The notes below the pieces were generated by a model. It searched no databases, was not told the origin of the DNA, and was given only the letters and a program-made list of their open reading frames with translations. A DNA stretch of 64,000 bases from a virus. Its lineage: Duplodnaviria; Caudoviricetes. The position numbers and the translations under genes were made by a program. The stretch lies in IMG/VR virus record IMGVR_UViG_3300012933_000371, positions 25,989 through 89,988 of that record; one strand, written 5' to 3'. Positions within the stretch are counted from its first letter, which is position 1. Each line of letters begins with the position of its first letter. Below, one piece after another: positions 1 to 64,000 of the stretch.

Positions 1-360
1 ATCACGAGCTGCCTCATAGGCTTGTGCTTTAGCTAGTAACTCTCGCTTACCTTCGCCCGTTTTAGGGTCGCTTTCGTAGCGGTCTATTTTAGCAGTTAGC
101 TTTTCAGCTTTTGCTTTATCGCCACGAGCTAGATAGTCGTCACGCTGACCTTCAGCAATAGTTTGTTTAATAGACTTTGACTGGTAAAAAGCATACGTAT
201 CCGTTGCTTTTAACATACTTTTCATAGCTGCCCCTGAATGCATACCTGCAAAATACGTTGTAATTGCCATGAATAGAGCCATAATAACAATGACTAAGCC
301 TGCTTTGTCTTTTATAAGCGCTTCACGCTCACTTCTAGATAATTTCTTTTCTTCGGTCAT
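1..360 (-). CDS. DUF4337-like membrane protein, 3' end truncated by the window edge; holin-position candidate
   Basis: Not in the ORF track. ATG at 360 abuts the endolysin stop. Translation MTEEKKLSRSEREALIKDKAGLVIVIMALFMAITTYFAGMHSG...DTYAFYQSKSIKQ...KIDRYESDPKTGEGKRELLAKA has one TM helix and the YQxKSIKQ motif I recall from DUF4337. Confidence 0.6.
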   Translation of the reverse strand, partial: MTEEKKLSRSEREALIKDKAGLVIVIMALFMAITTYFAGMHSGAAMKSMLKATDTYAFYQSKSIKQTIAEGQRDDYLARGDKAKAEKLTAKIDRYESDPKTGEGKRELLAKAQAYEAARD

Positions 361-975
361 TTAAGCTCCAAATACGTGTAAGGCGTGTTCGTAGTGCTTT
401 TTACGATCTTCTAGACCGATTGTACCACCGTTGATGCGCTTTGTTAGAGTTAAGATATCGCCACGATCAGCCCACTGATTTAGGTTGTTTGTTTCCCAGA
501 ACCAGCAAGCTGACTGTGCAGCACCTTCAAACGTTTCCATATATTCACTAGCCTCTTCAGGAGAGATCTCCAAGCTAGCTGCATACCAAAAATAATTGTC
601 TTTTCCAGTAAGTTGAATTAATCCTCGCCCGCAATAACGATAACCATCGCCGGATGCTTCATCGCCATTACCCATACGATTCGCATAAACACGATTAGCA
701 ATCGCCTGCGGCTTTTGTGCATATTGTGCGGCTAATTCGTCTGTGGGGAAATATTTTGCAAAAGTTTTGCGTAGTGACGGTGCTCGGTAATTTAAGTTTT
801 CTTTAATGGCGGAGAATCCGCCTGACTCGTGGGCGCATTGAGCTAAAAATGCTGCCATACGTTCAGGGGTATCAATTTGATACTCTGGTAGTAGTTGTTC
901 TAGAGCATGATGCCAATATTTGACATATGGATTCTTAGGGATGATCTGTTTTAGTTGATCTAATTGTAGTTCCAC
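361..975 (-). CDS. Endolysin, glycoside hydrolase family 19
   Basis: AAFLAQCAHESGGF, ENLNY, GRGLIQLTGKDNY and TKRINGGTIGLEDR motifs; directly downstream of the spanin pair. Confidence 0.92.
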   Translation of the reverse strand: MELQLDQLKQIIPKNPYVKYWHHALEQLLPEYQIDTPERMAAFLAQCAHESGGFSAIKENLNYRAPSLRKTFAKYFPTDELAAQYAQKPQAIANRVYANRMGNGDEASGDGYRYCGRGLIQLTGKDNYFWYAASLEISPEEASEYMETFEGAAQSACWFWETNNLNQWADRGDILTLTKRINGGTIGLEDRKKHYEHALHVFGA

Positions 976-1229
976 TAATTTAGCTCCTCAAATAGTTTCT
1001 TTTGTTTGTTATACCATGATTGCCACTGTGACACTTTGTTTTCACAAAGATGGTACTCAGTGTAGTTATCAACAACAATTTTGGTTAAATCACTTAAATG
1101 CACCGAACTAGGAAGTTCTTTGAGCTGCGTACAGCCTTCTAGTAACTCTTTTGGTGCTTCTGGAAATTTCTGTGCTACTGGTACTGTAGTACATCCAGTT
1201 AAGAGTAGAAGCAGTAATATGTATTTCAT
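975..1229 (-). CDS. o-spanin (Rz1-like lipoprotein)
   Basis: Lipobox LLLLLTGC, Pro-rich segment, second Cys; follows the i-spanin. Confidence 0.8.
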   Translation of the reverse strand: MKYILLLLLLTGCTTVPVAQKFPEAPKELLEGCTQLKELPSSVHLSDLTKIVVDNYTEYHLCENKVSQWQSWYNKQKKLFEELN

Positions 1230-1633
1230 TTTGCTGCCTTATTGAGAGTTTCGACCACCTCTTTAGGTATTTTGCAGGCTTCGTCGTATTTAATAACTTC
1301 TCTGTCGATGTATTGAATTAGTTGTTGCTTGGTTTCAATACGTTGTTCTTTGTTAGATGCTATGTTCCTGACAACATCAGTATTTACCTTAGCTGATTGA
1401 GCTTCTAACACTAGAACTTGTTTTTCTAATTCTGTTACACGCTTTAACCAAGCATCGTTGTCAGAAATAGCTCCTGACATATATGTACCGAAAAAAACTA
1501 ATCCAATACTTGTATACTGGATTAGTTTTGCTTGAGGTAAAATTTTAACAGTCTTAGTTACCAGATACCCCACGATGCCTAAGAAAAACATTACGGAGAA
1601 TATCCAGCTTGGTAAGAACTTTAGGATCCACAT
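1226..1633 (-). CDS. i-spanin (Rz-like)
   Basis: N-terminal TM segments, coiled coil, C-terminal Cys (ACKIP); overlaps the o-spanin start. Confidence 0.75.
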   Translation of the reverse strand: MWILKFLPSWIFSVMFFLGIVGYLVTKTVKILPQAKLIQYTSIGLVFFGTYMSGAISDNDAWLKRVTELEKQVLVLEAQSAKVNTDVVRNIASNKEQRIETKQQLIQYIDREVIKYDEACKIPKEVVETLNKAAK

Positions 1634-1636
1634 AGG

Positions 1637-1984
1637 TTACTCTGGTTTCCAGCTAACTGTAGCTTCATCCCAGTAGTAGCTATTACCATCTAGCGGCATA
1701 CTTATTGGTGGGTTCCATAAACAAGTATTTTCGTCTAGTACCCAACTAGCATAAGTTTTAGGAGGTATAAACGCGTCTAGTAGTGGATTATATGTATAAT
1801 TAACACCAGCGTAATTTTTTCGCAAAGGTGTACCGCCTAAAGCATGTACGCCTCCACGAGTATTATAGCTTGTTTGAACAAATGTTGCAGGATCTCCAAA
1901 AAGACCTGTATCGATTGTTTCTTGCTCTATTACAATTACTCGTGTTACGATGTTATTTTCATCTAATTGTGCAAAATGACTCAT
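1637..1984 (-). CDS. Fibre-cluster hypothetical protein (possible fibre assembly chaperone)
   Basis: 115-aa ORF at the end of the fibre cluster with aromatic-rich C-terminus (YYWDEATVSW). Confidence 0.5.
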   Translation of the reverse strand: MSHFAQLDENNIVTRVIVIEQETIDTGLFGDPATFVQTSYNTRGGVHALGGTPLRKNYAGVNYTYNPLLDAFIPPKTYASWVLDENTCLWNPPISMPLDGNSYYWDEATVSWKPE

Positions 1985-1994
1985 ACTATTTCCA

Positions 1995-3056
1995 TTAAAA
2001 GGTTATACTACCGGATGCCGTAAAGATATACACCTTATAGCCAGATGGAGTTAAAAGTGTTGGACTACCTGTAGTTGAGGCTGGTGTAACAGTATCAACT
2101 ATTCGTAGTATTACAACTCCTGAACCGCCGTTACCTCCTGCACCAGTGCCTCTGTTTCCAGTGCCACCACCGCCACCACCGGAATTAGCGCCGCCTGCTC
2201 CGCCATTGCCACTATTAGTATTACTAAGAGTGCCTGACTGTCCGCCATTTGAGCCACCTGTACCAACTGGACCAGTTGTGGCGCTGCCATTACTGCTGCC
2301 ACCGCCGCCGCCTGCACCGCCATTACCGGCTTTTCCAGCAGTGGTTGTCCAAAATCCACCGCCGCCACCGCCGCCATAATAAACTGAGCTTCCTGTTATA
2401 TCATATGCTAAACCAGCACCACCGTTGCCACCGTAAGCCCCGTTTGTTACTACGTTTGCTCCTCTACCATCGGCACCAACGGCGCCGGCTCCGCCACCGC
2501 CACCCATGCCTGGATAGGTTGTGTTTGTTATGCATAGGCCAGCTCCACCACCAGCAAATCCAAATCCAGGAAGAGCTACTCCTCCTGGGTATGCAATTGT
2601 GGTATTGTTGGCAGCAACAGCACCGCCGCCACTTGCTCCGGCACCTGGATGACCAGGAAAATTATACCCAGTTTGTCCGCCTCCTCCTCCTGGAGCTATT
2701 GTTAGTGTTGTACTATTCACTGATATTGATGTAGCATTTCCTGGAACAGGGCTACCGGTTGGGGCTGCTTGATACACTATACCAACTCCTCCGGCACCAA
2801 TTGTTATTGTATATGCTACACCTTTAGCAAGAAGTACTCCACTTGAATAAACTACTCCACCGCCACCGCCGCCAGGCCCACAACCAGCTCCACCGCCGCC
2901 AACTACTAATGTATCGGCTGATATAGTACTAGATGCTGCGGCAGCAGGAGGCCAGATACCGGATTGTTTTCCTTGTGCTTGGTCAACAGTAGTGTATATA
3001 CCAGAACCTACAATAGGCTTACCAGAAATAAGCCCGCCTTTGTATCTTTTAGTCAT
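1995..3056 (-). CDS. Glycine-rich tail fibre / receptor-binding-type protein
   Basis: Repeated GGGGG/GGAG tracts, LVVGGGG start motif and GGSGVVILR...Y.FT.SG.ITF end typical of phage glycine-rich domains. Confidence 0.7.
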   Translation of the reverse strand: MTKRYKGGLISGKPIVGSGIYTTVDQAQGKQSGIWPPAAAASSTISADTLVVGGGGAGCGPGGGGGGVVYSSGVLLAKGVAYTITIGAGGVGIVYQAAPTGSPVPGNATSISVNSTTLTIAPGGGGGQTGYNFPGHPGAGASGGGAVAANNTTIAYPGGVALPGFGFAGGGAGLCITNTTYPGMGGGGGAGAVGADGRGANVVTNGAYGGNGGAGLAYDITGSSVYYGGGGGGGFWTTTAGKAGNGGAGGGGGSSNGSATTGPVGTGGSNGGQSGTLSNTNSGNGGAGGANSGGGGGGTGNRGTGAGGNGGSGVVILRIVDTVTPASTTGSPTLLTPSGYKVYIFTASGSITF

Positions 3057-3427
3057 TAGCTAATATCCTCATAACTATAAGTAACTGATAGTACTCCTGA
3101 AGTACCCGCTGTAGCTCCAATACTAGAATTTTCTTCTAAATAGTATTGACTGGATTTATCAATAACGGTTAGTGTACTGTACGGAGGAATAGGTGCAGTT
3201 CCTAGGATTACAAAAGCTGTACCACCAATAGCAGCAGCATTATAGTAACTTACTGTTACGTTTGCCGCAGTACCGCTGTTATTGGCAATGTTTAAAGTAT
3301 TAACTTTAAGGCATTTATCTGAACTTGCTGCATTACTAAGTACACTAGTAGCGCTAGTAGTACTTAAATTAACTCCGCCTGTTTTGCCGTTAATTGTTGT
3401 TGCTGCAATTAAATTTGGTGCTGCCAT
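3056..3427 (-). CDS. Small tail-fibre-associated protein
   Basis: 123-aa beta-rich ORF, similar in style to 11400-11729. Confidence 0.5.
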   Translation of the reverse strand: MAAPNLIAATTINGKTGGVNLSTTSATSVLSNAASSDKCLKVNTLNIANNSGTAANVTVSYYNAAAIGGTAFVILGTAPIPPYSTLTVIDKSSQYYLEENSSIGATAGTSGVLSVTYSYEDIS

Positions 3428-3428
3428 A

Positions 3429-4025
3429 TTATGCTCCGAAGACTAAACTATAGCCAACTGCTGCGGCCATAGTGGGTTTGTTTGTTAAGTCAGTATAACT
3501 TCCCGTTGAAGCTACTGTGGCCAATGTAGGCGTATTTGTTAAATCCACATAGCTTCCACTAAATAGTGTAGGCTTGTTAGTTAAGTCGGTATAACTTCCA
3601 CTAAATAATGTAGGCTTGCTTGTTAAGTCTGTGTAGCTTCCACTAAATAGTGTGGGCTTGTTTAACAAGTCTGTATAACTACCTGTAGTGGCCACAGCGG
3701 CTAGACTGCTGGTATTAGCTTTAGTACCTAGTGTGGTTACAATAGCTGCTGTTGCGGTCTCGTCTGTTGCTAGCTGATCTGCGATTTCTTTAAGTGTATC
3801 TAAAGTACCAGGAGCTCCGTTAACTAAATTACTTATCGCGGTAGCAACATAAGTTTCAGAAGCCAAACCAGTAATACTAGGAATACTAGGTTTATCCAGT
3901 AGATCCGTATAGCTTCCACTAATAGCTACATCGGCTATATCGATAATTTCGGCGGCTTGAACTTGACCGCCTTCTAGCACCCCTCCGGCGCTTACTGCCC
4001 TAGCTAGATTTACTGCTTTTGACAT
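3429..4025 (-). CDS. Tail fibre protein with 13-aa repeats
   Basis: GAPGTLDTLKEIADQL motif and tandem LFSGSYTDLTNKPT repeats. Confidence 0.65.
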   Translation of the reverse strand: MSKAVNLARAVSAGGVLEGGQVQAAEIIDIADVAISGSYTDLLDKPSIPSITGLASETYVATAISNLVNGAPGTLDTLKEIADQLATDETATAAIVTTLGTKANTSSLAAVATTGSYTDLLNKPTLFSGSYTDLTSKPTLFSGSYTDLTNKPTLFSGSYVDLTNTPTLATVASTGSYTDLTNKPTMAAAVGYSLVFGA

Positions 4026-4082
4026 ATTTATTCCTTATTAAAAACAAACCCAATTTCTTGGGCTTGTTTTAGGTTACTGTAC

Positions 4083-4487
4083 TTATAGCTTATTAAGACT
4101 ATCTAGTAGCTTTACTTTTTCCCAGTAGTTATCTGGGCAAGCTTTGCCCGATTTAGGGTCGTGCTGCTCGCCGTAAATATCTTCTATAGGCTCTCCATCT
4201 AAATCTCTGAGTGCAAAAACACAGTAATATACAACATCATCTTCTAATGCTATAATTCTATGTTTTGCTTCTTTTCTGATTACAATGAAAGTAGGGGCGA
4301 TGAACTCTTTGGGCTCTTCTTGTTCTACTTGGACCAGTACTTTGCCTTTAACAAGCATAGTAACGTGGTCAAAGTAATGTCGATGGCCTGATTGTGCATC
4401 TCCGGCTTTATCTAATGCGTTTTGCCTGACCCAAAGGTTTCCAAAGAAACCTAGGTCAGTATGCTTGTTATTATCTACTATTTCCAT
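4083..4487 (-). CDS. Cupin-fold protein
   Basis: GHRHYFDHVTMLVKGKV and KHRIIALED cupin motifs. Start reassigned to MEIVD (4487), next to the upstream stop. Confidence 0.7.
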   Translation of the reverse strand: MEIVDNNKHTDLGFFGNLWVRQNALDKAGDAQSGHRHYFDHVTMLVKGKVLVQVEQEEPKEFIAPTFIVIRKEAKHRIIALEDDVVYYCVFALRDLDGEPIEDIYGEQHDPKSGKACPDNYWEKVKLLDSLNKL

Positions 4488-4488
4488 T

Positions 4489-7400
4489 TTACTTTGTTTG
4501 TACTGGTGATGTTGGTGGAGTAAACGCTGCGTTATATCGTGCAACACCTTTAGTGATTCTTAGATCCTGAAGGTATCCGTTGAAATCTTGACTACCTGTA
4601 TTTGGATTAGAGCCGATATATGTACTTGTTACTGCATTAAAGTTATATGTACTTGTTGCAGTTGCCACACTAACTCCATTGATATATGCAGTCATATTGC
4701 CGGCACCTGTTCCATTTCTTACTATTGCAAAATGTTGCCATTGACCAAGTTTAAATGAACCTGACGGGAATGACAATCTAGCAGTAGTTGCTTCACAGAA
4801 ATCAGCAGAACCTGCAGCATAAATGATGAGTAAGTGTTCGCCTGTAGTAGGTGTTCCTTGTGATAACACACGAGCATTACTAGGTAAAGAGCTGTGATAG
4901 ATCCAGCCTTCGATAGTAAAATCACCTGATCCCAGTGAATTTGACGGTCCTGGCTTAGTTAATACCACATCACCGGCGCCGTCAAAATACATACTCATTC
5001 CAGAATTTTTCTGAAATGGGTTGAATGATTTAACTGCTACTGTGTTATATGCTGTCAATGTAGCCGCATTAGTACTATTGTCTTTAAATCTATTAGATTG
5101 ACATGTTAGCAACTGTGTACCAGATACCGCAGTTAGTGGGCTTGTACTTGGCGTAAATGTCGTTGTATACAAACAAGTATTAGCAACTCTATGATTACTA
5201 ATATAACCGTGTGTAGCATTGACATTACCAGGACTAAATATTGCCCATGCACCTTGTGTATAAGTAGTTGCTGTTGTAGTAGATCCAACAGAAACTCCGT
5301 TAACCCACATTGTCATAAGATTACTACTATCTCTAGTAATTGCTATATGATACCACTGCCCTAATACAATAGATGATACCAAGAATGTTGAGTTAAATAT
5401 ATTACTTGAGCCATATAAGTTAGGTGATATTCTAGTACCGTCGTTATATAAAGCGAATCCACCATTAGATTGTACACCCATCAATGAACCTGCTTGCGGT
5501 GTAACCGCCCAATTTGCCCAGAATTCAACAGTAAAGGTTCCTGACAATGTAGTCCACGATGCCGAAGGCACAGTTAGATAATCGCCGTTACCATCTGAAA
5601 AATTACTATAATAATTACCAGCATAAGGATCTTGAGGCCATAACTTAGTATCGCCAACGGTTTCTAAGTCAATAGTTCCGTGTGCATCAATAATACCTCC
5701 ACTAGTACCTGTTAAGTACAAACTAGATGGATATGTAGTTGTATTTACAGTAGCTATTGCTGTTACTGGTGCTGCAGGCGGAGCAAAGTTAGAAGTATAT
5801 AACGTAGCCCCCTTGGTAATGCGAACATCACTCAAGTACCCGTTTGTAAATTCTGCAGGTCCTGAGGTATAGTACCCTCCTACCCATTGAATAGCCGTAG
5901 TCAAGTTATATGTAGTTGATGTGCCAGCATTAACCCCGTTAATGTATAGTACTTGAGTAGATCCAGATGTTCCTACCCATGCAATATGATTCCACGCATT
6001 TAGCACCGGCAGTGTGTTAGAACTAACCCAATTACCTCCAGCATCTCCAGCTAATAAACTTCCATTATTGAATCTAATACAGAATGTTCCTGCCGAGAAA
6101 CCTCCTGTTGTTGCTGTTACGATACGCTGATATCCACTGACACTTGTAGGATAAATCCAGAATTCTACTGTTGCTGAATTTTGTCCTATAATTAACTCCG
6201 AACTACTTGGCATACTTAAGTAATCACCATTACCATCAAAGTACATTGATCCGCCGGTAATTTCTGGCGAACATACTACGTTTTCGGTTATGGTTACTCC
6301 AGAACTACCAAACGGGTTAGTTGTTCTAGGGTATACGTTGCCAGTAGTTACTTGGTTAATTCTATTAACACTAATATCCTTAGCATCAGCAGACTGGAAT
6401 CCAAGATACGAAGTATTGTAGCCAAATGGGCTCCATGATTTTGCTATAGTTGCTGAACCACTTTTTGTGATTTGATAACCATTTGTACTATTATCTTTAA
6501 GATCTGCAGATTGACAAGTTAATAGAACAGTATTCGCTACCGCTGTTAGCGGAGCAGTACTTGGCGTAAAGTTTGTAGTATATAAGCCGGTTCCTTTGAT
6601 AATTCTGAAGTTACTTATATACATATTTGTATATGTAGGGTCGTCAGTTATACCAATTTTTGCAGTAGGATTTGAACAATTTTGTGTAAATGAATTGTTG
6701 GTATAATCCAATACACCATTTAAGTACCACTTAAGTACACCAGAAACTCTAACAACAGCTAAATGATTCCATTGATTACTTACAACAGTTGCTGTGCCGC
6801 CACCGTATGATGTGTTGGTATTCCAATATATTTGATTTGTTGATGAAACTTTTATACCAAAACCGCCAGCAGCGTCAGGCGATCTGCCGGCAGTATAAAT
6901 ACCATCATCACGGCCAGTTTGTATTCTATAGAACCAACATTCTATTGTGAAATCACCTGTACCTAGTGCAAGGTTTGAACCTGTTGCAGTTAAATAGTCT
7001 GAAGTTGAGTTGTTAAAGTAAACACTATTACCGTTAGTTGGGATTGTACCAACTGCAGCAATGTTAGTTCCTGAGCTTTGTGATACTTGTAGTGGCGAAG
7101 CAGGTACTGTGAAAGCGCCTGTATAAACACCAACACCTCTAACTACACGTAAGTTACTGATTGAACCAAGTAGTTCTGTAGAAGAATATCCTGGACTATC
7201 ACCTACAGTGCCAACTGTTAAGGTACTTGTTGAGCCAAAATCTTCAGAGCCTGTGTATGTGCCGCGAGCAACGCCGTCAACATATAATGTAGTGACTCCA
7301 GCTATTCTAACTACCGCTAAATGATACCAAGTATATTGGGCAAGACTTATAGTATATAAAATCTTAGTAGTACTGCCTATATTAAATGTTACTTGGTTAT

Positions 7401-10400
7401 ATGTTCCGTTGTAAAGCAAATTAGGTACTGCAGGGTTTGTTCCGCTTGGTCTAAAGTCCCAGATACCTACGTTTGAGTCATTGTCTAGTCTTAACCAAGT
7501 TTCAACAGTATAATCTGACTTTCCTAAACCAAATACAGGCGAAACGTTTGCGCTTCCTGCAGCAGGAGAAATAACATAGCCATTACCATCCATATAAGCA
7601 CTATATGCTGTAGGTGTTACAGTTTTTCCACCAAAAGGTGAGTATGCTTGAACTGACGGAGTTCCAGATACAGTCGCTGCAAAAGTATTAGGGCTATTGT
7701 CAATTAAACGATTACTTTGACACGTTAGTAATTGAGTGTTAGTAATTGCGGTTAATGGTACTGTGCTTGGCGTAAATACTTGAGTTCCTACAGTAGTACT
7801 TGCAGTTGTGTATAGTGCAGTACCTTTTAAGATTCTAAAGTTAGAAATATTACCTGTTATATAGTCGTTGCCACCACCACTACCAACTGATACTGTTGCA
7901 GAAGTACCGTAGTTACCAGTATCTGTACTAACATAGGCCAATGTACCGTTAACGTACATTTTAAATCCGTTTGCTGAAGTGTTTTCTCGCACTACTGCAA
8001 AATGAGTCCAGGTATCAGTTGCAATTAAGTATGATGCTCCAGTTACGTGAGTAGTAGATGCAGGGCCAGAATAGTAACGCAAACAACCTACAGTTGATCC
8101 ACTATAACCACCTGTACCTAATAAAAATTGACTGCCTTGAACAGTAATTTGTTTATTATTAGTTCCCTTAGGTAACTTTACCCACCCTTCAAATGTAAAG
8201 GCACCAGTACCAAACGCATATTGAGTGCTAGATGGGAAAGTTAATTGAGACCCACCGTCAAAGTATGTACTCCAGCCGTTTTGGCTAAATGGACTAAACG
8301 TACCTTGTGTGGGATTACCTGATCTAGTTACAATATTGTTAGCGCTGCTTTGGTCAACAAAGTTATTATTTGTTGAGTTACCATTATACTGTAGGGTTAG
8401 TAATTTTGTATTTGTTACAGCAGTTAGGGGTGTTTGCGGAGGCAAGAAGTTTGAGGTATATACTGCTGAGCCTATAACAAGCCTAAAATCAGATATATAT
8501 GCATTAAATGAACCTGCAGATCCGTATCCTGCACGTGCCGCTATTGATGGCTGTTTAATATAATCGCCATAATAGTCAATTGCTTGAGTACCAATATTAT
8601 AAGTAGTAGCATCTGCGATACCATTAACATATAAGGTAAAAGTACCATTGTTACGAACCAGTGCCACATGGTTCCACATATTTAATTTAACTTGTTGTGA
8701 AGTACCTGTAAACGATACACCACCATTACCATTTTGATCCCAAGTATAGTTTAAGTATCCACTAGACTGTAATGTAAAAATACTTTGTCCACCAATGCCA
8801 TACCATTGGTTAAACAAAGCACCTTCATTACCACCAGGGTAGTTTATGGGATATATCCAACATTCGTATGTGAAGTTTTTGTCAGTTAATGCAAATAGGG
8901 CTGAAGTACTACGAGTTTCATCAGCAATCTTTAAAAAGTCGCCAGAGCCATCAAAATAAGCGGAACCAATACTAGTTAGTGTATTTGTACTGGTAGTCTG
9001 TGTGAAGGGGCTAAATGCAGTTGGTTGTGCATCACCATAACTTGTGACAACAAACGCATTAGTTGAGTTATCTTTTAGGGTTGAGTTTTGGCAAGTTAAT
9101 AAGCTTGTACCTGACACTGCGGTTAATGGAGCTGTACTAGGTGTAAAAGTTGTTGTATATAGTGCCGTACCTGTAACTACTCTAAAATTACTAATATAAC
9201 CTCGATAATAAATTGCAGAGGAGCCATTTCTACCAAGATACAGTGTGCTACCAGTATAATTAGTTGTGTCACTTGTAAAGGTACTACCTGCTTGAGTACC
9301 GTTTAAGAATAATTTAGTATTCCCGCCCTGTCTTGTTATTGCAATATGCGTCCATTTATTGCCGTAATTAGCAGATGTAAACCCGGATACGGTTATTTTA
9401 TTTGTTCCGCTTGCGTCAGTATAAAAAGATAAATTGTTATCTGAATAACGATATAGCAAAAATCCAGAAATATTAGCAAACAAATCATAGCGTGTGCCAT
9501 CTACGCCGGTAAAATAGAACCAACCTTCAACAGTAAAATCACCTGTACCAATTGTTATACCAGTAGAGGGAACTGTTAAGTAATCACCAGTACCATCAAA
9601 GTACGTACTATACTGCGTGTTATAAGCAATAGATGTTGGTCTTGCAAAAGGAACAGACGACGTTACTGGTACTGACGATACTGGCGTTATTTTGCAATTA
9701 TATGGGCTAGTATCTATTAAACGACTAGAGTTTGCGCATAGTAATGTAGTGCCGGCGATAGCTGTTAAAGCCTGCGTAGAAGGGGTAAAATTAGCCGTGT
9801 ATACTGCAGTACCCTTAACGATTCTAAAATTACTTAAAGAGAATTTATTTTTATATCCTGTTGAGTAATACCCACCTAATGCAAGATATGTTGCAGTATA
9901 GTTTGTTGTGTCAGCACCAGTTTGGCAAGCTACTCCATCAATATATAAAGTGAATACGCTATTATTTTTAACTAATGCAAAATGTGTCCAAGCAAACATC
10001 TTTGGCACAGGTGTATTTGGTTGTGCAAAGTTTGAACCACCACTATATGTATGCCATAAGCTATTATAAGTTGCAAACGCAACTCCTGATCCGTTACTTG
10101 GTAAATATCCATTATCACTTAGATGGAATATACCTCCGTTCCAGTCTATTCCACCTTCTAGTCTTACCCAACCTTCAATAGTCCAATTACCTGCTCCAAG
10201 TGGAGTAACTGGAATAGTTGCATAGCTGCTATTATCAAAATAATTGCTGTAATAACCTTCTTGATACGGATTAAAGCTATTTGGCTTTGTATCACCAATT
10301 ACGGTCACTTGATTATTAACTGAACTAGCATCACTTACAAAGGATGGAGTTGGAGTTGTGCCGTTTAATAGTAAAGTAGTATCTTTCCAGTAAGTATCGC

Positions 10401-11400
10401 CAAGAGTTACTATCCAACTAATTGTTCTAGTAGCCGTACGGTTAGTGGTTGCGGCTGTAGCAGTTAATGTTGTAGTAGTTGTACCTGCTATAGTAGCTGT
10501 TCCACTTAGTGTGCCACCACTTAAAGTTACGCCTGTTGGTAAAGTATTAGCTGTATAGCTTACAGTTTTACCGGCCGCGCTGGTTGCTGCTAAGGCTATT
10601 GGAGTCATTGCTGAACCTCCAACTAATGTAGCTGAAGTATCTGCAGGAGGATTTGTCCAAGTTACCGTATCAGTATTAATAGTTAAACTGAAAGAACGGA
10701 AAGAATCTTGATTTTGTGCGTCTGTTGCTTTTACAATAAAAGTATATGTAGTACTAGAATTATCTACTGGCGATGTACCTGATAAGGTGCCGTTAGAAGC
10801 AAGTGTAGCTCCAGTTGGTAAAGTACCTGAGTATAGCGAGTAAGTAATTGGTGCATCGCCTGTTGCAGAAATAGACGTACTAATTGGGTTAGTCTCATAA
10901 AGACTTCCAAGGCTTCCAGCAGCAGTAATAAATGATGGCAAGTTAGAAACGTTTAGTCCTAAGTAAATGCCGCCTGCTCCGTCTGGATTAAATACCATTA
11001 AGGAGTAAGAACCGGTTGCAGACGCGGGAACAACTACGTTTAACTGTGTTGAACTAACAAATGTAGTTGTAAGTGAAACTCCGTTAATATACGCAGCAAT
11101 ACCAGATTTAAAATTACTACCCACGATTCTAGCGTAACCGCCTGCTGGGTCAAAGGCAGTATCATCAGTAATATTATAGCTGCTATCAGCTATATATAGG
11201 TTACTAATTACAGGAGCGCTAGACATAGGAGTAATAGTACTTACTTCTCCAGATGTGACTACGCCCAGCCCAATATTGGTGCCGGGCTGAATTTTGTTAC
11301 CAGTAACTGCTAGACCAGAACTACTATTAATAATAGTAGCCTCGCCAGCTTGAACGCTGGCGGCTGTAGATCTTTTTGTACTTGCTGATTTAACTGACAT
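4489..11400 (-). CDS. Large adhesin/fibre with nine LamG (ConA-like) domains and N-terminal Ig-like domains
   Basis: Nine (G/x)xFTxExW-type motifs, each with WxHxAxVR...LYxNG and FTPSTAPLTAV repeats; N-terminal TIG/He_PIG-like segments (LPTGATLASNGTLSGT). Confidence 0.8.
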   Translation of the reverse strand: MSVKSASTKRSTAASVQAGEATIINSSSGLAVTGNKIQPGTNIGLGVVTSGEVSTITPMSSAPVISNLYIADSSYNITDDTAFDPAGGYARIVGSNFKSGIAAYINGVSLTTTFVSSTQLNVVVPASATGSYSLMVFNPDGAGGIYLGLNVSNLPSFITAAGSLGSLYETNPISTSISATGDAPITYSLYSGTLPTGATLASNGTLSGTSPVDNSSTTYTFIVKATDAQNQDSFRSFSLTINTDTVTWTNPPADTSATLVGGSAMTPIALAATSAAGKTVSYTANTLPTGVTLSGGTLSGTATIAGTTTTTLTATAATTNRTATRTISWIVTLGDTYWKDTTLLLNGTTPTPSFVSDASSVNNQVTVIGDTKPNSFNPYQEGYYSNYFDNSSYATIPVTPLGAGNWTIEGWVRLEGGIDWNGGIFHLSDNGYLPSNGSGVAFATYNSLWHTYSGGSNFAQPNTPVPKMFAWTHFALVKNNSVFTLYIDGVACQTGADTTNYTATYLALGGYYSTGYKNKFSLSNFRIVKGTAVYTANFTPSTQALTAIAGTTLLCANSSRLIDTSPYNCKITPVSSVPVTSSVPFARPTSIAYNTQYSTYFDGTGDYLTVPSTGITIGTGDFTVEGWFYFTGVDGTRYDLFANISGFLLYRYSDNNLSFYTDASGTNKITVSGFTSANYGNKWTHIAITRQGGNTKLFLNGTQAGSTFTSDTTNYTGSTLYLGRNGSSAIYYRGYISNFRVVTGTALYTTTFTPSTAPLTAVSGTSLLTCQNSTLKDNSTNAFVVTSYGDAQPTAFSPFTQTTSTNTLTSIGSAYFDGSGDFLKIADETRSTSALFALTDKNFTYECWIYPINYPGGNEGALFNQWYGIGGQSIFTLQSSGYLNYTWDQNGNGGVSFTGTSQQVKLNMWNHVALVRNNGTFTLYVNGIADATTYNIGTQAIDYYGDYIKQPSIAARAGYGSAGSFNAYISDFRLVIGSAVYTSNFLPPQTPLTAVTNTKLLTLQYNGNSTNNNFVDQSSANNIVTRSGNPTQGTFSPFSQNGWSTYFDGGSQLTFPSSTQYAFGTGAFTFEGWVKLPKGTNNKQITVQGSQFLLGTGGYSGSTVGCLRYYSGPASTTHVTGASYLIATDTWTHFAVVRENTSANGFKMYVNGTLAYVSTDTGNYGTSATVSVGSGGGNDYITGNISNFRILKGTALYTTASTTVGTQVFTPSTVPLTAITNTQLLTCQSNRLIDNSPNTFAATVSGTPSVQAYSPFGGKTVTPTAYSAYMDGNGYVISPAAGSANVSPVFGLGKSDYTVETWLRLDNDSNVGIWDFRPSGTNPAVPNLLYNGTYNQVTFNIGSTTKILYTISLAQYTWYHLAVVRIAGVTTLYVDGVARGTYTGSEDFGSTSTLTVGTVGDSPGYSSTELLGSISNLRVVRGVGVYTGAFTVPASPLQVSQSSGTNIAAVGTIPTNGNSVYFNNSTSDYLTATGSNLALGTGDFTIECWFYRIQTGRDDGIYTAGRSPDAAGGFGIKVSSTNQIYWNTNTSYGGGTATVVSNQWNHLAVVRVSGVLKWYLNGVLDYTNNSFTQNCSNPTAKIGITDDPTYTNMYISNFRIIKGTGLYTTNFTPSTAPLTAVANTVLLTCQSADLKDNSTNGYQITKSGSATIAKSWSPFGYNTSYLGFQSADAKDISVNRINQVTTGNVYPRTTNPFGSSGVTITENVVCSPEITGGSMYFDGNGDYLSMPSSSELIIGQNSATVEFWIYPTSVSGYQRIVTATTGGFSAGTFCIRFNNGSLLAGDAGGNWVSSNTLPVLNAWNHIAWVGTSGSTQVLYINGVNAGTSTTYNLTTAIQWVGGYYTSGPAEFTNGYLSDVRITKGATLYTSNFAPPAAPVTAIATVNTTTYPSSLYLTGTSGGIIDAHGTIDLETVGDTKLWPQDPYAGNYYSNFSDGNGDYLTVPSASWTTLSGTFTVEFWANWAVTPQAGSLMGVQSNGGFALYNDGTRISPNLYGSSNIFNSTFLVSSIVLGQWYHIAITRDSSNLMTMWVNGVSVGSTTTATTYTQGAWAIFSPGNVNATHGYISNHRVANTCLYTTTFTPSTSPLTAVSGTQLLTCQSNRFKDNSTNAATLTAYNTVAVKSFNPFQKNSGMSMYFDGAGDVVLTKPGPSNSLGSGDFTIEGWIYHSSLPSNARVLSQGTPTTGEHLLIIYAAGSADFCEATTARLSFPSGSFKLGQWQHFAIVRNGTGAGNMTAYINGVSVATATSTYNFNAVTSTYIGSNPNTGSQDFNGYLQDLRITKGVARYNAAFTPPTSPVQTK

Positions 11401-11729
11401 TAGCTAACCTCGCTTCCGAATGCGCTGAAACTTAGGGTTGTAGTACCTGAGTAGATTGAAATTACATCCGTAGCTGCTAGAGTCATACCGATTGTTAGTG
11501 TGATCGTATCATTTCCTGCAACTGGTGTGTCGTAGTTTATGTAATGTTTAGGGTCTAGTGCCGCACCTGCTGGTCGGACCGCTAGTCTAAATGAGGCGGC
11601 TGTTGCGCTCATATTACAAATTGCAACTGTACTAATTACAGTTGACGTAGCTGAGGGAACTGTGTATAATGTTGTCAAAGTAGTTGCGGCAGGATTTGAT
11701 TGCCCTAGTACTTTATATGTTGATGCCAT
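11400..11729 (-). CDS. Small tail-fibre-associated protein
   Basis: 109-aa beta-rich ORF (TLYTVPSATSTVISTVAICN) between fibre genes. Confidence 0.55.
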   Translation of the reverse strand: MASTYKVLGQSNPAATTLTTLYTVPSATSTVISTVAICNMSATAASFRLAVRPAGAALDPKHYINYDTPVAGNDTITLTIGMTLAATDVISIYSGTTTLSFSAFGSEVS

Positions 11730-11730
11730 A

Positions 11731-12705
11731 TTATGCTCCCATTAATAGGAATGATTGTTCGAAACCGGCCGCAGCTGGCTTATTAGTTAGGTCTGTATAA
11801 CTACCAGAAAATAAGGCAGGCTTACTTGTAAGATCTGCGTAACTACCGCTAAATAAAGCAGGCTTATTTGTTAAATCTGTGTAGCTTCCGCTAAATAATG
11901 TTGGTTTATTTGCTAGGTCAGTATAGCTACCACTTGTAGCTACTGCAGCCAAACTACTAGTATTTGCTTTAGTACCTAAGGTGGTAATGATGCTAGCTAC
12001 TGCACTTTCGTCACTAGCTAATTGATCGGAAATTTCTTTTAATGTATCTAGTGTTGTTGGAGCACCAGCAATAAGATTAGAAATTTGTGTGTTAACATAT
12101 GTTTCAGATGCTAAACCCGTTATACTTGGAATTGTTGGTTTATTTGTTAGATCCGTATAACTGCCGCTGAATAAAGTAGGCTTATTTAATAAGTCATTGT
12201 AGCTACCTGAAGTTGCTACTGTTGCAAGGCTTGTTACATTAGCCTTACTTGTATTAAGTTGCGATATTAAATCATCAACTTGTATAGATGTGTATACGTT
12301 AGGTAACGTAAGTATGTCGTAAATAGTGAACTTGATCGTATCACCAACTACTGCTGCCTGAGTTAAAGTGACAGTAGAGCCATCAGTAGCAGAATAATCT
12401 GTACTGAATAGCTCACTACCATTTATTGTTACATCCACTAACCCAGCACCATACCCATCGGGTATGGTAAAGGAAGTCTCTCCACCAGTGGCCGTTACTT
12501 CGTGTATTCTTCTAAGCATCGAAGTAGGGCCAGAACTAGTTCCGCCGCTGCCTGTACTAGCACTAATAGTACCAATAGTGTTATTAGACTTTTTAAAGTA
12601 TATTACACCATCCGCATAATTTAATGCTAATTCTCCAAATTGTAAATCGCTGGTTGTTGGAATCTTTCCACTAACCGAGCTCTTTTTTAGTTTAATTGCT
12701 GACAT
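11731..12705 (-). CDS. Tail fibre protein with 13-aa repeats
   Basis: N-terminal IKLKKSSVSGKIPT..L.FGELALNYADG motif; same TLDTLKEI module and LFSGSYxDLTxKP repeats as 3429-4025. Confidence 0.7.
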   Translation of the reverse strand: MSAIKLKKSSVSGKIPTTSDLQFGELALNYADGVIYFKKSNNTIGTISASTGSGGTSSGPTSMLRRIHEVTATGGETSFTIPDGYGAGLVDVTINGSELFSTDYSATDGSTVTLTQAAVVGDTIKFTIYDILTLPNVYTSIQVDDLISQLNTSKANVTSLATVATSGSYNDLLNKPTLFSGSYTDLTNKPTIPSITGLASETYVNTQISNLIAGAPTTLDTLKEISDQLASDESAVASIITTLGTKANTSSLAAVATSGSYTDLANKPTLFSGSYTDLTNKPALFSGSYADLTSKPALFSGSYTDLTNKPAAAGFEQSFLLMGA

Positions 12706-12753
12706 TCTAGTTCCTAAAAAGGTAGAGCAACTTATAGAAGTTGCTTATTAAAA

Positions 12754-14088
12754 TTAATAAGTTCCGCCGTCAATTTCTGCAATAGAAACTGAACCGCTTG
12801 TAACTGTAAACTGTGTGCTATCAAAAGTAGCAAGACCTTTTACAGAAGTTGTAGCTGTTGGGATAGCTGTTTGAGATACTGCTGTTACCAAGCCTTTAGC
12901 ATTAACAGTAACTGTTGGTACAGTTAAAGAATCACCAAAAGAACCAGTATTAGAGTTAACAGTAGCTAAAGTAACTGCTGCACTAACTGCTGCACTGCCG
13001 TCTACGTTTGATAGTGTAGCTGTTGCATCACCAGTCAAGCTTAGGTTACGTGCTGTAGCCCACTTTGTAGCTGTATCTGCATTACCAACTAAGTCGCCAT
13101 ATACAGTAGATACTGTTAGAGCTTTGTTTAAGTTCCAACGATCATCAGCAGATGTGTAAGTTAAAGTAGCAGGGGTTGTTGGTCCAATAACCGTTAAACC
13201 AGCGCCATTAGCTTGAGCTGCTGTAGTAGCGTCTTTTGATAAGGTAATGTTAGTGTCGCCGATAGCAACAGTAGTAGAGTTAACAGTAGTAGTTGTACCT
13301 AATACAGTTAAGTTACCAGAGATTGTAGCATTACCAGATACAGCTAGTTCAGTTGCTGTAATGTCATCACTGTTCAATGTACCGTTAACGGTTACTGTAT
13401 TGAAAGTAACGTCATCAGTAGTTCCAACTGCTTGACCTAAACTGATTGTTACGTTGCCGCTGCCGTCTAGTGCGGTAGTAACGCCGGTTCCGCCCAAGAT
13501 AGAGATTGTATCATTATCTAACGATAGAGTATCTGTACCAGTATCGCCAGCTAAATTAATAGTACCAGCTGCGATTGTAGCACTGCTAACACTAGTAATT
13601 AAACCCTTAGCATTAACAGTAATAATAGGTACTGAAGTAGTTCCACCGTATGTACCAACGTTGCTGTTAACAGTTGCTAGAGTAAGTGCTGCACTAACGT
13701 TAGCACTACCATCTACGCTTGATAGGGTAGCTGTACCGTCGCCAGTTAAGCTTAAGTTACGTCCAATTGACCACTTGTCAGCAAAATCAGCAGTACCAGT
13801 AATATCACCAACGATATTAGCAGAGATAGCACCTGATGTATCACGTCTAACTAGTGTGTTTGCTACGTTTGATGACGTAGCAGAATTGATCATGTCGGTA
13901 AAGTATTTACCACCAATTACAACGTGATTAACAGCGTTGCCGTTGGTTTCAGTACCCATACCAACGTATAGTCTGTCGCCGCCGTTCGAGCCGTTATCGG
14001 CTAATGCAGAATAAGCTAATTCACCAGCACCTAACGATGCAGGGTTACCACTAACTTCACTGCGCTTTATTCTAAAAATAGAAGCCAT
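12754..14088 (-). CDS. Tail fibre protein
   Basis: N-terminal IFRIKRS...L.AGELAY motif; duplicated ADKW..RNLSLTGD.TATLS.VDGSA module. Confidence 0.7.
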   Translation of the reverse strand: MASIFRIKRSEVSGNPASLGAGELAYSALADNGSNGGDRLYVGMGTETNGNAVNHVVIGGKYFTDMINSATSSNVANTLVRRDTSGAISANIVGDITGTADFADKWSIGRNLSLTGDGTATLSSVDGSANVSAALTLATVNSNVGTYGGTTSVPIITVNAKGLITSVSSATIAAGTINLAGDTGTDTLSLDNDTISILGGTGVTTALDGSGNVTISLGQAVGTTDDVTFNTVTVNGTLNSDDITATELAVSGNATISGNLTVLGTTTTVNSTTVAIGDTNITLSKDATTAAQANGAGLTVIGPTTPATLTYTSADDRWNLNKALTVSTVYGDLVGNADTATKWATARNLSLTGDATATLSNVDGSAAVSAAVTLATVNSNTGSFGDSLTVPTVTVNAKGLVTAVSQTAIPTATTSVKGLATFDSTQFTVTSGSVSIAEIDGGTY

Positions 14089-14097
14089 ATGTTTCCT

Positions 14098-14427
14098 TTA
14101 ATATTGACCAGATTCAATTATTTGTTGATCCAGTAAAGTTTTCGCAGTCCATTTCTGCGTTGTGGGATTATAAACTAATATACTCCCGTTAATTAAACTA
14201 GTAGTATCTACGTCTTGTAATGCATCTAAGCGGGTTGCACCGCCGTCAATACCATCGCGTCCGTCAATACCATCACGTCCATCTATACCGTCTATACCAT
14301 TTGTACCATTTGTACCGTTTGTTCCAGGTAAGCCTCTAGGGCCTAATAATCCTGTAGCAACAACTTGTGGAACTTTAGTATCGATAACAACAGTATTATG
14401 TGCCTGTGTTACGATTACATCTGTCAT
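14098..14427 (-). CDS. Collagen-like (G-X-Y) virion protein
   Basis: GPRGLPGTNGTNGTNGIDGIDGRDGIDGRDGIDG followed by L..L.DVD. Confidence 0.75.
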   Translation of the reverse strand: MTDVIVTQAHNTVVIDTKVPQVVATGLLGPRGLPGTNGTNGTNGIDGIDGRDGIDGRDGIDGGATRLDALQDVDTTSLINGSILVYNPTTQKWTAKTLLDQQIIESGQY

Positions 14428-15020
14428 CTTATAATCTCCGGTACTAAGGTTAGGTTACCGGTTAAGAAAGGTATTACTCTTCCAGTATCGTCGTATAATT
14501 CTACTGAATATACGGCTGATAAGAATGAGAAACCAGCAGTAACATCGGCAGGGATTGTTATATTAATAGTACTATTGCTAGTATCTATTGAGATAGCTCC
14601 ACCAGCTGCTGAAGTACTGTCGTACAATACTTCTGTGCTAGCCACTGTTTTACGTATTTGTAATCTTGCCGAGTACCCTGTTAAAGGAACTGGGTGATTG
14701 TATTCTAATATGCCGCCTGTTGTATAAGCTGCATATCCTGCACTGTTTACTTGATTTACCGTAACAGTATCTGTTGTAGTTTCAGAAGCGATATAATAAC
14801 CGTCTGTAGTACTATTAATATCTTTCATTCCAGCTGCACCTACTACGCGGAATCTCCAGCCAGTAGGTAGCTCATGTGGAATGGTTGTTGTAATTACGCA
14901 AGGTGCAGTATTAGAAATACTATCGATCGGTACATAAACTTTTGTTTCTGTTTCCCAACGATAGGTTTCTTCAAATGTAGTACCTTGATAAATTTTGTAG
15001 CTTAATTTTGCTGGTTGCAT
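14424..15020 (-). CDS. Putative tail/baseplate accessory protein
   Basis: IYQGTTF...YSARLQIR...YSVEL motifs seen in fibre-anchoring proteins; late-cluster position. Confidence 0.45.
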   Translation of the reverse strand: MQPAKLSYKIYQGTTFEETYRWETETKVYVPIDSISNTAPCVITTTIPHELPTGWRFRVVGAAGMKDINSTTDGYYIASETTTDTVTVNQVNSAGYAAYTTGGILEYNHPVPLTGYSARLQIRKTVASTEVLYDSTSAAGGAISIDTSNSTINITIPADVTAGFSFLSAVYSVELYDDTGRVIPFLTGNLTLVPEIIR

Positions 15021-15361
15021 TAAGCACCTCCATTATTATTTGTTGCACGTTTGAACTTAGCCATTTGTTCAGTAAGTGCACAAATTTCAGTGTGTAAACG
15101 CTGATTTTCAATAGTTAGTTTTTGTAACTGTTGATTAAGATTAATTACTTCAGTATGCAACCTACCAAGCTCGTTACTAAGAGCCGTATTCTGAGTGCTC
15201 ATACGTTCTAGTTCTGAGTGCATTAAAGTAATTATACTTGTTTCGGCGTCAGTACTTCGCCAATCTTTTAATAATTTCTTGATCCCCACGAAAACGGCAA
15301 TGATAGCCAGTGATATTGCGGTCAATACTTGAATTATTTCCTCTGAATTTGTTCCTAACAT
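15020..15361 (-). CDS. Membrane-anchored coiled-coil protein (possible holin)
   Basis: One N-terminal TM helix then a long coiled coil; first gene after a strong promoter. Confidence 0.45.
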   Translation of the reverse strand: MLGTNSEEIIQVLTAISLAIIAVFVGIKKLLKDWRSTDAETSIITLMHSELERMSTQNTALSNELGRLHTEVINLNQQLQKLTIENQRLHTEICALTEQMAKFKRATNNNGGA

Positions 15362-15487
15362 AAGTTAGTTCTCCCCGTTGTGGATTGCTTATTTCAAGTA
15401 CGCTGATAAGATCATACTTTTTGATGGTTAGTTATAGTTAATTGATGGTCAAGAAAAAATTTCGACACCTATAGGACAATTTGTACT

Positions 15488-15516
15488 ATTATATCACAAA
15501 GGGTCGATATTGTCAA
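15488..15516 (-). promoter_or_regulatory. Consensus sigma70 late promoter
   Basis: Minus strand TTGACA-17-TATAAT, with TG at the extended -10 position. Confidence 0.9.
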
Positions 15517-15519
15517 TGC

Positions 15520-15553
15520 AAAAAAATACCCTGCCCATTTATTGGACAGGGTA
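15520..15553 (-). terminator. Intrinsic terminator
   Basis: Minus strand TACCCTGTCCA-ATAAA-TGGGCAGGGTA followed by a run of T. Confidence 0.8.
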
Positions 15554-15594
15554 CGGTAATATGCTGTATTAATCCTAGGAACTTAAAATTGGTT

Positions 15595-16431
15595 TTAAAT
15601 TTCTTCTATCTGTACGGATGTGGCGTAGATAGTATACATTGGGTGATTAATATTTGACATAGTAGTTAACTTACCATAGATCTGATAGTCTTGTTCTTTT
15701 TGTATATCCTCGTCATCTGGGAATAACGAAATAAATATAGGTTTGCGTAACCCATTGGCACGTAAAATGCCTAACATCTCAGTACGTTCTGTGGTAGTTA
15801 ACCACGATAGGTCAAAAGTCAAAGACTTGTGTACAGTACCGTTACTAGTCATTAAGTTACCTGCTTCGGTACGCTGTTGTTGACTAGTATCAGTATATCC
15901 TGTAGTTATTCCATAGTTGGTGTTGTACGCTGGAGACCAGTAATCGCCAACAACTAATCGACTTAGTTCAATGTATCCAGCTGTATTATCCACATCACTA
16001 ATGATTACTTCTAGCTTTTTACAACTGGTTTTTGCAAACCAAGTTCTAGCTATAGAACCTCCACCATAACTATAGCTGTTTGCTCCTAGTTGTTGAACGC
16101 CCCAGTCCCATAAACCTTGTGGATCACTAGCACCTGCTGACTTAACTCCAGTATCTAGTACTGCAACAGTGTCGGCGGCGTTGGTATATAGTTTTACTCG
16201 GATAGTTGCTGTACTGGTTAAATTACAAAATGGTAAGATAACTGCAGCTACTTCTTGACTTGCAGTCCAAGTAGCTGTAATGGTACCACTTGTAGTAGTA
16301 GATCTCCATACTAAACCTTTTTGCTCCTTCAACAAGTTAGCAGCCGTTAGGCTGCCAGCTGTTGCAGTTGAGGATACAGTGGCATAATCTGCCACGTTTC
16401 CGTATATTACTCTTAAATTGTTTGATGACAT
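15595..16431 (-). CDS. Putative distal tail (Dit-like) protein with N-terminal carbohydrate-binding-like domain
   Basis: C-terminal YGITTGYTD...RTEAG...SLTFDLSWLT..E...PIFISLFP pattern resembles siphophage Dit; N-terminal WRS...ITATW is discoidin-like. Confidence 0.45.
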   Translation of the reverse strand: MSSNNLRVIYGNVADYATVSSTATAGSLTAANLLKEQKGLVWRSTTTSGTITATWTASQEVAAVILPFCNLTSTATIRVKLYTNAADTVAVLDTGVKSAGASDPQGLWDWGVQQLGANSYSYGGGSIARTWFAKTSCKKLEVIISDVDNTAGYIELSRLVVGDYWSPAYNTNYGITTGYTDTSQQQRTEAGNLMTSNGTVHKSLTFDLSWLTTTERTEMLGILRANGLRKPIFISLFPDDEDIQKEQDYQIYGKLTTMSNINHPMYTIYATSVQIEEI

Positions 16432-16460
16432 AAGTTTATTGTCCTGATGAACTGTAAAGG

Positions 16461-19400
16461 TTAAGGCACTGGGCCTACATTTAAGGTATATGTTGCACTA
16501 CCTCCAGCTCCTGTAGCTGTAAAAACAATACTGAAGCTTGCGCCTCTGAAACCGTTATTAGTAGTATTAAAGGTCTGGCTACCATTTAGTGCCATTGGCT
16601 GAGTAATATATTGACTTGCTGTTACACTAGTAGCTCTTGAAGAACTCCAGTTAACTACAATTTGATTACTAGTAACAGTCGGTGCACTAGCAGTAATAGT
16701 TGGTGGAGCTATGTATCCGCAACCAGCATTATTAGGACTACTTACGCTATAAGTTCCACCAGAACCATCGTTGTATACTGTAACTAAAGTTGTTCCGCTG
16801 CAATAACTACTATTAAACGTTCCATATGCTGGGTAGTTTATAGAAGTATCGCTAATATTCCAGCTTACTGAGTTACCTACTTGAGAGGTAAAGTCGCTAA
16901 ATTTATACCATGTTGCAGTAAGTGTTTCTGTACCTTCAGTTAAATGGTCTGCAGTTACATTAAAGGTACTAGTACCTGTTGCTGTTGTAAATGTAGTTGA
17001 CCCAGATAATCCTGGAATATCAGTATCACCAGTAGTAATACCACTACCTGTTATCTTATAGTACAAAGTTTTTTGTACAAAGTTAGCTATACTCCAACTT
17101 ACTGTAAAACTGCCGCCTTCGCTTACAGTGGCTGGTGCTGAGGTAAACGTAAACGTAGGGAAAGTAGAGGTATCGTTGATAGTGGCAGTAGCAGAAGTAG
17201 CTACAACTGGACCACTAGTAGAGCCTGTTCTAATGCTTACATTAAATGTTTCCGAACCTTCTGTAGTTAAATCTGCCGTTGTAGTAATATCAAATATTCC
17301 GTTATAAAACTGACCGCTAACAGTAGTAAAGGAACCGCTAGTTGCTGAGAAGTCAGAATTTGAAGTACTAATATTATTTATTGTCCAGTACAATGTAGTA
17401 CCTACGGGTACGCCGGTAGTATACACGAAACAAGAGCCAGTACCCCCTTCGTTAATAGAAGAGAATGCAGCTACTGTGTAAGTAGGCTTAGACGTATCAT
17501 TAATAGTCCATGTTAGCGAGTTGCCTGCTTGTGTAGTTCTTGCCGAAGTAGTATATAGTGTTAAAGTTGCAGTTTCTGCACCTTCTAGTAACATATCTTC
17601 TACCATTCGTACGGGTAGACTACCAGTAGGCCCATCGAAGTTAAATGTACGTTGTAAATCGTAGTGTACACCATTGCTGGCATCTTGTACATCATCACCA
17701 GTAATACCAGTACCAGTTAAAGTATAATAAAGAAGTAACGGAAAACTAGGTATATTAGTAAGATCCCAACCAATTGTAAGAGTACTACCTTCATCAATAT
17801 TACCAGTAGTTGGAGTTCTAGTAAATGAATATGTAGGTACTGGAGTTATACTAGTATCGTTAATAGTCCAACTTACTGAATTACCTATAGGCTGTGTATA
17901 GTTGGCATCGTAGTATACCTGCATAGTAGCAGTTTCCTGCCCTTCAGTTGTTGAATCGCCTGATATACCTATAAGGTGGTTCTGAGTGCTAGACGTAAGA
18001 TATACTGAATACCTACTAACGCCATTATAAAAATCGCTGCCTGTAATTCCTACTCCGCTTACTTCAACATATAAAGTTCTTGGTACGCTTAGTTCTGTGG
18101 TTATACTATAAAATAAAACTTCACCTTCATTTATAGATGACGTGCTAGGATATGCTGATATTTTAGTTATATAAGTAACTGGATCTGCAATAGTCCATAT
18201 TACAGTATTTCCTATTCTTATACTACGACCGGCATCTGAGTAAAATGTTAGTGTAAGGGTTTCACCATCCTCTGATATAAAATCTGCAACTGCTCCAATA
18301 GTTATTGTAGAAGTACCTGCTTGTGTCAAAGTAAAAGCTACGTCAGTACTATTACTAGTAAAGTCGCTTGCTGTAATACCTGTACCGGTCATTCTACCGT
18401 AAATAGTGGCGGGATATGCTAAACCGTAACTCTCCATAGTTACTGTAATAGTATTTCCTTCTTTTAGATAATAAGAAGAAGCATAGGCATGTAGTGCGTC
18501 ATGTATAGTCCACGAAACAGCGTTGGTTAATGGAGTACTGTAACCAGAGTCTGCAAATATCTGTAGGGTAACTGTTTCATCCGATTCGTATATGTAATCA
18601 TCTGGAATTGGTATACTAATGTCAAAAGAATTACTAGTTATTGACATAGTACCTGTTAGAGATACTGTACCGCTATAGATATCGCCTGAGGTCACGCCTA
18701 TGCCTGAAAACTGGTAATAGGCTGCTTTAGGATAAGAAGGTATTCCACTTGAGGTTACTCTAGCTAAAAAGGTTGTACCTTCTTTTACATCTGTGGTATT
18801 AGGATCACCTGATATTTTAGATAAGGTCCATACTTCTGGTGTTAATGAAGTATCATTAATATAAATTGAACCAGTTAATGTTGCTAGTCTAGTAGCTGTG
18901 CTATCGTCTCTGTCTAAAGCTAAGGTAAAGTATTCTTGACCTTCTGTTACTAGATCTGCTTTAATTTTAATAGTAAATGATCCGGCCCCATTTGTGGTTG
19001 AAACATAGTACCTGTCCCCAACTACTAAAGTAGTTCCTGATATTTGATCTATATCATATAAGTCGGCTGTGGCAGGTGTTACTAATCGTATTTCAGCTCT
19101 AGTACCTGTTGGTGCATTAGTAGTAACACTATAAGTATACGTACTACCTTCGTTTACAGAAGTTGCTCCAGTTAATGCCCAAGTATACTCTAGAGAAGTA
19201 TCTCGCACTATGATATCATGACTAGTATTAGTACCCGTATAGTCATCTAAGGTTATTCTTAGAGTTTTATCACCATCTGTTCTATGGTCTTCTGCTGCGG
19301 TAAATGTACGTTCTGCAGTAAGTTGTCCTGCCGGAATAGTAAATCTATTGGTAGTAATGGAGGCTCCGCTACCAAGGGCAACAGTACCTGTCCAATCATT

Positions 19401-20756
19401 GGCATCAAAAGCTGCACCATTTGGCTGTGATAGCGTATAATTTACAACTTGAGGTGACGCACTAGTTTTAGTAGAAGTACATACTACTGCAAAAGCGTCA
19501 CCTTCATTTATCTCGCTGGCAGTTCTGGTTATAGTATAGTATGTAGCACTTTCTAGTATACTAAAACTATTAGAGCTACCTGTGATAAACCCGCCACCAA
19601 CTCTGGTAACGGTGCAGGTTACTACTTCCGTATTTTCTAACACAGAGTCATTATTAATAAGAGCTATAAAAGTGCCAGTTCCATTCGACCCTACGGTAAA
19701 CGTACCTTCTAAACTATTTGAAGAAAAGTCGCTTGCAGTTATTCCTGTTCCAGAGAGTACGTATCTTAATGTAGTTCCGCTAGCTATATTAGTAGTAGAA
19801 ACTGTACCTAAAATACCCGCTCCGAAAGCACCTTCGTTTACATTAGTTTCTCCGCTACCATATGCTCTTGATAAAGTTACACTATATGAAGCACTAGGCC
19901 AATTAACTGTACTTGTGTATGGGTCGTATGTAGTTTGGTTTATTGCTAAAGGTACAGCATAACATGCTGTAGGTAAGATTTGAACAATAAGATCGTATTG
20001 ATTTTTATTGTTAAAGAGCTTACTTCCTGTAAAGCTTAAAGTACCAGATCTTATTTCAGATTGTACTAGGGGTTGCCAAATGTATGTATTCTGGCTATTT
20101 CTGCCATAAAAGCCCATGTACTTATTTCTAGTAAAGGTTCCGTCGCCATTATTTACTAGTTCGTCAGATTCGATTTTTGGCAATAAAAATGCAGGGAGTT
20201 CAATAGCTCCTGCATAGCCTGATTTACTATTAGTGCTGCCAGGTGTTGACCAAAATTTATTATTATAAGTTTCTGATGGGTTGGCTGTGTTTATAATAGC
20301 CGAGTCTGAGGCTGTATCTATTTTTAAGTGTCTGTGATTAGTATCAAAAATACAACTACCAGAAGCATTGTTTATTCTAGCACCATATCCTGAAGTTAAT
20401 TGTGATAAGTACTCAGTATTAAAACAAAATATCTGAGGTATATCTGCACTAACAGGGCTGTACCCATTGCTTACTGCAGCATACACTACAATATTTTGGC
20501 CTGGAGTATAAGCAATTCCTTCTAAGCAATACGCTACTGATGTTATTGCGTTTGGAGGTAGATCCATGTATACAACGCCAGTACCAGACGGTGCAGTATA
20601 AGTTAGCTTGTATATAGTAAAATCTGTGATAGCATAGTCTGAAGACACCGTTACTGAGGCTAAGGTTGCATGGCCTTGAAACCACGGCTTTGTATACTCA
20701 TCATCAATAACTAGTTCATTACTGTTGTTATAGAATTTAAATCCATATGTGCTCAT
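16461..20756 (-). CDS. Large tail protein with about nine Calx-beta/Ig-like repeats
   Basis: Repeating ~95-100-aa units with (I/V)NEG, D.xTEG.ET and WTINDTS motifs. Confidence 0.7.
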   Translation of the reverse strand: MSTYGFKFYNNSNELVIDDEYTKPWFQGHATLASVTVSSDYAITDFTIYKLTYTAPSGTGVVYMDLPPNAITSVAYCLEGIAYTPGQNIVVYAAVSNGYSPVSADIPQIFCFNTEYLSQLTSGYGARINNASGSCIFDTNHRHLKIDTASDSAIINTANPSETYNNKFWSTPGSTNSKSGYAGAIELPAFLLPKIESDELVNNGDGTFTRNKYMGFYGRNSQNTYIWQPLVQSEIRSGTLSFTGSKLFNNKNQYDLIVQILPTACYAVPLAINQTTYDPYTSTVNWPSASYSVTLSRAYGSGETNVNEGAFGAGILGTVSTTNIASGTTLRYVLSGTGITASDFSSNSLEGTFTVGSNGTGTFIALINNDSVLENTEVVTCTVTRVGGGFITGSSNSFSILESATYYTITRTASEINEGDAFAVVCTSTKTSASPQVVNYTLSQPNGAAFDANDWTGTVALGSGASITTNRFTIPAGQLTAERTFTAAEDHRTDGDKTLRITLDDYTGTNTSHDIIVRDTSLEYTWALTGATSVNEGSTYTYSVTTNAPTGTRAEIRLVTPATADLYDIDQISGTTLVVGDRYYVSTTNGAGSFTIKIKADLVTEGQEYFTLALDRDDSTATRLATLTGSIYINDTSLTPEVWTLSKISGDPNTTDVKEGTTFLARVTSSGIPSYPKAAYYQFSGIGVTSGDIYSGTVSLTGTMSITSNSFDISIPIPDDYIYESDETVTLQIFADSGYSTPLTNAVSWTIHDALHAYASSYYLKEGNTITVTMESYGLAYPATIYGRMTGTGITASDFTSNSTDVAFTLTQAGTSTITIGAVADFISEDGETLTLTFYSDAGRSIRIGNTVIWTIADPVTYITKISAYPSTSSINEGEVLFYSITTELSVPRTLYVEVSGVGITGSDFYNGVSRYSVYLTSSTQNHLIGISGDSTTEGQETATMQVYYDANYTQPIGNSVSWTINDTSITPVPTYSFTRTPTTGNIDEGSTLTIGWDLTNIPSFPLLLYYTLTGTGITGDDVQDASNGVHYDLQRTFNFDGPTGSLPVRMVEDMLLEGAETATLTLYTTSARTTQAGNSLTWTINDTSKPTYTVAAFSSINEGGTGSCFVYTTGVPVGTTLYWTINNISTSNSDFSATSGSFTTVSGQFYNGIFDITTTADLTTEGSETFNVSIRTGSTSGPVVATSATATINDTSTFPTFTFTSAPATVSEGGSFTVSWSIANFVQKTLYYKITGSGITTGDTDIPGLSGSTTFTTATGTSTFNVTADHLTEGTETLTATWYKFSDFTSQVGNSVSWNISDTSINYPAYGTFNSSYCSGTTLVTVYNDGSGGTYSVSSPNNAGCGYIAPPTITASAPTVTSNQIVVNWSSSRATSVTASQYITQPMALNGSQTFNTTNNGFRGASFSIVFTATGAGGSATYTLNVGPVP

Positions 20757-21136
20757 GTTAATAGTACCGTTATAGGTGTATCCCGTCTTACAAACCCATG
20801 GGTTGCTAAAGAAGGTGTAAAGTCAGACGTACTAAAATAAGCGATACGCGCATAATTTACAGTACTAAAGCCTGAGTAAGATATGTTAGGTTGTAAAACC
20901 TTGTAATAGGTATCTCCAGAAGTAAGCGGTATTACTTTTATATTTCTATTAGGATAATCGCTATAATTAATTATATCGGGTGCAGTAATAGAAGCATTTG
21001 AATTTAAAGATATACCTGTGCCAGTTATATAGCTTCCATCGGCTTTTTTATGTTTATTTATAACTACTCCGCCAAAGGAGTCAGAATCAAATTCTGTACC
21101 TCCATCGGCGTTTAATACTTTCATTCCATATGCCAT
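20753..21136 (-). CDS. Tail tip small protein
   Basis: MAYGMKVLNADGGTEFDS N-terminus typical of tail-tip collar proteins; similar N-terminus in 16461-20756. Confidence 0.5.
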   Translation of the reverse strand: MAYGMKVLNADGGTEFDSDSFGGVVINKHKKADGSYITGTGISLNSNASITAPDIINYSDYPNRNIKVIPLTSGDTYYKVLQPNISYSGFSTVNYARIAYFSTSDFTPSLATHGFVRRDTPITVLLT

Positions 21137-21145
21137 TTAATATCC

Positions 21146-23230
21146 TTATGGTAACACACCTATAATAACTCTAGGAGTTGTACCGCTGTATACTTTGATA
21201 CCGTTGCTATCTATTCGGGTTCCATTTGAGGAAACTCCAGAAGCTACTAAAGCTTCTGCTGCTAAGGTTCCGTTAACTACTGCTGAGCCGTCAACATAAA
21301 GTGTTACATAGCTCCATACGTTACCGCTGAATAAGTAAGTATTAGAATAACCTGAGCCATATAATATTACTCTGTCGCCATTTCTAGGAACCTGATCTGC
21401 TGCAAGACTATAAGCTGAATTTATAGCGTTTTGACATTGCGTATAAACATTGCTGCCAAAGGCATAGTTAGTACTTTTAGCAGAACTAACATCAGCACCT
21501 GAACTGTATGATAACACTACTGAACCTCGTGGACCGTTTGTGCCGTTAACATAGTCTGTACCGTATTGTGGGGTATATCCTGCAATAGACTTAGAGAAGT
21601 TTTGGTACTTAGTGAAGCTTTGTGATGTTCCGTCTAGAGATCTTACTTCTATAACATAAGCAACTTGGGATACTGCTGCTGACTCTGACATTGCAGTGTG
21701 AGCACCAAATACAACAGTGGTAGTGCCTGCACCAGTAGGCGTACTTGGAGTAATGTTAGTACCTACAGCGGTTACTCTAAAAGTACCATTTGAAGCTAAG
21801 CTACCGTTTTGAGTTAAGTAAGTTATGCCTTCTATTACTCGGATACTAGTACCAGTATTACTATAAGAAGTTACTACACCATTATTACTGGCAGTTACTG
21901 ACTGTGAAGGATTATTAAGCTCTACATTTATAGTATTGGTTCCGGCTTTGTAGCCTCCAATGGCTATAGAGTCCTCAGCAACTATGGTGCCTGTGGAGCT
22001 TTGTTCGCGTACTTTTACAGTTACGGAATCAGGCATATTAGCATAGCTGGCTGTTGGGGTATAAGTAAAAGTATTTGATGTAGTGTTTTGTGTAGTAGCA
22101 CTATTTTTTACTGTAAACTCGTAGTATAGCGTACCGGTTGTATTATATGCTGTTGCTATAATACTTGCTGTAGCTGAGGGGCCTAATAAGGTATCATCCC
22201 CTTTATAAGTAAAACCAGGAACATCTGTTGACAGTGAAACTGTTCTGCCTGATACTCCAACACTTCCAGACTTAGCTTTAGTTATACTATATGTAGTAGT
22301 ATAGGTAACAGTATTATAGACTGCAGTTAAACTAAACTCTTCGCTATCTGTGTTCCAAGAATCGCCTGTTAGTGTTATAGCACCTGTAGAAGTATTTACA
22401 GCTAGTGTAAGCCCGTTTTTAGTTGTAGTAGCTGGTCCATATACTACATTAGATGCTAGGATTGCTGAGCCTTTGTATAATCTAACATTATTACCTGTTG
22501 GTAAGCTATAAGTTGTTCCGGCTTGATTAGAGGCTATAACATTAACTGGACTAATTAAGCTTATAACTAAGGGGGCGGCAGCTGCTTTTAGTTTATTTAT
22601 AGATAGAGTTTTAGTCTGTGTAGGGTAACCAGATTTATTAGCAGATATTGTAATTGTAGCACTATCAGTAGTTAAACTATCAATAACTATAGAACTACCC
22701 GTTCCTGAAACGGTAGCTGTACCGCTTGTTACATTTTTTGTAAAAATCCAATTTGAGGTATCGTCATTGTTACCAACGGATACTGATATCGTAGCATTTG
22801 CATTAGTGTAGACCGCGTTTAAGCCGTCTTCATCAGTAGGTATATTTAGGGTATCTGAAGAAAGTCCGAGTACTACCACATCATTAATTTTTGTAATTGT
22901 GGATTTCGCAGTATAAGTTGCACCTAGATAATCCATGGTAGCCGTAACTACAATGCTATCTGTGGTCATATTAGCGGGGGTTAGCGTACAAGCATTATCA
23001 GTTATATTTGTTAGGGTAGCTGTGCCACTAGTAACTGTAAAAGTTACTGCACCTGCTAAATATCCAGCAGTATTGGCAGTAATTGTATAAGATGCAGGAG
23101 TTACTCCAGTATTTGTAGTCTTGAATATACCGCTTGCTGGAGTTAAATAAATATAATTACTGCCAACTGGCTCTAAACGAACACTAGCTGCTTGTAATAT
23201 GATATCTCTGTCGTTGATAATTGTTGCCAT
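21146..23230 (-). CDS. Central tail fibre / tail tip protein
   Basis: Ser/Thr-rich Ig-like repeats and C-terminal VDGSAVVNGTLAAEAL...RVIIG trimerisation-type motif; follows the hub gene. Confidence 0.6.
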   Translation of the reverse strand: MATIINDRDIILQAASVRLEPVGSNYIYLTPASGIFKTTNTGVTPASYTITANTAGYLAGAVTFTVTSGTATLTNITDNACTLTPANMTTDSIVVTATMDYLGATYTAKSTITKINDVVVLGLSSDTLNIPTDEDGLNAVYTNANATISVSVGNNDDTSNWIFTKNVTSGTATVSGTGSSIVIDSLTTDSATITISANKSGYPTQTKTLSINKLKAAAAPLVISLISPVNVIASNQAGTTYSLPTGNNVRLYKGSAILASNVVYGPATTTKNGLTLAVNTSTGAITLTGDSWNTDSEEFSLTAVYNTVTYTTTYSITKAKSGSVGVSGRTVSLSTDVPGFTYKGDDTLLGPSATASIIATAYNTTGTLYYEFTVKNSATTQNTTSNTFTYTPTASYANMPDSVTVKVREQSSTGTIVAEDSIAIGGYKAGTNTINVELNNPSQSVTASNNGVVTSYSNTGTSIRVIEGITYLTQNGSLASNGTFRVTAVGTNITPSTPTGAGTTTVVFGAHTAMSESAAVSQVAYVIEVRSLDGTSQSFTKYQNFSKSIAGYTPQYGTDYVNGTNGPRGSVVLSYSSGADVSSAKSTNYAFGSNVYTQCQNAINSAYSLAADQVPRNGDRVILYGSGYSNTYLFSGNVWSYVTLYVDGSAVVNGTLAAEALVASGVSSNGTRIDSNGIKVYSGTTPRVIIGVLP

Positions 23231-24756
23231 TATACTAATACCTCCATATCAACATAACCAGTATCCCAGTTTGATGAGATAGATACTATCTGAGCGGCTG
23301 CCCCATTCGATAAGCCAAAACGTCTATGTGTTAATGTTATCATATCGCCTAATTTTAGTCCCATGAATTTACTGGTACAAGTAAATTTATATATGTACCT
23401 AGGTACTTTTCGTAAGTTAACTAATCTGGTAGCTTCTGCGGTAATGTCGCCAGTTGCATCGCTAAGCATAAGAGTGTCTTTTTGATCTGGAGTTGCAGTA
23501 TGCTTGTACAAAGTCTGTGTGGCTGTGTCGGTAACAGTTTTTGATAGCCATTCTAATGCAAATAGCTCTTTGTGAGCGCTAGGAATTCCTGTTAGTAGTT
23601 TATCTTCTACAGTATAATTTTTACAGTAGCCCAACTTTACGCTACTTAGTACTTCAGGCTTAGATACAATACTTAAGCTATACTGAACGATGTATTCGTC
23701 AGTTATATTTTGTGAACCAGTAGTAGGGATATCAATCTTTAATAAACGTAACAAACCTTCTTTGGTAGTAGTTAGTTGTGCGCCAATACCTGAAGCTAGC
23801 TGTGCACATACATCTAGTACGTTTTGCTTAGTATTAACATAAATACCTACTTTTTGCTGATTAGCAGTATCAAAATCTGAGAAGTTTGTTAAGTCGAAAT
23901 CGTCGTCAGTAAATGTACCAGTTAACGAAGGCTTGCCAAAATCTTTTACAATACGTTTAATTATGGTAGCTACAGTATTATTATAAGTTGTATCTTTATC
24001 ACCTTGTACACTACAAGTAATAGTTCCTGCAGGATTCTTTATTAAAGTAAAAGTTCCTGCGGCGAGATCTACTGTGTAACCTGTTACAGGTTGTAGCGGT
24101 ACACCGTTATCTCGTACTTCAATAATTGCTTCTATTGGGCCATTATTAACCATGTACTTAGGACCAAATAAAGTAGCTGAGTCCATTAACAGTGGCTGAA
24201 TGTTAAATACTTCACCAAACACCAAAGGCAATATTTGTTCTTTGTTTGGATTATCCGATCCTGCATTGCCATATGGTCCTAGTACTGTATCAGTAATAGG
24301 TATATTCAATCTTTGTAATTTATCACGTAACTGTAAGTTAATAGAGTCCTTATCACTAGAAGCTACTTCGGCTACGATGCCGCTGAATATCTTTGTAAAA
24401 TTATCGCGCGTGTATTTTACGTCACCTATCCATATATCAATAGTACGACCTACCCATACATACTGTAAAGCTTCGTCATATTCACCATTGTAGTTGTTTA
24501 ACGAAATATCTCCATAATTAAGAGCAGCAGTACCTTCTAGGTTTAAACTTTCTGTGAAACTTACTGCTGTTTTTAATATTGGTAAATACGCAGTATTTGC
24601 AGGAGTATCTGTAGGCCCTGTTACGTAAGGGCGATTACTAAAGTATAAAGTCGTATCTGTGCCGTTAATGTTAGCTACAACCTCTACTAACATACAGCGG
24701 ATCGCTGACGGATTTTCTAACCAATCTTGGAATTCTTGTGCGCTTAGTGCCATCAT
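23230..24756 (-). CDS. Baseplate hub (Tal-like) protein
   Basis: Directly after the tape measure; PLVFGEVFNIQP and LKLGDMITLTHRRFGL motifs. Confidence 0.65.
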   Translation of the reverse strand: MMALSAQEFQDWLENPSAIRCMLVEVVANINGTDTTLYFSNRPYVTGPTDTPANTAYLPILKTAVSFTESLNLEGTAALNYGDISLNNYNGEYDEALQYVWVGRTIDIWIGDVKYTRDNFTKIFSGIVAEVASSDKDSINLQLRDKLQRLNIPITDTVLGPYGNAGSDNPNKEQILPLVFGEVFNIQPLLMDSATLFGPKYMVNNGPIEAIIEVRDNGVPLQPVTGYTVDLAAGTFTLIKNPAGTITCSVQGDKDTTYNNTVATIIKRIVKDFGKPSLTGTFTDDDFDLTNFSDFDTANQQKVGIYVNTKQNVLDVCAQLASGIGAQLTTTKEGLLRLLKIDIPTTGSQNITDEYIVQYSLSIVSKPEVLSSVKLGYCKNYTVEDKLLTGIPSAHKELFALEWLSKTVTDTATQTLYKHTATPDQKDTLMLSDATGDITAEATRLVNLRKVPRYIYKFTCTSKFMGLKLGDMITLTHRRFGLSNGAAAQIVSISSNWDTGYVDMEVLV

Positions 24757-24796
24757 TTATCCTTTTCACTATTTTTTAATGGACTATGTAATCCAT

Positions 24797-24830
24797 TAAA
24801 AAATAGTACCCGCTTGCGCGGGGACTATCT
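24797..24830 (-). terminator. Intrinsic terminator after the tape measure gene
   Basis: ATAGTACCCGC-TTGC-GCGGGACTAT hairpin with an adjacent A/T run. Confidence 0.65.
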
Positions 24831-24831
24831 C

Positions 24832-27800
24832 TTAGTTCAACTTAACGTTTTGGCGTACTGTGTTGGACCAATTTTGTTTAGTAACAAATTCTGCTACTGT
24901 ATTAGCCATCTCGGTAGCAGCTTGATTACTAGAATCATAAGTTGCCATAACAAGTTGACCTGTTTCATTACTTTGCTGCTTACGAAGCTCTTGAACTTCT
25001 TGACGCAATTGACGTAACTCACTTACCATTGCACCCATTTGGTTTGTACCATTAAACATACCGTTGGTTTGTTCTGCGGTATAAACTCTGCCTGGGTTAC
25101 TAAAGTCAATAAGCTCTGGGCCTTTTTCGCCTACTAGTGACATACCAGAAGCATAACCACCTTTAGCGTACATTGGAACTGTTAGACCAGATCTAGCTAA
25201 AAACTCAGTTACTGTTTCAATAGGTATCTGAAGAGCTGTTGCAATATCAGTTTGAGATACTTGAGAACTAATAGCTGCTGCAGCTATTGTCTTCATCTTA
25301 TCATCAACAGATACGTCAGGCTGATCAGTTACACCTTTAGAGTATGTTTTAATATCAGCATAGAATTGTGCAGGAGTCTTACCAGCTGCAGCATATCTCT
25401 TAAATCCGCCAGATTGAGTTAAGTCGTCTAGCGGACTAGTATTAAGACTGTTAGTAGCAGGTATTTTTGCAGCATTAGCTGTAGCTGTTGCTGTGGCTAG
25501 TGCAGTAATTGCATCTGCGACACTTGTAATACCTGTATTAATTCCGCTTAATAAGTCAATCTGAGTATTTGCTGCAACTAATGTTAGCTCGGCCGTACTT
25601 ATCTGACTAGACAGCGTACTTGCTGTAGAAGTTAAAGCACTCTGAATATAGTTGAAGTCGCTGGTATACTGTGCACTACTTGCATTGTAGACTTTACTTG
25701 CGTCCAAGAAGGCTGTAGAAGATGACTCTAATTGACTTAGTGCCGTTTCTTTTGCTTTTTGCTCTTCTGGTGTAGCTGCTACACCGGTAGCTGTTGCAAA
25801 TATCGCATCAAACTGTTTCTTACTCTCAGCGTACTTTTCAGCAGCAGTTAATGGAGAAAGTTGTCCAACTAATAACGAATCCTTAAACTTAGTAATGCTA
25901 GTTAAGTAACCTTTCATAGCAGTAATACTAGATTCTAATGTGTTCTTTTCAGTTTGGCGTAATTTTAATAACACAGATTCTGCGTCTTTTACGTCTTCTA
26001 AAGCGAACACATATTTCTGTAAAGCTACTAGCCTAGGATCAGTCTCCGCTAAGGTTGCACCTCTTTGTATAGTCTTTAAAGTACCTGTTTGACCAGTTAA
26101 CTCTAAAGTTTTATTTACTAAGGCGTCTCTATTGGAAGCGAAATCTTCTAGTCCAGTATAGAAAGCATCTAGTGAATCTACAATAGAAATAATTGCTGCT
26201 GCACTCTTAGGGGCTGTTGTTGTTAGAGCAGTTACTAAAGTATACACAGCATCTCTGGTTTTAGGTATTTGGATACCAAGAGTACTAAATGTTTCTCTTA
26301 CTTTATCTGCACTTATTGCTGATTTGGCTGCTTGCGTACCAAAGTTTTCAAGGAAACTAGCTATTGAGTTAGTAAATCTATCTAAGCCTCCGGCCGCTGT
26401 TACGGTAGCTGCTGATAAGAAATCTGCTGAAATACCCATTGCTACAAGAGTATCTCGCACAGTATCAAGAGCCGTATAAGCGTCCAGAATATCTCTAGCA
26501 GAGCCGTCGAAATTATCTATTACTTGCTTTATTAGGCTTTGAGTTTCTGAAGCAGAAATAGTTTGTCTAACAATTTCTGCAGCTACATCACCTTGCTTAT
26601 TAAGAATATCTGTATATTTAATAGCTGTTTTATTGATAGTTACTAATACTGCATTAGCTTCTTCAACTCCTGCAGCTACTCGGAATAAAGCTTCTGAGTA
26701 CCCACTACCAACTTTAACAAAGGCATCTAATCCAGGTATAACAGATTCTGCTACTTTATCAGTTACAGCACTAAATACGTTATTTAGTCTTTCTAGTACT
26801 TCAGTTTGACTTAAGCCAGATAAGTTAATCTTTCCAATATTTACTACATATTTTTCGATTGCAGAGGCTACTGCTACGCTATCGGCCCCTAAGGCTGTAG
26901 TGGCACTTTTAACCGCTCCAGAAATTCCTTCAAAAACTCGAGTAAGCTGTAAGGCAGCTTCTTTTTCAAGTGGAGTAACTTTAGTTGAGCTAGAACTGCT
27001 ATATGTTATTCCAAGGGCGCTCGATTTAGAACTAACGTCTGCATAGTATCCAGCACTAATACCGCCTTCAGTAATGGCTTTTAGTGATTGGGGATTAATT
27101 AAAATACCTTGACCAGTAACGCTAGAACTGCTGCCGAATCCGAATACTTTACCTACCTTGTTAACTAAGTTTCCAACTAATGGTATTGAACCTACAAAGC
27201 TAGTGATTACTTTATCTAAGCTACTGATTCCGGTATAGTTAATCCAGTTTTGATTAGTTGCACCTAATTTGCTTTCTGCAATATTATCTGCTACACCTAC
27301 TACTCTAAACAATGAAGTACCAAGAGCACCAATATTACTATCAATGCTGCGTAAATATTTAACCATATTTCCGCTGTGTTGCATAGTTATTACATCAACA
27401 TCTTTTAAAGCACTAATACTTTTAGCAATAGATTCGCTTTTAGCGTTTGGATCTCCTAGTATAGTGCCCTTACCTTCTGATAATGCCGAAGGTACAGTGG
27501 CTCCGCCACCTTTTCCAAAACCAGTTAAATTAGTAGCAATATATGCTCCAGCTGCGGCCGCCATCCAAGGACCCATTGCACCCCAGCTAGCGTAAATTTC
27601 TGCAATATACGCAGGCATACGAGCAGCTACACCAGCAAAAGTTATTCCAGTACTAGAGGCTTCTGCGCCTGCTTTTACTGTAACACCCATAATAGCATTA
27701 CCAATTTTAAATGCTAATTCTTTAGCATCCATCGCTAGTCTATATATGTGAGCAGCTTTTTCTACTTTGTCTAGTGTTTTATACGCAAGAGTCTTTTCAT

Positions 27801-30800
27801 TAAATAATTTCTTTGTAGAACCAGCAATTTTCGCTGTAGATTGAAGTTCGAAATTAGTGCGTTCACGAGCATTTTTATCTGCTTGCTCAGTATACTTTTC
27901 GGAACCTATCTCTAGTCCCTTCATATTATCTTTATGAGCAGACGTCATAGCTTTAGAGCTAATGGCGTATTCTGTTATAGAACCTACTGCATTGCCTATG
28001 CTTGTACCTAGTGTGCCAAAAACTGCGGTTAAGCTTTCTGTCATTGTTTTAACACCAGCAAGAGCATTTTTCTGCTCATTGATAGCGGCATTAAGTTCTT
28101 GCTGTTTAGTTTTTTGTGCTTCTAGGCCCGCAACTGCTGACTCAGAGTCTGCCTTTATTTTCTCAGCACCAGATGTATCACCTTTTGCTGCGTATTCGGC
28201 TGCTTTAGTTGTGGCTAAAGATCTAACTTCTGCAATTGCTTGTGCTGTGCGTAATTCTTCTTTGGTGTTTTCTGTTTTTAACAGAGAGTTATTATATTCT
28301 CGTTCGGAGATACCGCCCAAAGTAAGATAAGTATCTAATAAGCGCTTTTCAGTTGTAGACTTAGCAGTAAATGCATCTAAATCTTGTTTAGCTTGTAAAC
28401 GTCCTAATTTTAAAACATTAGAAGTTTTTAATGTATCTAAATCAGTTTCAGCTTTCTTCTTAGCTTCAACTGCAGCTAAGTACTGTTGGTTACTAGATAG
28501 TTGAGCTTCTGAGTTATTCTTTTGTGACGCAGTAATTAGTTCATTAGCTATTAGTACTTTAGAATTAATAGCTGCGTATTCAGCTAAATATGTATTTAGT
28601 TGGTTTGCAATCTCTAATTCATTTTTTCTCTTATACAACATTTCGTCATACATTGAGGATAAAGTAATAGTACTGTTAATAGAATCTAATTCTATATTAT
28701 TTCTAGCAGTTGCTTGATCTAAGGAACGCTTAGTAGTTTGTGCAGATTCATTAATAGTAGCTGCCATTGTTTGTAAACTATTAGCAGTTTGAGCACCTAC
28801 TAGTTTAGCTAGTTGGCCTTCCATTGTAAACATCTGAGCTATTACTGGACCTAGATTCTTTAAGGCTTCTCTTGTAATCTCGGACATTGAACCAGATTTG
28901 GAAGCTTCTTCGGACATAGCACCTTTAATGCCTTTTGTACCTGCTCCTGTTAATCTGCGCTCTTCGTTAATTACATCTAATCTACGTTGTGCATCAGCAG
29001 CTTGTGTTAAATACTTATCTATAACTACTGGGCCTGTAGCAGTTTTAAGTGATTCGGCTGCGTCTCTTAAATCGTCTTTTGCTGTTTTTTCTGCTAAAGC
29101 ACGAGTATTTTCTTGTATAGCAGTAATGTGCGAATACGTTGCTTTAACGTTTTCCATCTGTATACTAATTTCTCTGGCACGTAACTTGCCTTCTTCTGCA
29201 GCAGTTTCTCCGCCTATGCCTTTTAATACCGATAGGTATCCTTTTGCAGCAGCTATTCCACCTTCTTCAAAAGCACCCTTTAAACTAACTGTTAGTTTAT
29301 CGATACCGGCTTTGAATACTACTTTATCCAGTTCTGCAAAATTAGCTGTGGCTTTTTCTGCTGACTCTGTAAGATTTTTTCTAGTAGCTTCTAGTGCAAC
29401 TAAGGTTCCTTCTACTAAAGCAGCTTCTTCGGTTAGTACCTCTTCTGCTAAGTTTCTGTACCCTTCTAGGGCAGATCCTGCTACTTTTGTTTTATAAGTA
29501 CCTTTTGCCTTTAAGGCCTCTATCGATTTTTCTGCTTCTAATCTTGCTTTTTCTGTTCCGCCAAGCTGCTCATTAATTGACTGTAGTTCTTTTTTAGCCG
29601 CTTGTAGTTGTACTACAGTATCTTTTGGTAATAAAGATAATACTTCATTGTTCTTAATGATTTCATTTAAAGTATTAAGCGCTTCAATAGGTCCCGCCTT
29701 TAACGCATCGCTAATAGCTACGCTATTAGATACCAAGCTAGCACCTGTTTTGCCGAAAACATCTTTTGGGGATAGTTCTGCTATTGCAGTTTGTACTGTC
29801 TTTGAAGTTTCTGCAAAAGACGTTTTTAATCCTGTTAATACGCTGGCAGTATTGTTGGCTTCTCTAGAAATATCTGATAAGGCGCTAGCTATTAGCTTAC
29901 CTTTTTCTGCTATCTCTGCGTCTGTTAAATTACGTAGAGATTTTTCAATAGACTTGAAATTTTCAATATCTACTGAATCGCCAATAATATTTTCTAGCTT
30001 TTTCTGCGCTGCTTTCTTTGCAGGGCCTTCTTGCATAAGATTAATACTGCTAGTAACGGCTTTGGCTAAGTTTGTAGATAGTACATCTGCTGTGCCTTTA
30101 CCAAAAACATCAAAGAATACGTCTTTTAGTTTATCCCATCCACTAGTAGCCTTAGTTAGTTCTACGAAACTAGTAACAGTGCTAGTAGCTGCGGTAGTTA
30201 ACTCATTAAAGGCATTAGCTCTGGCTTGTATAGAGTCTATGCTTAGTACATCAAATGGCGACTTAGATGCGATAACATCCATAGTTCTTGAAACATTGTC
30301 AAAAGACGCTGAAAGTGTATCTATATTTTTATTGTACTTTTCTACTTGCTTAGCGTTATTAGATAGTAACGAATCAAGTATTGCAAAAGCAGCAGTTGCA
30401 ATCGCTACGTACATTCCGTATACATTTAGTAAATTACTAAGATATGTGGTGGCAATACTTGCCGCACCTTGTACGTATGTAAGAGTTTTTGCTAGTGGGC
30501 CAACGTTCATTTTTGATACGTCTGTACCTAGTTGTCCAAAAGCAATTTTAGGGCCATATATGGCAGCATTATCTGCGGCCATAGATAGTACGTGAGCTTT
30601 GGATTCTGCACGTTCCATAGCTTGTTGCTTTTTGCGCATCAAGGTTTGATGTGCGTACCATTTTTCATCGCTGGCTTCGTGTATTTCTTGAGCGGCTGCC
30701 CCTGCTTCTTTTGCTTCTGCACGAATAGCACTTATTCTTAGTTCACGCTTTGAAAGCTTATCATGTTGTAGCTTTTCGTCAGCAGTAGCTGAGCCTGCAT

Positions 30801-32118
30801 TAATTTTAGCAGCTAAATCTTCATGCTTTTTAGTTATTTCTGCAGATTCTTGTTCTGTTAGGTCAAAAGGACTCTTAGTCAGTAAGCCTCTTACTCTAGA
30901 ACCTAGTACTTGCTTATTAAATCTAGATTCTTGGATTTCTTCTAGTTTCTTAGAAGTCATCTTACTAGTTAAATATTCTTTTTCTGCATTTGCTTCGATA
31001 ATAGCATCTGAGCGAATAGCATATGCTTGTTGCTCTTTTAACTGAGCTTTAAGTCTTTCGTGCGTTTCCGCAGCCATTTGTCTAGCATTTTCTCTAAACA
31101 TACCAATGGCTGGAATAGCTTGTTTTAATAGTATAGCTCCGATTGAGGCCATAGCAGCACCTAGGGCTGTAGGACTTTCAGATAATACACTTAAAATAGG
31201 CGTAAATACTTTATTAACTAATTCTAATCCTGTTTGTGCAAGATTCTGCATAGAAGCAAGAATCTTGTTGTAAGGGTTAGCATCCAGCTTAATTGAAGCA
31301 AACTTTCTTTCGCCTTCGTCTAAAACGGCATTAGCAAATGCTTGGCGTCTTTCAAAGTCTGTTAGCGAAGTAGCTGTTTTACCAATTTGACGAGCATAAC
31401 TAGAAGTTGCTTCATCGATTTTTACAAAAATACCTAATTCGTCAAGTAATTCTGGCTCAATTTTAGTAACACCACGACTTAAGCGAGATAAGGCGTCGCC
31501 CATATCAATACCTAAAGCCTGACTAGCTGTTTTAGCTACTAAGGTTAAGCGCTCTAGGTTTTTACTAGACATACCTGCGGCAGTCGCCTGTGCAGTAGCT
31601 GTCATAGCTTCGCGCAAGTTAATTGCACCGTCGCTTAATTCGCTTATTCTTTGAGCTAGAGTACCTAGGTTGCGTCCACTGGAAGCACCTAGTTGATCCA
31701 AACCTTTGACCATACTTGTAGTATCTGCAGCATTCTTTAATGCTGTAAATGCTGCACTAACAGCAAACAAGTTAGCCGCAAATGTAGCGTATACGTGTAC
31801 AAGACCGCCAAGACCTTGAGCTTGCTTAGCAAAATCTCGTCCAGCAGCACCAGTACCAACGCTAGCTCTAGCTTGGTCGTATTCTAAGCGCTCAGAGGTA
31901 GACATAGAAGCACCTGAAATACCCGCTAGGGTTTTAGAGGGTGCTTGATAGCTAGCCGCCATCTTTTTACCGGTACTAGCAGCAGTATTACCTAACTCAT
32001 TTACTTTTTTATTTAAGGCTTCAACATTTTTAATGTTCTTACTAACACTTTCGCCTTTGTCTTCTAATTCAAAACCTAATTTGATTGAGTTGTCTGACAT
32101 AGTTTCTCCTATTGTCAT
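24832..32118 (-). CDS. Tail tape measure protein (2428 aa)
   Basis: Ala/Leu/Thr-rich helical ORF after the chaperone genes; T5 pb2-like N-terminus (SRGVTKIEPELLDELGI); C-terminal YAKGG...LVGEKGPEL. Confidence 0.92.
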   Translation of the reverse strand: MTIGETMSDNSIKLGFELEDKGESVSKNIKNVEALNKKVNELGNTAASTGKKMAASYQAPSKTLAGISGASMSTSERLEYDQARASVGTGAAGRDFAKQAQGLGGLVHVYATFAANLFAVSAAFTALKNAADTTSMVKGLDQLGASSGRNLGTLAQRISELSDGAINLREAMTATAQATAAGMSSKNLERLTLVAKTASQALGIDMGDALSRLSRGVTKIEPELLDELGIFVKIDEATSSYARQIGKTATSLTDFERRQAFANAVLDEGERKFASIKLDANPYNKILASMQNLAQTGLELVNKVFTPILSVLSESPTALGAAMASIGAILLKQAIPAIGMFRENARQMAAETHERLKAQLKEQQAYAIRSDAIIEANAEKEYLTSKMTSKKLEEIQESRFNKQVLGSRVRGLLTKSPFDLTEQESAEITKKHEDLAAKINAGSATADEKLQHDKLSKRELRISAIRAEAKEAGAAAQEIHEASDEKWYAHQTLMRKKQQAMERAESKAHVLSMAADNAAIYGPKIAFGQLGTDVSKMNVGPLAKTLTYVQGAASIATTYLSNLLNVYGMYVAIATAAFAILDSLLSNNAKQVEKYNKNIDTLSASFDNVSRTMDVIASKSPFDVLSIDSIQARANAFNELTTAATSTVTSFVELTKATSGWDKLKDVFFDVFGKGTADVLSTNLAKAVTSSINLMQEGPAKKAAQKKLENIIGDSVDIENFKSIEKSLRNLTDAEIAEKGKLIASALSDISREANNTASVLTGLKTSFAETSKTVQTAIAELSPKDVFGKTGASLVSNSVAISDALKAGPIEALNTLNEIIKNNEVLSLLPKDTVVQLQAAKKELQSINEQLGGTEKARLEAEKSIEALKAKGTYKTKVAGSALEGYRNLAEEVLTEEAALVEGTLVALEATRKNLTESAEKATANFAELDKVVFKAGIDKLTVSLKGAFEEGGIAAAKGYLSVLKGIGGETAAEEGKLRAREISIQMENVKATYSHITAIQENTRALAEKTAKDDLRDAAESLKTATGPVVIDKYLTQAADAQRRLDVINEERRLTGAGTKGIKGAMSEEASKSGSMSEITREALKNLGPVIAQMFTMEGQLAKLVGAQTANSLQTMAATINESAQTTKRSLDQATARNNIELDSINSTITLSSMYDEMLYKRKNELEIANQLNTYLAEYAAINSKVLIANELITASQKNNSEAQLSSNQQYLAAVEAKKKAETDLDTLKTSNVLKLGRLQAKQDLDAFTAKSTTEKRLLDTYLTLGGISEREYNNSLLKTENTKEELRTAQAIAEVRSLATTKAAEYAAKGDTSGAEKIKADSESAVAGLEAQKTKQQELNAAINEQKNALAGVKTMTESLTAVFGTLGTSIGNAVGSITEYAISSKAMTSAHKDNMKGLEIGSEKYTEQADKNARERTNFELQSTAKIAGSTKKLFNEKTLAYKTLDKVEKAAHIYRLAMDAKELAFKIGNAIMGVTVKAGAEASSTGITFAGVAARMPAYIAEIYASWGAMGPWMAAAAGAYIATNLTGFGKGGGATVPSALSEGKGTILGDPNAKSESIAKSISALKDVDVITMQHSGNMVKYLRSIDSNIGALGTSLFRVVGVADNIAESKLGATNQNWINYTGISSLDKVITSFVGSIPLVGNLVNKVGKVFGFGSSSSVTGQGILINPQSLKAITEGGISAGYYADVSSKSSALGITYSSSSSTKVTPLEKEAALQLTRVFEGISGAVKSATTALGADSVAVASAIEKYVVNIGKINLSGLSQTEVLERLNNVFSAVTDKVAESVIPGLDAFVKVGSGYSEALFRVAAGVEEANAVLVTINKTAIKYTDILNKQGDVAAEIVRQTISASETQSLIKQVIDNFDGSARDILDAYTALDTVRDTLVAMGISADFLSAATVTAAGGLDRFTNSIASFLENFGTQAAKSAISADKVRETFSTLGIQIPKTRDAVYTLVTALTTTAPKSAAAIISIVDSLDAFYTGLEDFASNRDALVNKTLELTGQTGTLKTIQRGATLAETDPRLVALQKYVFALEDVKDAESVLLKLRQTEKNTLESSITAMKGYLTSITKFKDSLLVGQLSPLTAAEKYAESKKQFDAIFATATGVAATPEEQKAKETALSQLESSSTAFLDASKVYNASSAQYTSDFNYIQSALTSTASTLSSQISTAELTLVAANTQIDLLSGINTGITSVADAITALATATATANAAKIPATNSLNTSPLDDLTQSGGFKRYAAAGKTPAQFYADIKTYSKGVTDQPDVSVDDKMKTIAAAAISSQVSQTDIATALQIPIETVTEFLARSGLTVPMYAKGGYASGMSLVGEKGPELIDFSNPGRVYTAEQTNGMFNGTNQMGAMVSELRQLRQEVQELRKQQSNETGQLVMATYDSSNQAATEMANTVAEFVTKQNWSNTVRQNVKLN

Positions 32119-32174
32119 TAATTTAAGGAGTATTAGCCTTCTTAGGACGTAAATATACTCTCAATATTCACCTT

Positions 32175-32203
32175 ATTATATCATAAGAGCGCATATTTGT
32201 CAA
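32175..32203 (-). promoter_or_regulatory. Consensus sigma70 late promoter
   Basis: Minus strand TTGACA-17-TATAAT upstream of the tape measure gene. Confidence 0.9.
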
Positions 32204-32229
32204 CGCATAAATTTTTTTAACCAAAAGAA

Positions 32230-32260
32230 AAACCCCGTAAGTATTTACCTTACGGGGTTA
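32230..32260 (-). terminator. Intrinsic terminator
   Basis: AACCCCGTAAG-TATTTAC-CTTACGGGGTT, T-rich tail on the minus strand. Confidence 0.8.
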
Positions 32261-32261
32261 T

Positions 32262-32612
32262 CTATTTTGAGTCTGATTTTGGTCTTGATGCTTTTAGCGA
32301 TTTAGATCTAACGGAATCCATAATCCCTATCCAGTCCAGAACGTATCTACGATCTGACTTTTCTACTTCCATAATATCTAGAATATCTGCTAAGCCAACG
32401 TAACTTTTGCCCATATATACGCCATTCATGGTATCCCACTCATCGCGCAGTCTATAGTAAATCATTATGGCTTCCTGAACTTCTTCAGGGAAATCGTCTA
32501 GCTCTACTGGAATTTCTTCATCTACTGGTTCGGAACCTAGGGCTTCACACATTTCAAAATACGCTTCTTTAGTCATACTTAAAGAAGAATTCTGAAAGTA
32601 TGACTCAAGCAT
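32262..32612 (-). CDS. Tail assembly chaperone, T part (likely reached by -1 frameshift)
   Basis: Acidic ORF between TAC and tape measure; its frame is open upstream to the slippery site. Confidence 0.75.
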   Translation of the reverse strand: MLESYFQNSSLSMTKEAYFEMCEALGSEPVDEEIPVELDDFPEEVQEAIMIYYRLRDEWDTMNGVYMGKSYVGLADILDIMEVEKSDRRYVLDWIGIMDSVRSKSLKASRPKSDSK

Positions 32613-32617
32613 TCGAT

Positions 32618-33040
32618 TTATTTCTTCTCGTTGCTGGTTTGAAAGTTTCCCAAATCAGTAACGCTTTCAGAAACAAACGCATCAAAATTTGTACTAGATT
32701 TCATCAAGAACAATGCGTTCTCTTCACTGAATTCCAATTCTGCTTCTGGGTCTTGTCCTGTTAGATCAACTGGAGCCAATTGTTCCAAGTATGATAACTT
32801 AAGTCCTGACCAGTCTTTAACTGATGCTTGAACGTATAGTTGTAAGAATAAGTCGTCATTAACTTCTTCTACAGGTTGACGATTTTTAAAAGTAGTCTTA
32901 GTAGCTTTTTTACGAATGTTTACGAGGCTTTCGCGTGAAAGGAAAGACACTTTAACTTTAAAGCCTGGAAATCCAGGGTAGTCGACTTCAATAGTTTTTG
33001 AAGGTACTAAGAGGGTTTTTAGTGATAGAGAGGTAGCCAT
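32618..33040 (-). CDS. Tail assembly chaperone (G)
   Basis: Follows the major tail gene; VKDWSGLK motif. Confidence 0.8.
   Translation of the reverse strand: MATSLSLKTLLVPSKTIEVDYPGFPGFKVKVSFLSRESLVNIRKKATKTTFKNRQPVEEVNDDLFLQLYVQASVKDWSGLKLSYLEQLAPVDLTGQDPEAELEFSEENALFLMKSSTNFDAFVSESVTDLGNFQTSNEKK
32645..32651 (-). other. Programmed -1 frameshift slippery heptamer G GGA AAC
   Basis: XXXYYYZ in frame near the end of G; the -1 frame reads GKLSNQQREEINRMLESYF with no stop. Confidence 0.8.
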
Positions 33041-33080
33041 TTGGATTTTATCCTATTATGATGAAATTGTAATACAAAAA

Positions 33081-33106
33081 GAAGGGTGGTGATCAAGCCA
33101 CCCCTT
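33081..33106 (-). terminator. Intrinsic terminator after the tail tube gene
   Basis: Minus strand GGGGTGG...CCACCCTT hairpin followed by CTTTTT. Confidence 0.65.
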
Positions 33107-33115
33107 TGAAACCGA

Positions 33116-34309
33116 TTAAACTGTTGGTGTTAAGTCAGGAGAGTAGTACTTAATAACAATATCGTTAGTTTGTGTTAAGTCGTATACTGTGCTGTTGCCA
33201 CTACCAGTAGAACCTTGGGCAGTGAAGTTAATCGCTGTGGAAATAACTTGCTGAACGTCAACTGTTGGAATTGTTAGAACTGCTGAAGGCATATCTAAAA
33301 CAACTTTAACTGTGTTTGCGCCACCACCTACAGAAATTGCCATTGCAAACATTGGTTCAACAGTTACCGAAGCAGCTGTCAACATGTTAGCCAATAGTTT
33401 ACCAGTACCAGTTTCTGCAGCACCTGTCTTCAAGTACGCATTGATTGTACCAGAGATAGCGCGTTGACCTGTGTAATATGTAACTGGTGCATTAACTGTA
33501 CCTAAGTTAGCTGGAGTAATGTAGTTAATGTTGTTGTTAATAGTGATAGAACCACCAGTTAACGCAACATTATATGAACTACCAGCGGCAGCAACTGTTG
33601 AGCCTGTCTCGTCTTTTAAGTCTTTTACAAGGCTCAAAGAAACTGTAGATAGTTTGTTAGTGATGTAGTTAGCAGTAGTGTTCTTAACTTTATAAGTACC
33701 TGCAAGGCCAGTACCACCGTATGTACCGTTAACAGCAGTAATACCATTACCTAGTTGACGTAGTGTAGTACCTTGACCGGTCCATGCACCTGTAGCGATA
33801 GCATCTAAACCGAAGTCAATAGATACTTGGTTTAAAGAACAATTATCAACTGCGTAAGCAACTTGGTCAACAATAAAGATCATACCAAACTGCTGTAGGC
33901 GGTGAGCGTTAGAGTTGTTGAAAGCTGCAGAGCTATAAGCGTCGTCTTCTGTCCAACCGGCACCTGCGGCACCAATAGCACCAGTACCTGCGATAGCGTT
34001 CCAAAGAACGTTTTCTTCACAATCAACTACGCTGTCTGCGTCGTTAAAGCTTGGGCGTAGGTAGCTAGAGAATGAGAAGTCAACTGGAGCTAAGCTAGTG
34101 TTAAAAGCGCGTTGGCCACGAACTGGAGCTGCTCCGCCTTCCATAATAGTAATTGTATCACTATTAGTGTTTTGTGAGAATGTAAAACCATCAAGAACTT
34201 GAATTTCTTGTGTGTTGGTAGCGTCAGCACCAGTTGCTAAAACTTTACCTAATGAGTCAACGTTTGTAGTAAAGAATACCTTACTATTACGTACTAAATT
34301 TAATGCCAT
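33116..34309 (-). CDS. Major tail tube protein (T5 pb6-like)
   Basis: EIQVLDGFTFSQ, RGQRAFNTSL.PV.FSFSSYLRP and NITYLTP-like motifs; position. Confidence 0.88.
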   Translation of the reverse strand: MALNLVRNSKVFFTTNVDSLGKVLATGADATNTQEIQVLDGFTFSQNTNSDTITIMEGGAAPVRGQRAFNTSLAPVDFSFSSYLRPSFNDADSVVDCEENVLWNAIAGTGAIGAAGAGWTEDDAYSSAAFNNSNAHRLQQFGMIFIVDQVAYAVDNCSLNQVSIDFGLDAIATGAWTGQGTTLRQLGNGITAVNGTYGGTGLAGTYKVKNTTANYITNKLSTVSLSLVKDLKDETGSTVAAAGSSYNVALTGGSITINNNINYITPANLGTVNAPVTYYTGQRAISGTINAYLKTGAAETGTGKLLANMLTAASVTVEPMFAMAISVGGGANTVKVVLDMPSAVLTIPTVDVQQVISTAINFTAQGSTGSGNSTVYDLTQTNDIVIKYYSPDLTPTV

Positions 34310-34390
34310 AATCTTTCCTTTATGATTTTGGTATAGCTAGGTACACTAACTAGATATTTATCTGTGTTGGTATCTTGCTATAACGGTTAC

Positions 34391-34828
34391 TTACATTAAC
34401 GCGTAGCGCACCTGTAAGGTAATTTCTCCGATTGAGTAAGGCAACAAAAGCCCTTCATCGGTAACGATGGAATTTATAAGTATTTCCGTAGTCTCGTAAT
34501 TGTTGTCAACATCGTATTTTAGCACACGATTGTCATGAATTACTTTTTCTACGTCTTCCAATAAATTTTCAAGCAACTGCTGGGAGTCTTCTCCTTTGCA
34601 GTAGATTTTCAAGGTAATGCCAAGGTATGCCCAAGTAAAATCACCTGGTAAATACTCTCTGGCTTCAGAGCCTGCTACAACGTATATGCTGGGGAAATCG
34701 TTGGTTTCATCCCAGAATTTTAAATAGGCAAAGCTATTGTCAAATATATTTGATTTGTAAGTACCCGTGCCGTCAATGACTTTTAGCTTTTCAGACAGGG
34801 CTTTTACAATACTAGTTCTTCTACTCAT
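34391..34828 (-). CDS. Tail terminator
   Basis: SRRTSIVKAL...YLKFWDETNDFPSIYV...E.REY pattern; directly upstream of the tube gene. Confidence 0.75.
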   Translation of the reverse strand: MSRRTSIVKALSEKLKVIDGTGTYKSNIFDNSFAYLKFWDETNDFPSIYVVAGSEAREYLPGDFTWAYLGITLKIYCKGEDSQQLLENLLEDVEKVIHDNRVLKYDVDNNYETTEILINSIVTDEGLLLPYSIGEITLQVRYALM

Positions 34829-36273
34829 GCTAATACTGCTCTCATTCTGTTGGCTATTTCTGCCGAGGCTAATTCTCTGATTGACTTAGATATTAGCAGT
34901 TTAGGGTCACGTGATGTTGGCTGACTTTGGCGTCCGCCAGCAGAAAAAGTTGCGTAGGGGTTCTTCATGTACGAATAAAACGCAGTTATCATACCTTCTC
35001 GGCTTTCAGTTAGTCTTTCTACTACCGCAGAATTAGCAAGTCTGCCTGTTCTGTAGTTTAGTACATTACGACTATTGCCGGTACCCATATTTTTCTTTAT
35101 TTGTGCAGCTAAGTTTTGATTAATTAAAACCTGTATAGAAGCTAAGGAAGTAAATCTTCCCGCTAAGTTACGTATAGGCTTTGGCTTGTTAGCTTTTATC
35201 TCTGAACGTATCTTCTTAGCTTGCTGTATAAGTGCTTTATTATTAGACTTTTTAATTGCTACGGGTATCTTTTTGCTAATATTACTGGTTACTTTACCAG
35301 AATAAACTTGCTTAGATTTTTTACCAGTACTAAGCATACTGGCTAAATCTTTAGCTAACATGTCTATAAAAGTAGGAGAACTTTTACTAGTAAGTAACAT
35401 TTTACCTGTACTACTATTGTTGAAAGCTTTCTCAATCTCTGTAGAGTTTGGGGTAAATACTTTTCTAAGTTCTTCGACTACTGCTTTGGAAGCTCTTCCA
35501 GAGGATCTATTAGTTATACTATACTGCATTTCTACTAGATATTTATCTGTAGACTTTGTGTAGTTAACATTGCTGATGTTTTGGTAAACTTCTGTAGGCA
35601 TATTAGCTGAGCGAAGATCGTCTTCCTCTAGCTGTTTAATATATACGTCTAATGCGTGTACTAGGTTTTGTTTTACTTTATCTGATAAAGCGTTTGATCC
35701 CTGTACTTCGTCTTGGAATGCTTTTGTTAGATTAGCAGCAACGGAGATTACGTGCCCTTTATCAAAGAACGTGCCTATTGTAAAGTTAGGCATGGCATCA
35801 ATTTTTTGCCACTCTCTGTTATACTGCGCTTTAGTTAGCGTAGGATCTTGTGCTAATTCTTCTTTTAATCTATCCTTATGTCGCTCTGTTTGCTCGTATA
35901 AGTAGTGATCAATTTCGTCGCTTTTAAAGGCTCTGTTAAGTACTTCTGTAATAGTATCGAAGCCAATACCTTTATAAAGTACCGCATTCTGTCCGTTTAC
36001 TTTTTCAAACGAGCCTTTTATGCCGTCAACTCCAGAATTATCTGCTAGCTTTTGCAGCATTGACATTACGTCAGTTGCGTGTGCGTCTCCTGTAATAGAC
36101 TTAAAAATGTTTGAAACATCTTTAGCAGTAATCAGGAAGTCAGTTTTAGCGGCTCGCTGTTGACTAGATCGTAGTTTATCAACCGTACTACTTACTATAT
36201 TCTTTTCTAGTTTTTGAAACCAGCTTTTGTAAGCTTCTGATTGCAGTGCTTGGCTAAATTCTGCTACACTCAT
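34825..36273 (-). CDS. Tail completion / neck protein
   Basis: C-terminal LNYRTGRLANS...YSYMKNPYATF...RDPKLLISKSIRE motif; T5 p143 position. Confidence 0.65.
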   Translation of the reverse strand: MSVAEFSQALQSEAYKSWFQKLEKNIVSSTVDKLRSSQQRAAKTDFLITAKDVSNIFKSITGDAHATDVMSMLQKLADNSGVDGIKGSFEKVNGQNAVLYKGIGFDTITEVLNRAFKSDEIDHYLYEQTERHKDRLKEELAQDPTLTKAQYNREWQKIDAMPNFTIGTFFDKGHVISVAANLTKAFQDEVQGSNALSDKVKQNLVHALDVYIKQLEEDDLRSANMPTEVYQNISNVNYTKSTDKYLVEMQYSITNRSSGRASKAVVEELRKVFTPNSTEIEKAFNNSSTGKMLLTSKSSPTFIDMLAKDLASMLSTGKKSKQVYSGKVTSNISKKIPVAIKKSNNKALIQQAKKIRSEIKANKPKPIRNLAGRFTSLASIQVLINQNLAAQIKKNMGTGNSRNVLNYRTGRLANSAVVERLTESREGMITAFYSYMKNPYATFSAGGRQSQPTSRDPKLLISKSIRELASAEIANRMRAVLA

Positions 36274-36276
36274 AAG

Positions 36277-36858
36277 TTATCCGTAATAAGCAGTATACTG
36301 GTCTAGTACACGTTTAATATGAGCAGGTAAATTGGTATTAGTAATATATTCGATCTGAATAGTATTAGCGCCAATTGATTTTTGTGAGTGAACTGCAGCA
36401 TCGTTACGTATATAGTACTGTATTAAATCTGCAATAGCTAATTTTAAATCAGCAGGGACTGCGTCGTAGCCTGCAGTATATGTAACACGAAATGCGTTTG
36501 TTTTAAAGTAGTCGAAATACTGTGCTGCAATTAATTCAACTGCGTCACTACTTTGGTCAACTACATAATCTGTAAATTCTTCTAACGCTGTATAAGTATT
36601 TCCATAATTATCGGAAAACTCTACTGTGCTTACTTGCATAACCGGAGTTTCTTGTAAAAGCAATCTATTCCCGTGAGCACCACCTCTAAAGGTTTCTACT
36701 TTAAACTCATCTACGTAGTCTAAAAAGGTTCTGCGGCAAAGATTCTTTACTAAGGCACTTACTTGCGGGATTAGCTGATTAATAACAGCATCCTGATTTG
36801 TGCTTGAAATTCCAACATATGTTTTGTATTCTGCGAGCGTAATTAAGTTTAATGCCAT
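36277..36858 (-). CDS. Head-tail connector (gp6-like)
   Basis: LITLAEYKTY N-terminus; RVTYTAGY..VPADLKLA motif. Confidence 0.8.
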   Translation of the reverse strand: MALNLITLAEYKTYVGISSTNQDAVINQLIPQVSALVKNLCRRTFLDYVDEFKVETFRGGAHGNRLLLQETPVMQVSTVEFSDNYGNTYTALEEFTDYVVDQSSDAVELIAAQYFDYFKTNAFRVTYTAGYDAVPADLKLAIADLIQYYIRNDAAVHSQKSIGANTIQIEYITNTNLPAHIKRVLDQYTAYYG

Positions 36859-36906
36859 AGAATATCCTTTATGTCTTTTATAAGAACACTAAATGCTCTT
36901 ATAAAA

Positions 36907-36930
36907 GACAAGGAACCTAAGTTCCTTGTC
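36907..36930 (-). terminator. Intrinsic terminator after the capsid gene
   Basis: Perfect GACAAGGAAC-CTAA-GTTCCTTGTC hairpin followed by TTTT on the minus strand. Confidence 0.8.
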
Positions 36931-36954
36931 AGTTAGTTTAAATCAAACTATAAA

Positions 36955-38919
36955 TTAAGCTGCCCAACGTAATGTTGAAACTGCTGGACCTAAGTTAGTT
37001 GTAACTTGTGTCAAGCCAGTACGCATAGAAGCAACTAGAACACGACGTTGTGTCTCAACTAATTCTTGTGTGTCAAAGCGTAGACCGCGTTGATTACCAG
37101 CCAAGAAGTTACCAGGAGCAAAACACATAGCACCAATGTTAGTAGATGCAGTAGCAGCGCCAGAAGCCTTAGTTGGGAACTCGCCAGATACTAGAACTGG
37201 AGTGTTACCGATTTGACCTACTTGACCTGTTAGCAATGTAGCTTGTGGACCAACTTGGTTCATTGTTTGGAATGTAGTGTCATCTAGCAAGTCGTAGTAG
37301 ACTTCTGTAGAAACAACATAAACCAATTCAGCTGGATCTAGACCCCAAGCGCCTAGGTCCTTACGCATAGCGCGTAGGTTAGCGATTGTAGCAGCAGTAC
37401 CAACAGCTGGAGTTACAGTTGAAGATGCGTCATATAGAGCGATACCTTTAACTGGATCAGAACCAGAACCACCACCGATTAGGTAAGCGCGGTCAACTGA
37501 ACGAGCAAGACGACGGATCATAGCATCGCGAACGATAGGCATGATAACCAATAGGCTGTCTTCTTCTTCTTCATAGTTTAGATATTCGTTAGTAGCAACT
37601 TTATATGCATTTAAAGTGATTTCTTTTAGTGCGTGTGGGCTACCTGAACCAACTGTTTGACCTGTAGTAGCTGTAGTACCGCCAGCAGATTGGCTTGCAC
37701 CGAACTGAGCGTTAGTTACCCAAGATGCTAAACCAGCTTCTGGGTTAACAGGCATAGTCATAACGTTAGTCTTCATTTGTACTGCGCGAACTAGTGGAGC
37801 AACCACTAAACGACGACGTACTTCAGCTTCCATGTTTGTAGAAACTTCTAGTTCCCATGTAGCGCTTGGTAAGTGTTGACCAGTTTTCTGGATCATTTCG
37901 TTACCGAATTTTGTGTCAGCAATAGACTTACCGCTAATCTTAGACAACATAACAGCCTTTTCACGCTCAGCGTAAGAAGTACCACCTTGTTGTTGATTGT
38001 CAGCAAAAGTCATTTTGCTTGCTTGAATCTTAGCGATTTCAGCTGCTTTTTCTTTTAGTGTAGCTTCTAGACCTTCTAGAGCAGATTTTTGTTGCTCAGC
38101 TTGGTCTTCAAAACGCTTAGTAACTTCCGCTAATAGACGTTCTGCACCACTTTGACCAACTTGGATCTCAACGGCGGCTTTAACTTTAGCGTCTAACTCA
38201 GCTTGAGCCTTAGCTGCGGCTTCTTGAGCAGCTTTTTCAGCAGCTTGAGTGGCCAATAGTTTTGTTGTAGCTGCTTCGGCAGCATCGGTCAACATTTTTT
38301 GCATTTCTTCTGGAGTCATTTCCAATTCCTTTGTTGTTGTGCTCTTTGCTTCCGTTGTGGATTCTAGCCCTTTAGCTGAGTCGCCTTTGGGTGCAAATTG
38401 CTGTTTAAACTGTTTATAGTCCGCATCATTTTCAAATGCTTTGGACAGGTCAAATAGAGTATTTTGATTGCAAGGTACAGAAACTACCGAAATCTCGACA
38501 AGTTCAAGTTCCTTAATAACAAATACCTCTGCAGCACTGTTGTACTCTGCATCTAAGATACGGAATCCAATACTAAACGCTGTTAAAATTTTGTCTTTAA
38601 TTAGACCAAATACTTCTTCAGCTGCTGAAGAAATACGGGCTTTTACCCACAAACCCTTATCATCCACTTTATAGTCAGTCATGCGTCCGATAGGATCATC
38701 GTAATCATGCTGTGCTAAAATAATTGGATTTTTAAGGTAATTTTGAATACCTGCTTCCCAAACGGATTTTGGGACAACATCACCGCTTCTGTCGATATCG
38801 ATGGTACTTGCGTAACCTTCAATAAAAATAGACTCGATACTGCTGTCGCCGTTTGTTGGCAAGGCTTTTTCATTCACGGCAAAAGCACTATTTAATCGTA
38901 GTACTTTGTTTTTATCCAT
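36955..38919 (-). CDS. HK97-type prohead protease fused in frame to the major capsid protein (internal start at 38319)
   Basis: N-terminal IEGYAST...DRSGDVV...LAQHD...FSIGF...EISVVSVPCN protease motifs; coiled-coil delta domain; capsid fold. Internal AAGGA-N7-ATG gives a 454-aa capsid protein. Confidence 0.88.
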   Translation of the reverse strand: MDKNKVLRLNSAFAVNEKALPTNGDSSIESIFIEGYASTIDIDRSGDVVPKSVWEAGIQNYLKNPIILAQHDYDDPIGRMTDYKVDDKGLWVKARISSAAEEVFGLIKDKILTAFSIGFRILDAEYNSAAEVFVIKELELVEISVVSVPCNQNTLFDLSKAFENDADYKQFKQQFAPKGDSAKGLESTTEAKSTTTKELEMTPEEMQKMLTDAAEAATTKLLATQAAEKAAQEAAAKAQAELDAKVKAAVEIQVGQSGAERLLAEVTKRFEDQAEQQKSALEGLEATLKEKAAEIAKIQASKMTFADNQQQGGTSYAEREKAVMLSKISGKSIADTKFGNEMIQKTGQHLPSATWELEVSTNMEAEVRRRLVVAPLVRAVQMKTNVMTMPVNPEAGLASWVTNAQFGASQSAGGTTATTGQTVGSGSPHALKEITLNAYKVATNEYLNYEEEEDSLLVIMPIVRDAMIRRLARSVDRAYLIGGGSGSDPVKGIALYDASSTVTPAVGTAATIANLRAMRKDLGAWGLDPAELVYVVSTEVYYDLLDDTTFQTMNQVGPQATLLTGQVGQIGNTPVLVSGEFPTKASGAATASTNIGAMCFAPGNFLAGNQRGLRFDTQELVETQRRVLVASMRTGLTQVTTNLGPAVSTLRWAA

Positions 38920-38927
38920 GTAGTTCC

Positions 38928-40151
38928 TTACTTACTTTCTAACGCGCTCTTGCCGCCGGTAGGTTCCTTAGGCTTAGGAGGCGCTCCTCCTTGACTTGGA
39001 TTCGCCGCCGAACCAGCAATATTAGCTGGAATTCGTAAGTCGTCGTTTCCTGGTTTTGGTTCATAACGCAACTCTTGTCGAGCTTCGTTGGCTGAGATAA
39101 TTCCAGCGTTTACCAAAGTAGAATGGTAAGCTGCAACATCTTTCATTTCTGGCTGTAATGCGGATACTGAAGTAGTAATCGGTTCAATGTCGTAACCAAA
39201 GAATCTTTCTACTGCTGACGAGAATTTCGTCAAAACTGGAACAACTGTTTCCAAGTAGAATAAACGTAGGTTAGGGTTAATGTTTGCATTATTGCCACCA
39301 TCTAGTAAGATTGGCGGTACGCCCAATGACTTAAGAATCTTAGCGTCATGAGTTTTTATTGATTGGTCAAAATCCATCTCTTGGAACGTATCTGCTAAGT
39401 TAGTATGTGGCTTTAATCCACTATCTAAGATCATTGGTCTACGAGCACCATTCTTTGGCGAGTATTTTGACATCCAGTTAGCGATTGTACGATCTTTAGC
39501 AACTTGGCTAAGTGTATTATCACTGGTTAGGATTAAACCTGCAATTGCACCGTTCTCAAAGAATTGCTCTTGAAACGTTTGCATTTTGTACAAGATTTTG
39601 ATATTGCGATCAGCAGACATAAGTCTTGAACTACCGCGGTAGATGCTGGTTGACGCTAAATCTTTTACATGAATAATTTCGTCTGGCTTGAAAGCGATTG
39701 TTGTGTTGTAGCGATATGCAGCCACAAACGTTTTAGGGTCAGTTTCAATTTGTACGCGACTAGCCGGAAGGTGATATAAATGAACACCATCATAATAAAT
39801 GAAGATGTTGCCTTCTAGGATAAAGTCTGTGAAGATGTTCGTTCTGAACTCTTGCGCACTTTGATATGGGTTGGGTGCGTAGTTAAGTAGTGTAGCAATC
39901 GTCTTTTGACGCACACCGCTTACTCTTCCGTCCATCTTTTTGTCTTTTACATCGTAGTCTAAGCTGCTACAGCCAGACACGATCATATTTACGCCACGGT
40001 TTACAGTATCTAGCTTTTCAAATGCCTGATTATATGTAATTGCTGAGTCAGTGTTAATGAAAACACCTTGCTCGCGACTAATCAGTTGTTGCGCTGGATT
40101 AAGTTTTTCTCTTAGTTCTGTAGCCCATGAACCTGGATTATACCATGCCAT
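38928..40151 (-). CDS. Portal protein
   Basis: LLNYAPNPYQSAQEF, FFENGA and LGVPPILL HK97-type portal motifs; 407 aa. Confidence 0.92.
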   Translation of the reverse strand: MAWYNPGSWATELREKLNPAQQLISREQGVFINTDSAITYNQAFEKLDTVNRGVNMIVSGCSSLDYDVKDKKMDGRVSGVRQKTIATLLNYAPNPYQSAQEFRTNIFTDFILEGNIFIYYDGVHLYHLPASRVQIETDPKTFVAAYRYNTTIAFKPDEIIHVKDLASTSIYRGSSRLMSADRNIKILYKMQTFQEQFFENGAIAGLILTSDNTLSQVAKDRTIANWMSKYSPKNGARRPMILDSGLKPHTNLADTFQEMDFDQSIKTHDAKILKSLGVPPILLDGGNNANINPNLRLFYLETVVPVLTKFSSAVERFFGYDIEPITTSVSALQPEMKDVAAYHSTLVNAGIISANEARQELRYEPKPGNDDLRIPANIAGSAANPSQGGAPPKPKEPTGGKSALESK

Positions 40152-40160
40152 GAATTTCCT

Positions 40161-40583
40161 TTACAAGAATTTACCAAATAGCGACATAGAGTTCGTTTCA
40201 GGAACTTTACCCTCTGCTTTGGCTTTTTGTTTCTCAATCCAATTCTTTTGTCGTTCTTCGCTGCCTAGGGCTGGTGCTTTACCGTAAACGGAGTGCAAGG
40301 ATACATGGTGCTTGTTACACAAAGTATAAACAAGGTCATATAACTCAACTCGATGTTCTTCAATAAACTCATCTCTAACAGCTAGGATTCCGTCGTCCGT
40401 AGAAATATCATAATTCTTGCGGTCTGCCCAACGGTTTAACAATACAGTAATTGAATGGAGGTGATGCAGCTCTAGATCTTCAGTTTTGTTACAGATATAA
40501 CAAAAACCTGTTTTCTCGTATGCTGCCTTGGCTTTATCCCGGACCCACTTAACGGGGATGCGGTTATTTGTATTCTTAGCCAT
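40161..40583 (-). CDS. HNH endonuclease (packaging/nicking associated)
   Basis: CYIC...LELHHLH...LCNKHH..LH; position between terminase and portal as in T5. Confidence 0.82.
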   Translation of the reverse strand: MAKNTNNRIPVKWVRDKAKAAYEKTGFCYICNKTEDLELHHLHSITVLLNRWADRKNYDISTDDGILAVRDEFIEEHRVELYDLVYTLCNKHHVSLHSVYGKAPALGSEERQKNWIEKQKAKAEGKVPETNSMSLFGKFL

Positions 40584-40613
40584 TTTATGTGTTACTATAA
40601 TTTCAATTTTCCT

Positions 40614-40642
40614 ATTATATCATTGGAGCAACGAAATGTCAA
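40614..40642 (-). promoter_or_regulatory. Consensus sigma70 late promoter
   Basis: Minus strand TTGACA-17-TATAAT upstream of HNH/portal. Confidence 0.9.
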
Positions 40643-40676
40643 CTACGAATTTTTTTATCTGGTAAAAAATATAATG

Positions 40677-40705
40677 TTGAACTAGCCAGGCTAATATGAT
40701 AAAAT
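40677..40705 (+). promoter_or_regulatory. sigma70 promoter of the GIY-YIG gene
   Basis: TTGAAC-17-TAAAAT, divergent from the late promoter. Confidence 0.7.
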
Positions 40706-40727
40706 AGTGTTTTTATTAAAGGATAAT

Positions 40728-41330
40728 ATGCCGTCTGGAATATATAGACTAACATTCGAATCTGGTAAATACTACGTAGGTAAATCCCTAGATATTGATA
40801 CTCGATGGAAGCAACACTTTAACAAGTTCGCGCTTGGCAAAGCAGCACGCCCTATGCAGCTTGAGTACGATAGCTGCGGGCTGCCCCAAACTGAAATAGT
40901 TTTTGAGTGTCATCGTGACCATATTGACATTCTTGAGGAATGGATAATTGATCAACTTAAGGGTCCGGATATGCTTAATACTACATATCCAGACTTAGTT
41001 CGTACTAAGGAAGTACGTGATTTAATTGAGAATAACAGAGACTTACTAAAACTTAGTACTTGGGATCACCTAAAACTTATATACAATCATACTCAAGCTA
41101 CGAACTCAGATAAACAAAAAGCTCAAAAAGCCTTGGAGCTAGTTAAAGCGTATCGATCTCGTGGCAGAATCATTGACGAAGATTATATAGAACTAGTTAA
41201 AACTACCCAACATTGCTATAATAAACTAGAAGAATCGCTTGAACTACTAGAGTTCAGAGAATACGAGCTTTTTAGACTAAGCAAAATGTCCTTATGGGAT
41301 CGAATATTCAATTATAAGGTATACGTATAA
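40728..41330 (+). CDS. Free-standing GIY-YIG endonuclease (homing-type)
   Basis: SGIYRLTF...YYVGKS.DI..RWKQH. Start reassigned to ATG 40728 after AAGGA. Antisense insertion in the late module. Confidence 0.8.
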   Translation: MPSGIYRLTFESGKYYVGKSLDIDTRWKQHFNKFALGKAARPMQLEYDSCGLPQTEIVFECHRDHIDILEEWIIDQLKGPDMLNTTYPDLVRTKEVRDLIENNRDLLKLSTWDHLKLIYNHTQATNSDKQKAQKALELVKAYRSRGRIIDEDYIELVKTTQHCYNKLEESLELLEFREYELFRLSKMSLWDRIFNYKVYV

Positions 41331-42598
41331 AGTGCGTAGCGTAGTGCATCGGCCATGTGCGAATATTCATCGTGCAGAGGCTTCTCGGATTTTAGATTTT
41401 CCCGTGTATCCCAGCGATACTGATCGAGCATAGCCAAGGTATGAACACAGTGTGGTGACACAGTTAGTCGCCCTGTTTCGATTAATGTTTGTACGTAAGC
41501 GATTCCAGGCAATACATCTTTCTTTGCCTTTATCGTAGCAATATCGTAAAGATAAGCTAAGTCCGAGGCAAACTGTGGCGCTGCGGAATCTATGAAGATA
41601 GGATCGATTGCCCATTTTTGTATTAACTCCTGAAATGCTGCTGCGTGTAAATCGGTGGTTGCTTCGGCTTTTAGGTACTCGTCAGCAACATGAAACTTGT
41701 CTAGTGACGGCTCGTAGACCACAACTACAAAAGCAGTAGGGTCACGATAACCAGGGTCACAGCCAGCTAAGGCTTCGTCGCCGTCCTTGATAACATACTC
41801 AACAATGCGATCGGTTTCAAGTTTGTAGATTTGACCCTCAAACATAGTGAAACTAGCCATGTACTCTTGTTCAAATTCTGCTCTGCTCATAGACTTGCGA
41901 GCTTCGGCTACGTCCGACTCTGCCATACGAGCGTTCTCGGTATAGTCAGCGGTTATACTACACCACTCTGGATAATCGTCACTAAACCCACGTTCAAAGA
42001 ACTTTGAAAACCAGTTGTTTTTACCACGAGGCGTTGAAATAAAGATTGCTTTTGAATTCGGCTTATCCAAAGTAGGACGTAAGGCAACGTTAAACGCTGC
42101 TTCACCATCAGCTCCTAAAGCAGCCTCATCAAAAATAATTAAGTCGTATGACCTACCAACGCAACTATCCACTGTGGATAACGAACCCATGCGAATAGTA
42201 GAGCCATTCGATAGCTCAATGATTCTGTCCTTTAAGTTATCACGTGAAATCTCCAAGTCAAAGTGACGGATCAGCTTACGTTGTAGCTCAAAAGAAATTG
42301 TTGATAAGTTGTAGTTAGGCGATATGATTAGTACATTAGCTCCGGGAACTAAGGTAACTAATTGACCAATGACATTTGCAATATAAGTCTTGCCCAAACG
42401 TCGGGCTAAAGCAGCACATACAAAACGATACTTTGGATCGTTAACAGCGTTAATTAAAGCAATCTGAGGCTCGTTGATGGTTTCGTAGATTCCTAATAAC
42501 TTTAAATAGTTAGTGATAGGAAGCTTAATAAATCGACGGGTAGCTTCAAAGTCAACAACGTAACTACGCTCAACATCAGGTCTAGAGATGGTTAGCAT
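41312..42598 (-). CDS. terL: Terminase large subunit
   Basis: Walker A (ARRLGKT), Walker B (IIFDEAA), ISTPRG, GCDPGYRDPTA and HMADALRY. Confidence 0.95.
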   Translation of the reverse strand: MLTISRPDVERSYVVDFEATRRFIKLPITNYLKLLGIYETINEPQIALINAVNDPKYRFVCAALARRLGKTYIANVIGQLVTLVPGANVLIISPNYNLSTISFELQRKLIRHFDLEISRDNLKDRIIELSNGSTIRMGSLSTVDSCVGRSYDLIIFDEAALGADGEAAFNVALRPTLDKPNSKAIFISTPRGKNNWFSKFFERGFSDDYPEWCSITADYTENARMAESDVAEARKSMSRAEFEQEYMASFTMFEGQIYKLETDRIVEYVIKDGDEALAGCDPGYRDPTAFVVVVYEPSLDKFHVADEYLKAEATTDLHAAAFQELIQKWAIDPIFIDSAAPQFASDLAYLYDIATIKAKKDVLPGIAYVQTLIETGRLTVSPHCVHTLAMLDQYRWDTRENLKSEKPLHDEYSHMADALRYALYTYTL

Positions 42599-43095
42599 TA
42601 AGTGGGCTCTCCGTTAATTAACTTGGAGATAAGGGCTCCGTACTTGGTGCCGTCGCCGATACCGTCATTGATTTGTACGTTGACTTGATTTTTGACTGCA
42701 GCGGTGGCATTACCTTGTCGCAGTTTCTCTAGTTGAATTTCCTTGTCCAACATTTCCATTGACATTTTATGTGATAAGGCGATCAAGTCGGTAATGTCTT
42801 TGTTTGAGCCAGTTTCGGACTCTTCCATATCCGATAGTTTCTTTTTAATTAAGGTATCCATTAAATCGCGCATACGAAAACGGTTGTTGAAGCCGACTTC
42901 GTAGAATACTTGGTTAACATAGGCTTTGATTTCGCCTTTCGCCAAGATGCGAGTTACGAAGTCAAGGGGCACGTCGAGCGCGTCTGCGACCTTTTGCGAA
43001 TCTTGTAGTTCCAAAAAACAGTTGGCGATTTCGAGATTTTCGGGGCTTATGGCAAGAGCCTCCGCAGGTGATTGAGTTGAAGGTAAATTTGACAT
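42598..43095 (-). CDS. terS: Terminase small subunit
   Basis: N-terminal HTH-like segment, KDITDLIALSHKM, NQVNVQIN tail; directly upstream of terL. Confidence 0.75.
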   Translation of the reverse strand: MSNLPSTQSPAEALAISPENLEIANCFLELQDSQKVADALDVPLDFVTRILAKGEIKAYVNQVFYEVGFNNRFRMRDLMDTLIKKKLSDMEESETGSNKDITDLIALSHKMSMEMLDKEIQLEKLRQGNATAAVKNQVNVQINDGIGDGTKYGALISKLINGEPT

Positions 43096-43114
43096 TGAGG
43101 TATCCTTTTGGGCA

Positions 43115-43144
43115 AGTATATCATACTACCACAATTGTTGGCAA
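43115..43144 (-). promoter_or_regulatory. sigma70 promoter for the terminase operon
   Basis: Minus strand TTGCCA-18-TATACT with extended -10 TG. Confidence 0.6.
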
Positions 43145-43334
43145 GTAAAAAATTTTTGAGCACATTGTTGCTGTGTTGTGTAAATTTGGTAGAATTAGGT
43201 ACAATAGGTACAATTGTGTGCGGGTTGTGTTAAATGGCACCCTTAGTGTTTTGGATTTGGTATCATATAGTTTACGTGGCGGGGTGCCCAGTAGCGTATA
43301 AGAAAAAGGTAGTCAAATAACCGCCCCCCGTGTG

Positions 43335-43370
43335 TACTTTTGTTTCTAAACACTTCTGCAAACAAAAGGA
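43335..43370. repeat. Inverted pair of the ACTTTTGTTT motif
   Basis: TACTTTTGTTT-N14-AAACAAAAGGA, homologous to 47738-47777. Confidence 0.7.
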
Positions 43371-43454
43371 TTACATAAGTAACCTTTCTTCTACTAGGGT
43401 AAACACCTAGAAAATAATTGTTTACATCTGCTAAATATCCCTTATAATAAACAC

Positions 43455-43565
43455 ATGACAACGAAAGACACTATGACTAAAAAAGAATTTATTGATGCTC
43501 TTGGCTTTGTGGCTTGTATTGCCCTGCCTTTTGTGCTATACTTCTATTTTGTGATGAAACCATAA
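43455..43565 (+). CDS. 36-aa membrane miniprotein, probably leaderless
   Basis: MTTKDTMTKKEFIDALGFVACIALPFVLYFYFVMKP; ATG lies 7 nt after TATAAT (43443-43448). Confidence 0.6.
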   Translation: MTTKDTMTKKEFIDALGFVACIALPFVLYFYFVMKP

Positions 43566-43587
43566 TTGATTTTTTAAGGGGAATGAA

Positions 43588-43911
43588 ATGACTGCAAAGA
43601 CTGTAAACTATACGGCAGACCAAGCCGCAAAAATGGTAGCTGACTATTTGGCTGGCGTGACTGTTGAAGCTATCGCGGCTGAGATGGGTAAATCTGCTCG
43701 CTCTGTTGTTGCTAAACTTTCACGCGAGAAGGTTTATAAGGCTAAGACTTATCAGACTAAGACAGGTGAAGCCGTGATTAAAAAAGATGCACACGCTGAT
43801 TTTATCGGCGAAGCATTGGGCTTAACTGAGGCTGATACCGATTCGCTGACTAAGGCCAACAAGGTAGCATTGGCAAAGATTGCCGATTTTATCAAGGCTG
43901 AAAAGAGCTAA
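43588..43911 (+). CDS. T5 A2-like DNA-binding protein, paralogue 1
   Basis: MTAKTVNYT...Y..G...IA..MGKSARSVVAKLSRE.VY pattern resembles my recollection of T5 A2; HTH-like. Confidence 0.6.
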   Translation: MTAKTVNYTADQAAKMVADYLAGVTVEAIAAEMGKSARSVVAKLSREKVYKAKTYQTKTGEAVIKKDAHADFIGEALGLTEADTDSLTKANKVALAKIADFIKAEKS

Positions 43912-43940
43912 GATTTTGGCAAGGGTGCAAGCCCTTGCTA

Positions 43941-43977
43941 ATTGATTTTGCCTATTGGCTTGATAGGCAAAATCAAT
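43941..43977. promoter_or_regulatory. OxyR-like four-tetramer box within a perfect 18-bp inverted repeat (43938-43980)
   Basis: ATTG-N7-CTAT-N7-ATAG-N7-CAAT versus OxyR consensus ATAG-N7-CTAT-N7-ATAG-N7-CTAT. Confidence 0.6.
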
Positions 43978-44011
43978 TAGACAAACCCAAGATTTGCGAT
44001 ATAATAAACAC

Positions 44012-44188
44012 ATGAAAACAAAAAACATCCCCCAAATTGTGCTTGATGCGGTAGCTAAAGATTTTAAATCTTTTCACACCGTGACTGCAACTGTTGCAAA
44101 TACGTTTATGGCTTCTGCTGGCAATCTCAGCATTTACTACATTGTAAATGCTGACTGTTCAGAAATTATTGATATTCAGGTAGATTGA
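44012..44188 (+). CDS. 58-aa hypothetical protein, probably leaderless
   Basis: TATAAT(44000-44005)-AAACAC-ATG. Confidence 0.65.
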   Translation: MKTKNIPQIVLDAVAKDFKSFHTVTATVANTFMASAGNLSIYYIVNADCSEIIDIQVD

Positions 44189-44189
44189 T

Positions 44190-44273
44190 ATGACAGACGG
44201 AATGCTCTTCATGCTTTTTATGCTTGGCGGCTTTGCCATTAGCTTTGTACTTCTTTTGTGGATTACAAAATGA
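44190..44273 (+). CDS. 27-aa membrane miniprotein
   Basis: MTDGMLFMLFMLGGFAISFVLLLWITK; ATGA-coupled to the next gene. Confidence 0.55.
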   Translation: MTDGMLFMLFMLGGFAISFVLLLWITK

Positions 44274-44629
44274 TTAAATCAGATACAATGCGACTCTTTG
44301 AATTAATCTTGCAAGATGAATTCAAATTAAAATCTAGAATCAATTTATCCAAAACGAAGGTTTTGCGATTTGATGGAGATTCGTGCATGGGTATGTATGA
44401 GGGTTACAAAATCTCTGCTAAGAAATTTAATCACAGAATCAGAATTGCAACTTCTGAGGTTAAAAACGACTATGACTTATTCACTACCCTAGCGCATGAA
44501 TATGTCCACGCATGGCAAATGGAGCAAAACCGCGACCTAGACCACGACACCGATTCAGGTTTTACCGCTTGGCGTAATTACTTTAAAACGTGTTATAATG
44601 TTGATATTGTATCTTTTGGAGCAAATTAA
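44270..44629 (+). CDS. HEXXH zinc metallopeptidase-like protein
   Basis: TTLAHEYVHAWQ...HD motif. Confidence 0.65.
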   Translation: MIKSDTMRLFELILQDEFKLKSRINLSKTKVLRFDGDSCMGMYEGYKISAKKFNHRIRIATSEVKNDYDLFTTLAHEYVHAWQMEQNRDLDHDTDSGFTAWRNYFKTCYNVDIVSFGAN

Positions 44630-44953
44630 ATGGCAACTATCGTAATGGATTCTCAAAAGGTTATCAACGCGGCTCAAATCGTAATTGATAAAATTATGGC
44701 TCACCGCGATGCGCGGGATGAAAAAGCAATCGCAAATGAAATGGCGACCCGTTCGCTGGGCTGGCGCGGGTTTTATTGGCCTACGCGAGAGCAAGCCATT
44801 GACGCGCTTGATCGTTCGGATTCTTGGGGCTGGCGTTCAATATACGCATGGGGCGATTATGCTCACGCTAAAAAGTTGCTTTTGTTGGCACAACACGGCG
44901 ACCCCGTTACACTAAACGAAGAAGATATTATTGTCTTGGCTAAGGGGCTTTAA
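44630..44953 (+). CDS. Hypothetical protein
   Basis: 107-aa ORF with GGAG SD, in a tight operon. Confidence 0.7.
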   Translation: MATIVMDSQKVINAAQIVIDKIMAHRDARDEKAIANEMATRSLGWRGFYWPTREQAIDALDRSDSWGWRSIYAWGDYAHAKKLLLLAQHGDPVTLNEEDIIVLAKGL

Positions 44954-44954
44954 A

Positions 44955-45092
44955 ATGTATATCGAAATGACTACTTTTGCTGTTCCTGCCTTTTTGGTAG
45001 CTGGGCTTAAATTCTTGGCTTTGGTTTCGCTTGGCTGGCTGGCTGTTGGTTTTGTGGGCGTGACTATTTATCAACTTTGGGGCACAAAATGA
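44955..45092 (+). CDS. 45-aa membrane miniprotein
   Basis: MYIEMTTFAVPAFLVAGLKFLALVSLGWLAVGFVGVTIYQLWGTK; ATGA-coupled. Confidence 0.6.
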   Translation: MYIEMTTFAVPAFLVAGLKFLALVSLGWLAVGFVGVTIYQLWGTK

Positions 45093-45382
45093 AAACTGTT
45101 TTCACTAAAAAATTCTGGCAAATTAAACGCGCAAATTGGCAAATTGTAAAATTCAAATACTTTTATTCTTGGCAAAACACGCTAAAATTAATTGTTGCAC
45201 TTGGCGTTATTTTGCCCGTTTGCATTATATTTGTAATGATACCTAGCTGGTTTTTTAATTTGCTAGAAGAATTTGTGCGGGAAAATATGCCATTTAAAGT
45301 TGACGAAAACCCAGAATGGATTAAAATGCAAATGAACGGACAAACCCGTGATTTTATGATGCAATTTAAAACATGGGAATAA
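45089..45382 (+). CDS. Single-TM membrane protein
   Basis: MKTVF start overlaps the upstream stop; central hydrophobic segment. Confidence 0.6.
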   Translation: MKTVFTKKFWQIKRANWQIVKFKYFYSWQNTLKLIVALGVILPVCIIFVMIPSWFFNLLEEFVRENMPFKVDENPEWIKMQMNGQTRDFMMQFKTWE

Positions 45383-45392
45383 GGGGCACAAA

Positions 45393-45554
45393 ATGAAAAT
45401 CAAAAAAGTTATTCGCACAATTACCGATGATTTTGGCAAAGCTGGGCGCGTTGAATATCATATTCTTCGTGATGACGGCTCACTGGTAGACGTTGAGCTA
45501 GATTATGGCACCGCATGGGTTCGAATGCTGGTTTACGAAAACTTGGATAAATGA
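45393..45554 (+). CDS. 53-aa hypothetical protein
   Basis: AAGGGG SD; MKIKKVIRTITDDFGKAGRVEYHILRDDG... Confidence 0.6.
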   Translation: MKIKKVIRTITDDFGKAGRVEYHILRDDGSLVDVELDYGTAWVRMLVYENLDK

Positions 45555-45690
45555 ATACTTTTGTTTCCAACTCAAAATGAGAACTTTTGTTTCTCATTTT
45601 GAGGCGCCAAAATTATACCACATAATTTTGGGGCTTGTCAAGGCTTTTCTGATTAATTTTCGCTATCGGGGCGATAGATTTTTACAATCG
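45554..45690 (-). repeat. Pre-early cassette 1: palindrome + GGCGCC + leftward TTGACA-18-TATAAT + OxyR-like box
   Basis: 13-bp inverted repeat 45571-45603; -10 at 45612-45617; -35 at 45636-45641; ATTA-N7-CTAT-N7-ATAG-N7-CAAT at 45652-45688. Confidence 0.85.
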
Positions 45691-45731
45691 TGATTTTGGC
45701 TTTTGGCCGTTTTTTGCGCTATAATAAACAC

Positions 45732-45857
45732 ATGAAAACAATTTACACACCAAACCAAAAAGCGCGATTCAATCGTTTTTGTGATCGTCACGGCCTTGCA
45801 TTTGCTACAATTACAGAGTATAATGCGGCTATCGAACAATTTTTCTCAGGGGAATAA
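45732..45857 (+). CDS. 41-aa hypothetical protein, probably leaderless
   Basis: TATAAT(45720-45725)-AAACAC-ATG; MKTIYTPNQKARFNRFCDRHGL... Confidence 0.65.
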   Translation: MKTIYTPNQKARFNRFCDRHGLAFATITEYNAAIEQFFSGE

Positions 45858-45859
45858 AA

Positions 45860-46336
45860 ATGGCTAAAATTAACCGCGTTGCAATTTACGACATGGACGG
45901 CACGATTGTAGATTCAAGCCACCGCTATCGCACAATTACTGATGAAAATGGCGAGCGTATAGATTTGGATTTTTGGCGAGAAAATGAATATCGCGCAATG
46001 GATGACGGATTGTTGCCCATGTTTTCACAATATGAAAAAGATTTGGCTGACGAAAATTGTTATACAATTATTGCAACTGCGCGGGTAATGAACGAACCAG
46101 ATTGGCAATTCGTAAACGAAATTTTAGGCGCTCCAGATTATTTTATTTCTCGCCCTGCGGGTTCTGATATTTCAGGCAAAACGCTAAAAATTAATGGCCT
46201 TGCAAAATTCTTTAATCTGGTAACTTTCAAAGATGCTGATTTTGTTTTTTACGAAGATAATATTAGCTATCTAAAAGCCGTTTGCGATAGGTTTAATATT
46301 CGCGGGGTTTATATCCCAAGCGTTCAAGGCCATTAA
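45860..46336 (+). CDS. HAD-superfamily phosphatase (PNK 3'-phosphatase / nucleotidase-like)
   Basis: YDMDGT, IATAR, K and YEDN: HAD motifs I-IV. Confidence 0.8.
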   Translation: MAKINRVAIYDMDGTIVDSSHRYRTITDENGERIDLDFWRENEYRAMDDGLLPMFSQYEKDLADENCYTIIATARVMNEPDWQFVNEILGAPDYFISRPAGSDISGKTLKINGLAKFFNLVTFKDADFVFYEDNISYLKAVCDRFNIRGVYIPSVQGH

Positions 46337-46470
46337 TACTTTGGTTTGCAATTCAAAATGAGAAACAAAAGTTCTCATTTTGAGGCGCCAAAATTATAAC
46401 ATATAATTTTGGGGCTTGTCAAGCATTTTGCGATTAATTTTTTCTATCGGGGCGATAGATTTTATTTATT
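46335..46470 (-). repeat. Pre-early cassette 2
   Basis: 12-bp inverted repeat 46353-46383; -10 at 46393-46398; -35 at 46417-46422; ATTA-N7-CTAT-N7-ATAG-N7-TTAT at 46433-46469. Confidence 0.85.
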
Positions 46471-46568
46471 GCATTTTTCGATTTTCAGGCGTTTTTGTTG
46501 TATAATCTTTTCATTGGTTCAATAGAATCAATCAGCGAATTCCGACTGTATCGGTAATTGGAAACAAA

Positions 46569-47267
46569 ATGGCTAAAAAACAATTCTTTGCGATTCTCGA
46601 CACTGAAACAACTATTGCCGATACTGTGGCCGATTTTGCCATTGTGATTTGTGATCGTGATGGCAAAATTTATAATCAATGCGCGGTATTGGTAAAAGAT
46701 CAATTTGACGCGCACGAATTATTTTATGATAAAAATGCCAAGGGTCTTTGGTCTTTGCAATATGCAAAGGACAAACGCGCAAAATACAACGATATGCTTA
46801 ATTCTGGTTCTAGAATGTTAGCTTCTGTTTCTGCAATCAATAACTGGATTAATCAAGCCATTGGCAAGTATAACCCAACTTTGACCGCTTACAATTTGGC
46901 TTTTGATAAATCAAAATGTGCAAACACAGGTATTACATTGGACGGCTTTTCTGATAACTTTTGTTTGTGGCAAGCGGCTGTTGGCAATATCTGCAACACT
47001 AAAAAATTCAAGCAATTTTGCCTAGAAAATCATGCGTTCAATGCCCCTACTGAATTTGGCAATATGACTTTTAAAACAAACGCCGAGATTGTTTGCGGGT
47101 TTATTAATGGCGGGTTTGTTGAAGAACCGCATACCGCGCTCGAAGATGCGCGCGATTTTGAATTGCCGATTTTGCGCGAGATTATCAAAAAACGCGATTG
47201 GAAACAAAAGGTAACACCTTATAACTGGCGCGAATTTCAAACCCGTGACCATTTCCAAGCCAAGTAA
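46569..47267 (+). CDS. DEDDh (DnaQ-like) 3'-5' exonuclease
   Basis: LDTETT (ExoI), AYNLAFD (ExoII), HTALED (ExoIII). Confidence 0.85.
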   Translation: MAKKQFFAILDTETTIADTVADFAIVICDRDGKIYNQCAVLVKDQFDAHELFYDKNAKGLWSLQYAKDKRAKYNDMLNSGSRMLASVSAINNWINQAIGKYNPTLTAYNLAFDKSKCANTGITLDGFSDNFCLWQAAVGNICNTKKFKQFCLENHAFNAPTEFGNMTFKTNAEIVCGFINGGFVEEPHTALEDARDFELPILREIIKKRDWKQKVTPYNWREFQTRDHFQAK

Positions 47268-47429
47268 TCTAGGAATGTAGGCCGAAAGGCCTACATTTAA
47301 TAAAATGAGATATTTGTGGGTTTTTGCTCTTTTGTTGCATTTATACAACGACAAAAAATTAAATGATGAATTTATTTTTGAATCGTGTTATAATACAATA
47401 ACGGTAGACGAAATTTATAGGGGTTAAAA

Positions 47430-47687
47430 ATGGAAACAATCGGCTGGCTGGGTTCACTACTTTTTGCGTTTTGCGGGTTGCCCCAAGCCGTGGAAAGTTA
47501 CCGCGCAAAAAATTCTGACGGGCTAACGTGGGGATTTTTGATGATGTGGTTTTGGGGTGAGGTGTTTACTTTTGTTTACGTTTTGCCTACCATGTTGTGG
47601 CCTTTGGTTTTCAACTATACCGCGAATTTTATATTTTTAGCAGTTATTTTGTATTACAAAATAAAACCCACAAGAAACAAAAGTTAA
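47430..47687 (+). CDS. PQ-loop / SemiSWEET-like membrane protein
   Basis: GWLGS...LPQA...S.GL motif, three TM helices, P...N in TM3. Confidence 0.8.
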   Translation: METIGWLGSLLFAFCGLPQAVESYRAKNSDGLTWGFLMMWFWGEVFTFVYVLPTMLWPLVFNYTANFIFLAVILYYKIKPTRNKS

Positions 47688-47695
47688 CACTTTTT

Positions 47696-47717
47696 AAAAA
47701 GCCCCGAAGGGCTTTTT
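47696..47717. terminator. Bidirectional intrinsic terminator
   Basis: AAAAAGCCCCGAAGGGCTTTTT; the minus strand forms GCCC-UUCG-GGGC-UUUUU. Confidence 0.85.
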
Positions 47718-47730
47718 ATTTTGCCAAAAA

Positions 47731-47826
47731 TAAAATGAATACTTTTGTTTGCAGAAATTCTTGGAAACAAAAGTATTACATTTTGGGGCGCCAAAATTAT
47801 AGCATATACTTTTGGCCCGTGTCAAG
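47731..47826 (-). repeat. Pre-early cassette 3
   Basis: 13-bp inverted repeat 47738-47777; GGCGCC; -10 at 47796-47801; -35 at 47820-47825. Confidence 0.85.
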
Positions 47827-47892
47827 CAAAATAAATTAACTTATTTTTTGTAGGGGTATTATTTTTGGGGATTTTTATTGTATAATCTTCAC

Positions 47893-48270
47893 ATGGACAA
47901 AACGATTTTAACCCGCTTACTAAAACGCGAATCGGCTATGATTTGGGATTCGCTTTGCGAGATATATCCCGCACTTGTTTTTCACGACTGCCCGAAAATT
48001 AGCCTTAATGGTAGATTATGGCGCGTGGCGGGTTTAAACGATCAAGCCGAAAATTCTATTGAATTGGGCTATAAATTCTTTGCACATAGCAAAAAATATG
48101 CCAACTATATGATTGATGTTATTTTGCCACATGAGATTATACATCAAGCCGATTATAATTTATTTGGCGAAAGCGAAAAAATTTGTGGGCATGGCGTAAA
48201 ATGGCGTGAAATTATGGTAAACTATGGTTTAGACGCTGACCCGTTTCATACAATGGATATTAAACGATGA
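47893..48270 (+). CDS. SprT-like zinc metalloprotease, probably leaderless
   Basis: LNGRL...AG, ILPHEIIH, HG..WREIM; TATAAT(47881-47886)-CTTCAC-ATG. Confidence 0.8.
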   Translation: MDKTILTRLLKRESAMIWDSLCEIYPALVFHDCPKISLNGRLWRVAGLNDQAENSIELGYKFFAHSKKYANYMIDVILPHEIIHQADYNLFGESEKICGHGVKWREIMVNYGLDADPFHTMDIKR

Positions 48271-48380
48271 TAGAAAAAATTTTATGGGGTATTTTGTGGG
48301 GGGTTGTGATAATGGCCCCGCATATATGGTATAATTGGCACATAGCAAAACAAAACAAACGAGCAAAACAAAATGACTAA
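48267..48380 (+). CDS. 37-aa membrane miniprotein
   Basis: MIEKILWGILWGVVIMAPHIWYNWHIAKQNKRAKQND; overlaps both neighbours. Confidence 0.5.
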   Translation: MIEKILWGILWGVVIMAPHIWYNWHIAKQNKRAKQND

Positions 48381-48585
48381 ATTTTTTGAAACCTTTGGTA
48401 CTATTGCTGGAATTATTGGTGCTTTTCTTGTAGCACTTACGTTTGCAGGAATTGGATACTATTTTTTCTTTTGTAGTTCTTTTTGCCTAATGATATCGGC
48501 GATTCGTCAGAAACAAAAGAATTACATTGCGCTACAAACTACATTCTTTTTGGCTAACGTGATCGGATTGTTAAATTATGCGTAA
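48373..48585 (+). CDS. Small multi-TM membrane protein
   Basis: Three hydrophobic segments in 70 aa. Confidence 0.65.
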   Translation: MTKFFETFGTIAGIIGAFLVALTFAGIGYYFFFCSSFCLMISAIRQKQKNYIALQTTFFLANVIGLLNYA

Positions 48586-48651
48586 ATAATTTAAAAAATC
48601 TTGAAAATCTGAAAAAACTGTGATATAATGAATTTTTAAAGGGGATTTGAA

Positions 48652-48978
48652 ATGACTGCAAAAACTGTAAACTACACCGCCGAGCAAACTGCTAAGATTG
48701 TGGCCGATTATTTGGCTGGCGTGACTGTCGAAGCCTTGGCCGCTGAATTGGGAAAATCAGCCCGTTCGGTTGTTGCGAAATTGTCACGCGAAGGCGTATA
48801 TAAGGCAAAAGTATACAAAACCAAAACTGGCGCGGCTGTGGTCAAAAAAGATGCTCACGCCGATGCAATCGGCGCTATTTTGCAATTGAGCGAAAATGAA
48901 ATCGAAAGTTTGACAAAAGCAAATAAAACTGCGCTGGAAAAGATTTTTTCAGCACTTGCAAATTCTAAGCCAGTTTAA
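48652..48978 (+). CDS. T5 A2-like protein, paralogue 2
   Basis: Highly similar to 43588-43911; own promoter TTGAAA-17-TATAAT. Confidence 0.6.
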   Translation: MTAKTVNYTAEQTAKIVADYLAGVTVEALAAELGKSARSVVAKLSREGVYKAKVYKTKTGAAVVKKDAHADAIGAILQLSENEIESLTKANKTALEKIFSALANSKPV

Positions 48979-48992
48979 GCCGAAAGGCTTAC

Positions 48993-49022
48993 AAAGCCCC
49001 TCAATTTCGAGGGGCTTTTTTT
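48993..49022 (+). terminator. Intrinsic terminator
   Basis: AAGCCCCTC-AATTTC-GAGGGGCTT followed by a T run. Confidence 0.85.
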
Positions 49023-49040
49023 CGTGCAAACGCAAATGCA

Positions 49041-49059
49041 AATGAGAATCATTCGCATT
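49041..49059. promoter_or_regulatory. Fur box-like 9-1-9 palindrome
   Basis: AATGAGAAT-C-ATTCGCATT, one mismatch from perfect dyad; extra AAATGC hexamer upstream. Confidence 0.65.
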
Positions 49060-49060
49060 T

Positions 49061-49103
49061 GGCGGCGCCAAAATTATACCACATAATTTTGGGCTGTGTC
49101 AAG
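49061..49103 (-). promoter_or_regulatory. Pre-early cassette 4: leftward TTGACA-18-TATAAT + GGCGCC
   Basis: -10 at 49073-49078; -35 at 49097-49102. Confidence 0.85.
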
Positions 49104-49131
49104 GATTTTTTAATACCCGAGTAATTTACTC

Positions 49132-49190
49132 TGGCATGGTTCTTGCGCCGCGGGCAGGCATGGTTCTTGCTATTAGCAAAATACGTGCCA
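49132..49190. promoter_or_regulatory. Three sigma54 -24/-12 boxes
   Basis: + strand TGGCATG-GTTC-TTGC (49132-49146) and AGGCATG-GTTC-TTGCT (49156-49171); - strand TGGCACG-TATT-TTGCT (49175-49190). All are GG-N10-GC. Confidence 0.75.
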
Positions 49191-49315
49191 CCACTCAATA
49201 ATGCATAATTATTAATTATCGTGGCATAATTATAAATTACCAGAAATTTTCACGTTATGAAAACCTATGCCACCATGTAAAATTGAGTACCTTTGACTTA
49301 CAACACCAAGCGCGC

Positions 49316-49447
49316 TGCGCCAGTGGCAAAGCAACAAGTGCAAATTCAACGACGTGCCGTGCGCCAGTGGCTGGTCAAGTGCAAATTCTAGTATGTATAG
49401 GCCGCAGAGCCTGGCAAGTGCAAAAATTTACTGTTGAGTGCAAATTC
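49316..49447 (+). repeat. Four AGTGCAAA direct repeats plus two GCGCCAGTGG
   Basis: Cores at 49337, 49378, 49417 and 49437. Confidence 0.75.
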
Positions 49448-49491
49448 AAAAAGTTTTATAATTGTTTTACAAAAGCAGCAAAGGAACTGAA

Positions 49492-49626
49492 ATGACAGAA
49501 CATGAATTTTATCAACAAATTCAGTTGGAGTGGTTCTGTGAATTTGTGAGTGCAGAACTATCCAAAAATCCTCAAGATGTCAACACTCACCGCGAATTTT
49601 TTGAATTTGACGACGTTCCCTTCTAA
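49492..49626 (+). CDS. 44-aa acidic miniprotein ending FDDVPF (SSB C-terminal tip-like)
   Basis: Promoter TTGAGT-17-TATAAT (49434-49462), SD AAGGA, MTEHEFYQQIQLEWFCEFVSAELSKNPQDVNTHREFFEFDDVPF. Confidence 0.7.
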   Translation: MTEHEFYQQIQLEWFCEFVSAELSKNPQDVNTHREFFEFDDVPF

Positions 49627-49671
49627 TGTTACAATAGAATCTTAAACAGCGCAGAAACCAACAAAGGACAT

Positions 49672-49989
49672 ATGATGACTAAAGAAACCAAAACAGTAAA
49701 CTACACTCCAGAACAAACTAAGGCAATTGTGGAGGCATACCAGGCAGGTGCTAGCGTGGAAACTATTGCCAAGGAAATGCAAAAATCCACTCGAAGCATT
49801 GTTGCTAAGCTGGCTCGTGAAGGTGTGTACCAAGCCAAATCTAAAGCCAAGGGCACTCAAGCTCCACGCAAATCCGAGTTGATTACTCAAATTGCTCACA
49901 GCATCGGCACTAACGAAGAGTTGATCGAGTCGCTTGAGAAAGCTACCCGCGAAGCTTTGGAGCTGATTGCAAAGGCTGTTAAACAGTAA
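49672..49989 (+). CDS. T5 A2-like protein, paralogue 3
   Basis: VNYTPEQT...Y.AG..VE.IA...KS.RSIVAKL.REGVY; promoter TTGACG-17-TACAAT (49607-49635). Confidence 0.6.
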   Translation: MMTKETKTVNYTPEQTKAIVEAYQAGASVETIAKEMQKSTRSIVAKLAREGVYQAKSKAKGTQAPRKSELITQIAHSIGTNEELIESLEKATREALELIAKAVKQ

Positions 49990-50014
49990 CAGTTTAGGGT
50001 CAGAAAAAATAAAC

Positions 50015-50043
50015 TTGCTCTGACCCTCTTTTTGCGATATAAT
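50015..50043 (+). promoter_or_regulatory. sigma70 promoter of the long ncRNA
   Basis: TTGCTC-17-TATAAT, -35 embedded in the AGGGTCAGA/TCTGACCCT hairpin. Confidence 0.75.
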
Positions 50044-50270
50044 TATTACTTAGAAAACGAAATAACAACACTGGGACAGCCTGCCACGCTAACTAATTTA
50101 ATCTTGAATACGCAAGCTGTCCCATGTTATAATAATATATCTACTCAGCAAACAGATTACTCAACGAGTCTGTTTGGTAAGTAGTCTGTTTTTGGTGTTA
50201 TGAGCCCAGCCATATATAGCTGGATAACAACTTAATGGTGACCGAAATCTCTAGTCACCGCCTCCCCTAC

Positions 50271-50369
50271 TCCTCTGATGAGCTTATGAAATTTAAGCGA
50301 AACCCAAGCCTTCGTGGCAAGTGTGCGAGCGTCTCCCACCGTTCCACTTGCTACACCTTAGGGTCAGGA
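50271..50369 (+). ncRNA. Type I hammerhead ribozyme
   Basis: CUGAUGA 50275-50281; stem II GCUUA/UAAGC; GAAA 50299-50302; stem III CCC-AAG/CUU-A-GGG extended by GUGGCAAGUG/CACUUGCUAC; GUC ending at 50365; stem I UCCU/AGGA. Confidence 0.8.
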
Positions 50370-50700
50370 CGAAATCCCTAGCGCGTACCACTTGCTGGTG
50401 TTAGGTAAAGAGTAACTCCTAGGTAGCCTACCCTATACCTAAGGCCCCGCTCCGCTATGATCGGGTCACGACTAAACTAGAAATGACCCTAAACTGTGGA
50501 GGGTGCAATAATATATCCAGTCGACTCAGGTTTGCAAAGTCGTTAAGTGTGAGCGCATTCAAGATCCTCCTACTCAGCTAAATCCTTTTATTAACCAAAA
50601 CCAAAGGTAACGCAGTTTAGGATCAGGCAATAAGAGTCCAAGTTGGTTACTTGGCAGTAAGGCTCCTGATTTGGAATAAAAACTTAGTGACGACTAGTTC

Positions 50701-50740
50701 AAAAGCCCCTTCATCCGCAAGATGTTGGGGCTTTTGTTTT
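50701..50740. terminator. Bidirectional intrinsic terminator
   Basis: AAAAGCCCC...CATC-CGCAA-GATG...GGGGCTTTT GTTTT. Confidence 0.8.
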
Positions 50741-50758
50741 GCCTATACGCTCTGCGCC

Positions 50759-50787
50759 ATTTTACCATAGTGCGACAGCAATGTCAA
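50759..50787 (-). promoter_or_regulatory. Leftward sigma70 promoter followed by GGCGC
   Basis: Minus strand TTGACA-17-TAAAAT-GGCGC, firing into the 50701 terminator. Confidence 0.7.
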
Positions 50788-50899
50788 GTGAGTTTTCTAC
50801 GACTTCTGACCCTAAACCGCATAAACTTGGAGAACCTCAAGCACCCACACGCGCTTGACCCTAAACTTGGCCAGTTGACGCCAGAGGCGTCCAATTTGC

Positions 50900-50934
50900 C
50901 CCCACAAAGTACCCACGTAAAAAAGCCCGAATAT
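50900..50934 (-). terminator. Intrinsic terminator
   Basis: AAAAAAGCCCGA...TCGGGCTTTT downstream of A2-like paralogue 4 (coordinates approximate). Confidence 0.55.
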
Positions 50935-50980
50935 CCTGCGATATCGGGCTTTTTGTCGAATTAACTCAAATTATGTCGAA

Positions 50981-51301
50981 TTAATTCAATTTAGGGTCAG
51001 ATTTGGACTCCAAATTCTGTTCGATCATTAACAAGACCTGTTTATTGACCTTTTCTAGGCTTTCGAGTAGCTCTAGGTTGCATTGTAGCAATTCTGCAAT
51101 CCGTTCAATGTGTTCTGACTTTTTTGTTGGCACCTCACCGCGTTTGTTGAGGTACTGCTTTTTTTGGTAGACACCCAGTGAGCTGAGCTTGGCAATAATG
51201 CTGCGTTCTGGCACCTGGAACTGTTGAGCTAGTGCTTGGACGGTCACACCGGCTTGATAGTCTGCGATCAACTGTTTGGTAGATTCATTTGTGTATTTCA
51301 T
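50981..51301 (-). CDS. T5 A2-like protein, paralogue 4
   Basis: MKYTNEST...ADYQAGVTV.ALA.....ERSIIAKLSSLGVY...RGE...KK.EH.E.IA..L......LESLEK. Confidence 0.6.
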   Translation of the reverse strand: MKYTNESTKQLIADYQAGVTVQALAQQFQVPERSIIAKLSSLGVYQKKQYLNKRGEVPTKKSEHIERIAELLQCNLELLESLEKVNKQVLLMIEQNLESKSDPKLN

Positions 51302-51303
51302 GA

Positions 51304-52278
51304 TTAAATCTCCCAAGGTAAGTCTGAACCATCGCTTTTTGATACATACTTATTTTGAGCAGTTTGGGGTCTAAACAAATCTGTAACAATTAGAGGTGCT
51401 GGCATAGAATCCCAACTCTCAGGATCTAAAACCATATACGGAGTACGATTACTTGGGTGTGCACACCAAATTTGGGAATACATTACTTGAGCTAAGTGTG
51501 GTACTGCTTGTAAACATCCGCCTTTTGTAGACCATAATTTAAAACTACTTTGTGGATTACGGCTTTCACCCCTTTTAGGGCCACTTTGATAAATTAACCC
51601 TAATTCACGAGCTTTTAAAATATCTTCTCGTGTATAGTTGCCTTCATGAAGCATTGCTTCACATAAACTATCGTTGACTACCCACTTTAGGGTCTTTCGA
51701 TCCCAACGTGAATATGGAATTTTGTGGTGCAGTTTATAAGCATAAGGAATTAGTGGAACTAAAGCACAAAACTGAGCCCCCTCGCCTTTGTACTGGCTAG
51801 AGAGATATGCACTGCGTGAGTCCAGCATTAAAAACATGTATAGTCCACGTTCCCATTCGCTGTCAAAATCAAAAGCGTGCTTTAAAATCTTGCTGCCATC
51901 AATCTGACCCTCAGCTGTTGAAACTTCCGATAATCGAAATGGTCTATTGGCAATATGTGCCATGATTTGGGGCAGTACTGAAATTAAGAGTGTACTAAGC
52001 TTATATCGTGGAATCCAAATATCTATGGCAGCTTTTTGCCCAGCTTTCTTTCGGACTTCTGCTTTGCTGTACTGTTGAAGCTCTACTTGGTCGCCAAAGC
52101 TGACTTCGCTAGAGGCTTCATGAGTAGCTGCATACCTTTGTTCTAGTGCAGCTACTTCGTTTTCGTATTTGTCTCGTACATGCTGTTCCATACCCTCAAC
52201 TGCAGCGTCTGCAGCGTCTGTATAGATTTCATATAGTTTGTCAAACGGGATTGTTTTAAGTTGTCGGTTAATTATCAT
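51304..52278 (-). CDS. 324-aa protein of unknown function
   Basis: Long ORF, no motif recognised, co-directional with paralogue 4. Confidence 0.8.
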   Translation of the reverse strand: MIINRQLKTIPFDKLYEIYTDAADAAVEGMEQHVRDKYENEVAALEQRYAATHEASSEVSFGDQVELQQYSKAEVRKKAGQKAAIDIWIPRYKLSTLLISVLPQIMAHIANRPFRLSEVSTAEGQIDGSKILKHAFDFDSEWERGLYMFLMLDSRSAYLSSQYKGEGAQFCALVPLIPYAYKLHHKIPYSRWDRKTLKWVVNDSLCEAMLHEGNYTREDILKARELGLIYQSGPKRGESRNPQSSFKLWSTKGGCLQAVPHLAQVMYSQIWCAHPSNRTPYMVLDPESWDSMPAPLIVTDLFRPQTAQNKYVSKSDGSDLPWEI

Positions 52279-52702
52279 AATATTCGCTAAAAAGCAAAGA
52301 CCCTAAATTGATCTCTAGCTAGGGTCGAGTCGCTAGAGTGGTGGTGTGTGCAAAGTGGGACGGCTTTATTAAGTTGTGCAAAACACAAAATACCATACCT
52401 TTTTACAGTACAGTACTTAAATAATTAAAAACAAACAAAAATAAAACAGTGACCCTCAATTGAACATTTGTTATAAACTTGGTAGGTTTTGGCAATAAAA
52501 TCAATCTGGGAAGTCTGTGGTCGTTCGTTTGAGAGTAATAAAATTATCTCAATCTTACTGCAGACCCAGGTTTTATTCAAAACCTAAATTGATTCTTTTA
52601 AGAGAATTTATACATATATTATAACACACTTTTTAGAAAAAGCAAGACCTATTTTTAGTTTTGCTCCTTGCAGCATAGTAAAAATGTTTCTTAGAATCGG
52701 CT

Positions 52703-52960
52703 TTAGTTTTTATAAATGGCTTTGATCTTGGTTAAGATGTTGTCTTGTGATTTGTTTAGATCGAAAAGTTGCTCGCCTTCCAAGCACGCTAACAAGGCCA
52801 AGATATCTTCAATTTCACCAACAAATTCTTGGAGATTTGTAGTTTGGCGATCTGGGTGTCGGTTATCAGGGCCAAATCGGCGAATCTTGGATACAGCTTG
52901 AATAACTTCAGCAGCTTCCTCCTGCAGTTTATCTAGGTAATATTGAGTTTTGTTGTTCAT
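52703..52960 (-). CDS. MazG-like / all-alpha NTP pyrophosphatase-like small protein
   Basis: KLQEEAAEVIQA...EIEDILA ExxE...ExxD pattern. Confidence 0.6.
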   Translation of the reverse strand: MNNKTQYYLDKLQEEAAEVIQAVSKIRRFGPDNRHPDRQTTNLQEFVGEIEDILALLACLEGEQLFDLNKSQDNILTKIKAIYKN

Positions 52961-55845
52961 GTTTGATCTTTTTATATGTGTTAAGGAATACTTGGTCTGG
53001 ATTAGGCCAGTTTAGGGTCAAGGTAGTGTAAATGTGGTAAGCGAGAATTGCTAAGGCTATTAGGAGCGTTATGGCTTGTAGTGTTAGGGCAAACATCATA
53101 AGTGCTTTAACACAATGTTTTGACCACATTCAAAAGCATAGATATTTTTAGTTACCTTACCCATGTACTTGCAGCCCATGTAGTGTGATTCTATTTCAGC
53201 ATTGCGGTGTTCTTCAAAGTGCAAGATCATAGCACCGATAAGTGCTAGTACAGATACAGTAGCTAAGAGGTATAGCACTACTTCACTTGTTTCGAGTTCT
53301 CGGGGCATTGGTGTCCTTTGTTGTAAAAATAGTTATCGCACTTAGTGCAAAGCCAGACTCGGCTTTCAGTGACCTTTAAGGCGGGTTCTTGACTGCCATA
53401 AGGTCCTAGCTTTGTGCGAATAGCAGAGTGAAAGGTTCTGATAAGTTTAAGCATTGGTGTTAAAAGCATGAACCACAAAGTAGCCGCCTCCGGCGCTAAC
53501 TTGGTGTGAGGTGATATAAGTGTAAAAGACAGGAACCTCTTCACCCGTTAGTGCTAGGTAAATAAACAGACTAGGTTGTGGATCTTTGGCGTAGCTTTCT
53601 TCAAACCAACCTACGACTTTGCCGTCTTGGTCGTTTAAGTACACTAAGCGCAAGGCAATGTTGTCACCAGGGATTACTTCATTTAAACCTGTTTGTAAGT
53701 GGAATCTAATTACTCTCATAAGTCTACAATCTCCAAGAATTTATAAAGCGTAATGTCTGGTGCGGAGTATTCTTGACCAGCACAAACAAAGTTGCCTTGC
53801 TTTTCGCCAAAGTCAGTTTCATAAATCCACCACTCTAGCCAGTCCCATAAGTGTTCGCCAATGGATTCTTTTACTAATTCAGCATATGCTTTGCGTAGTG
53901 GATCGCTTACTGAGAATACTTGATTGTCTGACCCTAAAGTGTTGAAAGCTCGTTGAATCCACGCTTCTCCTGCATTTTGTGTTAATAGGGCTTGGACATA
54001 ATCATAAGCAATTTTGTGTGTTTGTTTCATGTTCTGTTTTTCATTAAAAGTAATCGTGCAGCTTCCCACTGTTCGGCTTTGGGTTCGTCTCGGCCTGCAT
54101 ACGGATTATCAGACTTCCACGAGTACACAGTTGGTGGGCTATAGGCATCGTCTGTGTGTTCAAAAGCCTCAACCAATCTTGTATAAAGTTCTTGTAGGTG
54201 TGGAGGTGCTTGAAACACAACAAAGTCTCGGATTTCTTTATTAAGTAATTCCAAGGCAAAGTTGGTGTAAACTTCTCGAATTTTGTCGTGATTCATGATA
54301 AGAGGGGTCGTGTTTGATCTAAGTATTGCTTGCCAACGGCGTGCGCGTGTGATAAGTGATGGCCTCGTGATTCAAGGTACTTGACCATTTCTTCAACAAC
54401 GCAAAATGCCTCCTTGGTTATTTGTAACGCATCATCACATCTTTTTCCCGCTGATCCACTTCCTTGAGGTGAGCATCCAGCTTGGCTTTGTCTTGTGGTT
54501 GACCCGTCTTTTTCCAAGTCGTCCATAAGTTGTAAGCTTCTGATGATGTTGCTAGATTGTGATGCTTGTACTGTACGGTTTTCATAAGGTCTATCGTTAA
54601 AAAAGTCCCACTGTTTAGTGGCGATTAAGTATTCTTTAGTTGCCATCATTTACCTCGTACCAATAAGAGTAAGAGTCAGGCTCGTCGTTAAAGTCCGATT
54701 GTTGTTTTGCATGTTCACTACAATATGGGTGGTCTCCAGCAAACTGTGTAGACCTAACCCAAGTAGCTAGTTCGTTACATTCCAAGCACGTCATTGGTTG
54801 TATCCCTGTTGATCGTAGCCAGGCCCAAAGCCTAGTGTAAAAGCAAAGCATAGTACCTGAACGGTAAATGTGTGCTGAAAAGGCCAGCGATGGTATTGAA
54901 CTCCAAAAGCAATGCCTGGCATTGTGCTCCAGTCAAATCTGTTTCCGCTTCCCATAATTTATCCTTGGTTAATGTTTTCAAGCACTCGTGTTGAGTGGGT
55001 GTCGATCTCGCTATCACTGGGGTTGTCTAGTGGAAATAGCGCACGTTCAGCTGCTGAACATAAGCTCATGCTGCCGTCGAGGTCAGGCAGTCGTGGACTA
55101 ATAGCCCAACAAGGGATGCCCATAACGTCAAACTGTTCTAAAGCAATTACAATGCTGCCGTTAAGGTAGCTGTACTCGCAGTTTGTTTTAACTAAACAAG
55201 GTGTGTTAGGTTTAATATTTTTCATTCTTTGAAATCCCAATAATTGCGTACACTATCAATAACTGCTGATAAAACACCATCAACAAAATCTTTGTCATAA
55301 GTAGTTTTAGTAAACTGGCTACAATCAGCAGTAATAATAGCCATAACTGTTTCGCCGACAATCTCTTTGGCAAACTGCTCGTAGTCAACTTGGCGTTGAT
55401 GTTGTAGTGAGTTACCAATGGGCACTAGCTTTTCTTTGCTGCAATCGCGCAAGATTTCTTTTAGTTTTTCGTTAGTCACAGAACTTCCCCACTAAATAAT
55501 CTGCAAAGTCTCCGCTCCAAGTACCTAGTTGCCAACAGCCCATGGCTGTCATAATGTTGCGATACATTTCACGACCTACTACATCTTGTGCAAATAGCAG
55601 TATTAAGACTAGTGCTGCTAACACTCCAATTCTGATAATTAGTTGCTTGCTCATTTTAGTTCAATAACCTCTGCGTTAATACATTTCCAGCCGTTTGTGT
55701 ATGTTTGTACATAAACACCGCCTACTTTACCACATACTTGCTCGCGTGCGGTATGTACTCCAGTTGCGTACATAATATACAAAAATGCTGCAACAAACAC
55801 AATACCAATTATCCAAGTAAAGTATTCGCTAATTTTATTAATCAT
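52929..55845 (-). other. Run of tightly coupled small early hypothetical genes (ORFs ending 52929, 53096, 53278, 53447, 53716, 54027, 54293, 54636, 54959, 55222, 55472, 55651)
   Basis: Consecutive overlapping minus-strand ORFs of 60-120 aa under one promoter at ~55870; several with TM helices or Cys/His motifs; none recognised. Confidence 0.7.
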
Positions 55846-55867
55846 AGTTTTCCTTATTTAAAAGAAT

Positions 55868-55918
55868 ATTATAACACAAACGACAAAAACCCCTCAAGTG
55901 CAGAAACACTGAGGGGTT
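55868..55918 (-). promoter_or_regulatory. Early promoter with -35 inside the upstream terminator hairpin
   Basis: TTGAGG-18-TATAAT; CCCCTCA/TGAGGGG stem. Confidence 0.7.
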
Positions 55919-55943
55919 AGAATTTGTTGCATAAAAACAACAC

Positions 55944-56087
55944 TTATGGTCGGTTACTAGTGGGAAAGGGCCAGTGAGGATCAATGTCCACTTTGGCTTC
56001 TTGTTTATAGTCGTGGTCTTGTGTTGCTTGGTAAGCCACCCAAATAGCCCATGCTGCGATAATTAAAACAAATGCTACTGCGTACAT
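55944..56087 (-). CDS. 47-aa single-TM miniprotein
   Basis: MYAVAFVLIIAAWAIWVAYQATQDHDYKQEAKVDIDPHWPFPTSNRP. Confidence 0.55.
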   Translation of the reverse strand: MYAVAFVLIIAAWAIWVAYQATQDHDYKQEAKVDIDPHWPFPTSNRP

Positions 56088-56089
56088 AA

Positions 56090-56701
56090 TTAATCCCAAA
56101 GAGTTTGATAATATTTGCCAAACATCATAAACGCGTGCTGTTTACGTGCTTCGTGTGCTTTTAGGCCTGCATTGTCAACCTTTAGCAGTTTAATAGATTC
56201 CATGAGATCTTCACACTTATTAGACTCGGTGTGGTCATAAAACTCTGACTTTTCATCGTCACGCTTGTGCTGAGAGAAAGCCCAGATAAGTTCGTTTAAA
56301 AACCATTCATAACGAGCTTCTGCTAGTGAGTCCCAGTCCCAGTCATTGGCTTTAGTGCCGTTGGTGCTTTGCAAGTATTCAGGAACATCTTGATCATCAA
56401 TCATGCCGTAGCCCTGCTTGTGTTGTTTAAGCTGAACTAAAAGTGGGGCAATGATAACTGCTAGGGTATGGTCAACATTCCAGTGGTCGTAGTAGTCAAG
56501 TGCAACATACTCTTGGCGAGTTTTCTTGCTTTGAATCCAGTTGCAAAAGTCATTGACCCAAGTTTCAGCAAGCCAGTCACCAAACTTCTGAGCACGACTA
56601 GCCCAAGGGCCTTCGTCGTAGCGATCAACCCAAAAGAATAGTTTGTCAGCAATCTGATAAGGGCCAATCCAGTTGGTGTACGGTCCGAGTTTAACCTTCA
56701 T
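56090..56701 (-). CDS. Conserved phage hypothetical protein
   Basis: WNVDHTLAVIIAPLLVQLK...W...LNELIWAF...FGKYYQTLWD. Confidence 0.7.
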   Translation of the reverse strand: MKVKLGPYTNWIGPYQIADKLFFWVDRYDEGPWASRAQKFGDWLAETWVNDFCNWIQSKKTRQEYVALDYYDHWNVDHTLAVIIAPLLVQLKQHKQGYGMIDDQDVPEYLQSTNGTKANDWDWDSLAEARYEWFLNELIWAFSQHKRDDEKSEFYDHTESNKCEDLMESIKLLKVDNAGLKAHEARKQHAFMMFGKYYQTLWD

Positions 56702-56960
56702 TTGGTGTACCTTTTGGGTTATTCAAGTTCTTAAAATCAAAGTCAAATTTAGCTAAGCTGTTAAATTCCATAGTTGCTGGAAGATTAACAGGCCACTTAG
56801 TGGGCAAAGTACCAGTAGTAAAACTGGGACCCTCAACTGTAACAGTTTGAGAACCTTCTAGTTTAAGAACACGCTCACGCATAAATTTTAGTTCATTTTC
56901 TAGGTATGCAACTTTCTTTTCTAAGAAATCAAACATATCTAACATTTCTTTGTAGTTCAT
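56691..56960 (-). CDS. Coiled-coil hypothetical protein
   Basis: ORF track; coupled to neighbours. Confidence 0.65.
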   Translation of the reverse strand: MNYKEMLDMFDFLEKKVAYLENELKFMRERVLKLEGSQTVTVEGPSFTTGTLPTKWPVNLPATMEFNSLAKFDFDFKNLNNPKGTPNEG

Positions 56961-57283
56961 TCAAATAACCTCAGTTGTTCGTTTACATAGTAGTGAAGAC
57001 TTTCACGAGCACGATCAAATACTTCACATGGCTCAAGCATTTCAGGCTCTAGACCCTCAACTGTACAGGCATAGTGAGCTAGAGTATAGTCAATGTCTTT
57101 CCACATTGCCTTGGCACCTTGCTTAAAGGCTTCACGCATCCAGTAATCTTTCCAACTAACAGCAGTTGGGATAGGCTGTGGGGTGTCCATTACAGTACTA
57201 CGATTGCTACCCACATCAGGATATGCTTCTTCGTAGAACCATTTGATAAATTCTCGGTCAAAGTTAATTAAGTCTTTTTTCAT
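56957..57283 (-). CDS. Hypothetical protein
   Basis: ORF track; coupled to neighbours. Confidence 0.65.
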   Translation of the reverse strand: MKKDLINFDREFIKWFYEEAYPDVGSNRSTVMDTPQPIPTAVSWKDYWMREAFKQGAKAMWKDIDYTLAHYACTVEGLEPEMLEPCEVFDRARESLHYYVNEQLRLFE

Positions 57284-57284
57284 A

Positions 57285-57455
57285 TTAGTTTATTAAGTAG
57301 TTATCAGCTTTAAGAGTTTTTTCTAAGCGCTGTGCTAACAGCTCTGCATGGCTTTTGTGGTCAGCTTGAACCTCAAAAGTCATAGTTGCTTGGTAATCAG
57401 TATACAAACTATTATCTAAGTTTCCAAAAAATAACGTAATTTTATATATTTTCAT
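57285..57455 (-). CDS. 56-aa hypothetical protein
   Basis: MKIYKITLFFGNLDNSLY...; fills the gap with overlapping start/stop. Confidence 0.55.
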   Translation of the reverse strand: MKIYKITLFFGNLDNSLYTDYQATMTFEVQADHKSHAELLAQRLEKTLKADNYLIN

Positions 57456-57649
57456 ACTCGGGCATACTTATTAAGTTGTTTAAGGGTTGCGAGGTCGGTG
57501 ATTGGTTGGTAGTTAGACTTAGCCATTGGCACAATACAGTGCTTGAACGCACGTGCTTGTTTCTCGCCGCACTGCAAACAGGTATGATAACCAATCCGCC
57601 AGCGTGCAATGGCAACAACGTCACTACAAGTTACACAATAGTTTTGCAT
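57452..57649 (-). CDS. C4 zinc-finger protein
   Basis: CxxC-x15-CxxC; start MQNY after GAGAG SD and promoter TTGAAG-17-TATAAT. Confidence 0.65.
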   Translation of the reverse strand: MQNYCVTCSDVVAIARWRIGYHTCLQCGEKQARAFKHCIVPMAKSNYQPITDLATLKQLNKYARV

Positions 57650-57702
57650 AATTCTCTCTGTAAAAGAATTATTATAAGACAAAACACCGCTAACTTCAAG
57701 TC

Positions 57703-58047
57703 TCAATCTTCAGCCCTGAATTTCTTTAGTTTATCAGTCAAAATCTTTAAGGTACGTTGGTATGCTTTAACAACAGTGTTTTGACCAACTAACCAACTAG
57801 GTTTAAGTAACATAGTTAGTTCTTCGTCTTTGGTTATTAACACAGGCTTTAAGCTTCCGTCTTCCCAAACAATCTTCTTGCACTCTACTCGTACCAAAGA
57901 GTTCTCTGTATCGGACTTCTTTAGTACTAGCATGATTCCGCCATTTCTTTCGGCAGATTCAAGTATATCTATGGGCAAATCAACAACAGTTATAGGCTCA
58001 AAGTCGTTAGAATAAATTATAGTGTTCATGTGGTTTATACATCTCAA
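57703..58047 (-). CDS. Hypothetical protein
   Basis: GGAG SD; promoter TTGTCG-17-TAGAAT at 58063-58091. Confidence 0.65.
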   Translation of the reverse strand: MRCINHMNTIIYSNDFEPITVVDLPIDILESAERNGGIMLVLKKSDTENSLVRVECKKIVWEDGSLKPVLITKDEELTMLLKPSWLVGQNTVVKAYQRTLKILTDKLKKFRAED

Positions 58048-58122
58048 TTCTCCAGTTCACTTATTCTAGCACATACAGAAAAGCCCGACAAGTCAAATTA
58101 TTGTGACCTATCGGGCTTGGTG

Positions 58123-58371
58123 TTAATTTCCTCTACATTCGTAGAAGCCTGGGTGTGTGCATTTACCTACTTCACACTCACAGTATGGAGAACGGCAAGG
58201 CTTTAATGTTCCTTGCCCCGCATTAAAAGCAGCTCTAAGCCACTCGACTACAATAGGATCTCTACCCTCAATTGCATCAAGCTGCTCAAAGAAACGCTCA
58301 GCACGGATATTTTTAGATTCTAGTTCATAGAACCAACTATCAAAATCTTTGTAATAAGGAGCGCTTACCAT
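58123..58371 (-). CDS. Hypothetical protein with Cys-rich tail
   Basis: EWLRAAFNAG motif, then CRSPYCECEVGKC. Confidence 0.6.
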   Translation of the reverse strand: MVSAPYYKDFDSWFYELESKNIRAERFFEQLDAIEGRDPIVVEWLRAAFNAGQGTLKPCRSPYCECEVGKCTHPGFYECRGN

Positions 58372-59270
58372 TTTGCTTCATTTGGAATAAGTTTACGGAA
58401 TTGTGTCCAGCCACGAAGGTTGCCAGACCATGCTTGTTCGTTTCGGTCAACGTGAGTTGTGCCTTCATCTGCAAAGCTATGTGGGCGCTTCATTGGAGTA
58501 GCTTGATGCTCAACTGGTGAAGCATGAGCAGGCTCTGACTCAATTAACTGCTTGTAAATCTTGTGTGCTTTTTCTAGGCTGTCATCTTGCTTGCGATAGC
58601 TAACTTGCGCACAGCATGAAGCAGACACAACCTTAGCATCTTCTAAAGAGATCTGATCGAACTCACCGTGAAAATACTGTAGTTCACCAGTTGGCACATA
58701 ACGAGCAGTACCTACGTACGGCAAGTGCCACTCGCCTGGCTGCAATTCATTAGGCGTACTAGCGTCATAAGCATTAAACATCTTGCTGGCCAGCTCATGA
58801 ATCTCAGGCTGTGCGTCATGGTGGTCACGCAACCAAAAGAAGTTACGCCACTCTGTTCCCGAAATCACAGTTTTCATAATCATAAACGGTTCTGTGATGC
58901 GGTTAGTGATCTGCTTGTGTGACCCTAAATCGTTGAGTTGTCTGGCTACATCAAGTGCAGCATCACGGGCTTGTGTCCATAAGTAAGCTGCCCACGATTT
59001 ATCTGAGCCTTGCAGTTCCTCCTTGGCTTTCATGCCTGGTTGATTCTTGCCCCAGTATACAGGAGCAGCAGTATTCTCACGAATGTGGTCATGCATTGCA
59101 GCCACAGGAATAGCTCGTGACGATGCTGAATTCTTTGACAACATTCGGTGAGTGTTAAGTTCTGCTAAAATAAAGCGTGGATACTCAATTTCCATAGTAG
59201 TCATGCGAATACCGTCTGATGAGATGCTATCGGCAATAATCTTAGCTGTAATCAAATCTTTGGGGTTCAT
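58365..59270 (-). CDS. thyX: Flavin-dependent thymidylate synthase (ThyX-like)
   Basis: YPRFILAELNTHRMLSKNSASSRAIP, NRITEPF, H.SP.EHQA. Confidence 0.8.
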   Translation of the reverse strand: MNPKDLITAKIIADSISSDGIRMTTMEIEYPRFILAELNTHRMLSKNSASSRAIPVAAMHDHIRENTAAPVYWGKNQPGMKAKEELQGSDKSWAAYLWTQARDAALDVARQLNDLGSHKQITNRITEPFMIMKTVISGTEWRNFFWLRDHHDAQPEIHELASKMFNAYDASTPNELQPGEWHLPYVGTARYVPTGELQYFHGEFDQISLEDAKVVSASCCAQVSYRKQDDSLEKAHKIYKQLIESEPAHASPVEHQATPMKRPHSFADEGTTHVDRNEQAWSGNLRGWTQFRKLIPNEAKW

Positions 59271-59466
59271 TTATTAGTACTTGTGTAATAGTTGTTGGAA
59301 GGTGGCTGGTGATCGTAGGCGAGAACAAGGCTCGGTATTCGTATAGGTCGTCTTGGTAAATTTCAATCCATAAGGCATACTTAGCAGCAAGTTTGTAAAC
59401 ATAGTCAATTAACTTGCTGGTCTCACGGATTTCGTAGTAACTTTTATTCACGGTAGTCCAATTCAA
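59242..59466 (-). CDS. Hypothetical protein
   Basis: ORF track; overlaps both neighbours. Confidence 0.5.
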   Translation of the reverse strand: MNWTTVNKSYYEIRETSKLIDYVYKLAAKYALWIEIYQDDLYEYRALFSPTITSHLPTTITQVLINEPQRFDYS

Positions 59467-59821
59467 ACATAAACAACTCTTGCATCCATGCAGGGACGTG
59501 ATCTTGAGTCGCTAAAATAGCCGTAATATGCTCAGAGTCTAAATCCTTTAGTGGCTTAAACTCAACAGGTTGGTTACCTTCTTTGCCACGAGTGCCCCAA
59601 CAAAATGCTTCACGACGAACGTCATGTGGGTCGTCTAAGTACACACTCATATCTGTGGCAGGAACTTTGTTTAAGATGCTGCGCTGGTAGTCAATACCAC
59701 CATCAAGCATATAAGTTTCGCCGGTAACCGCGTCAACGTGGGTCTTGTAATCATGTCTGTGAAAGCTTTGTAAGATCGTACCATCTGGAGTACGAACACG
59801 ACTTGCAATTAGTTGTAACAT
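59444..59821 (-). CDS. Conserved phage hypothetical protein
   Basis: TPDGTILQSFHRHDY...YMLDGG..Y.R...WGTRG; promoter TTGCTG-17-TATAAT at 59844-59872. Confidence 0.7.
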   Translation of the reverse strand: MLQLIASRVRTPDGTILQSFHRHDYKTHVDAVTGETYMLDGGIDYQRSILNKVPATDMSVYLDDPHDVRREAFCWGTRGKEGNQPVEFKPLKDLDSEHITAILATQDHVPAWMQELFMFELDYRE

Positions 59822-59899
59822 AAAATTCCCTTTTCAAGCCTATATTATAACAAAAAACAAAAAGCCCAGCAAGCACAAAATTGGCAAGCTGGGCTTCGG

Positions 59900-60355
59900 T
59901 TAAGCATAAAACACATGAGAACCTATTGTGGCAATAATTTGCTTGTTGCGGTTCCAGCGCGGATTAACCGCGTGAGTGTGATAATAAAGAGCATTGAAAT
60001 TAGGTATATGATGGTACCCGTCTAATACTGAGCGTGCTAAGGCTTGTACTTGTCGCCACTTAGCATAGTCTCGTATCTTTTTATGTTTGTCTAGTGTCCA
60101 TGAGAATTGTGCTTTTTCGTAGACAACACCACAAATACTAGATTTAAATTGCGTAAAGTGATTGGCGCGATTGATAGTTACCTGAGCAACTGCAATCTGA
60201 CCCTTAACTGATTCACCTCGGGCTTCGTGGTAAATGTTTTCAGCTAAGCAAGCCACATCACGTTCGGTTGCGTTAAACGGCACCGCTCGGGGAATCAGTC
60301 CCTGTTGTAGCATCATTGGCATCACTAGTAGTATTGCTGCTAGTTTTAGTTTCAT
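59900..60355 (-). CDS. SleB-like cell wall hydrolase (Hydrolase_2)
   Basis: CLAENIYHEARGES..GQIAVA.VT.NR, VVY...QFSW, ALYYH, IGSHVFY. Confidence 0.88.
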   Translation of the reverse strand: MKLKLAAILLVMPMMLQQGLIPRAVPFNATERDVACLAENIYHEARGESVKGQIAVAQVTINRANHFTQFKSSICGVVYEKAQFSWTLDKHKKIRDYAKWRQVQALARSVLDGYHHIPNFNALYYHTHAVNPRWNRNKQIIATIGSHVFYA

Positions 60356-60599
60356 GATATTCCTTTAGTTTCTGCCTGAGCTCCGCGTTTTCATTATGTA
60401 GTAGCTGCATTTCTTGTGCAATTCTACTAATAGTGTTTTGATCCATTTCAACACGCTGTGCTAGTTGTTGAAGGGCGCGAGCGGCATGTAAAGCCGTCCG
60501 TGTTGGTGGGCGGATTTCATCATAAGAGTTTTCCCCGTTTGTAACACGGTGGCGTTCCCCATTATTTAGGGCTTGTATGAGAATGTTTACGTCAGACAT
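60352..60599 (-). CDS. Coiled-coil hypothetical protein
   Basis: ORF-track protein 60273-60599 overlaps the SleB gene at its 3' end; promoter TTGAAA-17-TATAAT at ~60626-60654. The true 3' end is 60273. Confidence 0.5.
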
Positions 60600-60734
60600 A
60601 TTGATTAAAATTTAAATGAGTTGTTATTATATCACTTAGGCAAAGACATTTCAAGCCAAAATTTAAGGGACAAAAATTTTAAGTTGAAAACGCCAAGCAT
60701 TAGTGATATAATTTGAAAAACCTGAGGTCACCAT

Positions 60735-60923
60735 ATGTCAAACTCCAATTCTTATGTTGTAGAGCTAGAGCAGTTAATAGCCAACAAGCTACTGCCTATC
60801 TACGAAGCATATTGCAAGCAGAATAACCTACCAGACAACTTCTTATTACTAGACCCTAAACTTATCCAACAGGTCAAACACAAGAAAAAGGTAGCGGCGT
60901 TGCTAAGACCACCAGAAAAATAA
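60735..60923 (+). CDS. 62-aa hypothetical protein
   Basis: GAGG SD, divergent promoter upstream. Confidence 0.6.
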   Translation: MSNSNSYVVELEQLIANKLLPIYEAYCKQNNLPDNFLLLDPKLIQQVKHKKKVAALLRPPEK

Positions 60924-60960
60924 AATTGCGTTGGCGTGCCTTTTATACTATAATATAAGA

Positions 60961-61135
60961 TTCTCGGGGTGTTGCCGTTGACCCCGAACAGGCGAGTGCT
61001 AAGAAACAACTCAATCCGCAAAATCCAGTATCGAAACTTGGCTCGGCATGGCTAGGTAGGACAACTTGGATGTGAGATGTAAACCCTGTTGCCGCAGGAT
61101 TTCTCAGGGTTGCGTCCCTCGCGGGCGCAATTTCT
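60961..61135 (+). ncRNA. Candidate ~175-nt structured sRNA or leader
   Basis: Promoter TTGCGT-17-TATAAT (60926-60954); stems TCGGGG/CCCCGA, AACCCTG/CAGGGTT and TTGCGTCC/GGGCGCAA followed by TTTCTT. Confidence 0.55.
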
Positions 61136-61163
61136 TAAGTGTATAACGTGCATTTAATAAATT

Positions 61164-61745
61164 ATGAAAACTCCAACTAAACCAGGGTTATTACAATTAA
61201 CCCGACTAAATAAAATTATGCCAAAACAAGACGACTTATTTGAAGACACAGGTTCTATAATGGAACAAATGCCAGAACTAGTAAAAGCAGTAAATGCCGT
61301 GGAGCGCGAAGAAGCTCAACTTAATGCAGCATTTGCTGACTATAACAAAAGCGTGTTTTTAGAAGCAAGCAAAGAGTTTCCTCAAGCTGCTGATCGAGCT
61401 GCCCTCAAAGGCACGGCTATTAAATTTGACACTGATAAATTACCACTAAACTTGCTTTCAACAGAAGCAATGAATCAAACAGCGGCAGTATTAAAGTTCG
61501 GTGCTATCAAGTACGCAGAACATAACTGGCGTAACGGCTTCCAATGGAGCCGACCCTTAGCTGCAGCAATGCGTCATCTTACCGCTTTCAACGACGGTGA
61601 AGATCGAGACCCTGAGTCAGGATTATCACATCTAGCTCACGCCGCTTGTTGCATTATGTTTTTACTAGAGTTTGAAAAGACTCACAAAGAATTAGATGAC
61701 CGATACAAGCCCAATGTACCGCAGGTTAGCAAAGCACCTGAATAA
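61164..61745 (+). CDS. dATP/dGTP diphosphohydrolase N-terminal-domain protein (DUF5664-like)
   Basis: KFDTDKL...FGAIKYAEHNWRNG...AAAMRHL...GEDRDPESGLSHLAHAACCIMFL. Confidence 0.85.
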   Translation: MKTPTKPGLLQLTRLNKIMPKQDDLFEDTGSIMEQMPELVKAVNAVEREEAQLNAAFADYNKSVFLEASKEFPQAADRAALKGTAIKFDTDKLPLNLLSTEAMNQTAAVLKFGAIKYAEHNWRNGFQWSRPLAAAMRHLTAFNDGEDRDPESGLSHLAHAACCIMFLLEFEKTHKELDDRYKPNVPQVSKAPE

Positions 61746-61929
61746 GACACGAAAAACTCTTACGCAAGTCTGCGTTGAATTAAACATTGATATTGATGAC
61801 GTAGAAGACGAGTATCTTCAACAAGCAATCGACCAGTGTTCTCATTGCAATATATGGTCTACTGACTTAAAAGATGACGACTACGGAAACTTAGTGTGTC
61901 ATCTATGTTTTCGCTTAGTAGGCCAATAA
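61696..61929 (+). CDS. Zinc-ribbon protein
   Basis: Two CxxC motifs. Confidence 0.55.
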   Translation: MTDTSPMYRRLAKHLNKTRKTLTQVCVELNIDIDDVEDEYLQQAIDQCSHCNIWSTDLKDDDYGNLVCHLCFRLVGQ

Positions 61930-61986
61930 ATATAATCTTGAATTAAACAATTAAAAAGTGTATAATTAACGCTTCAAAGGATAATT

Positions 61987-62997
61987 ATGCATAGCTTCGA
62001 TCAAAATATTAAACGCATTGGCTTTGCCTGTAAGATTCAAGAATCTGAAGGCAAGGCTGACCCTAAGCTGAATATCAAAGGTACTACAATCACTTGGCTT
62101 AATAGCCAAACCAAAGACAAAGCGGTTGCTAGACTCTGGGATTTGATGCGTACTAATATTCAAGCCTTGCATCAACAAGTTTTGTGGGTGGGCCGTCAAC
62201 GTCTAAACCAACGTATGTTTCGTATCTCTAGCGACGTTCTGACGGCCTATACACATGATGACTGGATGTGGTTCTACTTCCAGCCTGATGTTGTCCAGTA
62301 TCTTGAAACTCATTTACTACAAATCGGTAATGCTGCACGTAGCTTAGATGTTCGCTTGTCATTTCACCCAGGCCAGTTCTGTGTATTAGCTAGCGAAAAT
62401 CCTGATGTTGTCGAGCGTAGCATTATGGAGTTCGAGTACCACTGCGACCTTATTCGTTACATGGGCTACGGCAAAACATTCCAAGACTTTAAGTGCAACG
62501 TACACGTCGGCGGCAAGCTAGGCCCTAATGGTATCAAAGCCGCTATGCGTCGTTTGTCACCAGTTGCTCGTAATTGTTTGACCATCGAAAATGCCGAGTT
62601 TACATGGGGTCTCGATGCATCACTAGAATTAGTTGATACCTGTGCTTTAGTCTTAGACATTCATCACCACTGGATTAACTGCGGCGAGTACATTACTCCT
62701 GACGATGACCGTTTTAAGCGCGTTGTTGATTCATGGCGCGGTGTTCGTCCTGTAATTCACTACTCTGTGTCTCGTGAAGATGTGATAGTCGACCTTGACC
62801 CTAGTATCAAGCCTGACTTGCCATTGTTGCTAGACTGCAACTTTACTAAAGCTAAACTGCGCGCTCACAGTGACTACTACTGGAATCAAGCATCAAATGA
62901 CTGGGCCTTGACATTCTTAGATTATGCAGATATAATGTGTGAATCAAAAGAAAAAAATCTTGCCTCAACCGAACTTACTAACTACTACTTATCATGA
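61987..62997 (+). CDS. uvsE: UV damage endonuclease
   Basis: RIGFAC, MFRISSD, RLSFHPGQF.VLAS, LTIEN, LDIHHH, HYS, RAHSDY. Confidence 0.92.
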   Translation: MHSFDQNIKRIGFACKIQESEGKADPKLNIKGTTITWLNSQTKDKAVARLWDLMRTNIQALHQQVLWVGRQRLNQRMFRISSDVLTAYTHDDWMWFYFQPDVVQYLETHLLQIGNAARSLDVRLSFHPGQFCVLASENPDVVERSIMEFEYHCDLIRYMGYGKTFQDFKCNVHVGGKLGPNGIKAAMRRLSPVARNCLTIENAEFTWGLDASLELVDTCALVLDIHHHWINCGEYITPDDDRFKRVVDSWRGVRPVIHYSVSREDVIVDLDPSIKPDLPLLLDCNFTKAKLRAHSDYYWNQASNDWALTFLDYADIMCESKEKNLASTELTNYYLS

Positions 62998-63308
62998 ACT
63001 TAAGCATTGACTTCGACGACACTTATACACGAGACCCTGAGTTCTGGGATGCGTTTATTCGTCTAGCTCGTAGTCGTGGTCATCATGTTTACTGCGTTAC
63101 TGCACGTAGCGATGATTTTGCAGATGAAGTCACTGAAGTTTTAGAAACCATTGGTCAGTTAATTGGCTACACTAATTGTATCTTTACAGGCGGCAAAGCA
63201 AAAAGGCCGTTTTGTTTAGCAATGAACATTAACATCCAAGTATGGATTGATGATATGCCTGAGGCTATTCCACAAGGCATGAAACATTTGTTTCATGACC
63301 CAGACTAA
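62994..63308 (+). CDS. HAD-like hydrolase
   Basis: IDFDDT, VTAR, K and WIDD motifs. Confidence 0.7.
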   Translation: MNLSIDFDDTYTRDPEFWDAFIRLARSRGHHVYCVTARSDDFADEVTEVLETIGQLIGYTNCIFTGGKAKRPFCLAMNINIQVWIDDMPEAIPQGMKHLFHDPD

Positions 63309-63313
63309 TACAT

Positions 63314-63388
63314 ACGCTGTTCGTATAATGGATAATACAACTGACTTCTATCCAGTGAATGTGGGTTCGATTCCTGCACGGCGTACCA
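63314..63388 (+). tRNA. trnR: tRNA-Arg (anticodon UCU)
   Basis: Acceptor ACGCTGT/ACGGCGT, D arm GTAT/ATAC, loop CT-TCT-AT, GGTTCGATTCC T arm, encoded CCA. Confidence 0.9.
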
Positions 63389-63446
63389 AAATTTAAACTT
63401 GATATGATTGCCTGAATAAGCTATAATTATGGCTTATTTGGAGAAT

Positions 63447-63641
63447 TATATGGCTGGATATACAAAACAGTTTTTAATCGACGCGTTCATGTCTCGTTAT
63501 CTTCAGGCTTTGGCTATTGAGAAACTAGAGAATCTAGAAAAGATGGCTACAGACTTGTATGATCGTGTAGGCCGCGACAAGTTCAGAGACTATGCTGGAC
63601 TTTCAGCAGACGCTATCAGGGTCTATAAAAATAAGTGTTGA
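63447..63641 (+). CDS. Hypothetical protein
   Basis: GGAG SD before MAGY; promoter TTGATA-17-TATAAT. Confidence 0.6.
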   Translation, partial: YMAGYTKQFLIDAFMSRYLQALAIEKLENLEKMATDLYDRVGRDKFRDYAGLSADAIRVYKNKC

Positions 63642-63672
63642 CTCTTTTGCCCAACTTTGATATAATAATCAT

Positions 63673-64000
63673 TCTTTAAAAATAATAAGTCCCGCTAATG
63701 CTTATCGACGTCATTCCCTAGATGTTGATAGCACACTTCTAGCGAGGCGGGTGTAAGCCCCGTCATTAAAATGAACCCTCACCGCTGTAGAGAGTGTGTT
63801 CGGATATCTAAGATACAGTGAGGACTGTCGTCCAAGATCAGCAAGACTATGTGTTGACCCTTTAGGGAGGGTCTCCATATATTAGTATAATTGACGGTAT
63901 TTGCTACGCAATACATAAGCGCGGGGTTCTTATCGGTGGTTTTGACGGACTGCGAAAAGCCTAGCGTCAACTAGGTAATATTAATTGTACTAATATATGG
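63673..64000 (+). ncRNA. Candidate large structured ncRNA (probably continues beyond the window)
   Basis: Promoter TTGACT-17-TATAAT (63638-63666); no plausible + strand ORF; nested stems including CCATATATTAGTA/TACTAATATATGG. Confidence 0.6.

Follow-up and report, generated by a model that had tools for sequence, protein, structure and literature searches.

In phage T5, the pre-early or first-step-transfer region (annotation of Wang et al. 2005, NC_005859) lies beside the packaging genes terS and terL. It encodes the deoxynucleoside-5'-monophosphatase Dmp and A2-family proteins; its plus-strand genes give way to a repeat stretch free of genes, beyond which the genes run leftward. DnaA boxes are present at its injection stop signal (Repeat Region 3), and binding of host DnaA has been proposed as the mechanism of the injection stop (Davison, bioRxiv 10.1101/866236); the temporal promoter classes of T5 are set apart by their discriminator sequence (PMC7472727). 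In T4-like myoviruses, the cassettes called PeSLs join a stem-loop to an early promoter (Arbiol et al. 2010, PMC2839356; Comeau et al. 2014, PMC4122927).

The DNA analysed here (64,000 nt of a viral genome, hereafter the window) contains a block at 43330–50790 in which elements that we call Pas point against the genes. With a probability that we put at roughly 55%, and judging from sequence, this block would be the host-takeover (pre-early) module, T5 in type, of an uncultured siphovirus that is distantly T5-like, and Pas would be backward host σ70 promoters, set in divergent promoter/terminator cassettes and firing short hairpin RNAs.

A T5-like early gene block

As in T5, the early gene block of this uncultured T5-like phage adjoins the packaging genes, beside terS/terL, and synteny with the T5 genome ends is seen. 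The label "pre-early", given in an initial annotation, is backed by homology: the block contains a dmp homolog (tblastn, E 2.5e-11), and phrog_1725 (the A2 family) has four matches, all inside the region. The order of plus-strand genes, gene-free repeat stretch and leftward genes is that of T5, and the palindromes of the AAATGAGAATCATT type and direct repeats of the GTGCAAAT type are repeat words that T5 has too, in the same or a similar form. Where T5 has DnaA boxes, however, the region has σ54-type boxes; no DnaA box was found in the region and no LexA box anywhere in the window, and homology search gave no A1 homolog in this phage. Two-step injection and a terminal repeat, as in T5, are putative in this phage.

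The plus-strand genes of the block are real by their PHROG and Pfam matches. The inverted repeat TACTTTTGTTTC...AAACAAAAGGATTACAT (43330..43376), a member of the GAAACAAAAG(TATTAC) family, stands in the control region from which terS (minus strand) and the first plus-strand gene diverge. It is followed by a sense promoter (TTTACA-16-TATAAT) with an ATG of leaderless type 6 nt past the −10 and a 36-codon ORF (43421..43565, +), by paralog 1 of the A2-family (phrog_1725) DNA-binding proteins (43588..43911, +) and by the first copy of a SprT-like small protein (44258..44629, +). A second sense promoter, divergent from Pas1, has its −10 at 45720–45725 and a leaderless ATG at 45733 opening a 41-codon ORF (45696..45857, +); behind it are the Dmp homolog, a HAD-type phosphatase (45860..46336, +), a conserved 232-aa protein (phrog_20187; 46569..47267, +), which served as the anchor for fetching relatives, and a PQ-loop membrane protein (47430..47687, +). 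The second SprT-like copy (47881..48270, +) again has a sense −10 (47881–47886) and a leaderless ATG (47893). Then come A2-family paralogs 2 (48652..48978, +), whose DNA is about 70% identical to that of paralog 1, and 3 (49672..49989, +), which is the best phrog_1725 match and carries PF26822; paralog 4 (50981..51316, −) lies outside the region, where it opens the leftward block. The predicted fold of paralog 3 consists of two three-helix bundles, and modelling suggests a weak resemblance of the A2-like fold to bipartite HTH domains.

Antisense promoters and their cassettes

Five near-perfect σ70 promoters directed against the gene flow had been reported in this region, and they are indeed there, all on the minus strand: four match the consensus at 12 of 12 positions and have the TG (−35 starts at 45641, 46422, 47825 and 49102), the fifth matches at 11 of 12 (50787). 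Recognition by σ70 is assumed from the consensus. Pas has the form TTGACA, 18 nt, TGnTATAAT, TTTGGCGCC, followed by a hairpin, with the start region fixed as TTTGGCGC(C); its copies make up a 63-nt repeat family in the window, and a 35-nt family pattern had no chance matches in 100 shuffles. As to promoter-like sites in general, the region has 50 as against 25.3 ± 4.7 in shuffled controls, while the late region (30–40 kb) has 17 as against 22.6.

Pas1 (45571..45641, −; −35 45636–45641, −10 45612–45617, GGCGCC 45603–45608) ends in the hairpin AAAATGAGAA/TTCTCATTTT (45571–45602), and Pas2 (46353..46422, −; −35 46417–46422, GGCGCC 46384–46389) has its hairpin at 46353–46384. Pas3 (47696..47825, −; −35 47820–47825, GGCGCC 47787–47792) combines a long hairpin (47738–47777) with a GC-rich bidirectional terminator at about 47699–47718, so that its predicted RNA would be about 95 nt long (fold z −6.2). 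Pas4 (48990..49102, −; −35 49097–49102, GGCGCC 49064–49069) has a palindrome resembling both Fur boxes and the T5 iss (49033–49062) and a bidirectional terminator (48993–49018), with a predicted RNA of about 78 nt (fold z −6.9). P5 (50700..50787, −), reading TTGACA-17-TGGTAAAAT-GGCGCAG, belongs to this promoter family too, as a member without the palindrome, and is aimed into a bidirectional terminator, with a predicted RNA of about 53 nt. Fold z-scores of the predicted RNAs in the window range from −3.7 to −6.9.

Conservation was assessed in 68 related loci picked by protein (the phrog_20187 anchor), an unbiased sample. The σ70 sites, which exceed chance by far, are conserved in relatives, and the family pattern is strand-locked, occurring 337 times in antisense and never in sense. 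The palindromic core is present in at least 119 viral contigs, with TTGACA kept on one side though it lay outside the query. Spacer and −10 are self-complementary, with arms of at least 8 bp, in 148 of 222 distinct copies (0 of 1110 after spacer shuffling), and the spacer arm follows the −10/discriminator variant by compensatory changes, even between copies of one genome; a plain promoter gives no reason for such selected self-complementarity. The counts of G-U pairs (52 versus 37) do not indicate which RNA strand would be selected.

Pas is also embedded in a conserved setting. A divergent sense TATAAT is found within 200 nt upstream in 196 of 269 copies, in 166 of them at 40–100 nt (opposite strand, 38), and TATAAT-N6-ATG, the leaderless spacing, occurs 114 times on the sense strand as against 5–8 times for gaps of 4, 5 or 8. 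A hairpin lies within 14 nt of GGCGC in 210 of 273 copies; a T-run directly past this first hairpin is not enriched (2.5 of 8 nt, the background value). GC-rich terminators with a T-run follow 35% of copies versus 7% of controls, with a peak 25–100 nt downstream. The backward promoters are read as halves of conserved divergent promoter/terminator cassettes, each of which probably yields a short RNA.

In phage lambda, the strong promoter PR stands back-to-back with the weak PRM, whose mRNA starts at its AUG and is leaderless, and palindromic operators overlap both. The Pas cassette has the same strong/weak pair, a leaderless mRNA from the weak partner and palindromes over the region; however, what follows downstream of its strong partner is a terminator and no protein gene, each genome has four to eight such units, and an operator role of the palindromes is putative. 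Like Pas, PeSLs are compact, strongly conserved units that combine a stem-loop with an early promoter for host σ70; both recur between small accessory genes, and at both the gene cassettes are reshuffled. Unlike in these elements of T4-like myoviruses, in Pas, which belongs to T5-like siphoviruses, the strong promoter is without exception directed against its neighbouring genes (337 to 0), the spacer/−10 is self-complementary, and a −35-less, often leaderless sense promoter is paired with it.

It appears unlikely that Pas gives rise to long antisense RNAs by which the pre-early genes are shut down, comparable to the pre-early shut-off of T5, with the start palindrome as the operator through which an A2-like protein would time the switch. 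Pas1 and Pas2 have no GC-rich terminator ahead of the upstream coding sequence, about 65% of copies lack a clear one within 200 nt, and many of the RNAs from such copies may be long antisense RNAs. The hairpin, 2–8 nt from the 5′ end, would suit RNA stabilisation, a stem-loop near the RNA start being the classic stabilising arrangement (RNase E); palindromes of recurrent families stand at +5 to +45, four paralogous DNA-binding proteins of the A2 family are encoded by the phage, and the Pas class has a discriminator of its own, like the temporal classes of T5 promoters (PMC7472727). Nevertheless, a promoter of consensus sequence would be active at once and is not what one would readily expect of a late switch, terminators just past Pas show a five-fold enrichment, and with a fold only weakly like bipartite HTH domains, binding of palindromes by the A2-like protein is putative.

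The order of genes differs from genome to genome, and the borders of the cassettes are marked by Pas; identical direct repeats of 38–60 nt are spaced within 5–8 kb, and four of the six GGCGCC copies in the 90 kb genome fall in Pas. All this would also fit elements selected chiefly as DNA sites, either as recombination points for cassettes, a role proposed for the T4 PeSLs, or as nick sites beside a hairpin as at T5 nick 9748: the nicks of T5 are confined to one strand, at Pu|GCGC, GCGCAGGG is the sequence at three of its four major sites, P5-type members read GGCGCAG, and the self-complementary spacer/−10 could extrude as a DNA hairpin. This is very improbable, however, as perfect −35, TG, −10 and spacing are conserved, which neither recombination nor nicking would need, the likeness to the nick consensus extends over just 4–6 nt, and the T5 nick sites are not promoters.

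The repeat stretch and a candidate ribozyme-bearing RNA

By its sequence, the stretch at 49.0–49.5 kb resembles the T5 injection-stop repeats; its direct repeats GCGCCAGTGGC / AAGTGCAAATTC (49305..49462, +), with a sense promoter then at 49434–49462, are like the DRD repeats of the T5 iss (GTGCAAATCCGACA). The three σ54 boxes of the initial annotation hold as sequence motifs (49132..49190), at a level far above chance: two are direct on the plus strand, TGGCATGGTTCTTGC at 49132 and AGGCATGGTTCTTGC at 49156, and one is inverted on the minus strand (49175–49190), a perfect match TGGCACGNNNNTTGCT. Relatives have TGGCACGATTCTTGC at the same place, and the boxes are kept in a sub-clade, but they are missing from four of five near-complete relatives and thus are not essential to the whole group. 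The Fur-like box is present as AAATGAGAATCATTCGC at 49040, agreeing at 13 of 16 core positions, but has no 19-mer match with three or fewer mismatches; the three OxyR-like boxes were found nowhere in the window, that call likely stemming from CTATCGGGGCGATAG hairpins at 45663 and 46444. With OxyR sites absent and the Fur match weak, the suggested wiring to peroxide and iron stress is without support.

In a reading already put forward in the initial annotation, the array would act mainly by binding host proteins rather than by RNA output, with σ70 holoenzyme at Pas, σ54 closed complexes at TGGCAC-N5-TTGC and Fur or another regulator at the palindromes, thus braking the incoming DNA like the T5 injection stop or titrating host factors. 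The σ54 boxes fit the full consensus YTGGCACGrNNNTTGCW and recur in many relatives at a matching position, tandem and inverted (an exact 15-mer in 29 distinct contexts); no phage of the group encodes a σ54 activator, so that bound holoenzyme would stay closed unless a host activator acts, and boxes 2 and 3 stand face-to-face, which makes poor sense for productive promoters. The neighbouring repeats are like those of the T5 iss (AAATGAGAATCATT... and GTGCAAAT...), host DnaA binding has been suggested for the T5 stop (bioRxiv 10.1101/866236), and the direction of Pas is uniform (337 to 0). Yet such a function is doubtful, since the σ54 box is absent from most near-complete relatives (four of five), DnaA boxes are lacking in the region and LexA boxes and OxyR sites in the window, the Fur match fails at 19-mer level, and Pas elements, of which each cassette has one with a sense promoter as its partner, are spread through the block and not clustered at a stop point.

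Both families of unknown repeats noted earlier were recovered: eight of the nine genome copies of GAAACAAAAG(TATTAC) are in the region, and TTTAGGGTCAG has seven copies in 49993–50990. One "unknown repeat" is the cleavage-site strand of a hammerhead ribozyme; judged by its motifs, the part at 50.0–50.76 kb (about 0.75 kb) is an RNA gene with such a ribozyme and not a set of docking sites. The candidate non-coding RNA of about 600 nt (50104..50740, +; promoter 50104–50133, terminator 50703–50735) contains no ORF reaching 51 codons and is conserved at nucleotide level across 35 related loci. The type I hammerhead motif (50265..50375, +) has CUGAUGAG-stem II-CGAAAC as its core and would be cleaved after GGGUC (50364|50365); 18 homologs show covariation in stems II and III. 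All core nucleotides of type I hammerheads (Rfam clan CL00010; Perreault et al. 2011) are kept, namely CUGAUGA, GAAA, the A15.1-U16.1 pair and C17; stem III, however, has an insertion of about 50 nt, stem I just 3–6 bp, and the Rfam scores are far below the gathering threshold (18.9 versus 48.5 bits). The ribozyme is embedded in the phage RNA, which in some relatives is directly preceded by a tRNA.

What Pas may do for the phage

T5 itself has no antisense array of consensus promoters, so what is known of T5 cannot be transferred to Pas; its transcription, the ends of its RNAs and every functional role we infer from the sequence. Along the gene strand, the cassette consists of the end of gene n, a palindrome or bidirectional terminator, Pas facing back, 40–100 bp of T-rich DNA, a −35-less TATAAT sense promoter and gene n+1, the ATG often being 6–7 nt on and the mRNA therefore leaderless. 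Pas points away from gene n+1 and at the terminator that closes gene n, and its transcript, predicted at about 35–100 nt with a hairpin at the start, would be antisense just to the 3′ end of gene n. The simplest reading of the palindromes at the transcript starts, and of the related repeats at 49.0–49.5 kb, is that they may be operators for the four A2-like DNA-binding paralogs.

Pas would represent one class of host σ70 promoters, with consensus −35 and extended −10, throughout this group of phages. Its likeliest role would be insulation against read-through, together with damping of the upstream gene via head-on transcription and antisense pairing; next in likelihood, it may come to the aid of the weak sense promoter that diverges from it, on linear DNA just injected, by local negative supercoiling or recruitment of polymerase, and, third, it may provide the identical direct repeats by which gene cassettes are exchanged.

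A probable T5-type block beyond terS

The window is the final 64 kb of an 89,988-bp IMG/VR viral contig with a completeness rating of 85%. Its large terminase is 49% identical to the terminases of T5-like Vibrio phages and of Pectobacterium phage My1; a cultured close relative is absent, and searches of GenBank phage DNA with the region and with its 50-nt element returned no match. The minus strand is taken up by structural genes as far as terS (42598–43095, minus strand). Beyond it lies the block of small plus-strand genes considered here, and leftward genes restart at 50981. The right end of T5 has the same layout, in that a minus-strand portal gene, terL and terS are followed by small plus-strand genes and the terminal repeat; within that repeat come plus-strand genes, then the 1-kb injection stop signal (iss), then leftward early genes. 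A small HNH-type endonuclease gene (40161–40583, minus strand; motif CYICN...HHLHSI) adjoins the portal and terminase genes, as is likewise the case in T5.

T5 Dmp has a homolog in the 158-aa HAD protein encoded at 45860 (tblastn E 2.5e-11), and phrog_1725, the family to which T5 A2 is assigned at E 4e-52, has only four matches genome-wide, all of them in the region (43588, 48652, 49672 and 50981; E 7e-10 to 1e-4). As judged from sequence comparison, the dmp and A2-family members are remote homologs of their T5 counterparts; this homology, together with the synteny to T5, supports the label “pre-early” that the initial annotation had given to the region. A fold search with a model of the A2-like protein gave no significant match, the best being a weak likeness to MntR and bipartite transposase HTH domains. 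For the A1 DNA-transfer protein, neither a phrog_1745 match nor a tblastn match was found in the contig, which is 85% complete. A conserved 232-aa protein (46569–47267, plus strand; phrog_20187) begins with FAILDTETT, resembling the first motif of DEDD-type 3′-5′ exonucleases; it may replace the missing A1 nuclease function.

Backward promoters in composite cassettes

The region carries five sigma70-consensus sites, each on the minus strand: four score 12/12, with TG (extended -10) and a spacer of 18 bp, and the fifth scores 11/12. The consensus is TTGACA, a 16–19 bp spacer, TGn and TATAAT. All four perfect sites belong to a 63-nt repeat that, within the genome, is confined to the region; the family, here called Pas, comprises Pas1 (45571–45641), Pas2 (46353–46422), Pas3 (47696–47825), Pas4 (48990–49102) and a non-palindromic member, P5 (50700–50787). 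Promoter-like sites are twice as numerous in the region as in its shuffles, an excess present neither in the late-region control nor in the T5 terminal repeat. The shuffles and the late region had been proposed as controls in the initial annotation, whose sigma70 promoters pointing against the gene flow are confirmed.

At least 119 viral contigs contain the palindromic Pas core, with the elements oriented against the flanking ORFs; TTGACA, TG and CGCC are kept across these contigs (150+ copies) though they lay outside the query. When 68 loci were fetched via a neighbouring protein, to avoid ascertainment bias, the pattern TTGAC.-N15-20-TA.AAT-N1-6-GGCGC was found 337 times antisense to genes and never in sense. 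At the level of sequence the backward promoters are real and belong to one family. The core was also scanned against bacterial genomes and matched only five short contigs in metagenome bins of inconsistent taxonomy, which give no clue to the host; GANTC methylation sites, linked to a weak GcrA match, are not enriched. Elsewhere in the window, a 12/12 extended -10 promoter (32175–32203, minus strand) lies in sense orientation directly after a bidirectional terminator and ahead of the 2428-aa tape measure gene; it falls outside the Pas class because it does not have GGCGC. An N4-like virion RNA polymerase reading hairpin promoters was ruled out, the giant ORFs being those of the tape measure protein and of a fibre with repeat domains.

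Two thirds of the 222 distinct Pas copies contain an 8–14 bp palindrome in which the spacer mirrors the -10 and discriminator, as against none of 1110 spacer-shuffled controls. The mirrored arm tracks the -10/discriminator variant (TACAAT-TTTGG pairs with CCAAAATTGT, TAAAAT-TGG with CCAATTTT), even between Pas copies of one genome. Such tracking argues for a constraint on pairing rather than for the sequence preference of a single protein.

A hairpin lies within 14 nt of GGCGC in 210 of 273 Pas copies (mean stem 10.9 bp), and a GC-rich terminator with a T-run follows in 35% of copies, with a peak 25–100 nt downstream, compared with 7% of control windows. Pas3, Pas4 and P5 of the window each point into the bidirectional terminator of an upstream gene, the predicted RNAs being 95, 78 and 53 nt long, respectively; Pas1 and Pas2 have AT-rich hairpins only. 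G-U asymmetry did not decide which hairpin strand is functional. The idea that a conserved small ORF follows Pas was rejected, as the ATG present in the window’s hairpins is not conserved.

On the other side, a sense-strand TATAAT accompanies 196 of 269 Pas copies, mostly 40–100 bp upstream of the Pas -35; this divergent promoter has no good -35, and in about half of the cases an ATG stands exactly 6–7 nt past the TATAAT. On the sense strand of relatives, 114 distinct TATAAT/ATG sites have a 6-nt gap, as against 5–8 sites when the gap is 4, 5 or 8; among the 114, 88 open ORFs of at least 30 codons. The spacing is the geometry of leaderless mRNAs, and the putative leaderless starts in the window, all on the plus strand, pair TATAAT at 43443, 44000, 45720 and 47881 with ATG at 43455, 44012, 45733 and 47893. 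Between Pas and the divergent sense promoter a palindrome, CTATCG-N3-CGATAG, is present at 45663–45677 and 46444–46458 and also in seven related loci; a regulator of both promoters may bind there.

Gene order varies among genomes: the blocks SprT2-g48373 (SprT2 being the second SprT-like copy, 47881–48270), dmp, the 232-aa protein with the PQ-loop protein (47430–47687), and A2-like genes swap places, with Pas at the borders. The promoter-early stem-loop elements (PeSLs) of T4-like phages, whose promoters have been described as composite terminator/promoter units made of an upstream terminator and then the next gene’s promoter (PMC2839356; PMC4122927), are similar in that a conserved early promoter joined to a stem-loop recurs between accessory genes, with gene order shuffled at the elements. 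They differ in that the PeSL promoter is co-oriented with the flanking genes, whereas all 337 Pas copies are antisense and the sense promoter of a Pas cassette is a separate element 40–100 bp away. We regard the Pas cassettes as a second, independent case, after the T4 PeSLs, of regulatory repeats organising the shuffling of phage accessory genes. No long terminal repeat was found in the relatives’ contigs, whose end repeats of just 51–123 bp are assembly overlaps. Many metagenome contigs (L005, L012, L022, L042 and L071 among the comparison loci) start or stop within ~100 nt of a Pas copy; since Pas repeats evidently break assemblies, these contig ends are not genome ends.

Repeats, candidate host-protein boxes and a predicted hammerhead-bearing RNA

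At its inner edge the region contains a gene-free, repeat-dense stretch with T5-like words, which invites comparison with the T5 injection stop. The palindrome beside Pas4 (AAATGAGAATCATTCGCATTTG) and those of relatives (CCAAATGCGAATCATTATCATTTGCG) share words with the iss palindromes of T5 (AAATGAGAATCATTATCATTTGCATT), and AAGTGCAAATTC repeats are reminiscent of the T5 GTGCAAATCCGACA repeats; the region yielded no DnaA boxes. At three of the four major nick sites of T5 (T5 itself, L121, and loci L205–L207) the sequence is Pu|GCGCAGGG, with CGTAA(T/C) ~33 nt upstream. The non-palindromic promoters of the studied phage group would start at GGCGCAG, to be compared with these nick sites; the likeness may be coincidence.

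The initial annotation had described the region as a docking array for host transcription proteins that may connect takeover to host stress. As an observation this was largely right. Its three sigma54 boxes are real as motifs: at 49175–49190 a perfect -24 TGGCAC/-12 TTGC match has the exact spacing, boxes 2 and 3 stand face to face with 5 bp between them, and relatives carry the full consensus (CTGGCACGATTCTTGCT), most often as a direct pair spaced by 26 nt with an additional inverted copy, right after the last Pas. The boxes are absent altogether from four of five near-complete relatives, and no protein with PF00158, the sigma54 activator domain, was found in the window’s genome or in four near-complete relatives. 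They do not make up a productive promoter unit of activator and downstream unit; an activator may come from the host.

The interpretation, in which host stress regulators dock on the array, finds only partial support. A Fur-like core matches at 13/16 positions at 49040, and by our own alignment iss-like words reach 13–15/16, but the 19-bp Fur box GATAATGATAATCATTATC has no match in the window at up to three mismatches. The OxyR-like boxes were not recovered, as ATAGnTnnnAnCTAT-N7-ATAGnTnnnAnCTAT is matched nowhere in the window at up to three mismatches, and LexA boxes were likewise found nowhere in it. In T5 itself the iss palindromes (AAATGAGAATCATTATC..., 9560–9720 of L121) agree with the Fur box at 15/16 core positions; a literature search found no paper on this likeness.

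The gene-free stretch from 50.0 to 50.76 kb is conserved as nucleotide sequence in 35 loci. Within a conserved, ORF-free candidate RNA of ~600 nt lies a putative self-cleaving motif of the type I hammerhead class (50265–50375, plus strand), the sole hammerhead core in the genome, with the alignment invariants CUGAUGAG...CGAAAC...GGGUC|AGGA. Across 18 homologs the core does not vary; stem II pairs throughout (100%), three of its five pairs showing changes on either side, and pairing in stem III stands at 92%. On four of five measures none of 500 shuffles reached the observed values, and on the fifth two did. A type III reading was rejected because stem III would then hold only three pairs. The motif was missed by a whole-window Rfam scan at gathering scores and by a scan of 49.0–51.1 kb at E ≤ 1; narrow scans gave sub-threshold hammerhead matches at the same place in two sequences (Hammerhead_3, 18.9 bits against a gathering score of 48.5; in a relative HH9, 20.2 against 52). 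In some relatives (L179, L180, L169, L172 and L158) a tRNA lies directly 5′ of the ribozyme. The predicted cleavage-site strand is also a repeat, TTTAGGGTCAG, with six further copies nearby. Eleven further (C/T)TTAGGGTCAG copies are scattered genome-wide, where ~1.4 were expected by our own estimate for an 11-mer with one mismatch; these (e.g., at 34900, 39732, 53011, 53928, 58919, 60197 and 62057) lie in coding regions on both strands, with no consistent orientation relative to genes. Few large non-coding RNAs of phages have a catalytic part that can be recognised; the candidate hammerhead-bearing RNA is a further one.

Possible control of the first-entering DNA

On the best-supported reading, the block is a takeover module of the T5 type whose organisation comes from composite divergent promoter/terminator cassettes, with iss-like repeats and the ribozyme-bearing RNA after them. 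A bolder proposal, to which we give roughly one chance in eight, is that the first-entering DNA of this T5-like branch loads host polymerase into complexes that are fixed, non-productive or short-cycle, formed at strand-locked consensus sigma70 promoters with a -10 mirrored in the spacer and at sigma54 closed-complex sites that replace the DnaA boxes of T5. Once bound, the holoenzymes would hold or brake stepwise DNA entry and would also drive supercoiling locally for the leaderless takeover genes.

How the first-injected DNA of T5-like phages is controlled, and why injection pauses, is a question some sixty years old. In this uncultured lineage the counterpart of the T5 first-injected region is built differently and follows unusually clear sequence rules, namely an antisense-locked promoter class, a selected self-complementary spacer/-10, systematic leaderless takeover genes, and sigma54-type boxes in the place of the T5 DnaA boxes, each of which can be tested by simple reporters, in vitro transcription and gel shifts. 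If the proposal is true, the T5 “injection stop” would in general be an array of docking sites for host proteins, the identity of which varies with the phage lineage.

Follow-up and report, generated by a model that had tools for sequence, protein, structure and literature searches.

Three operator-like sites in the pre-early (host-takeover) region of an uncultured virulent relative of phage T5 resemble binding sites of the peroxide sensor OxyR, and on balance it is probable that they are bound by the OxyR protein of the host, or by a closely similar regulator of the LysR type, and that this protein modulates pre-early transcription. The sites were identified in a window of 64,000 nucleotides, which is the whole stretch of DNA analysed here, from a 90-kb phage genome whose large terminase shares ~49% identity with its counterparts in T5-like phages. 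As judged by comparison with related phages, the three sites are not products of chance and are copies of a conserved operator-like element of ~40 bp. The element consists of four ATWG-type putative half-sites, alternating and spaced one per helical turn, which is both the architecture and the sequence of the site of an OxyR tetramer. The binding protein, the sign of its effect and the dependence on peroxide are what we infer.

Operator-like sites

Operator 1 (43941-43977, centre 43959) reads ATTG-N7-CTAT-N7-ATAG-N7-CAAT, operator 2 (45652-45688, centre 45670) reads ATTA-N7-CTAT-CGGGGCG-ATAG-N7-CAAT, and operator 3 (46433-46469, centre 46451), which shares the geometry of operator 2, reads ATTA-N7-CTAT-CGGGGCG-ATAG-N7-TTAT. 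All three had been described as OxyR-like strings in the first-pass annotation, and re-reading of the sequence recovered each of them in place. Two features had been overlooked: a perfect inverted repeat with 18-bp arms (43938-43955 / 43963-43980) has operator 1 as its core, and operators 2 and 3 are flanked by divergent promoters. When scored over the 16 tetramer positions of ATAG-N7-CTAT-N7-ATAG-N7-CTAT, the canonical OxyR consensus, the operators match at 14/16, 13/16 and 13/16 positions, respectively. These scores equal or exceed the 12-13/16 of ahpB and ahpC in P. aeruginosa, so that the phage sites have the layout of OxyR sites; these two genes are confirmed OxyR targets, and their sites contain ATTG, CAAT and TAAT (PMC5720770).

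The 8-nt core CTAT-N7-ATAG occurs three times in the 90-kb genome, always inside the three operators, versus 2.6 occurrences expected per genome, while the expectation for the extended form ATTR-N7-CTAT-N7-ATAG is 0.04. In shuffled genomes, the mean number of matches to the OxyR consensus was 0.99 at a score of at least 13/16 and 0.11 at a score of at least 14/16, and the probability of at least three sites scoring at least 13/16 was ~0.06. Two additional 13/16 matches were found in coding DNA. Operators 2 and 3 both lie within a duplicated 135-nt module and are therefore not independent. The single-genome statistics for the three sites are only moderate; the observation is solid because the sites are located upstream of promoters and are conserved in relatives.

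Promoters and genes adjoining the operators

A perfect TATAAT is located downstream of each operator, at positions 44000, 45720 and 46501. Previously, the ends of the sites had been placed 0-8 bp before the -35 boxes, in agreement with the measured 0, 7 and 8 bp, and all three -35 boxes had been called non-consensus, which holds for promoters P2 (TTGGCT, 18-bp spacer) and P3 (TCGATT) and fails for P1, where TAGACA (16-bp spacer) matches at 5/6 positions and is not weak. Promoter P1 (43978..44014, plus strand, TATAAT at 44000-44005) has a leaderless ATG 6 nt past the -10 box, with a predicted start at 44012, and lies at the start of an operon (44012-45554) comprising eight small genes, the products of which include an SprT-like protein and two membrane miniproteins. 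P2 (45696..45734, plus strand, TATAAT at 45720-45725), also followed by a leaderless ATG (45732), precedes two genes, one encoding a 41-aa protein (45732-45857) and the other a HAD phosphatase (45860-46336) that corresponds to T5 dmp. P3 (46478..46571, plus strand), with its poor -35 box, TATAAT at 46501-46506 and a leader of ~56 nt, precedes the gene for a 232-aa protein (46569-47267) containing an N-terminal DEDD-exonuclease-like DTETT motif.

The divergent promoters are both perfect consensus promoters on the minus strand. One (45612..45641) combines TTGACA, an 18-bp spacer and TATAAT with TG, and its -35 box ends 10 nt from operator 2; the other (46393..46422) adjoins operator 3. Upstream of P1, the terminator hairpin of the first operon (43916..43941, plus strand) has a T-rich tail that is at the same time the left arm of operator 1. 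The first promoter of the region (43421..43457, plus strand; TTTACA, 16-bp spacer, TATAAT, leaderless ATG at 43455) is without an operator and drives genes for a 36-aa protein and a helix-turn-helix (HTH) protein (43588-43911). The window holds four copies of the repeated module core, two of them with an operator, and the 135-nt promoter-terminator module is repeated and shuffled among relatives.

Conservation and promoter geometry in related phages

The element was found in 22 of 73 related phage contigs, in which the exonuclease is 64-96% identical to that of this phage, and is represented by 25 unique copies. Its general form is ATWG-N7-CWAT-N7-ATWG-N7-CWAT and its fuller form is a pair of CGATWG-N7-CWATCG boxes with 3 bp between them. 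As in an OxyR operator, the information profile of the 25 unique copies has its maxima at the tetramers and the flanking G/C positions, while the half-site spacers are merely A/T-rich and a T-run is seen in both orientations. Copies in the relatives L016 and L064 score up to 15/16 against the OxyR consensus. Three of the 16 consensus positions differ systematically from OxyR, the outer tetramers being mostly ATTG/CAAT, and a central spacer CG-N3-CG, which is outside the published OxyR consensus, is conserved. Close relatives without the element at the same promoters, and one nearly complete genome (93%) without any recognisable copy, were also found; the element is dispensable. Among 50,697 phage records, none matched the region, its exonuclease or the HTH protein at the DNA or protein level.

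Measured from its centre, the element lies upstream of the -10 box by 41 bp in 5 copies, by 50-52 bp in 11 and by 61-62 bp in 9; by our own grouping these classes span roughly 11 different promoter contexts. The distances are steps of one helical turn, that is, an apparent helical phasing of element and promoter. The centre of operator 1 is at -53 from the predicted start 44012, with half-site centres at -64/-42; relative to this predicted start they are close to the OxyR half-site centres of E. coli oxyS, at -66/-44 (PMC5002191), so that operator 1 has the position of an OxyR site. For operators 2 and 3, the half-site centres are at -51/-73 from the predicted starts, one turn further out than for operator 1, and the centre of operator 2 lies between the two -10 boxes, 50 bp from the rightward and 53 bp from the leftward one. 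Some of the element-bearing promoters (in L064) have a perfect -35 box, so an activator would not be needed there.

Matches in bacterial genomes

We searched 596 Gb of prokaryote genomes, in which ~0.5 chance matches are expected, for a consensus derived from the phages only, GATWG-N7-CWATCG-N3-CGATWG-N7-CWATC. The only non-repeat matches, three in number and orthologous, lay upstream of an AhpC/TSA gene (ahpC) in three Rhodocyclaceae MAGs; matches in Prevotella and Chloroflexota belonged to unrelated repeat families and were rejected. The motif centre at ahpC is 52 bp before a TAGAAT -10 box, the same geometry as in the 50-52 bp class of the phages. With a looser pattern (at most one mismatch), every site family in the three MAGs is located beside a redox-defence gene, namely upstream of ahpC, in the divergent region between oxyR and the cytochrome c peroxidase gene (ccp), and beside a thioredoxin-reductase-like (trxB-like) gene. 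The reversed control pattern gave 0 matches in two of these genomes and 1 in the third. The LysR regulator divergent from the cytochrome c peroxidase has its best matches to the NCBIfam OxyR family (2e-64, below the curated cut-off) and to P. aeruginosa OxyR 4x6g (1.5e-77).

The same motif is thus found before bacterial peroxide-defence genes in Rhodocyclaceae, although it may not be the motif of the phage host. These comparisons show the phage motif to be that of putative peroxide-regulon sites in Betaproteobacteria. OxyR recognition is conserved among proteobacteria. The matching bacterial genomes have a GC content of 61-64% versus 40% in the phage, and a host search with the large terminase gave no match in 401 genomes of the order containing Rhodocyclaceae.

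Comparison with known regulatory systems

OxyR sites consist of a tandem pair of ATAG-N7-CTAT repeats and are extremely A+T-rich (PMC8787470, PMC3378865). The phage element shares with OxyR operators the four alternating tetramers, the 11-bp period, the dyad symmetry, T-N11-A in each half, the A/T-rich inner spacers, and the location beside or upstream of the -35 box of a sigma-70 promoter. Operators 2 and 3 additionally resemble the oxyR-oxyS region in their location between divergent promoters, one of which gives a short non-coding transcript (predicted in the phage). Unlike OxyR operators, the phage element has a degenerate third tetramer position, a prevalence of ATTG/CAAT and the conserved central CG dinucleotides, occurs at three distances one turn apart, and is carried by a virulent phage rather than a chromosome.

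Control of phage transcription by host OxyR has been described for the mom operator of Mu, the pM region of lambda, gtr of P22, and Pf4 of P. aeruginosa (PMC2903704, PMC2909390, PMC3378865, PMC7549136). These cases in temperate phages concern maintenance of lysogeny, Dam-coupled phase variation, or prophage production, whereas the element described here contains no GATC and its targets are those takeover genes that a T5-like lytic phage expresses first. With the PeSL cassettes of T4-type phages (PMC2839356, PMC4122927), the phage module shares repeated intergenic stem-loops with an early promoter, located between small early genes and swapped among close relatives; the operator itself is gained or lost at orthologous promoters of close relatives, in the manner of a PeSL-like mobile regulatory cassette. 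In contrast to PeSL, the phage cassette includes a leftward consensus promoter and a slot occupied by an OxyR-type operator or by unrelated palindromes, and belongs to another phage lineage. The pre-early (first-step-transfer) region of T5 has in common with the region studied here a dmp-like HAD nucleotidase, small DNA-binding proteins and an abundance of repeats. The cultured T5-like phages (T5, My1 and Vibrio phage X1) differ in having no such sites above control level, and the HTH protein and the exonuclease are without a detectable homologue in cultured phages.

Regulatory interpretation

In the proposed mechanism, the sigma-70 RNA polymerase of the host would transcribe the first operon unaided upon entry of the DNA. 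A tetramer of host OxyR, most likely oxidised, would occupy the operators from the side of the helix on which the polymerase also sits, and would raise (or, in the reduced state, damp) expression of three units: the operon of small proteins, that of the HAD phosphatase, and the gene for the exonuclease. At operators 2 and 3, OxyR would also be positioned 53 bp from the -10 box of the divergent leftward promoter. The original description of the sites as OxyR-like operators, with operons that may respond to peroxide and with another LysR-type regulator as an alternative, is supported by the conservation of the tetramers at an 11-bp period, the phased distances, the oxyS-like centres of the half-sites, and the matches at ahpC, oxyR-ccp and the trxB-like gene. 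A more far-reaching proposal, which we put forward tentatively, is that a virulent T5-like clade reads the peroxide sensor of its host: OxyR tetramers, bound to interchangeable slots between divergent promoters of the first-entering DNA, would make expression of the nucleotidase, exonuclease and small takeover proteins, and perhaps of short leftward transcripts, depend on the oxidative state of the host, and the slot, filled with other palindromes elsewhere, would serve as a plug-in site for different host regulators.

It is rather unlikely that the element, while being a real operator, is recognised by another host factor, such as a different LysR-type, tetrameric or dimer-of-dimers regulator responding to a signal other than peroxide. 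Each half is indeed a generic LysR-type box, and the outer positions carry ATTG/CAAT more often than ATAG/CTAT, but the only non-repeat bacterial matches are located at genes of the classic OxyR regulon. The motifs of CRP, FNR, ArgR, Fur, NrdR, Lrp, MetR and H-NS appear to differ from the element in spacing or half-sites. A phage-encoded LysR regulator was rejected: a search for the LysR HTH domain (PF00126) in six frames of five phage genomes gave only sub-threshold matches (13.7 bits), in a 249-aa protein with a weak Pfam relation to sigma-70 region 4. A similarly low probability is assigned to a phage DNA-binding protein, either this 249-aa protein or one of four small HTH paralogues (43588-43911, 48652-48978, 49672-49989 and ~51002-51301 (minus strand)), which would read the element as a pair of adjoining dimer operators of 15-19 bp, as Cro/CI do, within a pre-early cascade or shut-off as in T5. 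The operator-free first operon encodes an HTH protein directly upstream of operator 1, the palindromic half-sites 22 bp apart fit cooperating dimers, and T5 itself has a phage function that shuts off its pre-early genes, as well as a DNA-binding dimer, A2 (bioRxiv 10.1101/866236). However, the small HTH family is present in 73/73 loci versus 22/73 for the element, its recognition helix is invariant across all paralogues and phages, and the 93%-complete relative has retained the HTH proteins without the element; this universal presence and the invariant helix do not support the family as the likely binder. The HTH family has a weak profile match to the GcrA DNA-binding domain (E 0.49), and its AlphaFold model (pLDDT 82.5), composed of two three-helix bundles, is unlike the LysR DNA-binding domain and has no significant match in PDB. 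Binding by a phage protein would also leave the extended motif before bacterial ahpC unexplained.

A role in nucleic-acid structure, as a terminator hairpin, an RNA-stabilising stem, or a recombination substrate of the mobile promoter-terminator cassette, is improbable. It would agree with the repetition and shuffling of the surrounding module, with the strong folding of operator 1, and with a pattern scan that flags operators 2 and 3 as terminator-like (6-7-bp stem, 3-nt loop, T-run). Against it, operators 2 and 3 fold weakly as RNA (-7.1 and -8.5 kcal/mol; z -1.0 and -2.7), the minimum-energy fold of operator 3 leaves the stem unused, all six central stem pairs are kept in just 3/25 copies, and many relatives have an A-run in place of the downstream T-run; for these two operators, the terminator or hairpin function was rejected. 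CAAT often faces ATAG or ATAA, showing that the tetramers vary independently and without compensation, and helical phasing to the -10 box would be meaningless for a terminator. Finally, a functionless chance product of A/T-rich intergenic repeats is very improbable: the near-expected count of the 8-nt core, the two coding matches and the duplicate nature of operators 2 and 3 would be compatible with it, but the retention of the tetramers across diverged relatives, the phased distances and the bacterial ahpC match would need explanation.

To our knowledge, phage genes under OxyR control have been described only from temperate phages and prophages (Mu mom, the lambda pM region, P22 gtr and Pf4), in the service of lysogeny or phase variation. 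Should the first promoters of a lytic T5-like lineage indeed be wired to OxyR, infections would end differently according to the redox state of the host, with a bearing on phage ecology in environments where peroxide varies and on the regulation of takeover before any phage protein exists. As a counterpoint to the OxyR reading, peroxide-dependent takeover genes would be of no obvious advantage to a virulent phage. The series of distances differing by helical turns provides a natural experiment on the upstream reach of an OxyR tetramer.

OxyR-like sites in the rightward operons

The window spans bases 25989-89988 of an IMG/VR virus contig of 89,988 bp (40% G+C, estimated completeness 85%). Below about 43.1 kb, the minus strand carries the genes for the small and large terminase subunits, the portal, a protease-capsid fusion and the major tail protein, as well as very large tail genes; the large terminase shares about 49% identity with its counterparts in T5-like Vibrio and Pectobacterium phages. 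From 43.4 kb rightwards, the plus strand carries short operons of small genes, including those for a HAD phosphatase, a 232-aa protein (46569-47267) whose N terminus starts with a DEDD-exonuclease-like DTETT motif, two SprT-like proteins and small helix-turn-helix (HTH) proteins. The phosphatase is the counterpart of T5 dmp, and the region is the analogue of the pre-early, first-step-transfer region of T5.

The three OxyR-like operators reported here by the first-pass annotation were recovered exactly as described, at 43941-43977 (site 1), 45652-45688 (site 2) and 46433-46469 (site 3). In the genome, the core CTAT-N7-ATAG is present at these three sites and nowhere else, with chance expectations of 2.6 for the bare 8-nt core and only 0.04 for the extended ATTR-N7-CTAT-N7-ATAG. 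The published OxyR consensus is ATAG-N7-CTAT-N7-ATAG-N7-CTAT; OxyR sites comprise two tandem 15-mers at an interval of 7-10 bp and are very A+T-rich, and confirmed targets match the consensus at 12-13 of 16 positions, with ATTG, CAAT and TAAT among their tetramers (PMC5720770, PMC8787470, PMC3378865). Site 1 matches at 14 of 16 positions and sites 2 and 3 at 13 each, while a shuffled-genome control gave 0.99 sites scoring at least 13 and 0.11 scoring at least 14. In site 1, two 18-bp arms form a perfect inverted repeat around a 7-bp centre; the two copies (80% identical) of a duplicated 135-nt module contain sites 2 and 3. A perfect TATAAT follows each site, and the accompanying -35 box, claimed to be non-consensus throughout, is so at site 2 (TTGGCT) and site 3 (none recognisable) but not at site 1 (TAGACA, five of six).

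Conservation and promoter geometry

Using the 232-aa protein as query, 73 related viral loci (64-96% identity) were retrieved, and an element profile built from the first matches was run over them. The element was found in 22 of the 73, giving 25 unique copies with the three from this phage counted in. Its consensus consists of four tetramers, ATWG-N7-CWAT-N7-ATWG-N7-CWAT, or, with the conserved flanks, of two CGATWG-N7-CWATCG boxes 3 bp apart. Conservation peaks at the tetramers; the spacers within the halves are merely A/T-rich, and the T-run occurs in either orientation. Only 3 of the 25 copies have full complementarity in the central stem, because CAAT often stands opposite ATAG or ATAA; thus the half-sites are selected individually, as for a protein, rather than as a hairpin. 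The RNA folds of sites 2 and 3 are weak (z of -1.0 and -2.7), which also speaks against a hairpin at these two sites.

The element is accessory: at orthologous promoters of close relatives it is missing, or its slot is taken by other palindromes. Some element-bearing promoters have a perfect -35. T5, My1 and one Vibrio T5-like phage are without such sites. In the slot that precedes the exonuclease gene by about 100-150 nt, the palindromes that replace the element in relatives (loci L005-L007, L018-L021, L026-L030 and others) include TAGGGTAAACCCTA, which is common, GTAACAG-N10-CTGTTAC, CACAG-GGT-CTGTG and TTAGGATT-N7-AATCCTAA. In a variant from another related locus (L017:4840-4895), the central spacer measures 16 bp rather than the usual 7 bp, about one helical turn more, which is reminiscent of the extended contacts reported for reduced OxyR.

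The element lies upstream of the -10 box at phased distances: from its centre to the first -10 base there are 41 bp (5 copies), 50-52 bp (11) or 61-62 bp (9), classes that differ by one helical turn and represent, by our own grouping of the downstream sequences, roughly 11 promoter contexts. In E. coli oxyS the half-site centres are at -66/-44 (PMC5002191); at site 1 they are at -64/-42 from the predicted start, and at sites 2 and 3 one turn farther out. A leftward promoter that matches the consensus perfectly (TTGACA, 18-bp spacer, TATAAT) has its -35 10 nt to the left of sites 2 and 3, and the same holds for almost every copy in relatives, so the operator stands about midway between two divergent promoters.

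Bacterial counterparts of the motif

In an independent scan, the pattern GATWG-N7-CWATCG-N3-CGATWG-N7-CWATC, derived from the phage consensus alone, was searched in 596 Gb of prokaryote genomes, where about 0.5 matches are expected by chance. Besides a repeat family in Prevotella and a tandem repeat in Chloroflexota, the matches comprised only three orthologous sites in Rhodocyclaceae MAGs, each about 100 bp upstream of a gene for a 199-aa AhpC/TSA peroxiredoxin. A TAGAAT -10 box 52 bp past the centre and a poor -35 give these sites the geometry of phage sites 2 and 3. Relaxing the pattern to the four tetramers and allowing up to one mismatch revealed only two further site families in the same genomes. 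The first is flanked by a di-haem cytochrome c peroxidase gene and, divergently, by the gene of a LysR-type regulator whose best matches are NCBIfam OxyR (2e-64, which falls short of the curated threshold) and P. aeruginosa OxyR 4x6g (1.5e-77); the second adjoins a thioredoxin-reductase-like gene. Judged by these neighbouring genes, what the phages share is a predicted peroxide-regulon operator of Betaproteobacteria. G+C is 61-64% in the Rhodocyclaceae genomes compared with 40% in the phage, and the matches identify the motif, not the phage host; a search for the phage terminase in 401 genomes of the relevant order gave no match.

A repeat family of GATAG-N7-CTATCG units occurs in scan loci L078, L081, L083, L084, L086 (one Prevotella MAG) and L087; in four of the six it lies no more than about 250 nt from where the fetched stretch begins. 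It matched the pattern through its periodic structure.

Candidate binding proteins

Binding by a phage-encoded protein was weighed against binding by a host factor. The phage encodes four HTH paralogues of about 105 aa (43588-43911, 48652-48978 and 49672-49989, plus strand; about 51002-51301, minus strand), a family present in 73/73 related loci with an invariant recognition helix, RS.VAKL.R, and with no homologue found in cultured phages. A conserved protein of 249-252 aa (2867-3610 of the whole contig, outside the window; L106:794-1543 in a relative) has a weak sigma-70 region 4 match (1.7e-5) and may be a phage transcription factor. Yet a 93%-complete relative keeps the HTH proteins and the 249-aa sigma-region-4-like protein without a recognisable element, and no LysR HTH domain is encoded in the five phage genomes searched; thus a host factor is the more economical explanation, with OxyR as the best candidate for the putative binder and a phage protein as a less probable one. 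As far as motif identity, conservation and geometry go, the evidence supports the OxyR-like operator reading that the first-pass annotation cautiously put forward.

Among temperate phages, OxyR sites have been described in Mu (mom), lambda (pM region), P22 (gtr) and Pf4 (PMC7549136, PMC2903704, PMC2909390, PMC3378865), whereas the present lineage is virulent and T5-like. If true, OxyR sites on virulent T5-like takeover promoters, at phased distances and between divergent promoters, would be a new form of this known arrangement.

The modelled HTH protein (pLDDT 82.5) forms two three-helix bundles; structural comparison of the model gave no significant match, and the family has a weak profile match to the GcrA DNA-binding domain.

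Other sequence features of the region

Perfect-consensus leftward promoters (TTGACA, 18 bp, TATAAT, with TG) occur on the minus strand at 45641-45612, 46422-46393, 47825-47796 and 49102-49073. Each of the four reads into a long hairpin that marks the 3' end of the plus-strand operon before it; relatives keep these promoters, with compensating changes in the GCGCC...GGGGC stem that includes the -10. The hairpin copies at 45571-45602 and 46353-46384 are 100% complementary to each other, and therefore the loop is inverted between modules (CTTTTGT and ACAAAAG). An ATG exactly 6 nt past a perfect TATAAT, without a Shine-Dalgarno sequence, is found at 43443-43457, 44000-44014, 45720-45734 and 47881-47895, which implies leaderless mRNAs from the predicted starts; many relatives retain this arrangement. 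An ORF of 207 aa on the plus strand (40707-41330), opposite to the packaging genes that surround it, has a GIY-YIG nuclease domain and is probably a homing endonuclease. Between 43330 and 47780 there is a strong excess of the motif ACTTTTGTTT / AAACAAAAGT, which turns up in hairpin loops, just past stop codons and also within coding sequence (e.g. 47201, 47562).

Follow-up and report, generated by a model that had tools for sequence, protein, structure and literature searches.

Three boxes that match the sigma-54 promoter consensus lie within 60 bp in a gene-free gap of an uncultured T5-like phage, and this gap is, by sequence, the counterpart of the injection-stop region of T5 (Repeat Region 3). 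The boxes are very likely selected protein-binding sites, and the protein that binds them is probably the host sigma-54 polymerase. In the reading that we prefer, to which we assign a probability of roughly 0.4, the boxes would be docking sites at which the sigma-54 RNA polymerase of the host is kept, silent, in this boundary region, and would not form a genome-wide sponge.

The boxes and the gap that contains them

The DNA analyzed here (the window, 64,000 nucleotides) is the final 64 kb of a 90-kb linear IMG/VR contig with an estimated completeness of 85%. We assign its source to an uncultured siphovirus that is T5-like but distant; the large terminase shares 47-50% identity with those of the phages X1 and PG07 (Vibrio) and My1 (Pectobacterium). 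The minus strand carries portal, protease/capsid, and major tail genes up to 43095, the plus strand carries a cluster of small genes at 43588-48978, and this cluster is followed by a gene-free gap of 513 bp (48979-49491), in which no credible ORF was found, the sole overlap being a 49-aa TTG frame on the minus strand. Among 50,697 phage records, no nucleotide match to the region was found, and an Rfam search of 43-64 kb returned only a tRNA, with nothing above threshold inside the gap. The features of the gap and its surroundings are as follows.

45612-45641, 46393-46422, 47796-47825, and 49073-49102, minus strand: the four copies of the palindromic promoter in the window
48652-48978, plus strand: helix-turn-helix DNA-binding protein of 108 aa, with phrog_323 and phrog_1725 matches, closing the small-gene cluster
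48993-49018, no strand assigned: intrinsic terminator hairpin from the terminator scan, a 10-bp stem then TTTTTTT, closing the upstream gene
49040-49060, plus strand: region marker AAATGAGAATCATTCGCATTT, an imperfect palindrome, Fur-box-like (14/19)
49068-49102, minus strand: palindromic element CCAAAATTAT-N5-ATAATTTTGG plus GTGTCAAG, a predicted sigma-70 promoter diverging from box 1
49132-49147, plus strand: sigma-54 box 1, TGGCATGGTTCTTGCG, 10/12 match, predicted start at ~49158, rightward
49156-49171, plus strand: sigma-54 box 2, AGGCATGGTTCTTGCT, 10/12 match, predicted start at ~49182, left half of the face-to-face pair
49175-49190, minus strand: sigma-54 box 3, TGGCACGTATTTTGCT, 12/12 match, predicted start at ~49164, leftward, right half of the pair
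49195-49300, no strand assigned: A+T-rich tract without sigma-54 sites, with a TGGCATA ... TATGCCA inverted repeat and a TTTTCAC-N3-ATGAAAA palindrome
49318-49450, plus strand: iterons, GCGCCAGTGGC twice, (A/G)AGTGCAAATTC at 49338, 49379, and 49438, and the variant GTGCAAAAAT at 49418
49434-49462, plus strand: predicted sigma-70 promoter TTGAGT-17-TATAAT, before the next cassette
49492-49626, plus strand: conserved 44-aa ORF with the C-terminal end FEFDDVPF, with homologous ORFs in the related loci L008, L015, L019, and L066
49672-49989, plus strand: helix-turn-helix paralogue with a phrog_1725 match, after the 44-aa ORF in the same first cassette right of the region

The boxes were scored against the consensus TGGCACG-N4-TTGCW, which comprises 12 positions with GG and GC 10 bp apart. 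The first-pass annotation of this DNA had reported three boxes at 49132-49190 with exact GG-N10-GC spacing, including a perfect minus-strand TGGCACG-N4-TTGCT, and we confirmed the position and spacing of each box as well as the full match of box 3; the window has no other perfect TGGCAC-N5-TTGCW. In 300 Markov-1 simulations, boxes with at least 10 of 12 matches numbered 3.1 on average, compared with 10 observed in the window, and a cluster of three boxes within 60 bp arose in none of them (0/300), which excludes chance as its origin. Boxes 2 and 3 abut (TTGC-TATTA-GCAA) and, because the predicted start of each lies inside its partner, they could not be occupied simultaneously. The "partial -24" TGGCATA elements that had also been claimed, at ~49222 and ~49265, are present at 49223-49229 (plus strand) and 49266-49272 (minus strand), but they were rejected as sigma-54 sites, with no GC at the proper distance and with the first not kept in relatives (ATGCAAA in L027). 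A further sigma-54-like match, TGGCACGTAACTTGCC (11/12) at 29175-29190 on the plus strand, is situated antisense within a 2428-aa ORF and, being unclustered, is probably a chance occurrence.

The other elements of the gap are of several kinds. The terminator hairpin is flanked by an A-run and, at its opposite end, by a T-run, and may therefore act bidirectionally. The palindromic element, laid out as GCGCCAAAATTATA-CCA-TATAATTTTGG ... GTGTCAAG, reads on the minus strand, from 49102 to 49073, as a perfect extended sigma-70 promoter (TTGACA-18-TGnTATAAT, 12/12), and the other copies read likewise. All four copies of it lie between plus-strand genes and are directed against them; within the contig it is confined to the small-gene cluster, and in related loci and contigs it is mostly kept and is often an assembly break point. 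The A+T-rich tract is conserved only in part, in L020 and L027. The repeat set of the gap is made up of GCGCCAGTGGC and GTGCAAATTC iterons. Relatives, box-less ones among them, have an equivalent of the overlapping sigma-70 promoter ahead of their homologue of the small ORF.

Correspondence with the injection-stop region of T5

This context had escaped the first-pass annotation. In T5, the annotated injection stop signal (9140-10149 of NC_005859) follows a plus-strand cluster of small genes and a terminator, and contains, in this order, DnaA-box inverted repeats, several TTTAAATGAGAATCATT... copies, and nine GTGCAAATCCGACA iterons, before the terminal repeat ends at 10219. Using the 14-mer AAATGAGAATCATT as a marker, with one mismatch at most, we searched six genomes (T5, My1, X1, PG07, the relative G001, and the window) and located it as follows.

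T5: 9586, 9609, and 9655, and again in the right repeat
My1: 12256 and 12286 (end of the left repeat, 12854)
X1: 85708, 86090, and 86127
PG07: 109668-110087
G001: 60754
Window: 49040, one copy in the contig

Outside the equivalent noncoding region of these six genomes, only one copy was found, with 1 mismatch, at 24426 of T5. In T5, My1, and the window, the marker is followed on the same strand and in the same order by GTGC(A/G)AAT(C/T)C iterons (GTGCAAAT(T/C)C), and X1 has related iterons on the opposite strand. The GTGCAAATCC-type iterons of the window, at 49338, 49379, and 49438, have 1 mismatch each and correspond in type to the DRD repeats of T5, GTGCAAATCCGACA. What identifies the gap as the counterpart of Repeat Region 3 is that a small-gene cluster and a terminator are followed in both by the marker and then the iterons, with the strand shared as well. 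The two regions are also alike in being untranslated and in following small, poorly conserved plus-strand genes, and clustered DnaA boxes are found in T5, My1, X1, PG07, and the relatives L014 and L080. They differ in that T5 has no sigma-54 box whereas the window gap has no perfect DnaA box (searched as TTATCCACA or TTWTNCACA) and has an inverted sigma-54 pair where T5 has inverted DnaA-box pairs, and in that the A1 protein of T5 is not detectable in the window's contig or in five relatives. The T5 stop region has been described as highly conserved, with paired DnaA boxes and with element functions that are unknown, and it has been hypothesized that DnaA bound at these boxes arrests the entering DNA (Davison preprint, 10.1101/866236).

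Of 119 sampled IMG/VR loci that carry the 14-mer, most of them as a chance match, 7 had a sigma-54 box within 400 nt, with 8 boxes compared with ~0.7 expected. The place taken by the iterons is filled in relatives by lineage-specific repeats, which in some are perfect DnaA boxes (TTATCCACA, 3-6 copies; L014:3890-3950 and L080:2369-2494), with six perfect boxes clustered just upstream of the flanking-gene copy in L080, and in others are GCTTATATAA, TTTGTGACTGC, or GCGCCAGTGCAAAA repeats. The GCGCCAGTGCAAAA repeats of L068 resemble TGGCGC-N5-TTGCA, a resemblance that does not extend to the repeats of the window. As for the physical ends of these genomes, assemblies collapse the repeats, and G001 is effectively circular with a 19-bp overlap. 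The many related contigs that stop within 3 kb right of the flanking gene were considered as candidates for such ends and rejected; their stops are scattered, several of them inside the multi-copy promoter palindrome, and look like assembly breaks rather than termini.

The marker also resembles the Fur box GATAATGATAATCATTATC, with 14-16 of 19 positions matched (up to 15/19 in X1), and several copies occur in the regions of T5 and X1 (window, 49040-49060; T5, L095, 9540-9720; X1, L176, 1200-1650). T5-like phages use iron-regulated TonB-dependent receptors. A link to Fur is worth testing, and the marker could equally be a phage operator.

Boxes in uncultured relatives and cultured phages

The flanking helix-turn-helix gene at 48652-48978, which has 155 IMG/VR relatives with 69-84% identity, was used to gather 80 related viral loci. 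A homologue of box 1 (TGGCACGATTCTTGCG / ccTGGCACGATTCTTGCGcc) was found in ~25 lineages, always in a single orientation toward same-strand genes 300-350 nt off, and 36-52 nt right of the GTGTCAAG end of the palindrome. In the alignment, it carries 1.0-2.0 bits across exactly 15 positions, with GGC invariant, compared with 0.1-0.8 bits in the flanks, and the DNA downstream is not conserved in the aligned lineages, so that no conserved RNA is evident. Conservation of the GG and GC dinucleotides in homologous genomes had been proposed as a check on the boxes, and the GG-N10-GC geometry is indeed kept in related phages. A counterpart of box 2 is present in L028, L034, L048, L067, L073, L075, L115, and L126, at an offset from box 1 of 26 nt in most relatives and 24 nt in the window, and the three-box layout of the window recurs in L028, L034, L067, L073, L075, L115, and L126. 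In the positional homologues of box 3 (8 lineages), GC is kept in 8/8 and GG in 7/8 while the spacer varies, and in L085, which has six boxes mostly on the opposite strand, TGGCAC and TTGC persist while the four spacer bases change freely. Constant TGGCAC and TTGC with free spacers is the pattern expected for sigma-54. The spacer of box 1, GATTC, is as conserved as the consensus bases, which is not explained by sigma-54 alone.

The boxes are unevenly distributed. Among the near-complete relatives, a single perfect site, homologous in position, was found in each of G001, G002, G003, and G005 and none in G004 (128 kb), and other close relatives are also box-less while retaining everything around the box, which indicates that its role is dispensable. 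The number of boxes per relative is 0, 1, 3, or 6, and their orientation is not fixed. On a tree of the flanking gene, which is limited by paralogy and a short alignment, the box is patchily distributed, being present in 26 of 55 variants, and the well-supported branches require it to have changed at least 7 times. The sigma-54 activator domain (PF00158) was absent in the contig and five near-complete relatives, with matches in all control genomes, and no box-specific conserved upstream repeat that could be an activator site was found in the related loci; the palindromes upstream are the multi-copy sigma-70 element, which is present also where boxes are absent.

The box pattern was also searched for in cultured T5-like phages. 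It had been stated that phages of this type normally use sigma-70 only, and this holds for T5, in whose genome no sigma-54 box was found and all gene classes of which are, according to PMC7472727, transcribed by the sigma-70 polymerase, but it does not extend to the cultured Vibrio and Pectobacterium phages. In X1, PG07, and My1, sigma-54 boxes are interspersed with DnaA and Fur-like boxes in noncoding DNA of the terminal repeat or the pre-early region. In X1 (116 kb), all five boxes with at least 11 of 12 matches lie at 85870-89116, within 5 kb that also contain every perfect DnaA box and every Fur-like box of the genome, five of each, and that adjoin genes annotated as DNA-binding protein (A2-like), A1, dmp, and terminase. 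One of these boxes, TGGCACGATTTTTGCT at 85870, lies amid DnaA boxes in the marker region and points to the 3' ends of minus-strand genes. At 89084-89116, a face-to-face pair, TGGCATACATTTTGC-CTT-GCAAAAAGCGTGCCA, occupies the divergent control gap between operons 145-137 and 146-A2-A1-dmp, adjoining three DnaA-type boxes (one of them a perfect TTATCCACA) and a Fur-like box. PG07 has the same arrangement, the sigma-54, perfect DnaA, and Fur-like boxes of both phages sharing 3-5 kb beside A1, A2, and dmp. In My1, a perfect TGGCACGCTGTTTGCT is found at 7379 and 116549, that is, in both annotated terminal repeats, within a 1-kb noncoding gap with AATGCGAGTAATTCTCATTTGG before it and DnaA boxes after it, and the copy at 7379 points to the 3' ends of minus-strand genes. 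Vibrio and Pectobacterium, the hosts of X1, PG07, and My1, possess rpoN. A full-text search of a literature library found no paper in which T5-like phages are connected with sigma-54 sites. Both rpoN and himAD are required by Aji_GE, a T5-like phage of Salmonella; the authors of that work invoke RpoS and glutamine effects and T5 itself is box-less, and we did not take this need as support.

The face-to-face arrangement recurs as a motif class. Boxes 2 and 3 conform to TGGCAC-N5-TTGC-N5-GCAA-N5-GTGCCA, the left half in the window having two mismatches, and the exact pattern was found in ~150 stretches of IMG/VR (30 with a 3-bp, 76 with a 4-bp, and 44 with a 5-bp center), compared with 1 occurrence of the back-to-back control arrangement and a chance expectation, by our rough estimate, of ~0.1 per pair pattern. 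The 44 pairs of the 5-bp set come from contigs of 28-61% G+C and have spacers that are not complementary; their gene context, as called by a crude and noisy ORF caller, followed no consistent divergent, convergent, or co-directional pattern.

Proposed silent occupancy and the competing explanations

The sigma-54 holoenzyme on -24/-12 DNA forms a stable, silent closed complex until it is remodeled by an AAA+ activator. Because the phage has no activator gene, the sites would most likely act by occupancy, and less likely through RNA production. A study in E. coli (Bonocora et al. 2015, PMC4591121) describes sigma-54 as sitting mostly as inactive holoenzyme, also at sites serving no gene; those consensus sites are, like the phage boxes, conserved without heading a gene, but they are chromosomal and mostly inside genes, whereas the boxes studied here lie between phage genes, in a single syntenic noncoding region. 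Occupancy is favored over ordinary transcription because the activator is missing, because the number and orientation of the boxes vary, because boxes of My1 and X1 face no gene, and because the sites are placed among those of other host factors in a type of region with a known noncoding role in cis. The earlier proposal of a sponge or roadblock in place of productive promoters is supported in part, as regards occupancy, but neither of the two specific roles is supported, and for a roadblock no traffic to block was identified.

On the occupancy reading, the region would be the inner edge of the terminal repeat, a stretch of untranslated repeats that would gather binding sites of DNA-binding proteins which the host contains before infection. 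The host sigma-54 polymerase would dock at the boxes, binding being the step that we infer, and a large host complex would then be held at the boundary alongside DnaA-type, Fur-like, and iteron-binding proteins; owing to the overlap of boxes 2 and 3, this pair would accept only one polymerase, in either direction. What such occupancy would do is speculative: it may retain or stop the DNA as it enters, label the boundary of the repeat for the processing of concatemers, or provide local insulation. A point against this reading is that T5, the one phage with a mapped stop signal, is box-less. It is conceivable, though unlikely, that in many T5-like phages a silent sigma-54 polymerase constitutes the host-side part of the stop or repeat-boundary signal together with DnaA and a Fur-like protein, the face-to-face pair being a dedicated clamp form of it that occurs in many unrelated phages. 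If so, the locked polymerase would be a sequence-specific clamp on the first-entering DNA, or a mark for cutting and duplicating the repeat, and would not serve transcription. The halt of T5 transfer after ~8% of the genome is a decades-old question, and the conserved repeats of the stop region have no assigned function; the boxes offer a conserved, high-information candidate site for one host machine in the counterpart of that region. The similar sites in cultured Vibrio and Pectobacterium phages make it a concrete candidate component that can be tested at the bench, and face-to-face sigma-54 pairs, which recur across uncultured phages, are now placed in a type of region with an experimental history.

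The main alternative, serious though somewhat less likely, is that the boxes are productive, activator-gated sigma-54 promoters, for which a host enhancer-binding protein would supply the ATPase and tie expression to the state of the host, being triggered, for example, by envelope, RNA, or nitrogen stress. Transcription from boxes 1 and 2 would then run rightward into the 44-aa ORF and helix-turn-helix paralogue of the first cassette, and box 3 would fire leftward to give an RNA of ~170 nt ending at the 48993-49018 hairpin. Divergent sigma-70/sigma-54 promoter layouts are ordinary in bacteria. This alternative remains serious because box 1 has a constant orientation toward genes on the same strand and because the X1 pair lies between two diverging operons; the distance of box 1 from the divergent sigma-70 promoter is kept as well, at 36-52 nt in ~25 lineages, and the A+T-rich tract begins at the predicted +1. 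The boxes also share with enhancer-dependent promoters such as glnAp2 and pspA the exact -24/-12 geometry, the consensus, and an adjoining divergent sigma-70 promoter. However, the phage differs from those systems in having no activator gene, no conserved upstream activator site, and no directly served gene, and the boxes differ in their variable orientation and in forming an overlapping face-to-face pair, the two promoters of which would be mutually exclusive. The statement of the first-pass annotation that no ORF depends on the boxes accords with our finding of no clearly dependent gene: the plus-strand genes of the window are at least 300 nt away and have their own sigma-70 promoter, and the next ORF is retained in box-less relatives. 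Moreover, the My1 box, the X1 box at 85870, and box 3 of the window face no gene.

The boxes, single and paired, could also be operators at which some DNA-binding protein of phage or host, and not sigma-54, is bound, such as one of the small helix-turn-helix paralogues, their likeness to the -24/-12 consensus being superficial; we regard this as rather unlikely. From the freshwater family to X1 (TGGCACGATTTTTGCT), the spacer GATT(C/T) is kept, the paired form is a 33-35-bp palindrome with four blocks spaced by roughly a helical turn, an arrangement that suits a dimer or tetramer, and helix-turn-helix genes flank the site. Against this, the flanking helix-turn-helix gene occurs equally in relatives with and without boxes, the spacers vary freely among paralogous boxes, and the same consensus, including the G after TGGCAC, recurs in unrelated viral contigs of widely different G+C content, which is better explained by a universal host factor than by a phage-specific protein.

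That the boxes act as a sponge, with replicated phage DNA titrating a small sigma-54 pool and thereby shutting off sigma-54-dependent host responses, is very unlikely. Sigma-54 is of low abundance in E. coli, closed complexes are long-lived, and with so scarce a factor hundreds of genome copies could matter; the array of six boxes in L085 would also suit such a role. However, most relatives have one site per ~100-kb genome, as in the four near-complete relatives with a single perfect site, many close relatives have none, and the strict syntenic position of the box argues for a role in cis. Finally, it is hardly credible that the palindrome of boxes 2 and 3 works as a hairpin in DNA or RNA, for termination or processing, and resembles sigma-54 sites only incidentally: it can fold, with -9.2 and -9.3 kcal/mol (z -5.0 and -3.9) in L034 and L073, but the window gives -7 kcal/mol with a z of only -1.5, the spacers of the 44 unrelated pairs do not complement each other, no T-run follows the stem, box 1 stands alone in most lineages, and a 4x4 internal loop never pairs, which points to a protein site rather than a hairpin.

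Several minor observations concern the neighboring genes. Matches to the flanking gene in genome contigs comprised only three short MAG contigs (Saccharibacteria, Methylococcaceae, and Crocinitomicaceae), which are probably mis-binned, and no host was called from them. Among the sequencing runs listed for this DNA, none was of RNA, and the DNA runs shared at most 0.11 of the sampled words. Four helix-turn-helix paralogues (~105 aa; phrog_323 "D5-like" and phrog_1725) are located within 8 kb, at 43588-43908, 48652-48978, and 49672-49989 on the plus strand and 50984-51316 on the minus strand, and the noncoding region lies between two of these. Relatives conserve the downstream one much less, and likewise the adjoining iterons. 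Bacterial SSB recruits partner proteins through its acidic DDDIPF tail, which the FEFDDVPF end of the 44-aa protein resembles; the homologues in relatives end in DVPF, and the protein may be an SSB-tail mimic. The small-gene cluster also includes a polynucleotide-kinase-like gene (phrog_415; 45860-46336, plus strand), and the window further encodes a thymidylate synthase (58365-59270, minus strand) and, close to the contig end, tRNA-Arg(TCT) (63314-63388, plus strand).

Follow-up and report, generated by a model that had tools for sequence, protein, structure and literature searches.

A 44-residue miniprotein from the early gene cluster of a T5-like phage carries an SSB-like C-terminal tip

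The locus

The DNA analysed here (the window, 64 kb in length) is the last part of an IMG/VR viral contig, the large terminase of which shares 49% identity with the terminases of Vibrio T5-like phages and of Pectobacterium phage My1. On its plus strand, at positions 49492..49626, lies an open reading frame (ORF) of 44 codons and a stop (ATG at 49492, TAA at 49624-49626), the translation of which ends in ...EFFEFDDVPF. Among the 3358 stop-to-stop frames of at least 15 aa in the whole 89,988-bp contig, it is the only one with a [DE][DE]xPF ending. A promoter scan places the sigma-70-type promoter TTGAGT-17-TATAAT at 49434..49462 (+), and the Shine-Dalgarno sequence AAGGA can be read off the DNA at 49481..49485 (+), 6 nt upstream of the ATG; among relatives the -10 box and its surroundings are invariant, and the AAGG core of the Shine-Dalgarno sequence is kept. 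The scan located a terminator (48993-49018) behind the gene upstream of the miniprotein ORF and found none between the ORF and the next gene. The latter, A2b (49672..49989, +), encodes an A2-like HTH DNA-binding protein and follows the miniprotein gene at a distance of about 50 nt in all 29 related loci; it matches phrog_1725 and phrog_323 (D5-like), and its orthologues in loci L002 and L003 carry PF26822 (Phage_T5_A2). The A2b promoter, TTGACG-17-TACAAT (49607..49635, +, promoter scan), reaches into the miniprotein gene, its -35 box lying within codons 39-41 (F39-D40-D41). The first-pass annotation had described an acidic ORF with a promoter and Shine-Dalgarno sequence of its own, the tip EFFEFDDVPF and, as a caveat, the overlap of the F-D-D codons with the TTGACG box of the next gene, and all of this agrees with the sequence. 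Its statement that the ORF is unannotated is correct for this record but does not extend to the relatives, which public gene callers do predict as 'hypothetical protein'.

The non-coding DNA on either side of the gene is itself structured. The near-invariant 5' leader of A2b, CTTAAACAGCGCAGAAACCA (49640..49660, +), contains a core, CAGCGCAGAAACCA, that is the same in nearly all loci (one substitution, in L013), is flanked by variable bases and has a single copy in the window; this core probably acts as a regulatory element at the RNA or DNA level. In the ORF-free gap upstream of the miniprotein gene, three direct AGTGCAAATTC repeats (49337..49447, +) are not more numerous than expected by chance (3 versus 1.98) but are clustered, with the third overlapping the -35 box of the miniprotein promoter, and they may represent candidate operator sites. 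A search of Rfam returned nothing in the gaps flanking the miniprotein gene.

The gene belongs to a cluster in which small genes on the plus strand have sigma-70-type promoters. Across the 29 loci the order dmp, exo, PQ, SprT, TM, A2a, ORF-free gap, miniprotein, A2b, second gap, A2c (-) and p324 (-) is well kept, with local rearrangements, missing genes and short contigs. The conserved cluster includes a homologue of the T5 pre-early gene dmp, a HAD 5'-deoxynucleotidase (45860..46336, +; 36% identity, E 8.7e-12), a PQ-loop protein, an SprT-like protein and a 232-aa neighbour (46569-47267) whose D-T-E-T and H-x4-D motifs hint at a DEDDh exonuclease. The 232-aa protein is co-conserved in 27 of the 29 loci and weakly matches a polymerase-exonuclease PHROG; it found no match in Pfam, NCBIfam or the PDB, and its AF2 model has a pLDDT of 35. 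Within 8 kb the phage encodes four HTH paralogues of the T5 A2/D5 type, each about 105 aa long (43588-43911, +; 48652-48978, +; 49672-49989, +; 50981-51316, -), and the arrangement of A2a, A2b and A2c around the miniprotein gene recurs wherever a related locus is long enough. BLAST searches of the contig with T5 A1 and A2 gave no match for either. Of the T5-type pre-early set, this incomplete contig shows the dmp homologue, A2 at the family level and repeat-rich ORF-free gaps; A1 was not found in it.

In T5, A1 and A2 are needed for second-step transfer, and the FST DNA includes long stretches of untranslated repeats (bioRxiv 10.1101/866236). The ORF-free gap between A2b and A2c (49991-50999) holds six copies, in both orientations, of the 12-mer AGTTTAGGGTCA, which is present 12 times in the window versus 0.45 expected by chance (further sites at 34898, 53009, 53929, 60198, 60851 and 62058); by analogy with the T5 repeats, the array may consist of putative binding sites for the A2-like HTH proteins. 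DnaA boxes form no array and are not enriched. On the minus strand, a perfect consensus promoter (TTGACA-18-TATAAT with TG, 49102-49073) points leftward into the A2a terminator region with no ORF behind it, and may drive an antisense or small RNA.

The T5-type replication module of the phage falls outside the window, in another part of the contig some 40 kb from the miniprotein gene, and encodes a split NAD ligase, a D5-like regulator, a DnaB-like helicase, a primase, a PolA-type polymerase, a second helicase, SbcCD, RusA, a flap exonuclease, a dUTPase and RNR. Nowhere does the contig encode an SSB of the PF00436 family. The phage's own SSB-like protein is a phrog_1607 member of 214 aa (L035:11222-11866, outside the window) without a Pfam match, and its acidic tail ends ...SDSEKEAVKDLE (...KDLE). 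The lack of a Pro-Phe tip on this protein suggests a replisome with no obvious use of its own for the motif.

A family of miniproteins

A word-based search returned one 44-aa homologue with 80% identity, and the A2-like neighbour led to two far more divergent homologues of the same length. A profile scan of IMG/VR yielded 25 loci, and a HMMER search of 1.84 billion protein representatives yielded 28 clusters at 50% identity with lengths of 39-101 aa, in which the entries above the usual length are start-codon miscalls that read through the promoter. Including the cluster members brings the family to 88 distinct sequences, of which 72 have a length of exactly 44 aa, and the gene is carried by 29 related loci. 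The ORF is a real gene, since its promoter, Shine-Dalgarno sequence and length are kept across these loci and sequences and its overall pN/pS is 0.46 (here and below from pooled pairwise Nei-Gojobori counts, which are not phylogenetically independent).

The family has no name in public resources. Relatives are listed as 'hypothetical protein', apart from a single GNAT label that is automatic and evidently spurious. The miniprotein gave no match in Pfam, PHROG or NCBIfam; a PDB sequence search with the protein and the profile returned chance matches only, and the ESM Atlas only unnamed clusters of 43-44 aa. DNA and protein searches of 50,697 GenBank phages found no relative of the miniprotein ORF or of A2b. 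T5 has neither a homologue nor an analogue, the FST region containing no small ORF that ends acidic-[ILVM]-P-aromatic when searched by hand and by regular expression. The sole match in genome contigs, on a 2.9-kb contig binned into a Saccharibacteria MAG, was judged unreliable as a pointer to the host.

Architecture of the protein

The miniprotein is built from three segments that differ in predicted structure and in the selection acting on them. In the AF2 model, calculated from a 33-sequence alignment, residues 3-23 (49498..49560, +) form an amphipathic alpha-helix with pLDDT above 90, and the remainder is a low-confidence tail (means of 71, 63 and 66 for 10-residue blocks) in which a short turn at residues 28-30 is the sole regular element. 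The helix is under purifying selection (pN/pS of 0.39 for residues 2-23) and conserves F6, Q11, E17 and E22 as well as aromatic residues at 14/15 and at 18; a helical-wheel estimate puts the conserved residues largely on one face. Residues 24-34 (49561..49593, +) form a variable acidic linker of about 11 residues that evolves near neutrality (pN/pS of 0.86). The conserved acidic and aromatic tip, E-F-F-E-F-D-D-V-P-F-COOH, occupies residues 35-44 (49594..49623, +) with a pN/pS of 0.21, so that selection is bipartite, acting on helix and tip and sparing the linker between them. The family mean net charge is about -10 over 44 residues, of which 20% are aromatic. A predicted helix and unstructured tail combined with a near-neutral linker are characteristic of proteins in which a flexible spacer connects a small binding module to a short linear motif at the terminus. 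A few family members depart from this plan: L029 (3001-3123), P0018, P0012, P0021 and P0028 have lost the tip or acquired a C-terminal extension and retain the helix, by frame change or truncation in the first four. The helix may work without the tip, or these copies may be decaying.

Resemblance of the tip to the SSB C-terminus

The C-terminus of E. coli SSB (SSB-Ct), MDFDDDIPF, is the docking site of more than 17 partner proteins, and as a free 15-mer it binds RecO with a K of ~1.2e7 per M (PMC7913777). In these contacts a conserved Arg partners the carboxylate of the terminal Phe, and a basic rim partners the acidic residues (PMC5872125). The consensus tip of the miniprotein family, F-E-F-D-D-V-P-F, aligns with MDFDDDIPF on deletion of one Asp, and the family motif can be written Phi-[ED]-Phi-[DE]-D-[VI]-P-[F>Y,W,L]-COOH. 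Counting from the C-terminus, Pro is found at -2 in 81 of the 88 sequences, Val or Ile at -3 in 83, Asp at -4 in 83 and Asp or Glu at -5 in 77. The stop codon directly follows the motif in 83/88, leaving the extreme C-terminus free. The last residue is Phe in 64 sequences, including that of the window, Tyr in nine, Trp in five and Leu in five, and thus aromatic or Leu in 83. SSB keeps its terminal Phe, and across the family the position is hydrophobic but looser.

The tip has in common with bacterial SSB-Ct an acidic stretch followed by [IV]-P-aromatic at the very end of the chain, a nearly invariant Pro at -2, a free terminus, and a Phe and a flexible acidic segment ahead of the motif. Presentation on a disordered linker, as in SSB, is also predicted, both by the low-confidence AF2 tail and by the near-neutral linker. 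The differences are equally clear. Where SSB has three consecutive acidic residues before [IL]-P-F the miniprotein has two (D-D or E-D), then, reading away from the terminus, Phe or Leu and another acidic residue. It bears one tip rather than the four of the SSB tetramer, and does so on a 21-residue helix across 11 linker residues, as opposed to a linker of 56 residues in SSB. It lacks a DNA-binding domain and falls outside PF00436, for 44 aa forming a single helix in the AF2 model cannot accommodate an OB fold of about 110 residues. By its sequence the tip belongs to the SSB-Ct motif class. What the first-pass annotation had seen in the ORF, an SSB-like tip on a protein too short for an OB fold, is upheld, Val at -3 being found in bona fide PF00436 SSBs as well; its further idea, that such a mimic might jam host replication or repair or divert SSB-sensing defences, is conjectural. 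Two other docking motifs were considered for the same residues: the beta-clamp-binding motif (QL[SD]LF type) shows no match by eye, and the FtsZ C-terminal peptide (D-I-P-x-F-L) requires an extra residue between Pro and Phe and does not stand at the very terminus.

Protein-level selection on the tip

The overlap between the tip and the A2b promoter raises the question of which of the two is conserved, and the codons provide an answer. In a tally of 19 distinct 44-codon sequences Pro43 is written with all four codons (CCC 11, CCA 5, CCT 2, CCG 1), position 42 as GTT 17 times and as GTG and ATT once each, and residue 44 as TTT (13), TTC (4), CTT (1) or TAC (1). All three stop codons are used (TAA 11, TGA 6, TAG 2) at a constant position, directly followed by three spacer bases that vary freely. 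The last three codons have a pN/pS of 0.10 at a pS of 0.48, a synonymous rate as high as elsewhere in the gene, and every substitution in the tip is silent or conservative (E/D, F/L/Y/W). Codons 35-41 have a low pS with nearly no synonymous change; there the constraints of promoter (-35 box) and protein are superimposed, and part of the conservation of F-E-F-D-D may be promoter-derived.

Two natural experiments separate the constraints. Variants of 43 aa have lost one tip codon, retaining a single Asp, and have gained 3 nt after the stop, which preserves the 17-nt promoter spacing; L029 and P0018 retain the -35 box and have lost the peptide tip through a frame change. Four Pro codons, three stops at one position and a pN/pS of 0.10 at normal pS indicate that the tip is selected as protein, and not just as an overlapping -35 box. 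The first-pass annotation had named a tip unconserved at the protein level as grounds for giving up its proposal, and the tip is conserved at that level despite the promoter overlap.

The same tip on other phage proteins

We surveyed 78 viral ORFs ending in DDDIPF and 78 ending in DDDVPF-TAA (IMG/VR loci L037-L116 and L156-L235). PF00436 SSBs account for 21 of the former, the remainder including DUF669 proteins, helicases and many ORFs without a family, and for 10 of the latter. As DDDVPF ends bona fide SSBs, Val at -3 is a natural variant of the tip. The other DDDVPF carriers include DUF669, gp32-like, T7-type and Enc34-type SSBs, so that in viral contigs this ending is found on SSBs of at least four folds other than PF00436, along with a Rad52-type annealase, primase-helicases and SF2 helicases; mini-SSBs of 78-93 aa (phrog_18154) are also among the tip carriers. 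These sequences suggest that in phages a DDD[IV]PF terminus marks DNA-replication and recombination proteins of many folds and behaves as a portable module. For prophage DUF669 proteins that end in DDDIPF, mimicry of the host SSB C-terminus has been proposed (PMC13687109). The non-canonical phage and prophage SSBs and replication proteins (DUF669, gp32-like, T7-like, Enc34-like, primase-helicases) share this C-terminal module with the miniprotein but differ in having a DNA-binding or enzymatic domain, the tip recruiting partners to a DNA-bound protein. The miniprotein has no such domain.

The survey also revealed small tip carriers without an OB fold. L076 is a singleton without a DNA-binding domain, and phrog_1811 is a family of proteins of about 73 aa that spans pelagiphages as well as T4-like and T7-like cyanophages (163 phage records). 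The phrog_1811 members that were read, from five IMG/VR loci and as gp31 of Pelagibacter phage HTVC033P (73 aa, L273:4001-4222, labelled 'hypothetical protein'), end in DDDIPF (for example L041:2622-2846 (-), L050:1279-1497 (-) and L111:4580-4798 (+)). Many cyanophage matches stop before the tip, which may not be universal in these phages. Like the miniprotein, phrog_1811 proteins are small and without a Pfam domain or an SSB-type PHROG; they differ in being unrelated in sequence and longer, in their three-Asp tip and, for the HTVC033P copy, in lying close to the DNA polymerase region and not within an early cluster of the T5 type.

In the full-text literature, for the journals that were covered, SSB tips are described only on DNA-binding proteins and a free-standing tip miniprotein is not. 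The present case thus appears to be a known docking motif in a new, domain-less carrier.

A possible function in host takeover

Since the last residues of the miniprotein copy the docking tip of SSB, the protein probably plugs into, or blocks, the network of SSB partners. Our preferred reading, to which we give somewhat less than an even chance, is that the miniprotein is a binder in two parts, with the tip seated in the SSB-Ct pocket of a protein that maintains the genome of the host or, less likely, of the phage. The tip would put its terminal aromatic side chain and free carboxylate into this pocket, and the N-terminal helix would make a second contact that gives specificity. During host takeover by the T5-like phage, the miniprotein would in this manner uncouple or redirect one or a few of the host's SSB-interacting proteins, for which ExoI, RecJ, RecQ, PriA, Pol III chi, Ung and DnaG are candidates, acting as an inhibitor or an adaptor. 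The conserved helix suggests a specific partner rather than generic competition. The docking in the pocket, the choice of a host over a phage target and the inhibitory outcome are inferred; a host client, inhibited or re-targeted during takeover, is favoured because the gene sits in the early dmp/A2 cluster and far from the replication module, because the SSB-like protein of the phage lacks a Pro-Phe tip, and because the penultimate Pro is of the bacterial type. Some features sit less comfortably with a mimic of host SSB: two acidic residues precede V-P-F where the SSB tip has three, 19 of the 88 sequences end in Tyr, Trp or Leu at a position where SSB keeps Phe, a few tip-less members (L029, P0018, P0012 and P0021) retain the helix, codons 35-41 are also constrained as DNA, and the same tip occurs on phage helicases, primases and annealases, such that by analogy with T7 it may dock on phage proteins.

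This last point leads to the foremost rival. Because the same tip sits on phage replication proteins, a docking partner of the phage's own may, by analogy, be regarded as a live alternative to a host one, with the miniprotein as a regulator or adaptor of phage DNA metabolism. Candidate partners on the contig are the PolA-type polymerase, the DnaB-like and SF2 helicases, the primase, the D15-type flap nuclease, SbcCD and the 232-aa DEDDh-like protein (46569-47267). The phage encodes a full T5-type replisome to dock on, and DDD[IV]PF ends primase-helicases, SF2 helicases, Rad52-type annealases and non-canonical SSBs of other phages. T7 sets a precedent, as the acidic tails of gp2.5 and gp4 dock on T7 DNA polymerase by a terminal Phe. 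These tails resemble the miniprotein tip in being acidic docking peptides with an essential terminal aromatic residue, but they belong to large DNA-binding or helicase proteins and lack the penultimate Pro, a hallmark of bacterial SSB tips that is foreign to T7 and T4 tails. The 232-aa neighbour is attractive for its exonuclease-like motifs, its weak PHROG match and its co-conservation in 27/29 loci, and less so for the pLDDT of 35 and the want of a PDB or NCBIfam match. With the gene about 40 kb away from the replication module, within the early dmp/A2 cluster, and the phage's own SSB-like protein devoid of the motif, we consider a phage-internal client unlikely, if the most serious of the competing explanations.

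It is rather improbable that the miniprotein is instead an adaptor for its genomic neighbours, the helix binding an A2 paralogue seated on the gap repeats and the tip bringing in a host SSB-interacting enzyme (a helicase, primase or nuclease), which might serve second-step DNA transfer, end processing or the initiation of replication, for example. A2b is always adjacent, at about 50 nt and with no terminator in between, four A2 paralogues and repeat-rich ORF-free gaps on both sides provide a setting, and the role of A1 and A2 in second-step transfer and the FST repeats of T5 (bioRxiv 10.1101/866236) provide a parallel; against this, no A1 homologue and no DnaA boxes were found, and adjacency may simply mirror shared regulation. 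Less probable again is a generic acidic decoy or DNA mimic that acts against restriction or other defences in the manner of Ocr, ArdA or phi29 p56, its likeness to SSB tips being a coincidence. The mean net charge of about -10 over 44 residues, the 20% of aromatic residues and the early promoter would suit such a role. DNA-mimic anti-restriction proteins such as Ocr and ArdA present a folded surface with the charge spacing of B-DNA and are usually larger than 80 aa or dimeric, whereas the AF2 model of the miniprotein, far smaller than known DNA mimics, shows one 21-residue helix and a floppy tail rather than a folded B-DNA-like surface; moreover, charge leaves the selection for V-P-aromatic, the fixed stop and the near-neutral linker unexplained. 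That the ORF encodes no functional protein at all, its conservation being that of promoter or operator DNA of the A2-like gene or of a regulatory leader ORF, accommodates the -35 box in codons 39-41 and the almost invariant DNA of codons 35-41 and the downstream leader, but is hardly tenable given the normal synonymous variation in the last three codons and the helix with the amino acids kept, the fixed position of three different stops with 3 free bases behind, the conserved promoter and Shine-Dalgarno sequence, and the 28 clusters at 50% identity that a protein profile retrieved. What probability remains falls to a helix with another function and a tip that serves something outside these readings.

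Implications

The preferred reading, a two-part binder directed at a host SSB partner, may have a wider counterpart. Free-standing SSB tips, as on the 44-aa family, phrog_1811 and singletons like L076, might form a general and hitherto undescribed class of phage host-takeover factors, a generalisation that we put forward as speculative and on balance doubtful. Unrelated miniproteins without a DNA-binding domain would each carry the host's SSB docking peptide on a small helical handle; the tip would block specific members of the SSB interactome or re-target them to phage DNA, with the choice of client left to the handle.

Bacterial genome maintenance has its hub peptide in SSB-Ct, which serves more than 17 clients and is a target for antibacterial drugs. 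If the proposed function is correct, the miniprotein would be the first case in a phage of pure SSB-tip mimicry without a DNA-binding domain, and would reveal the client whose targeting pays off most during takeover, at the same time offering a ready two-part inhibitor scaffold of handle and tip with which the contacts of SSB with single clients could be dissected or blocked. It would also give a widespread metagenomic gene family a testable function, and the survey suggests that the tip is a portable module employed on many phage proteins.
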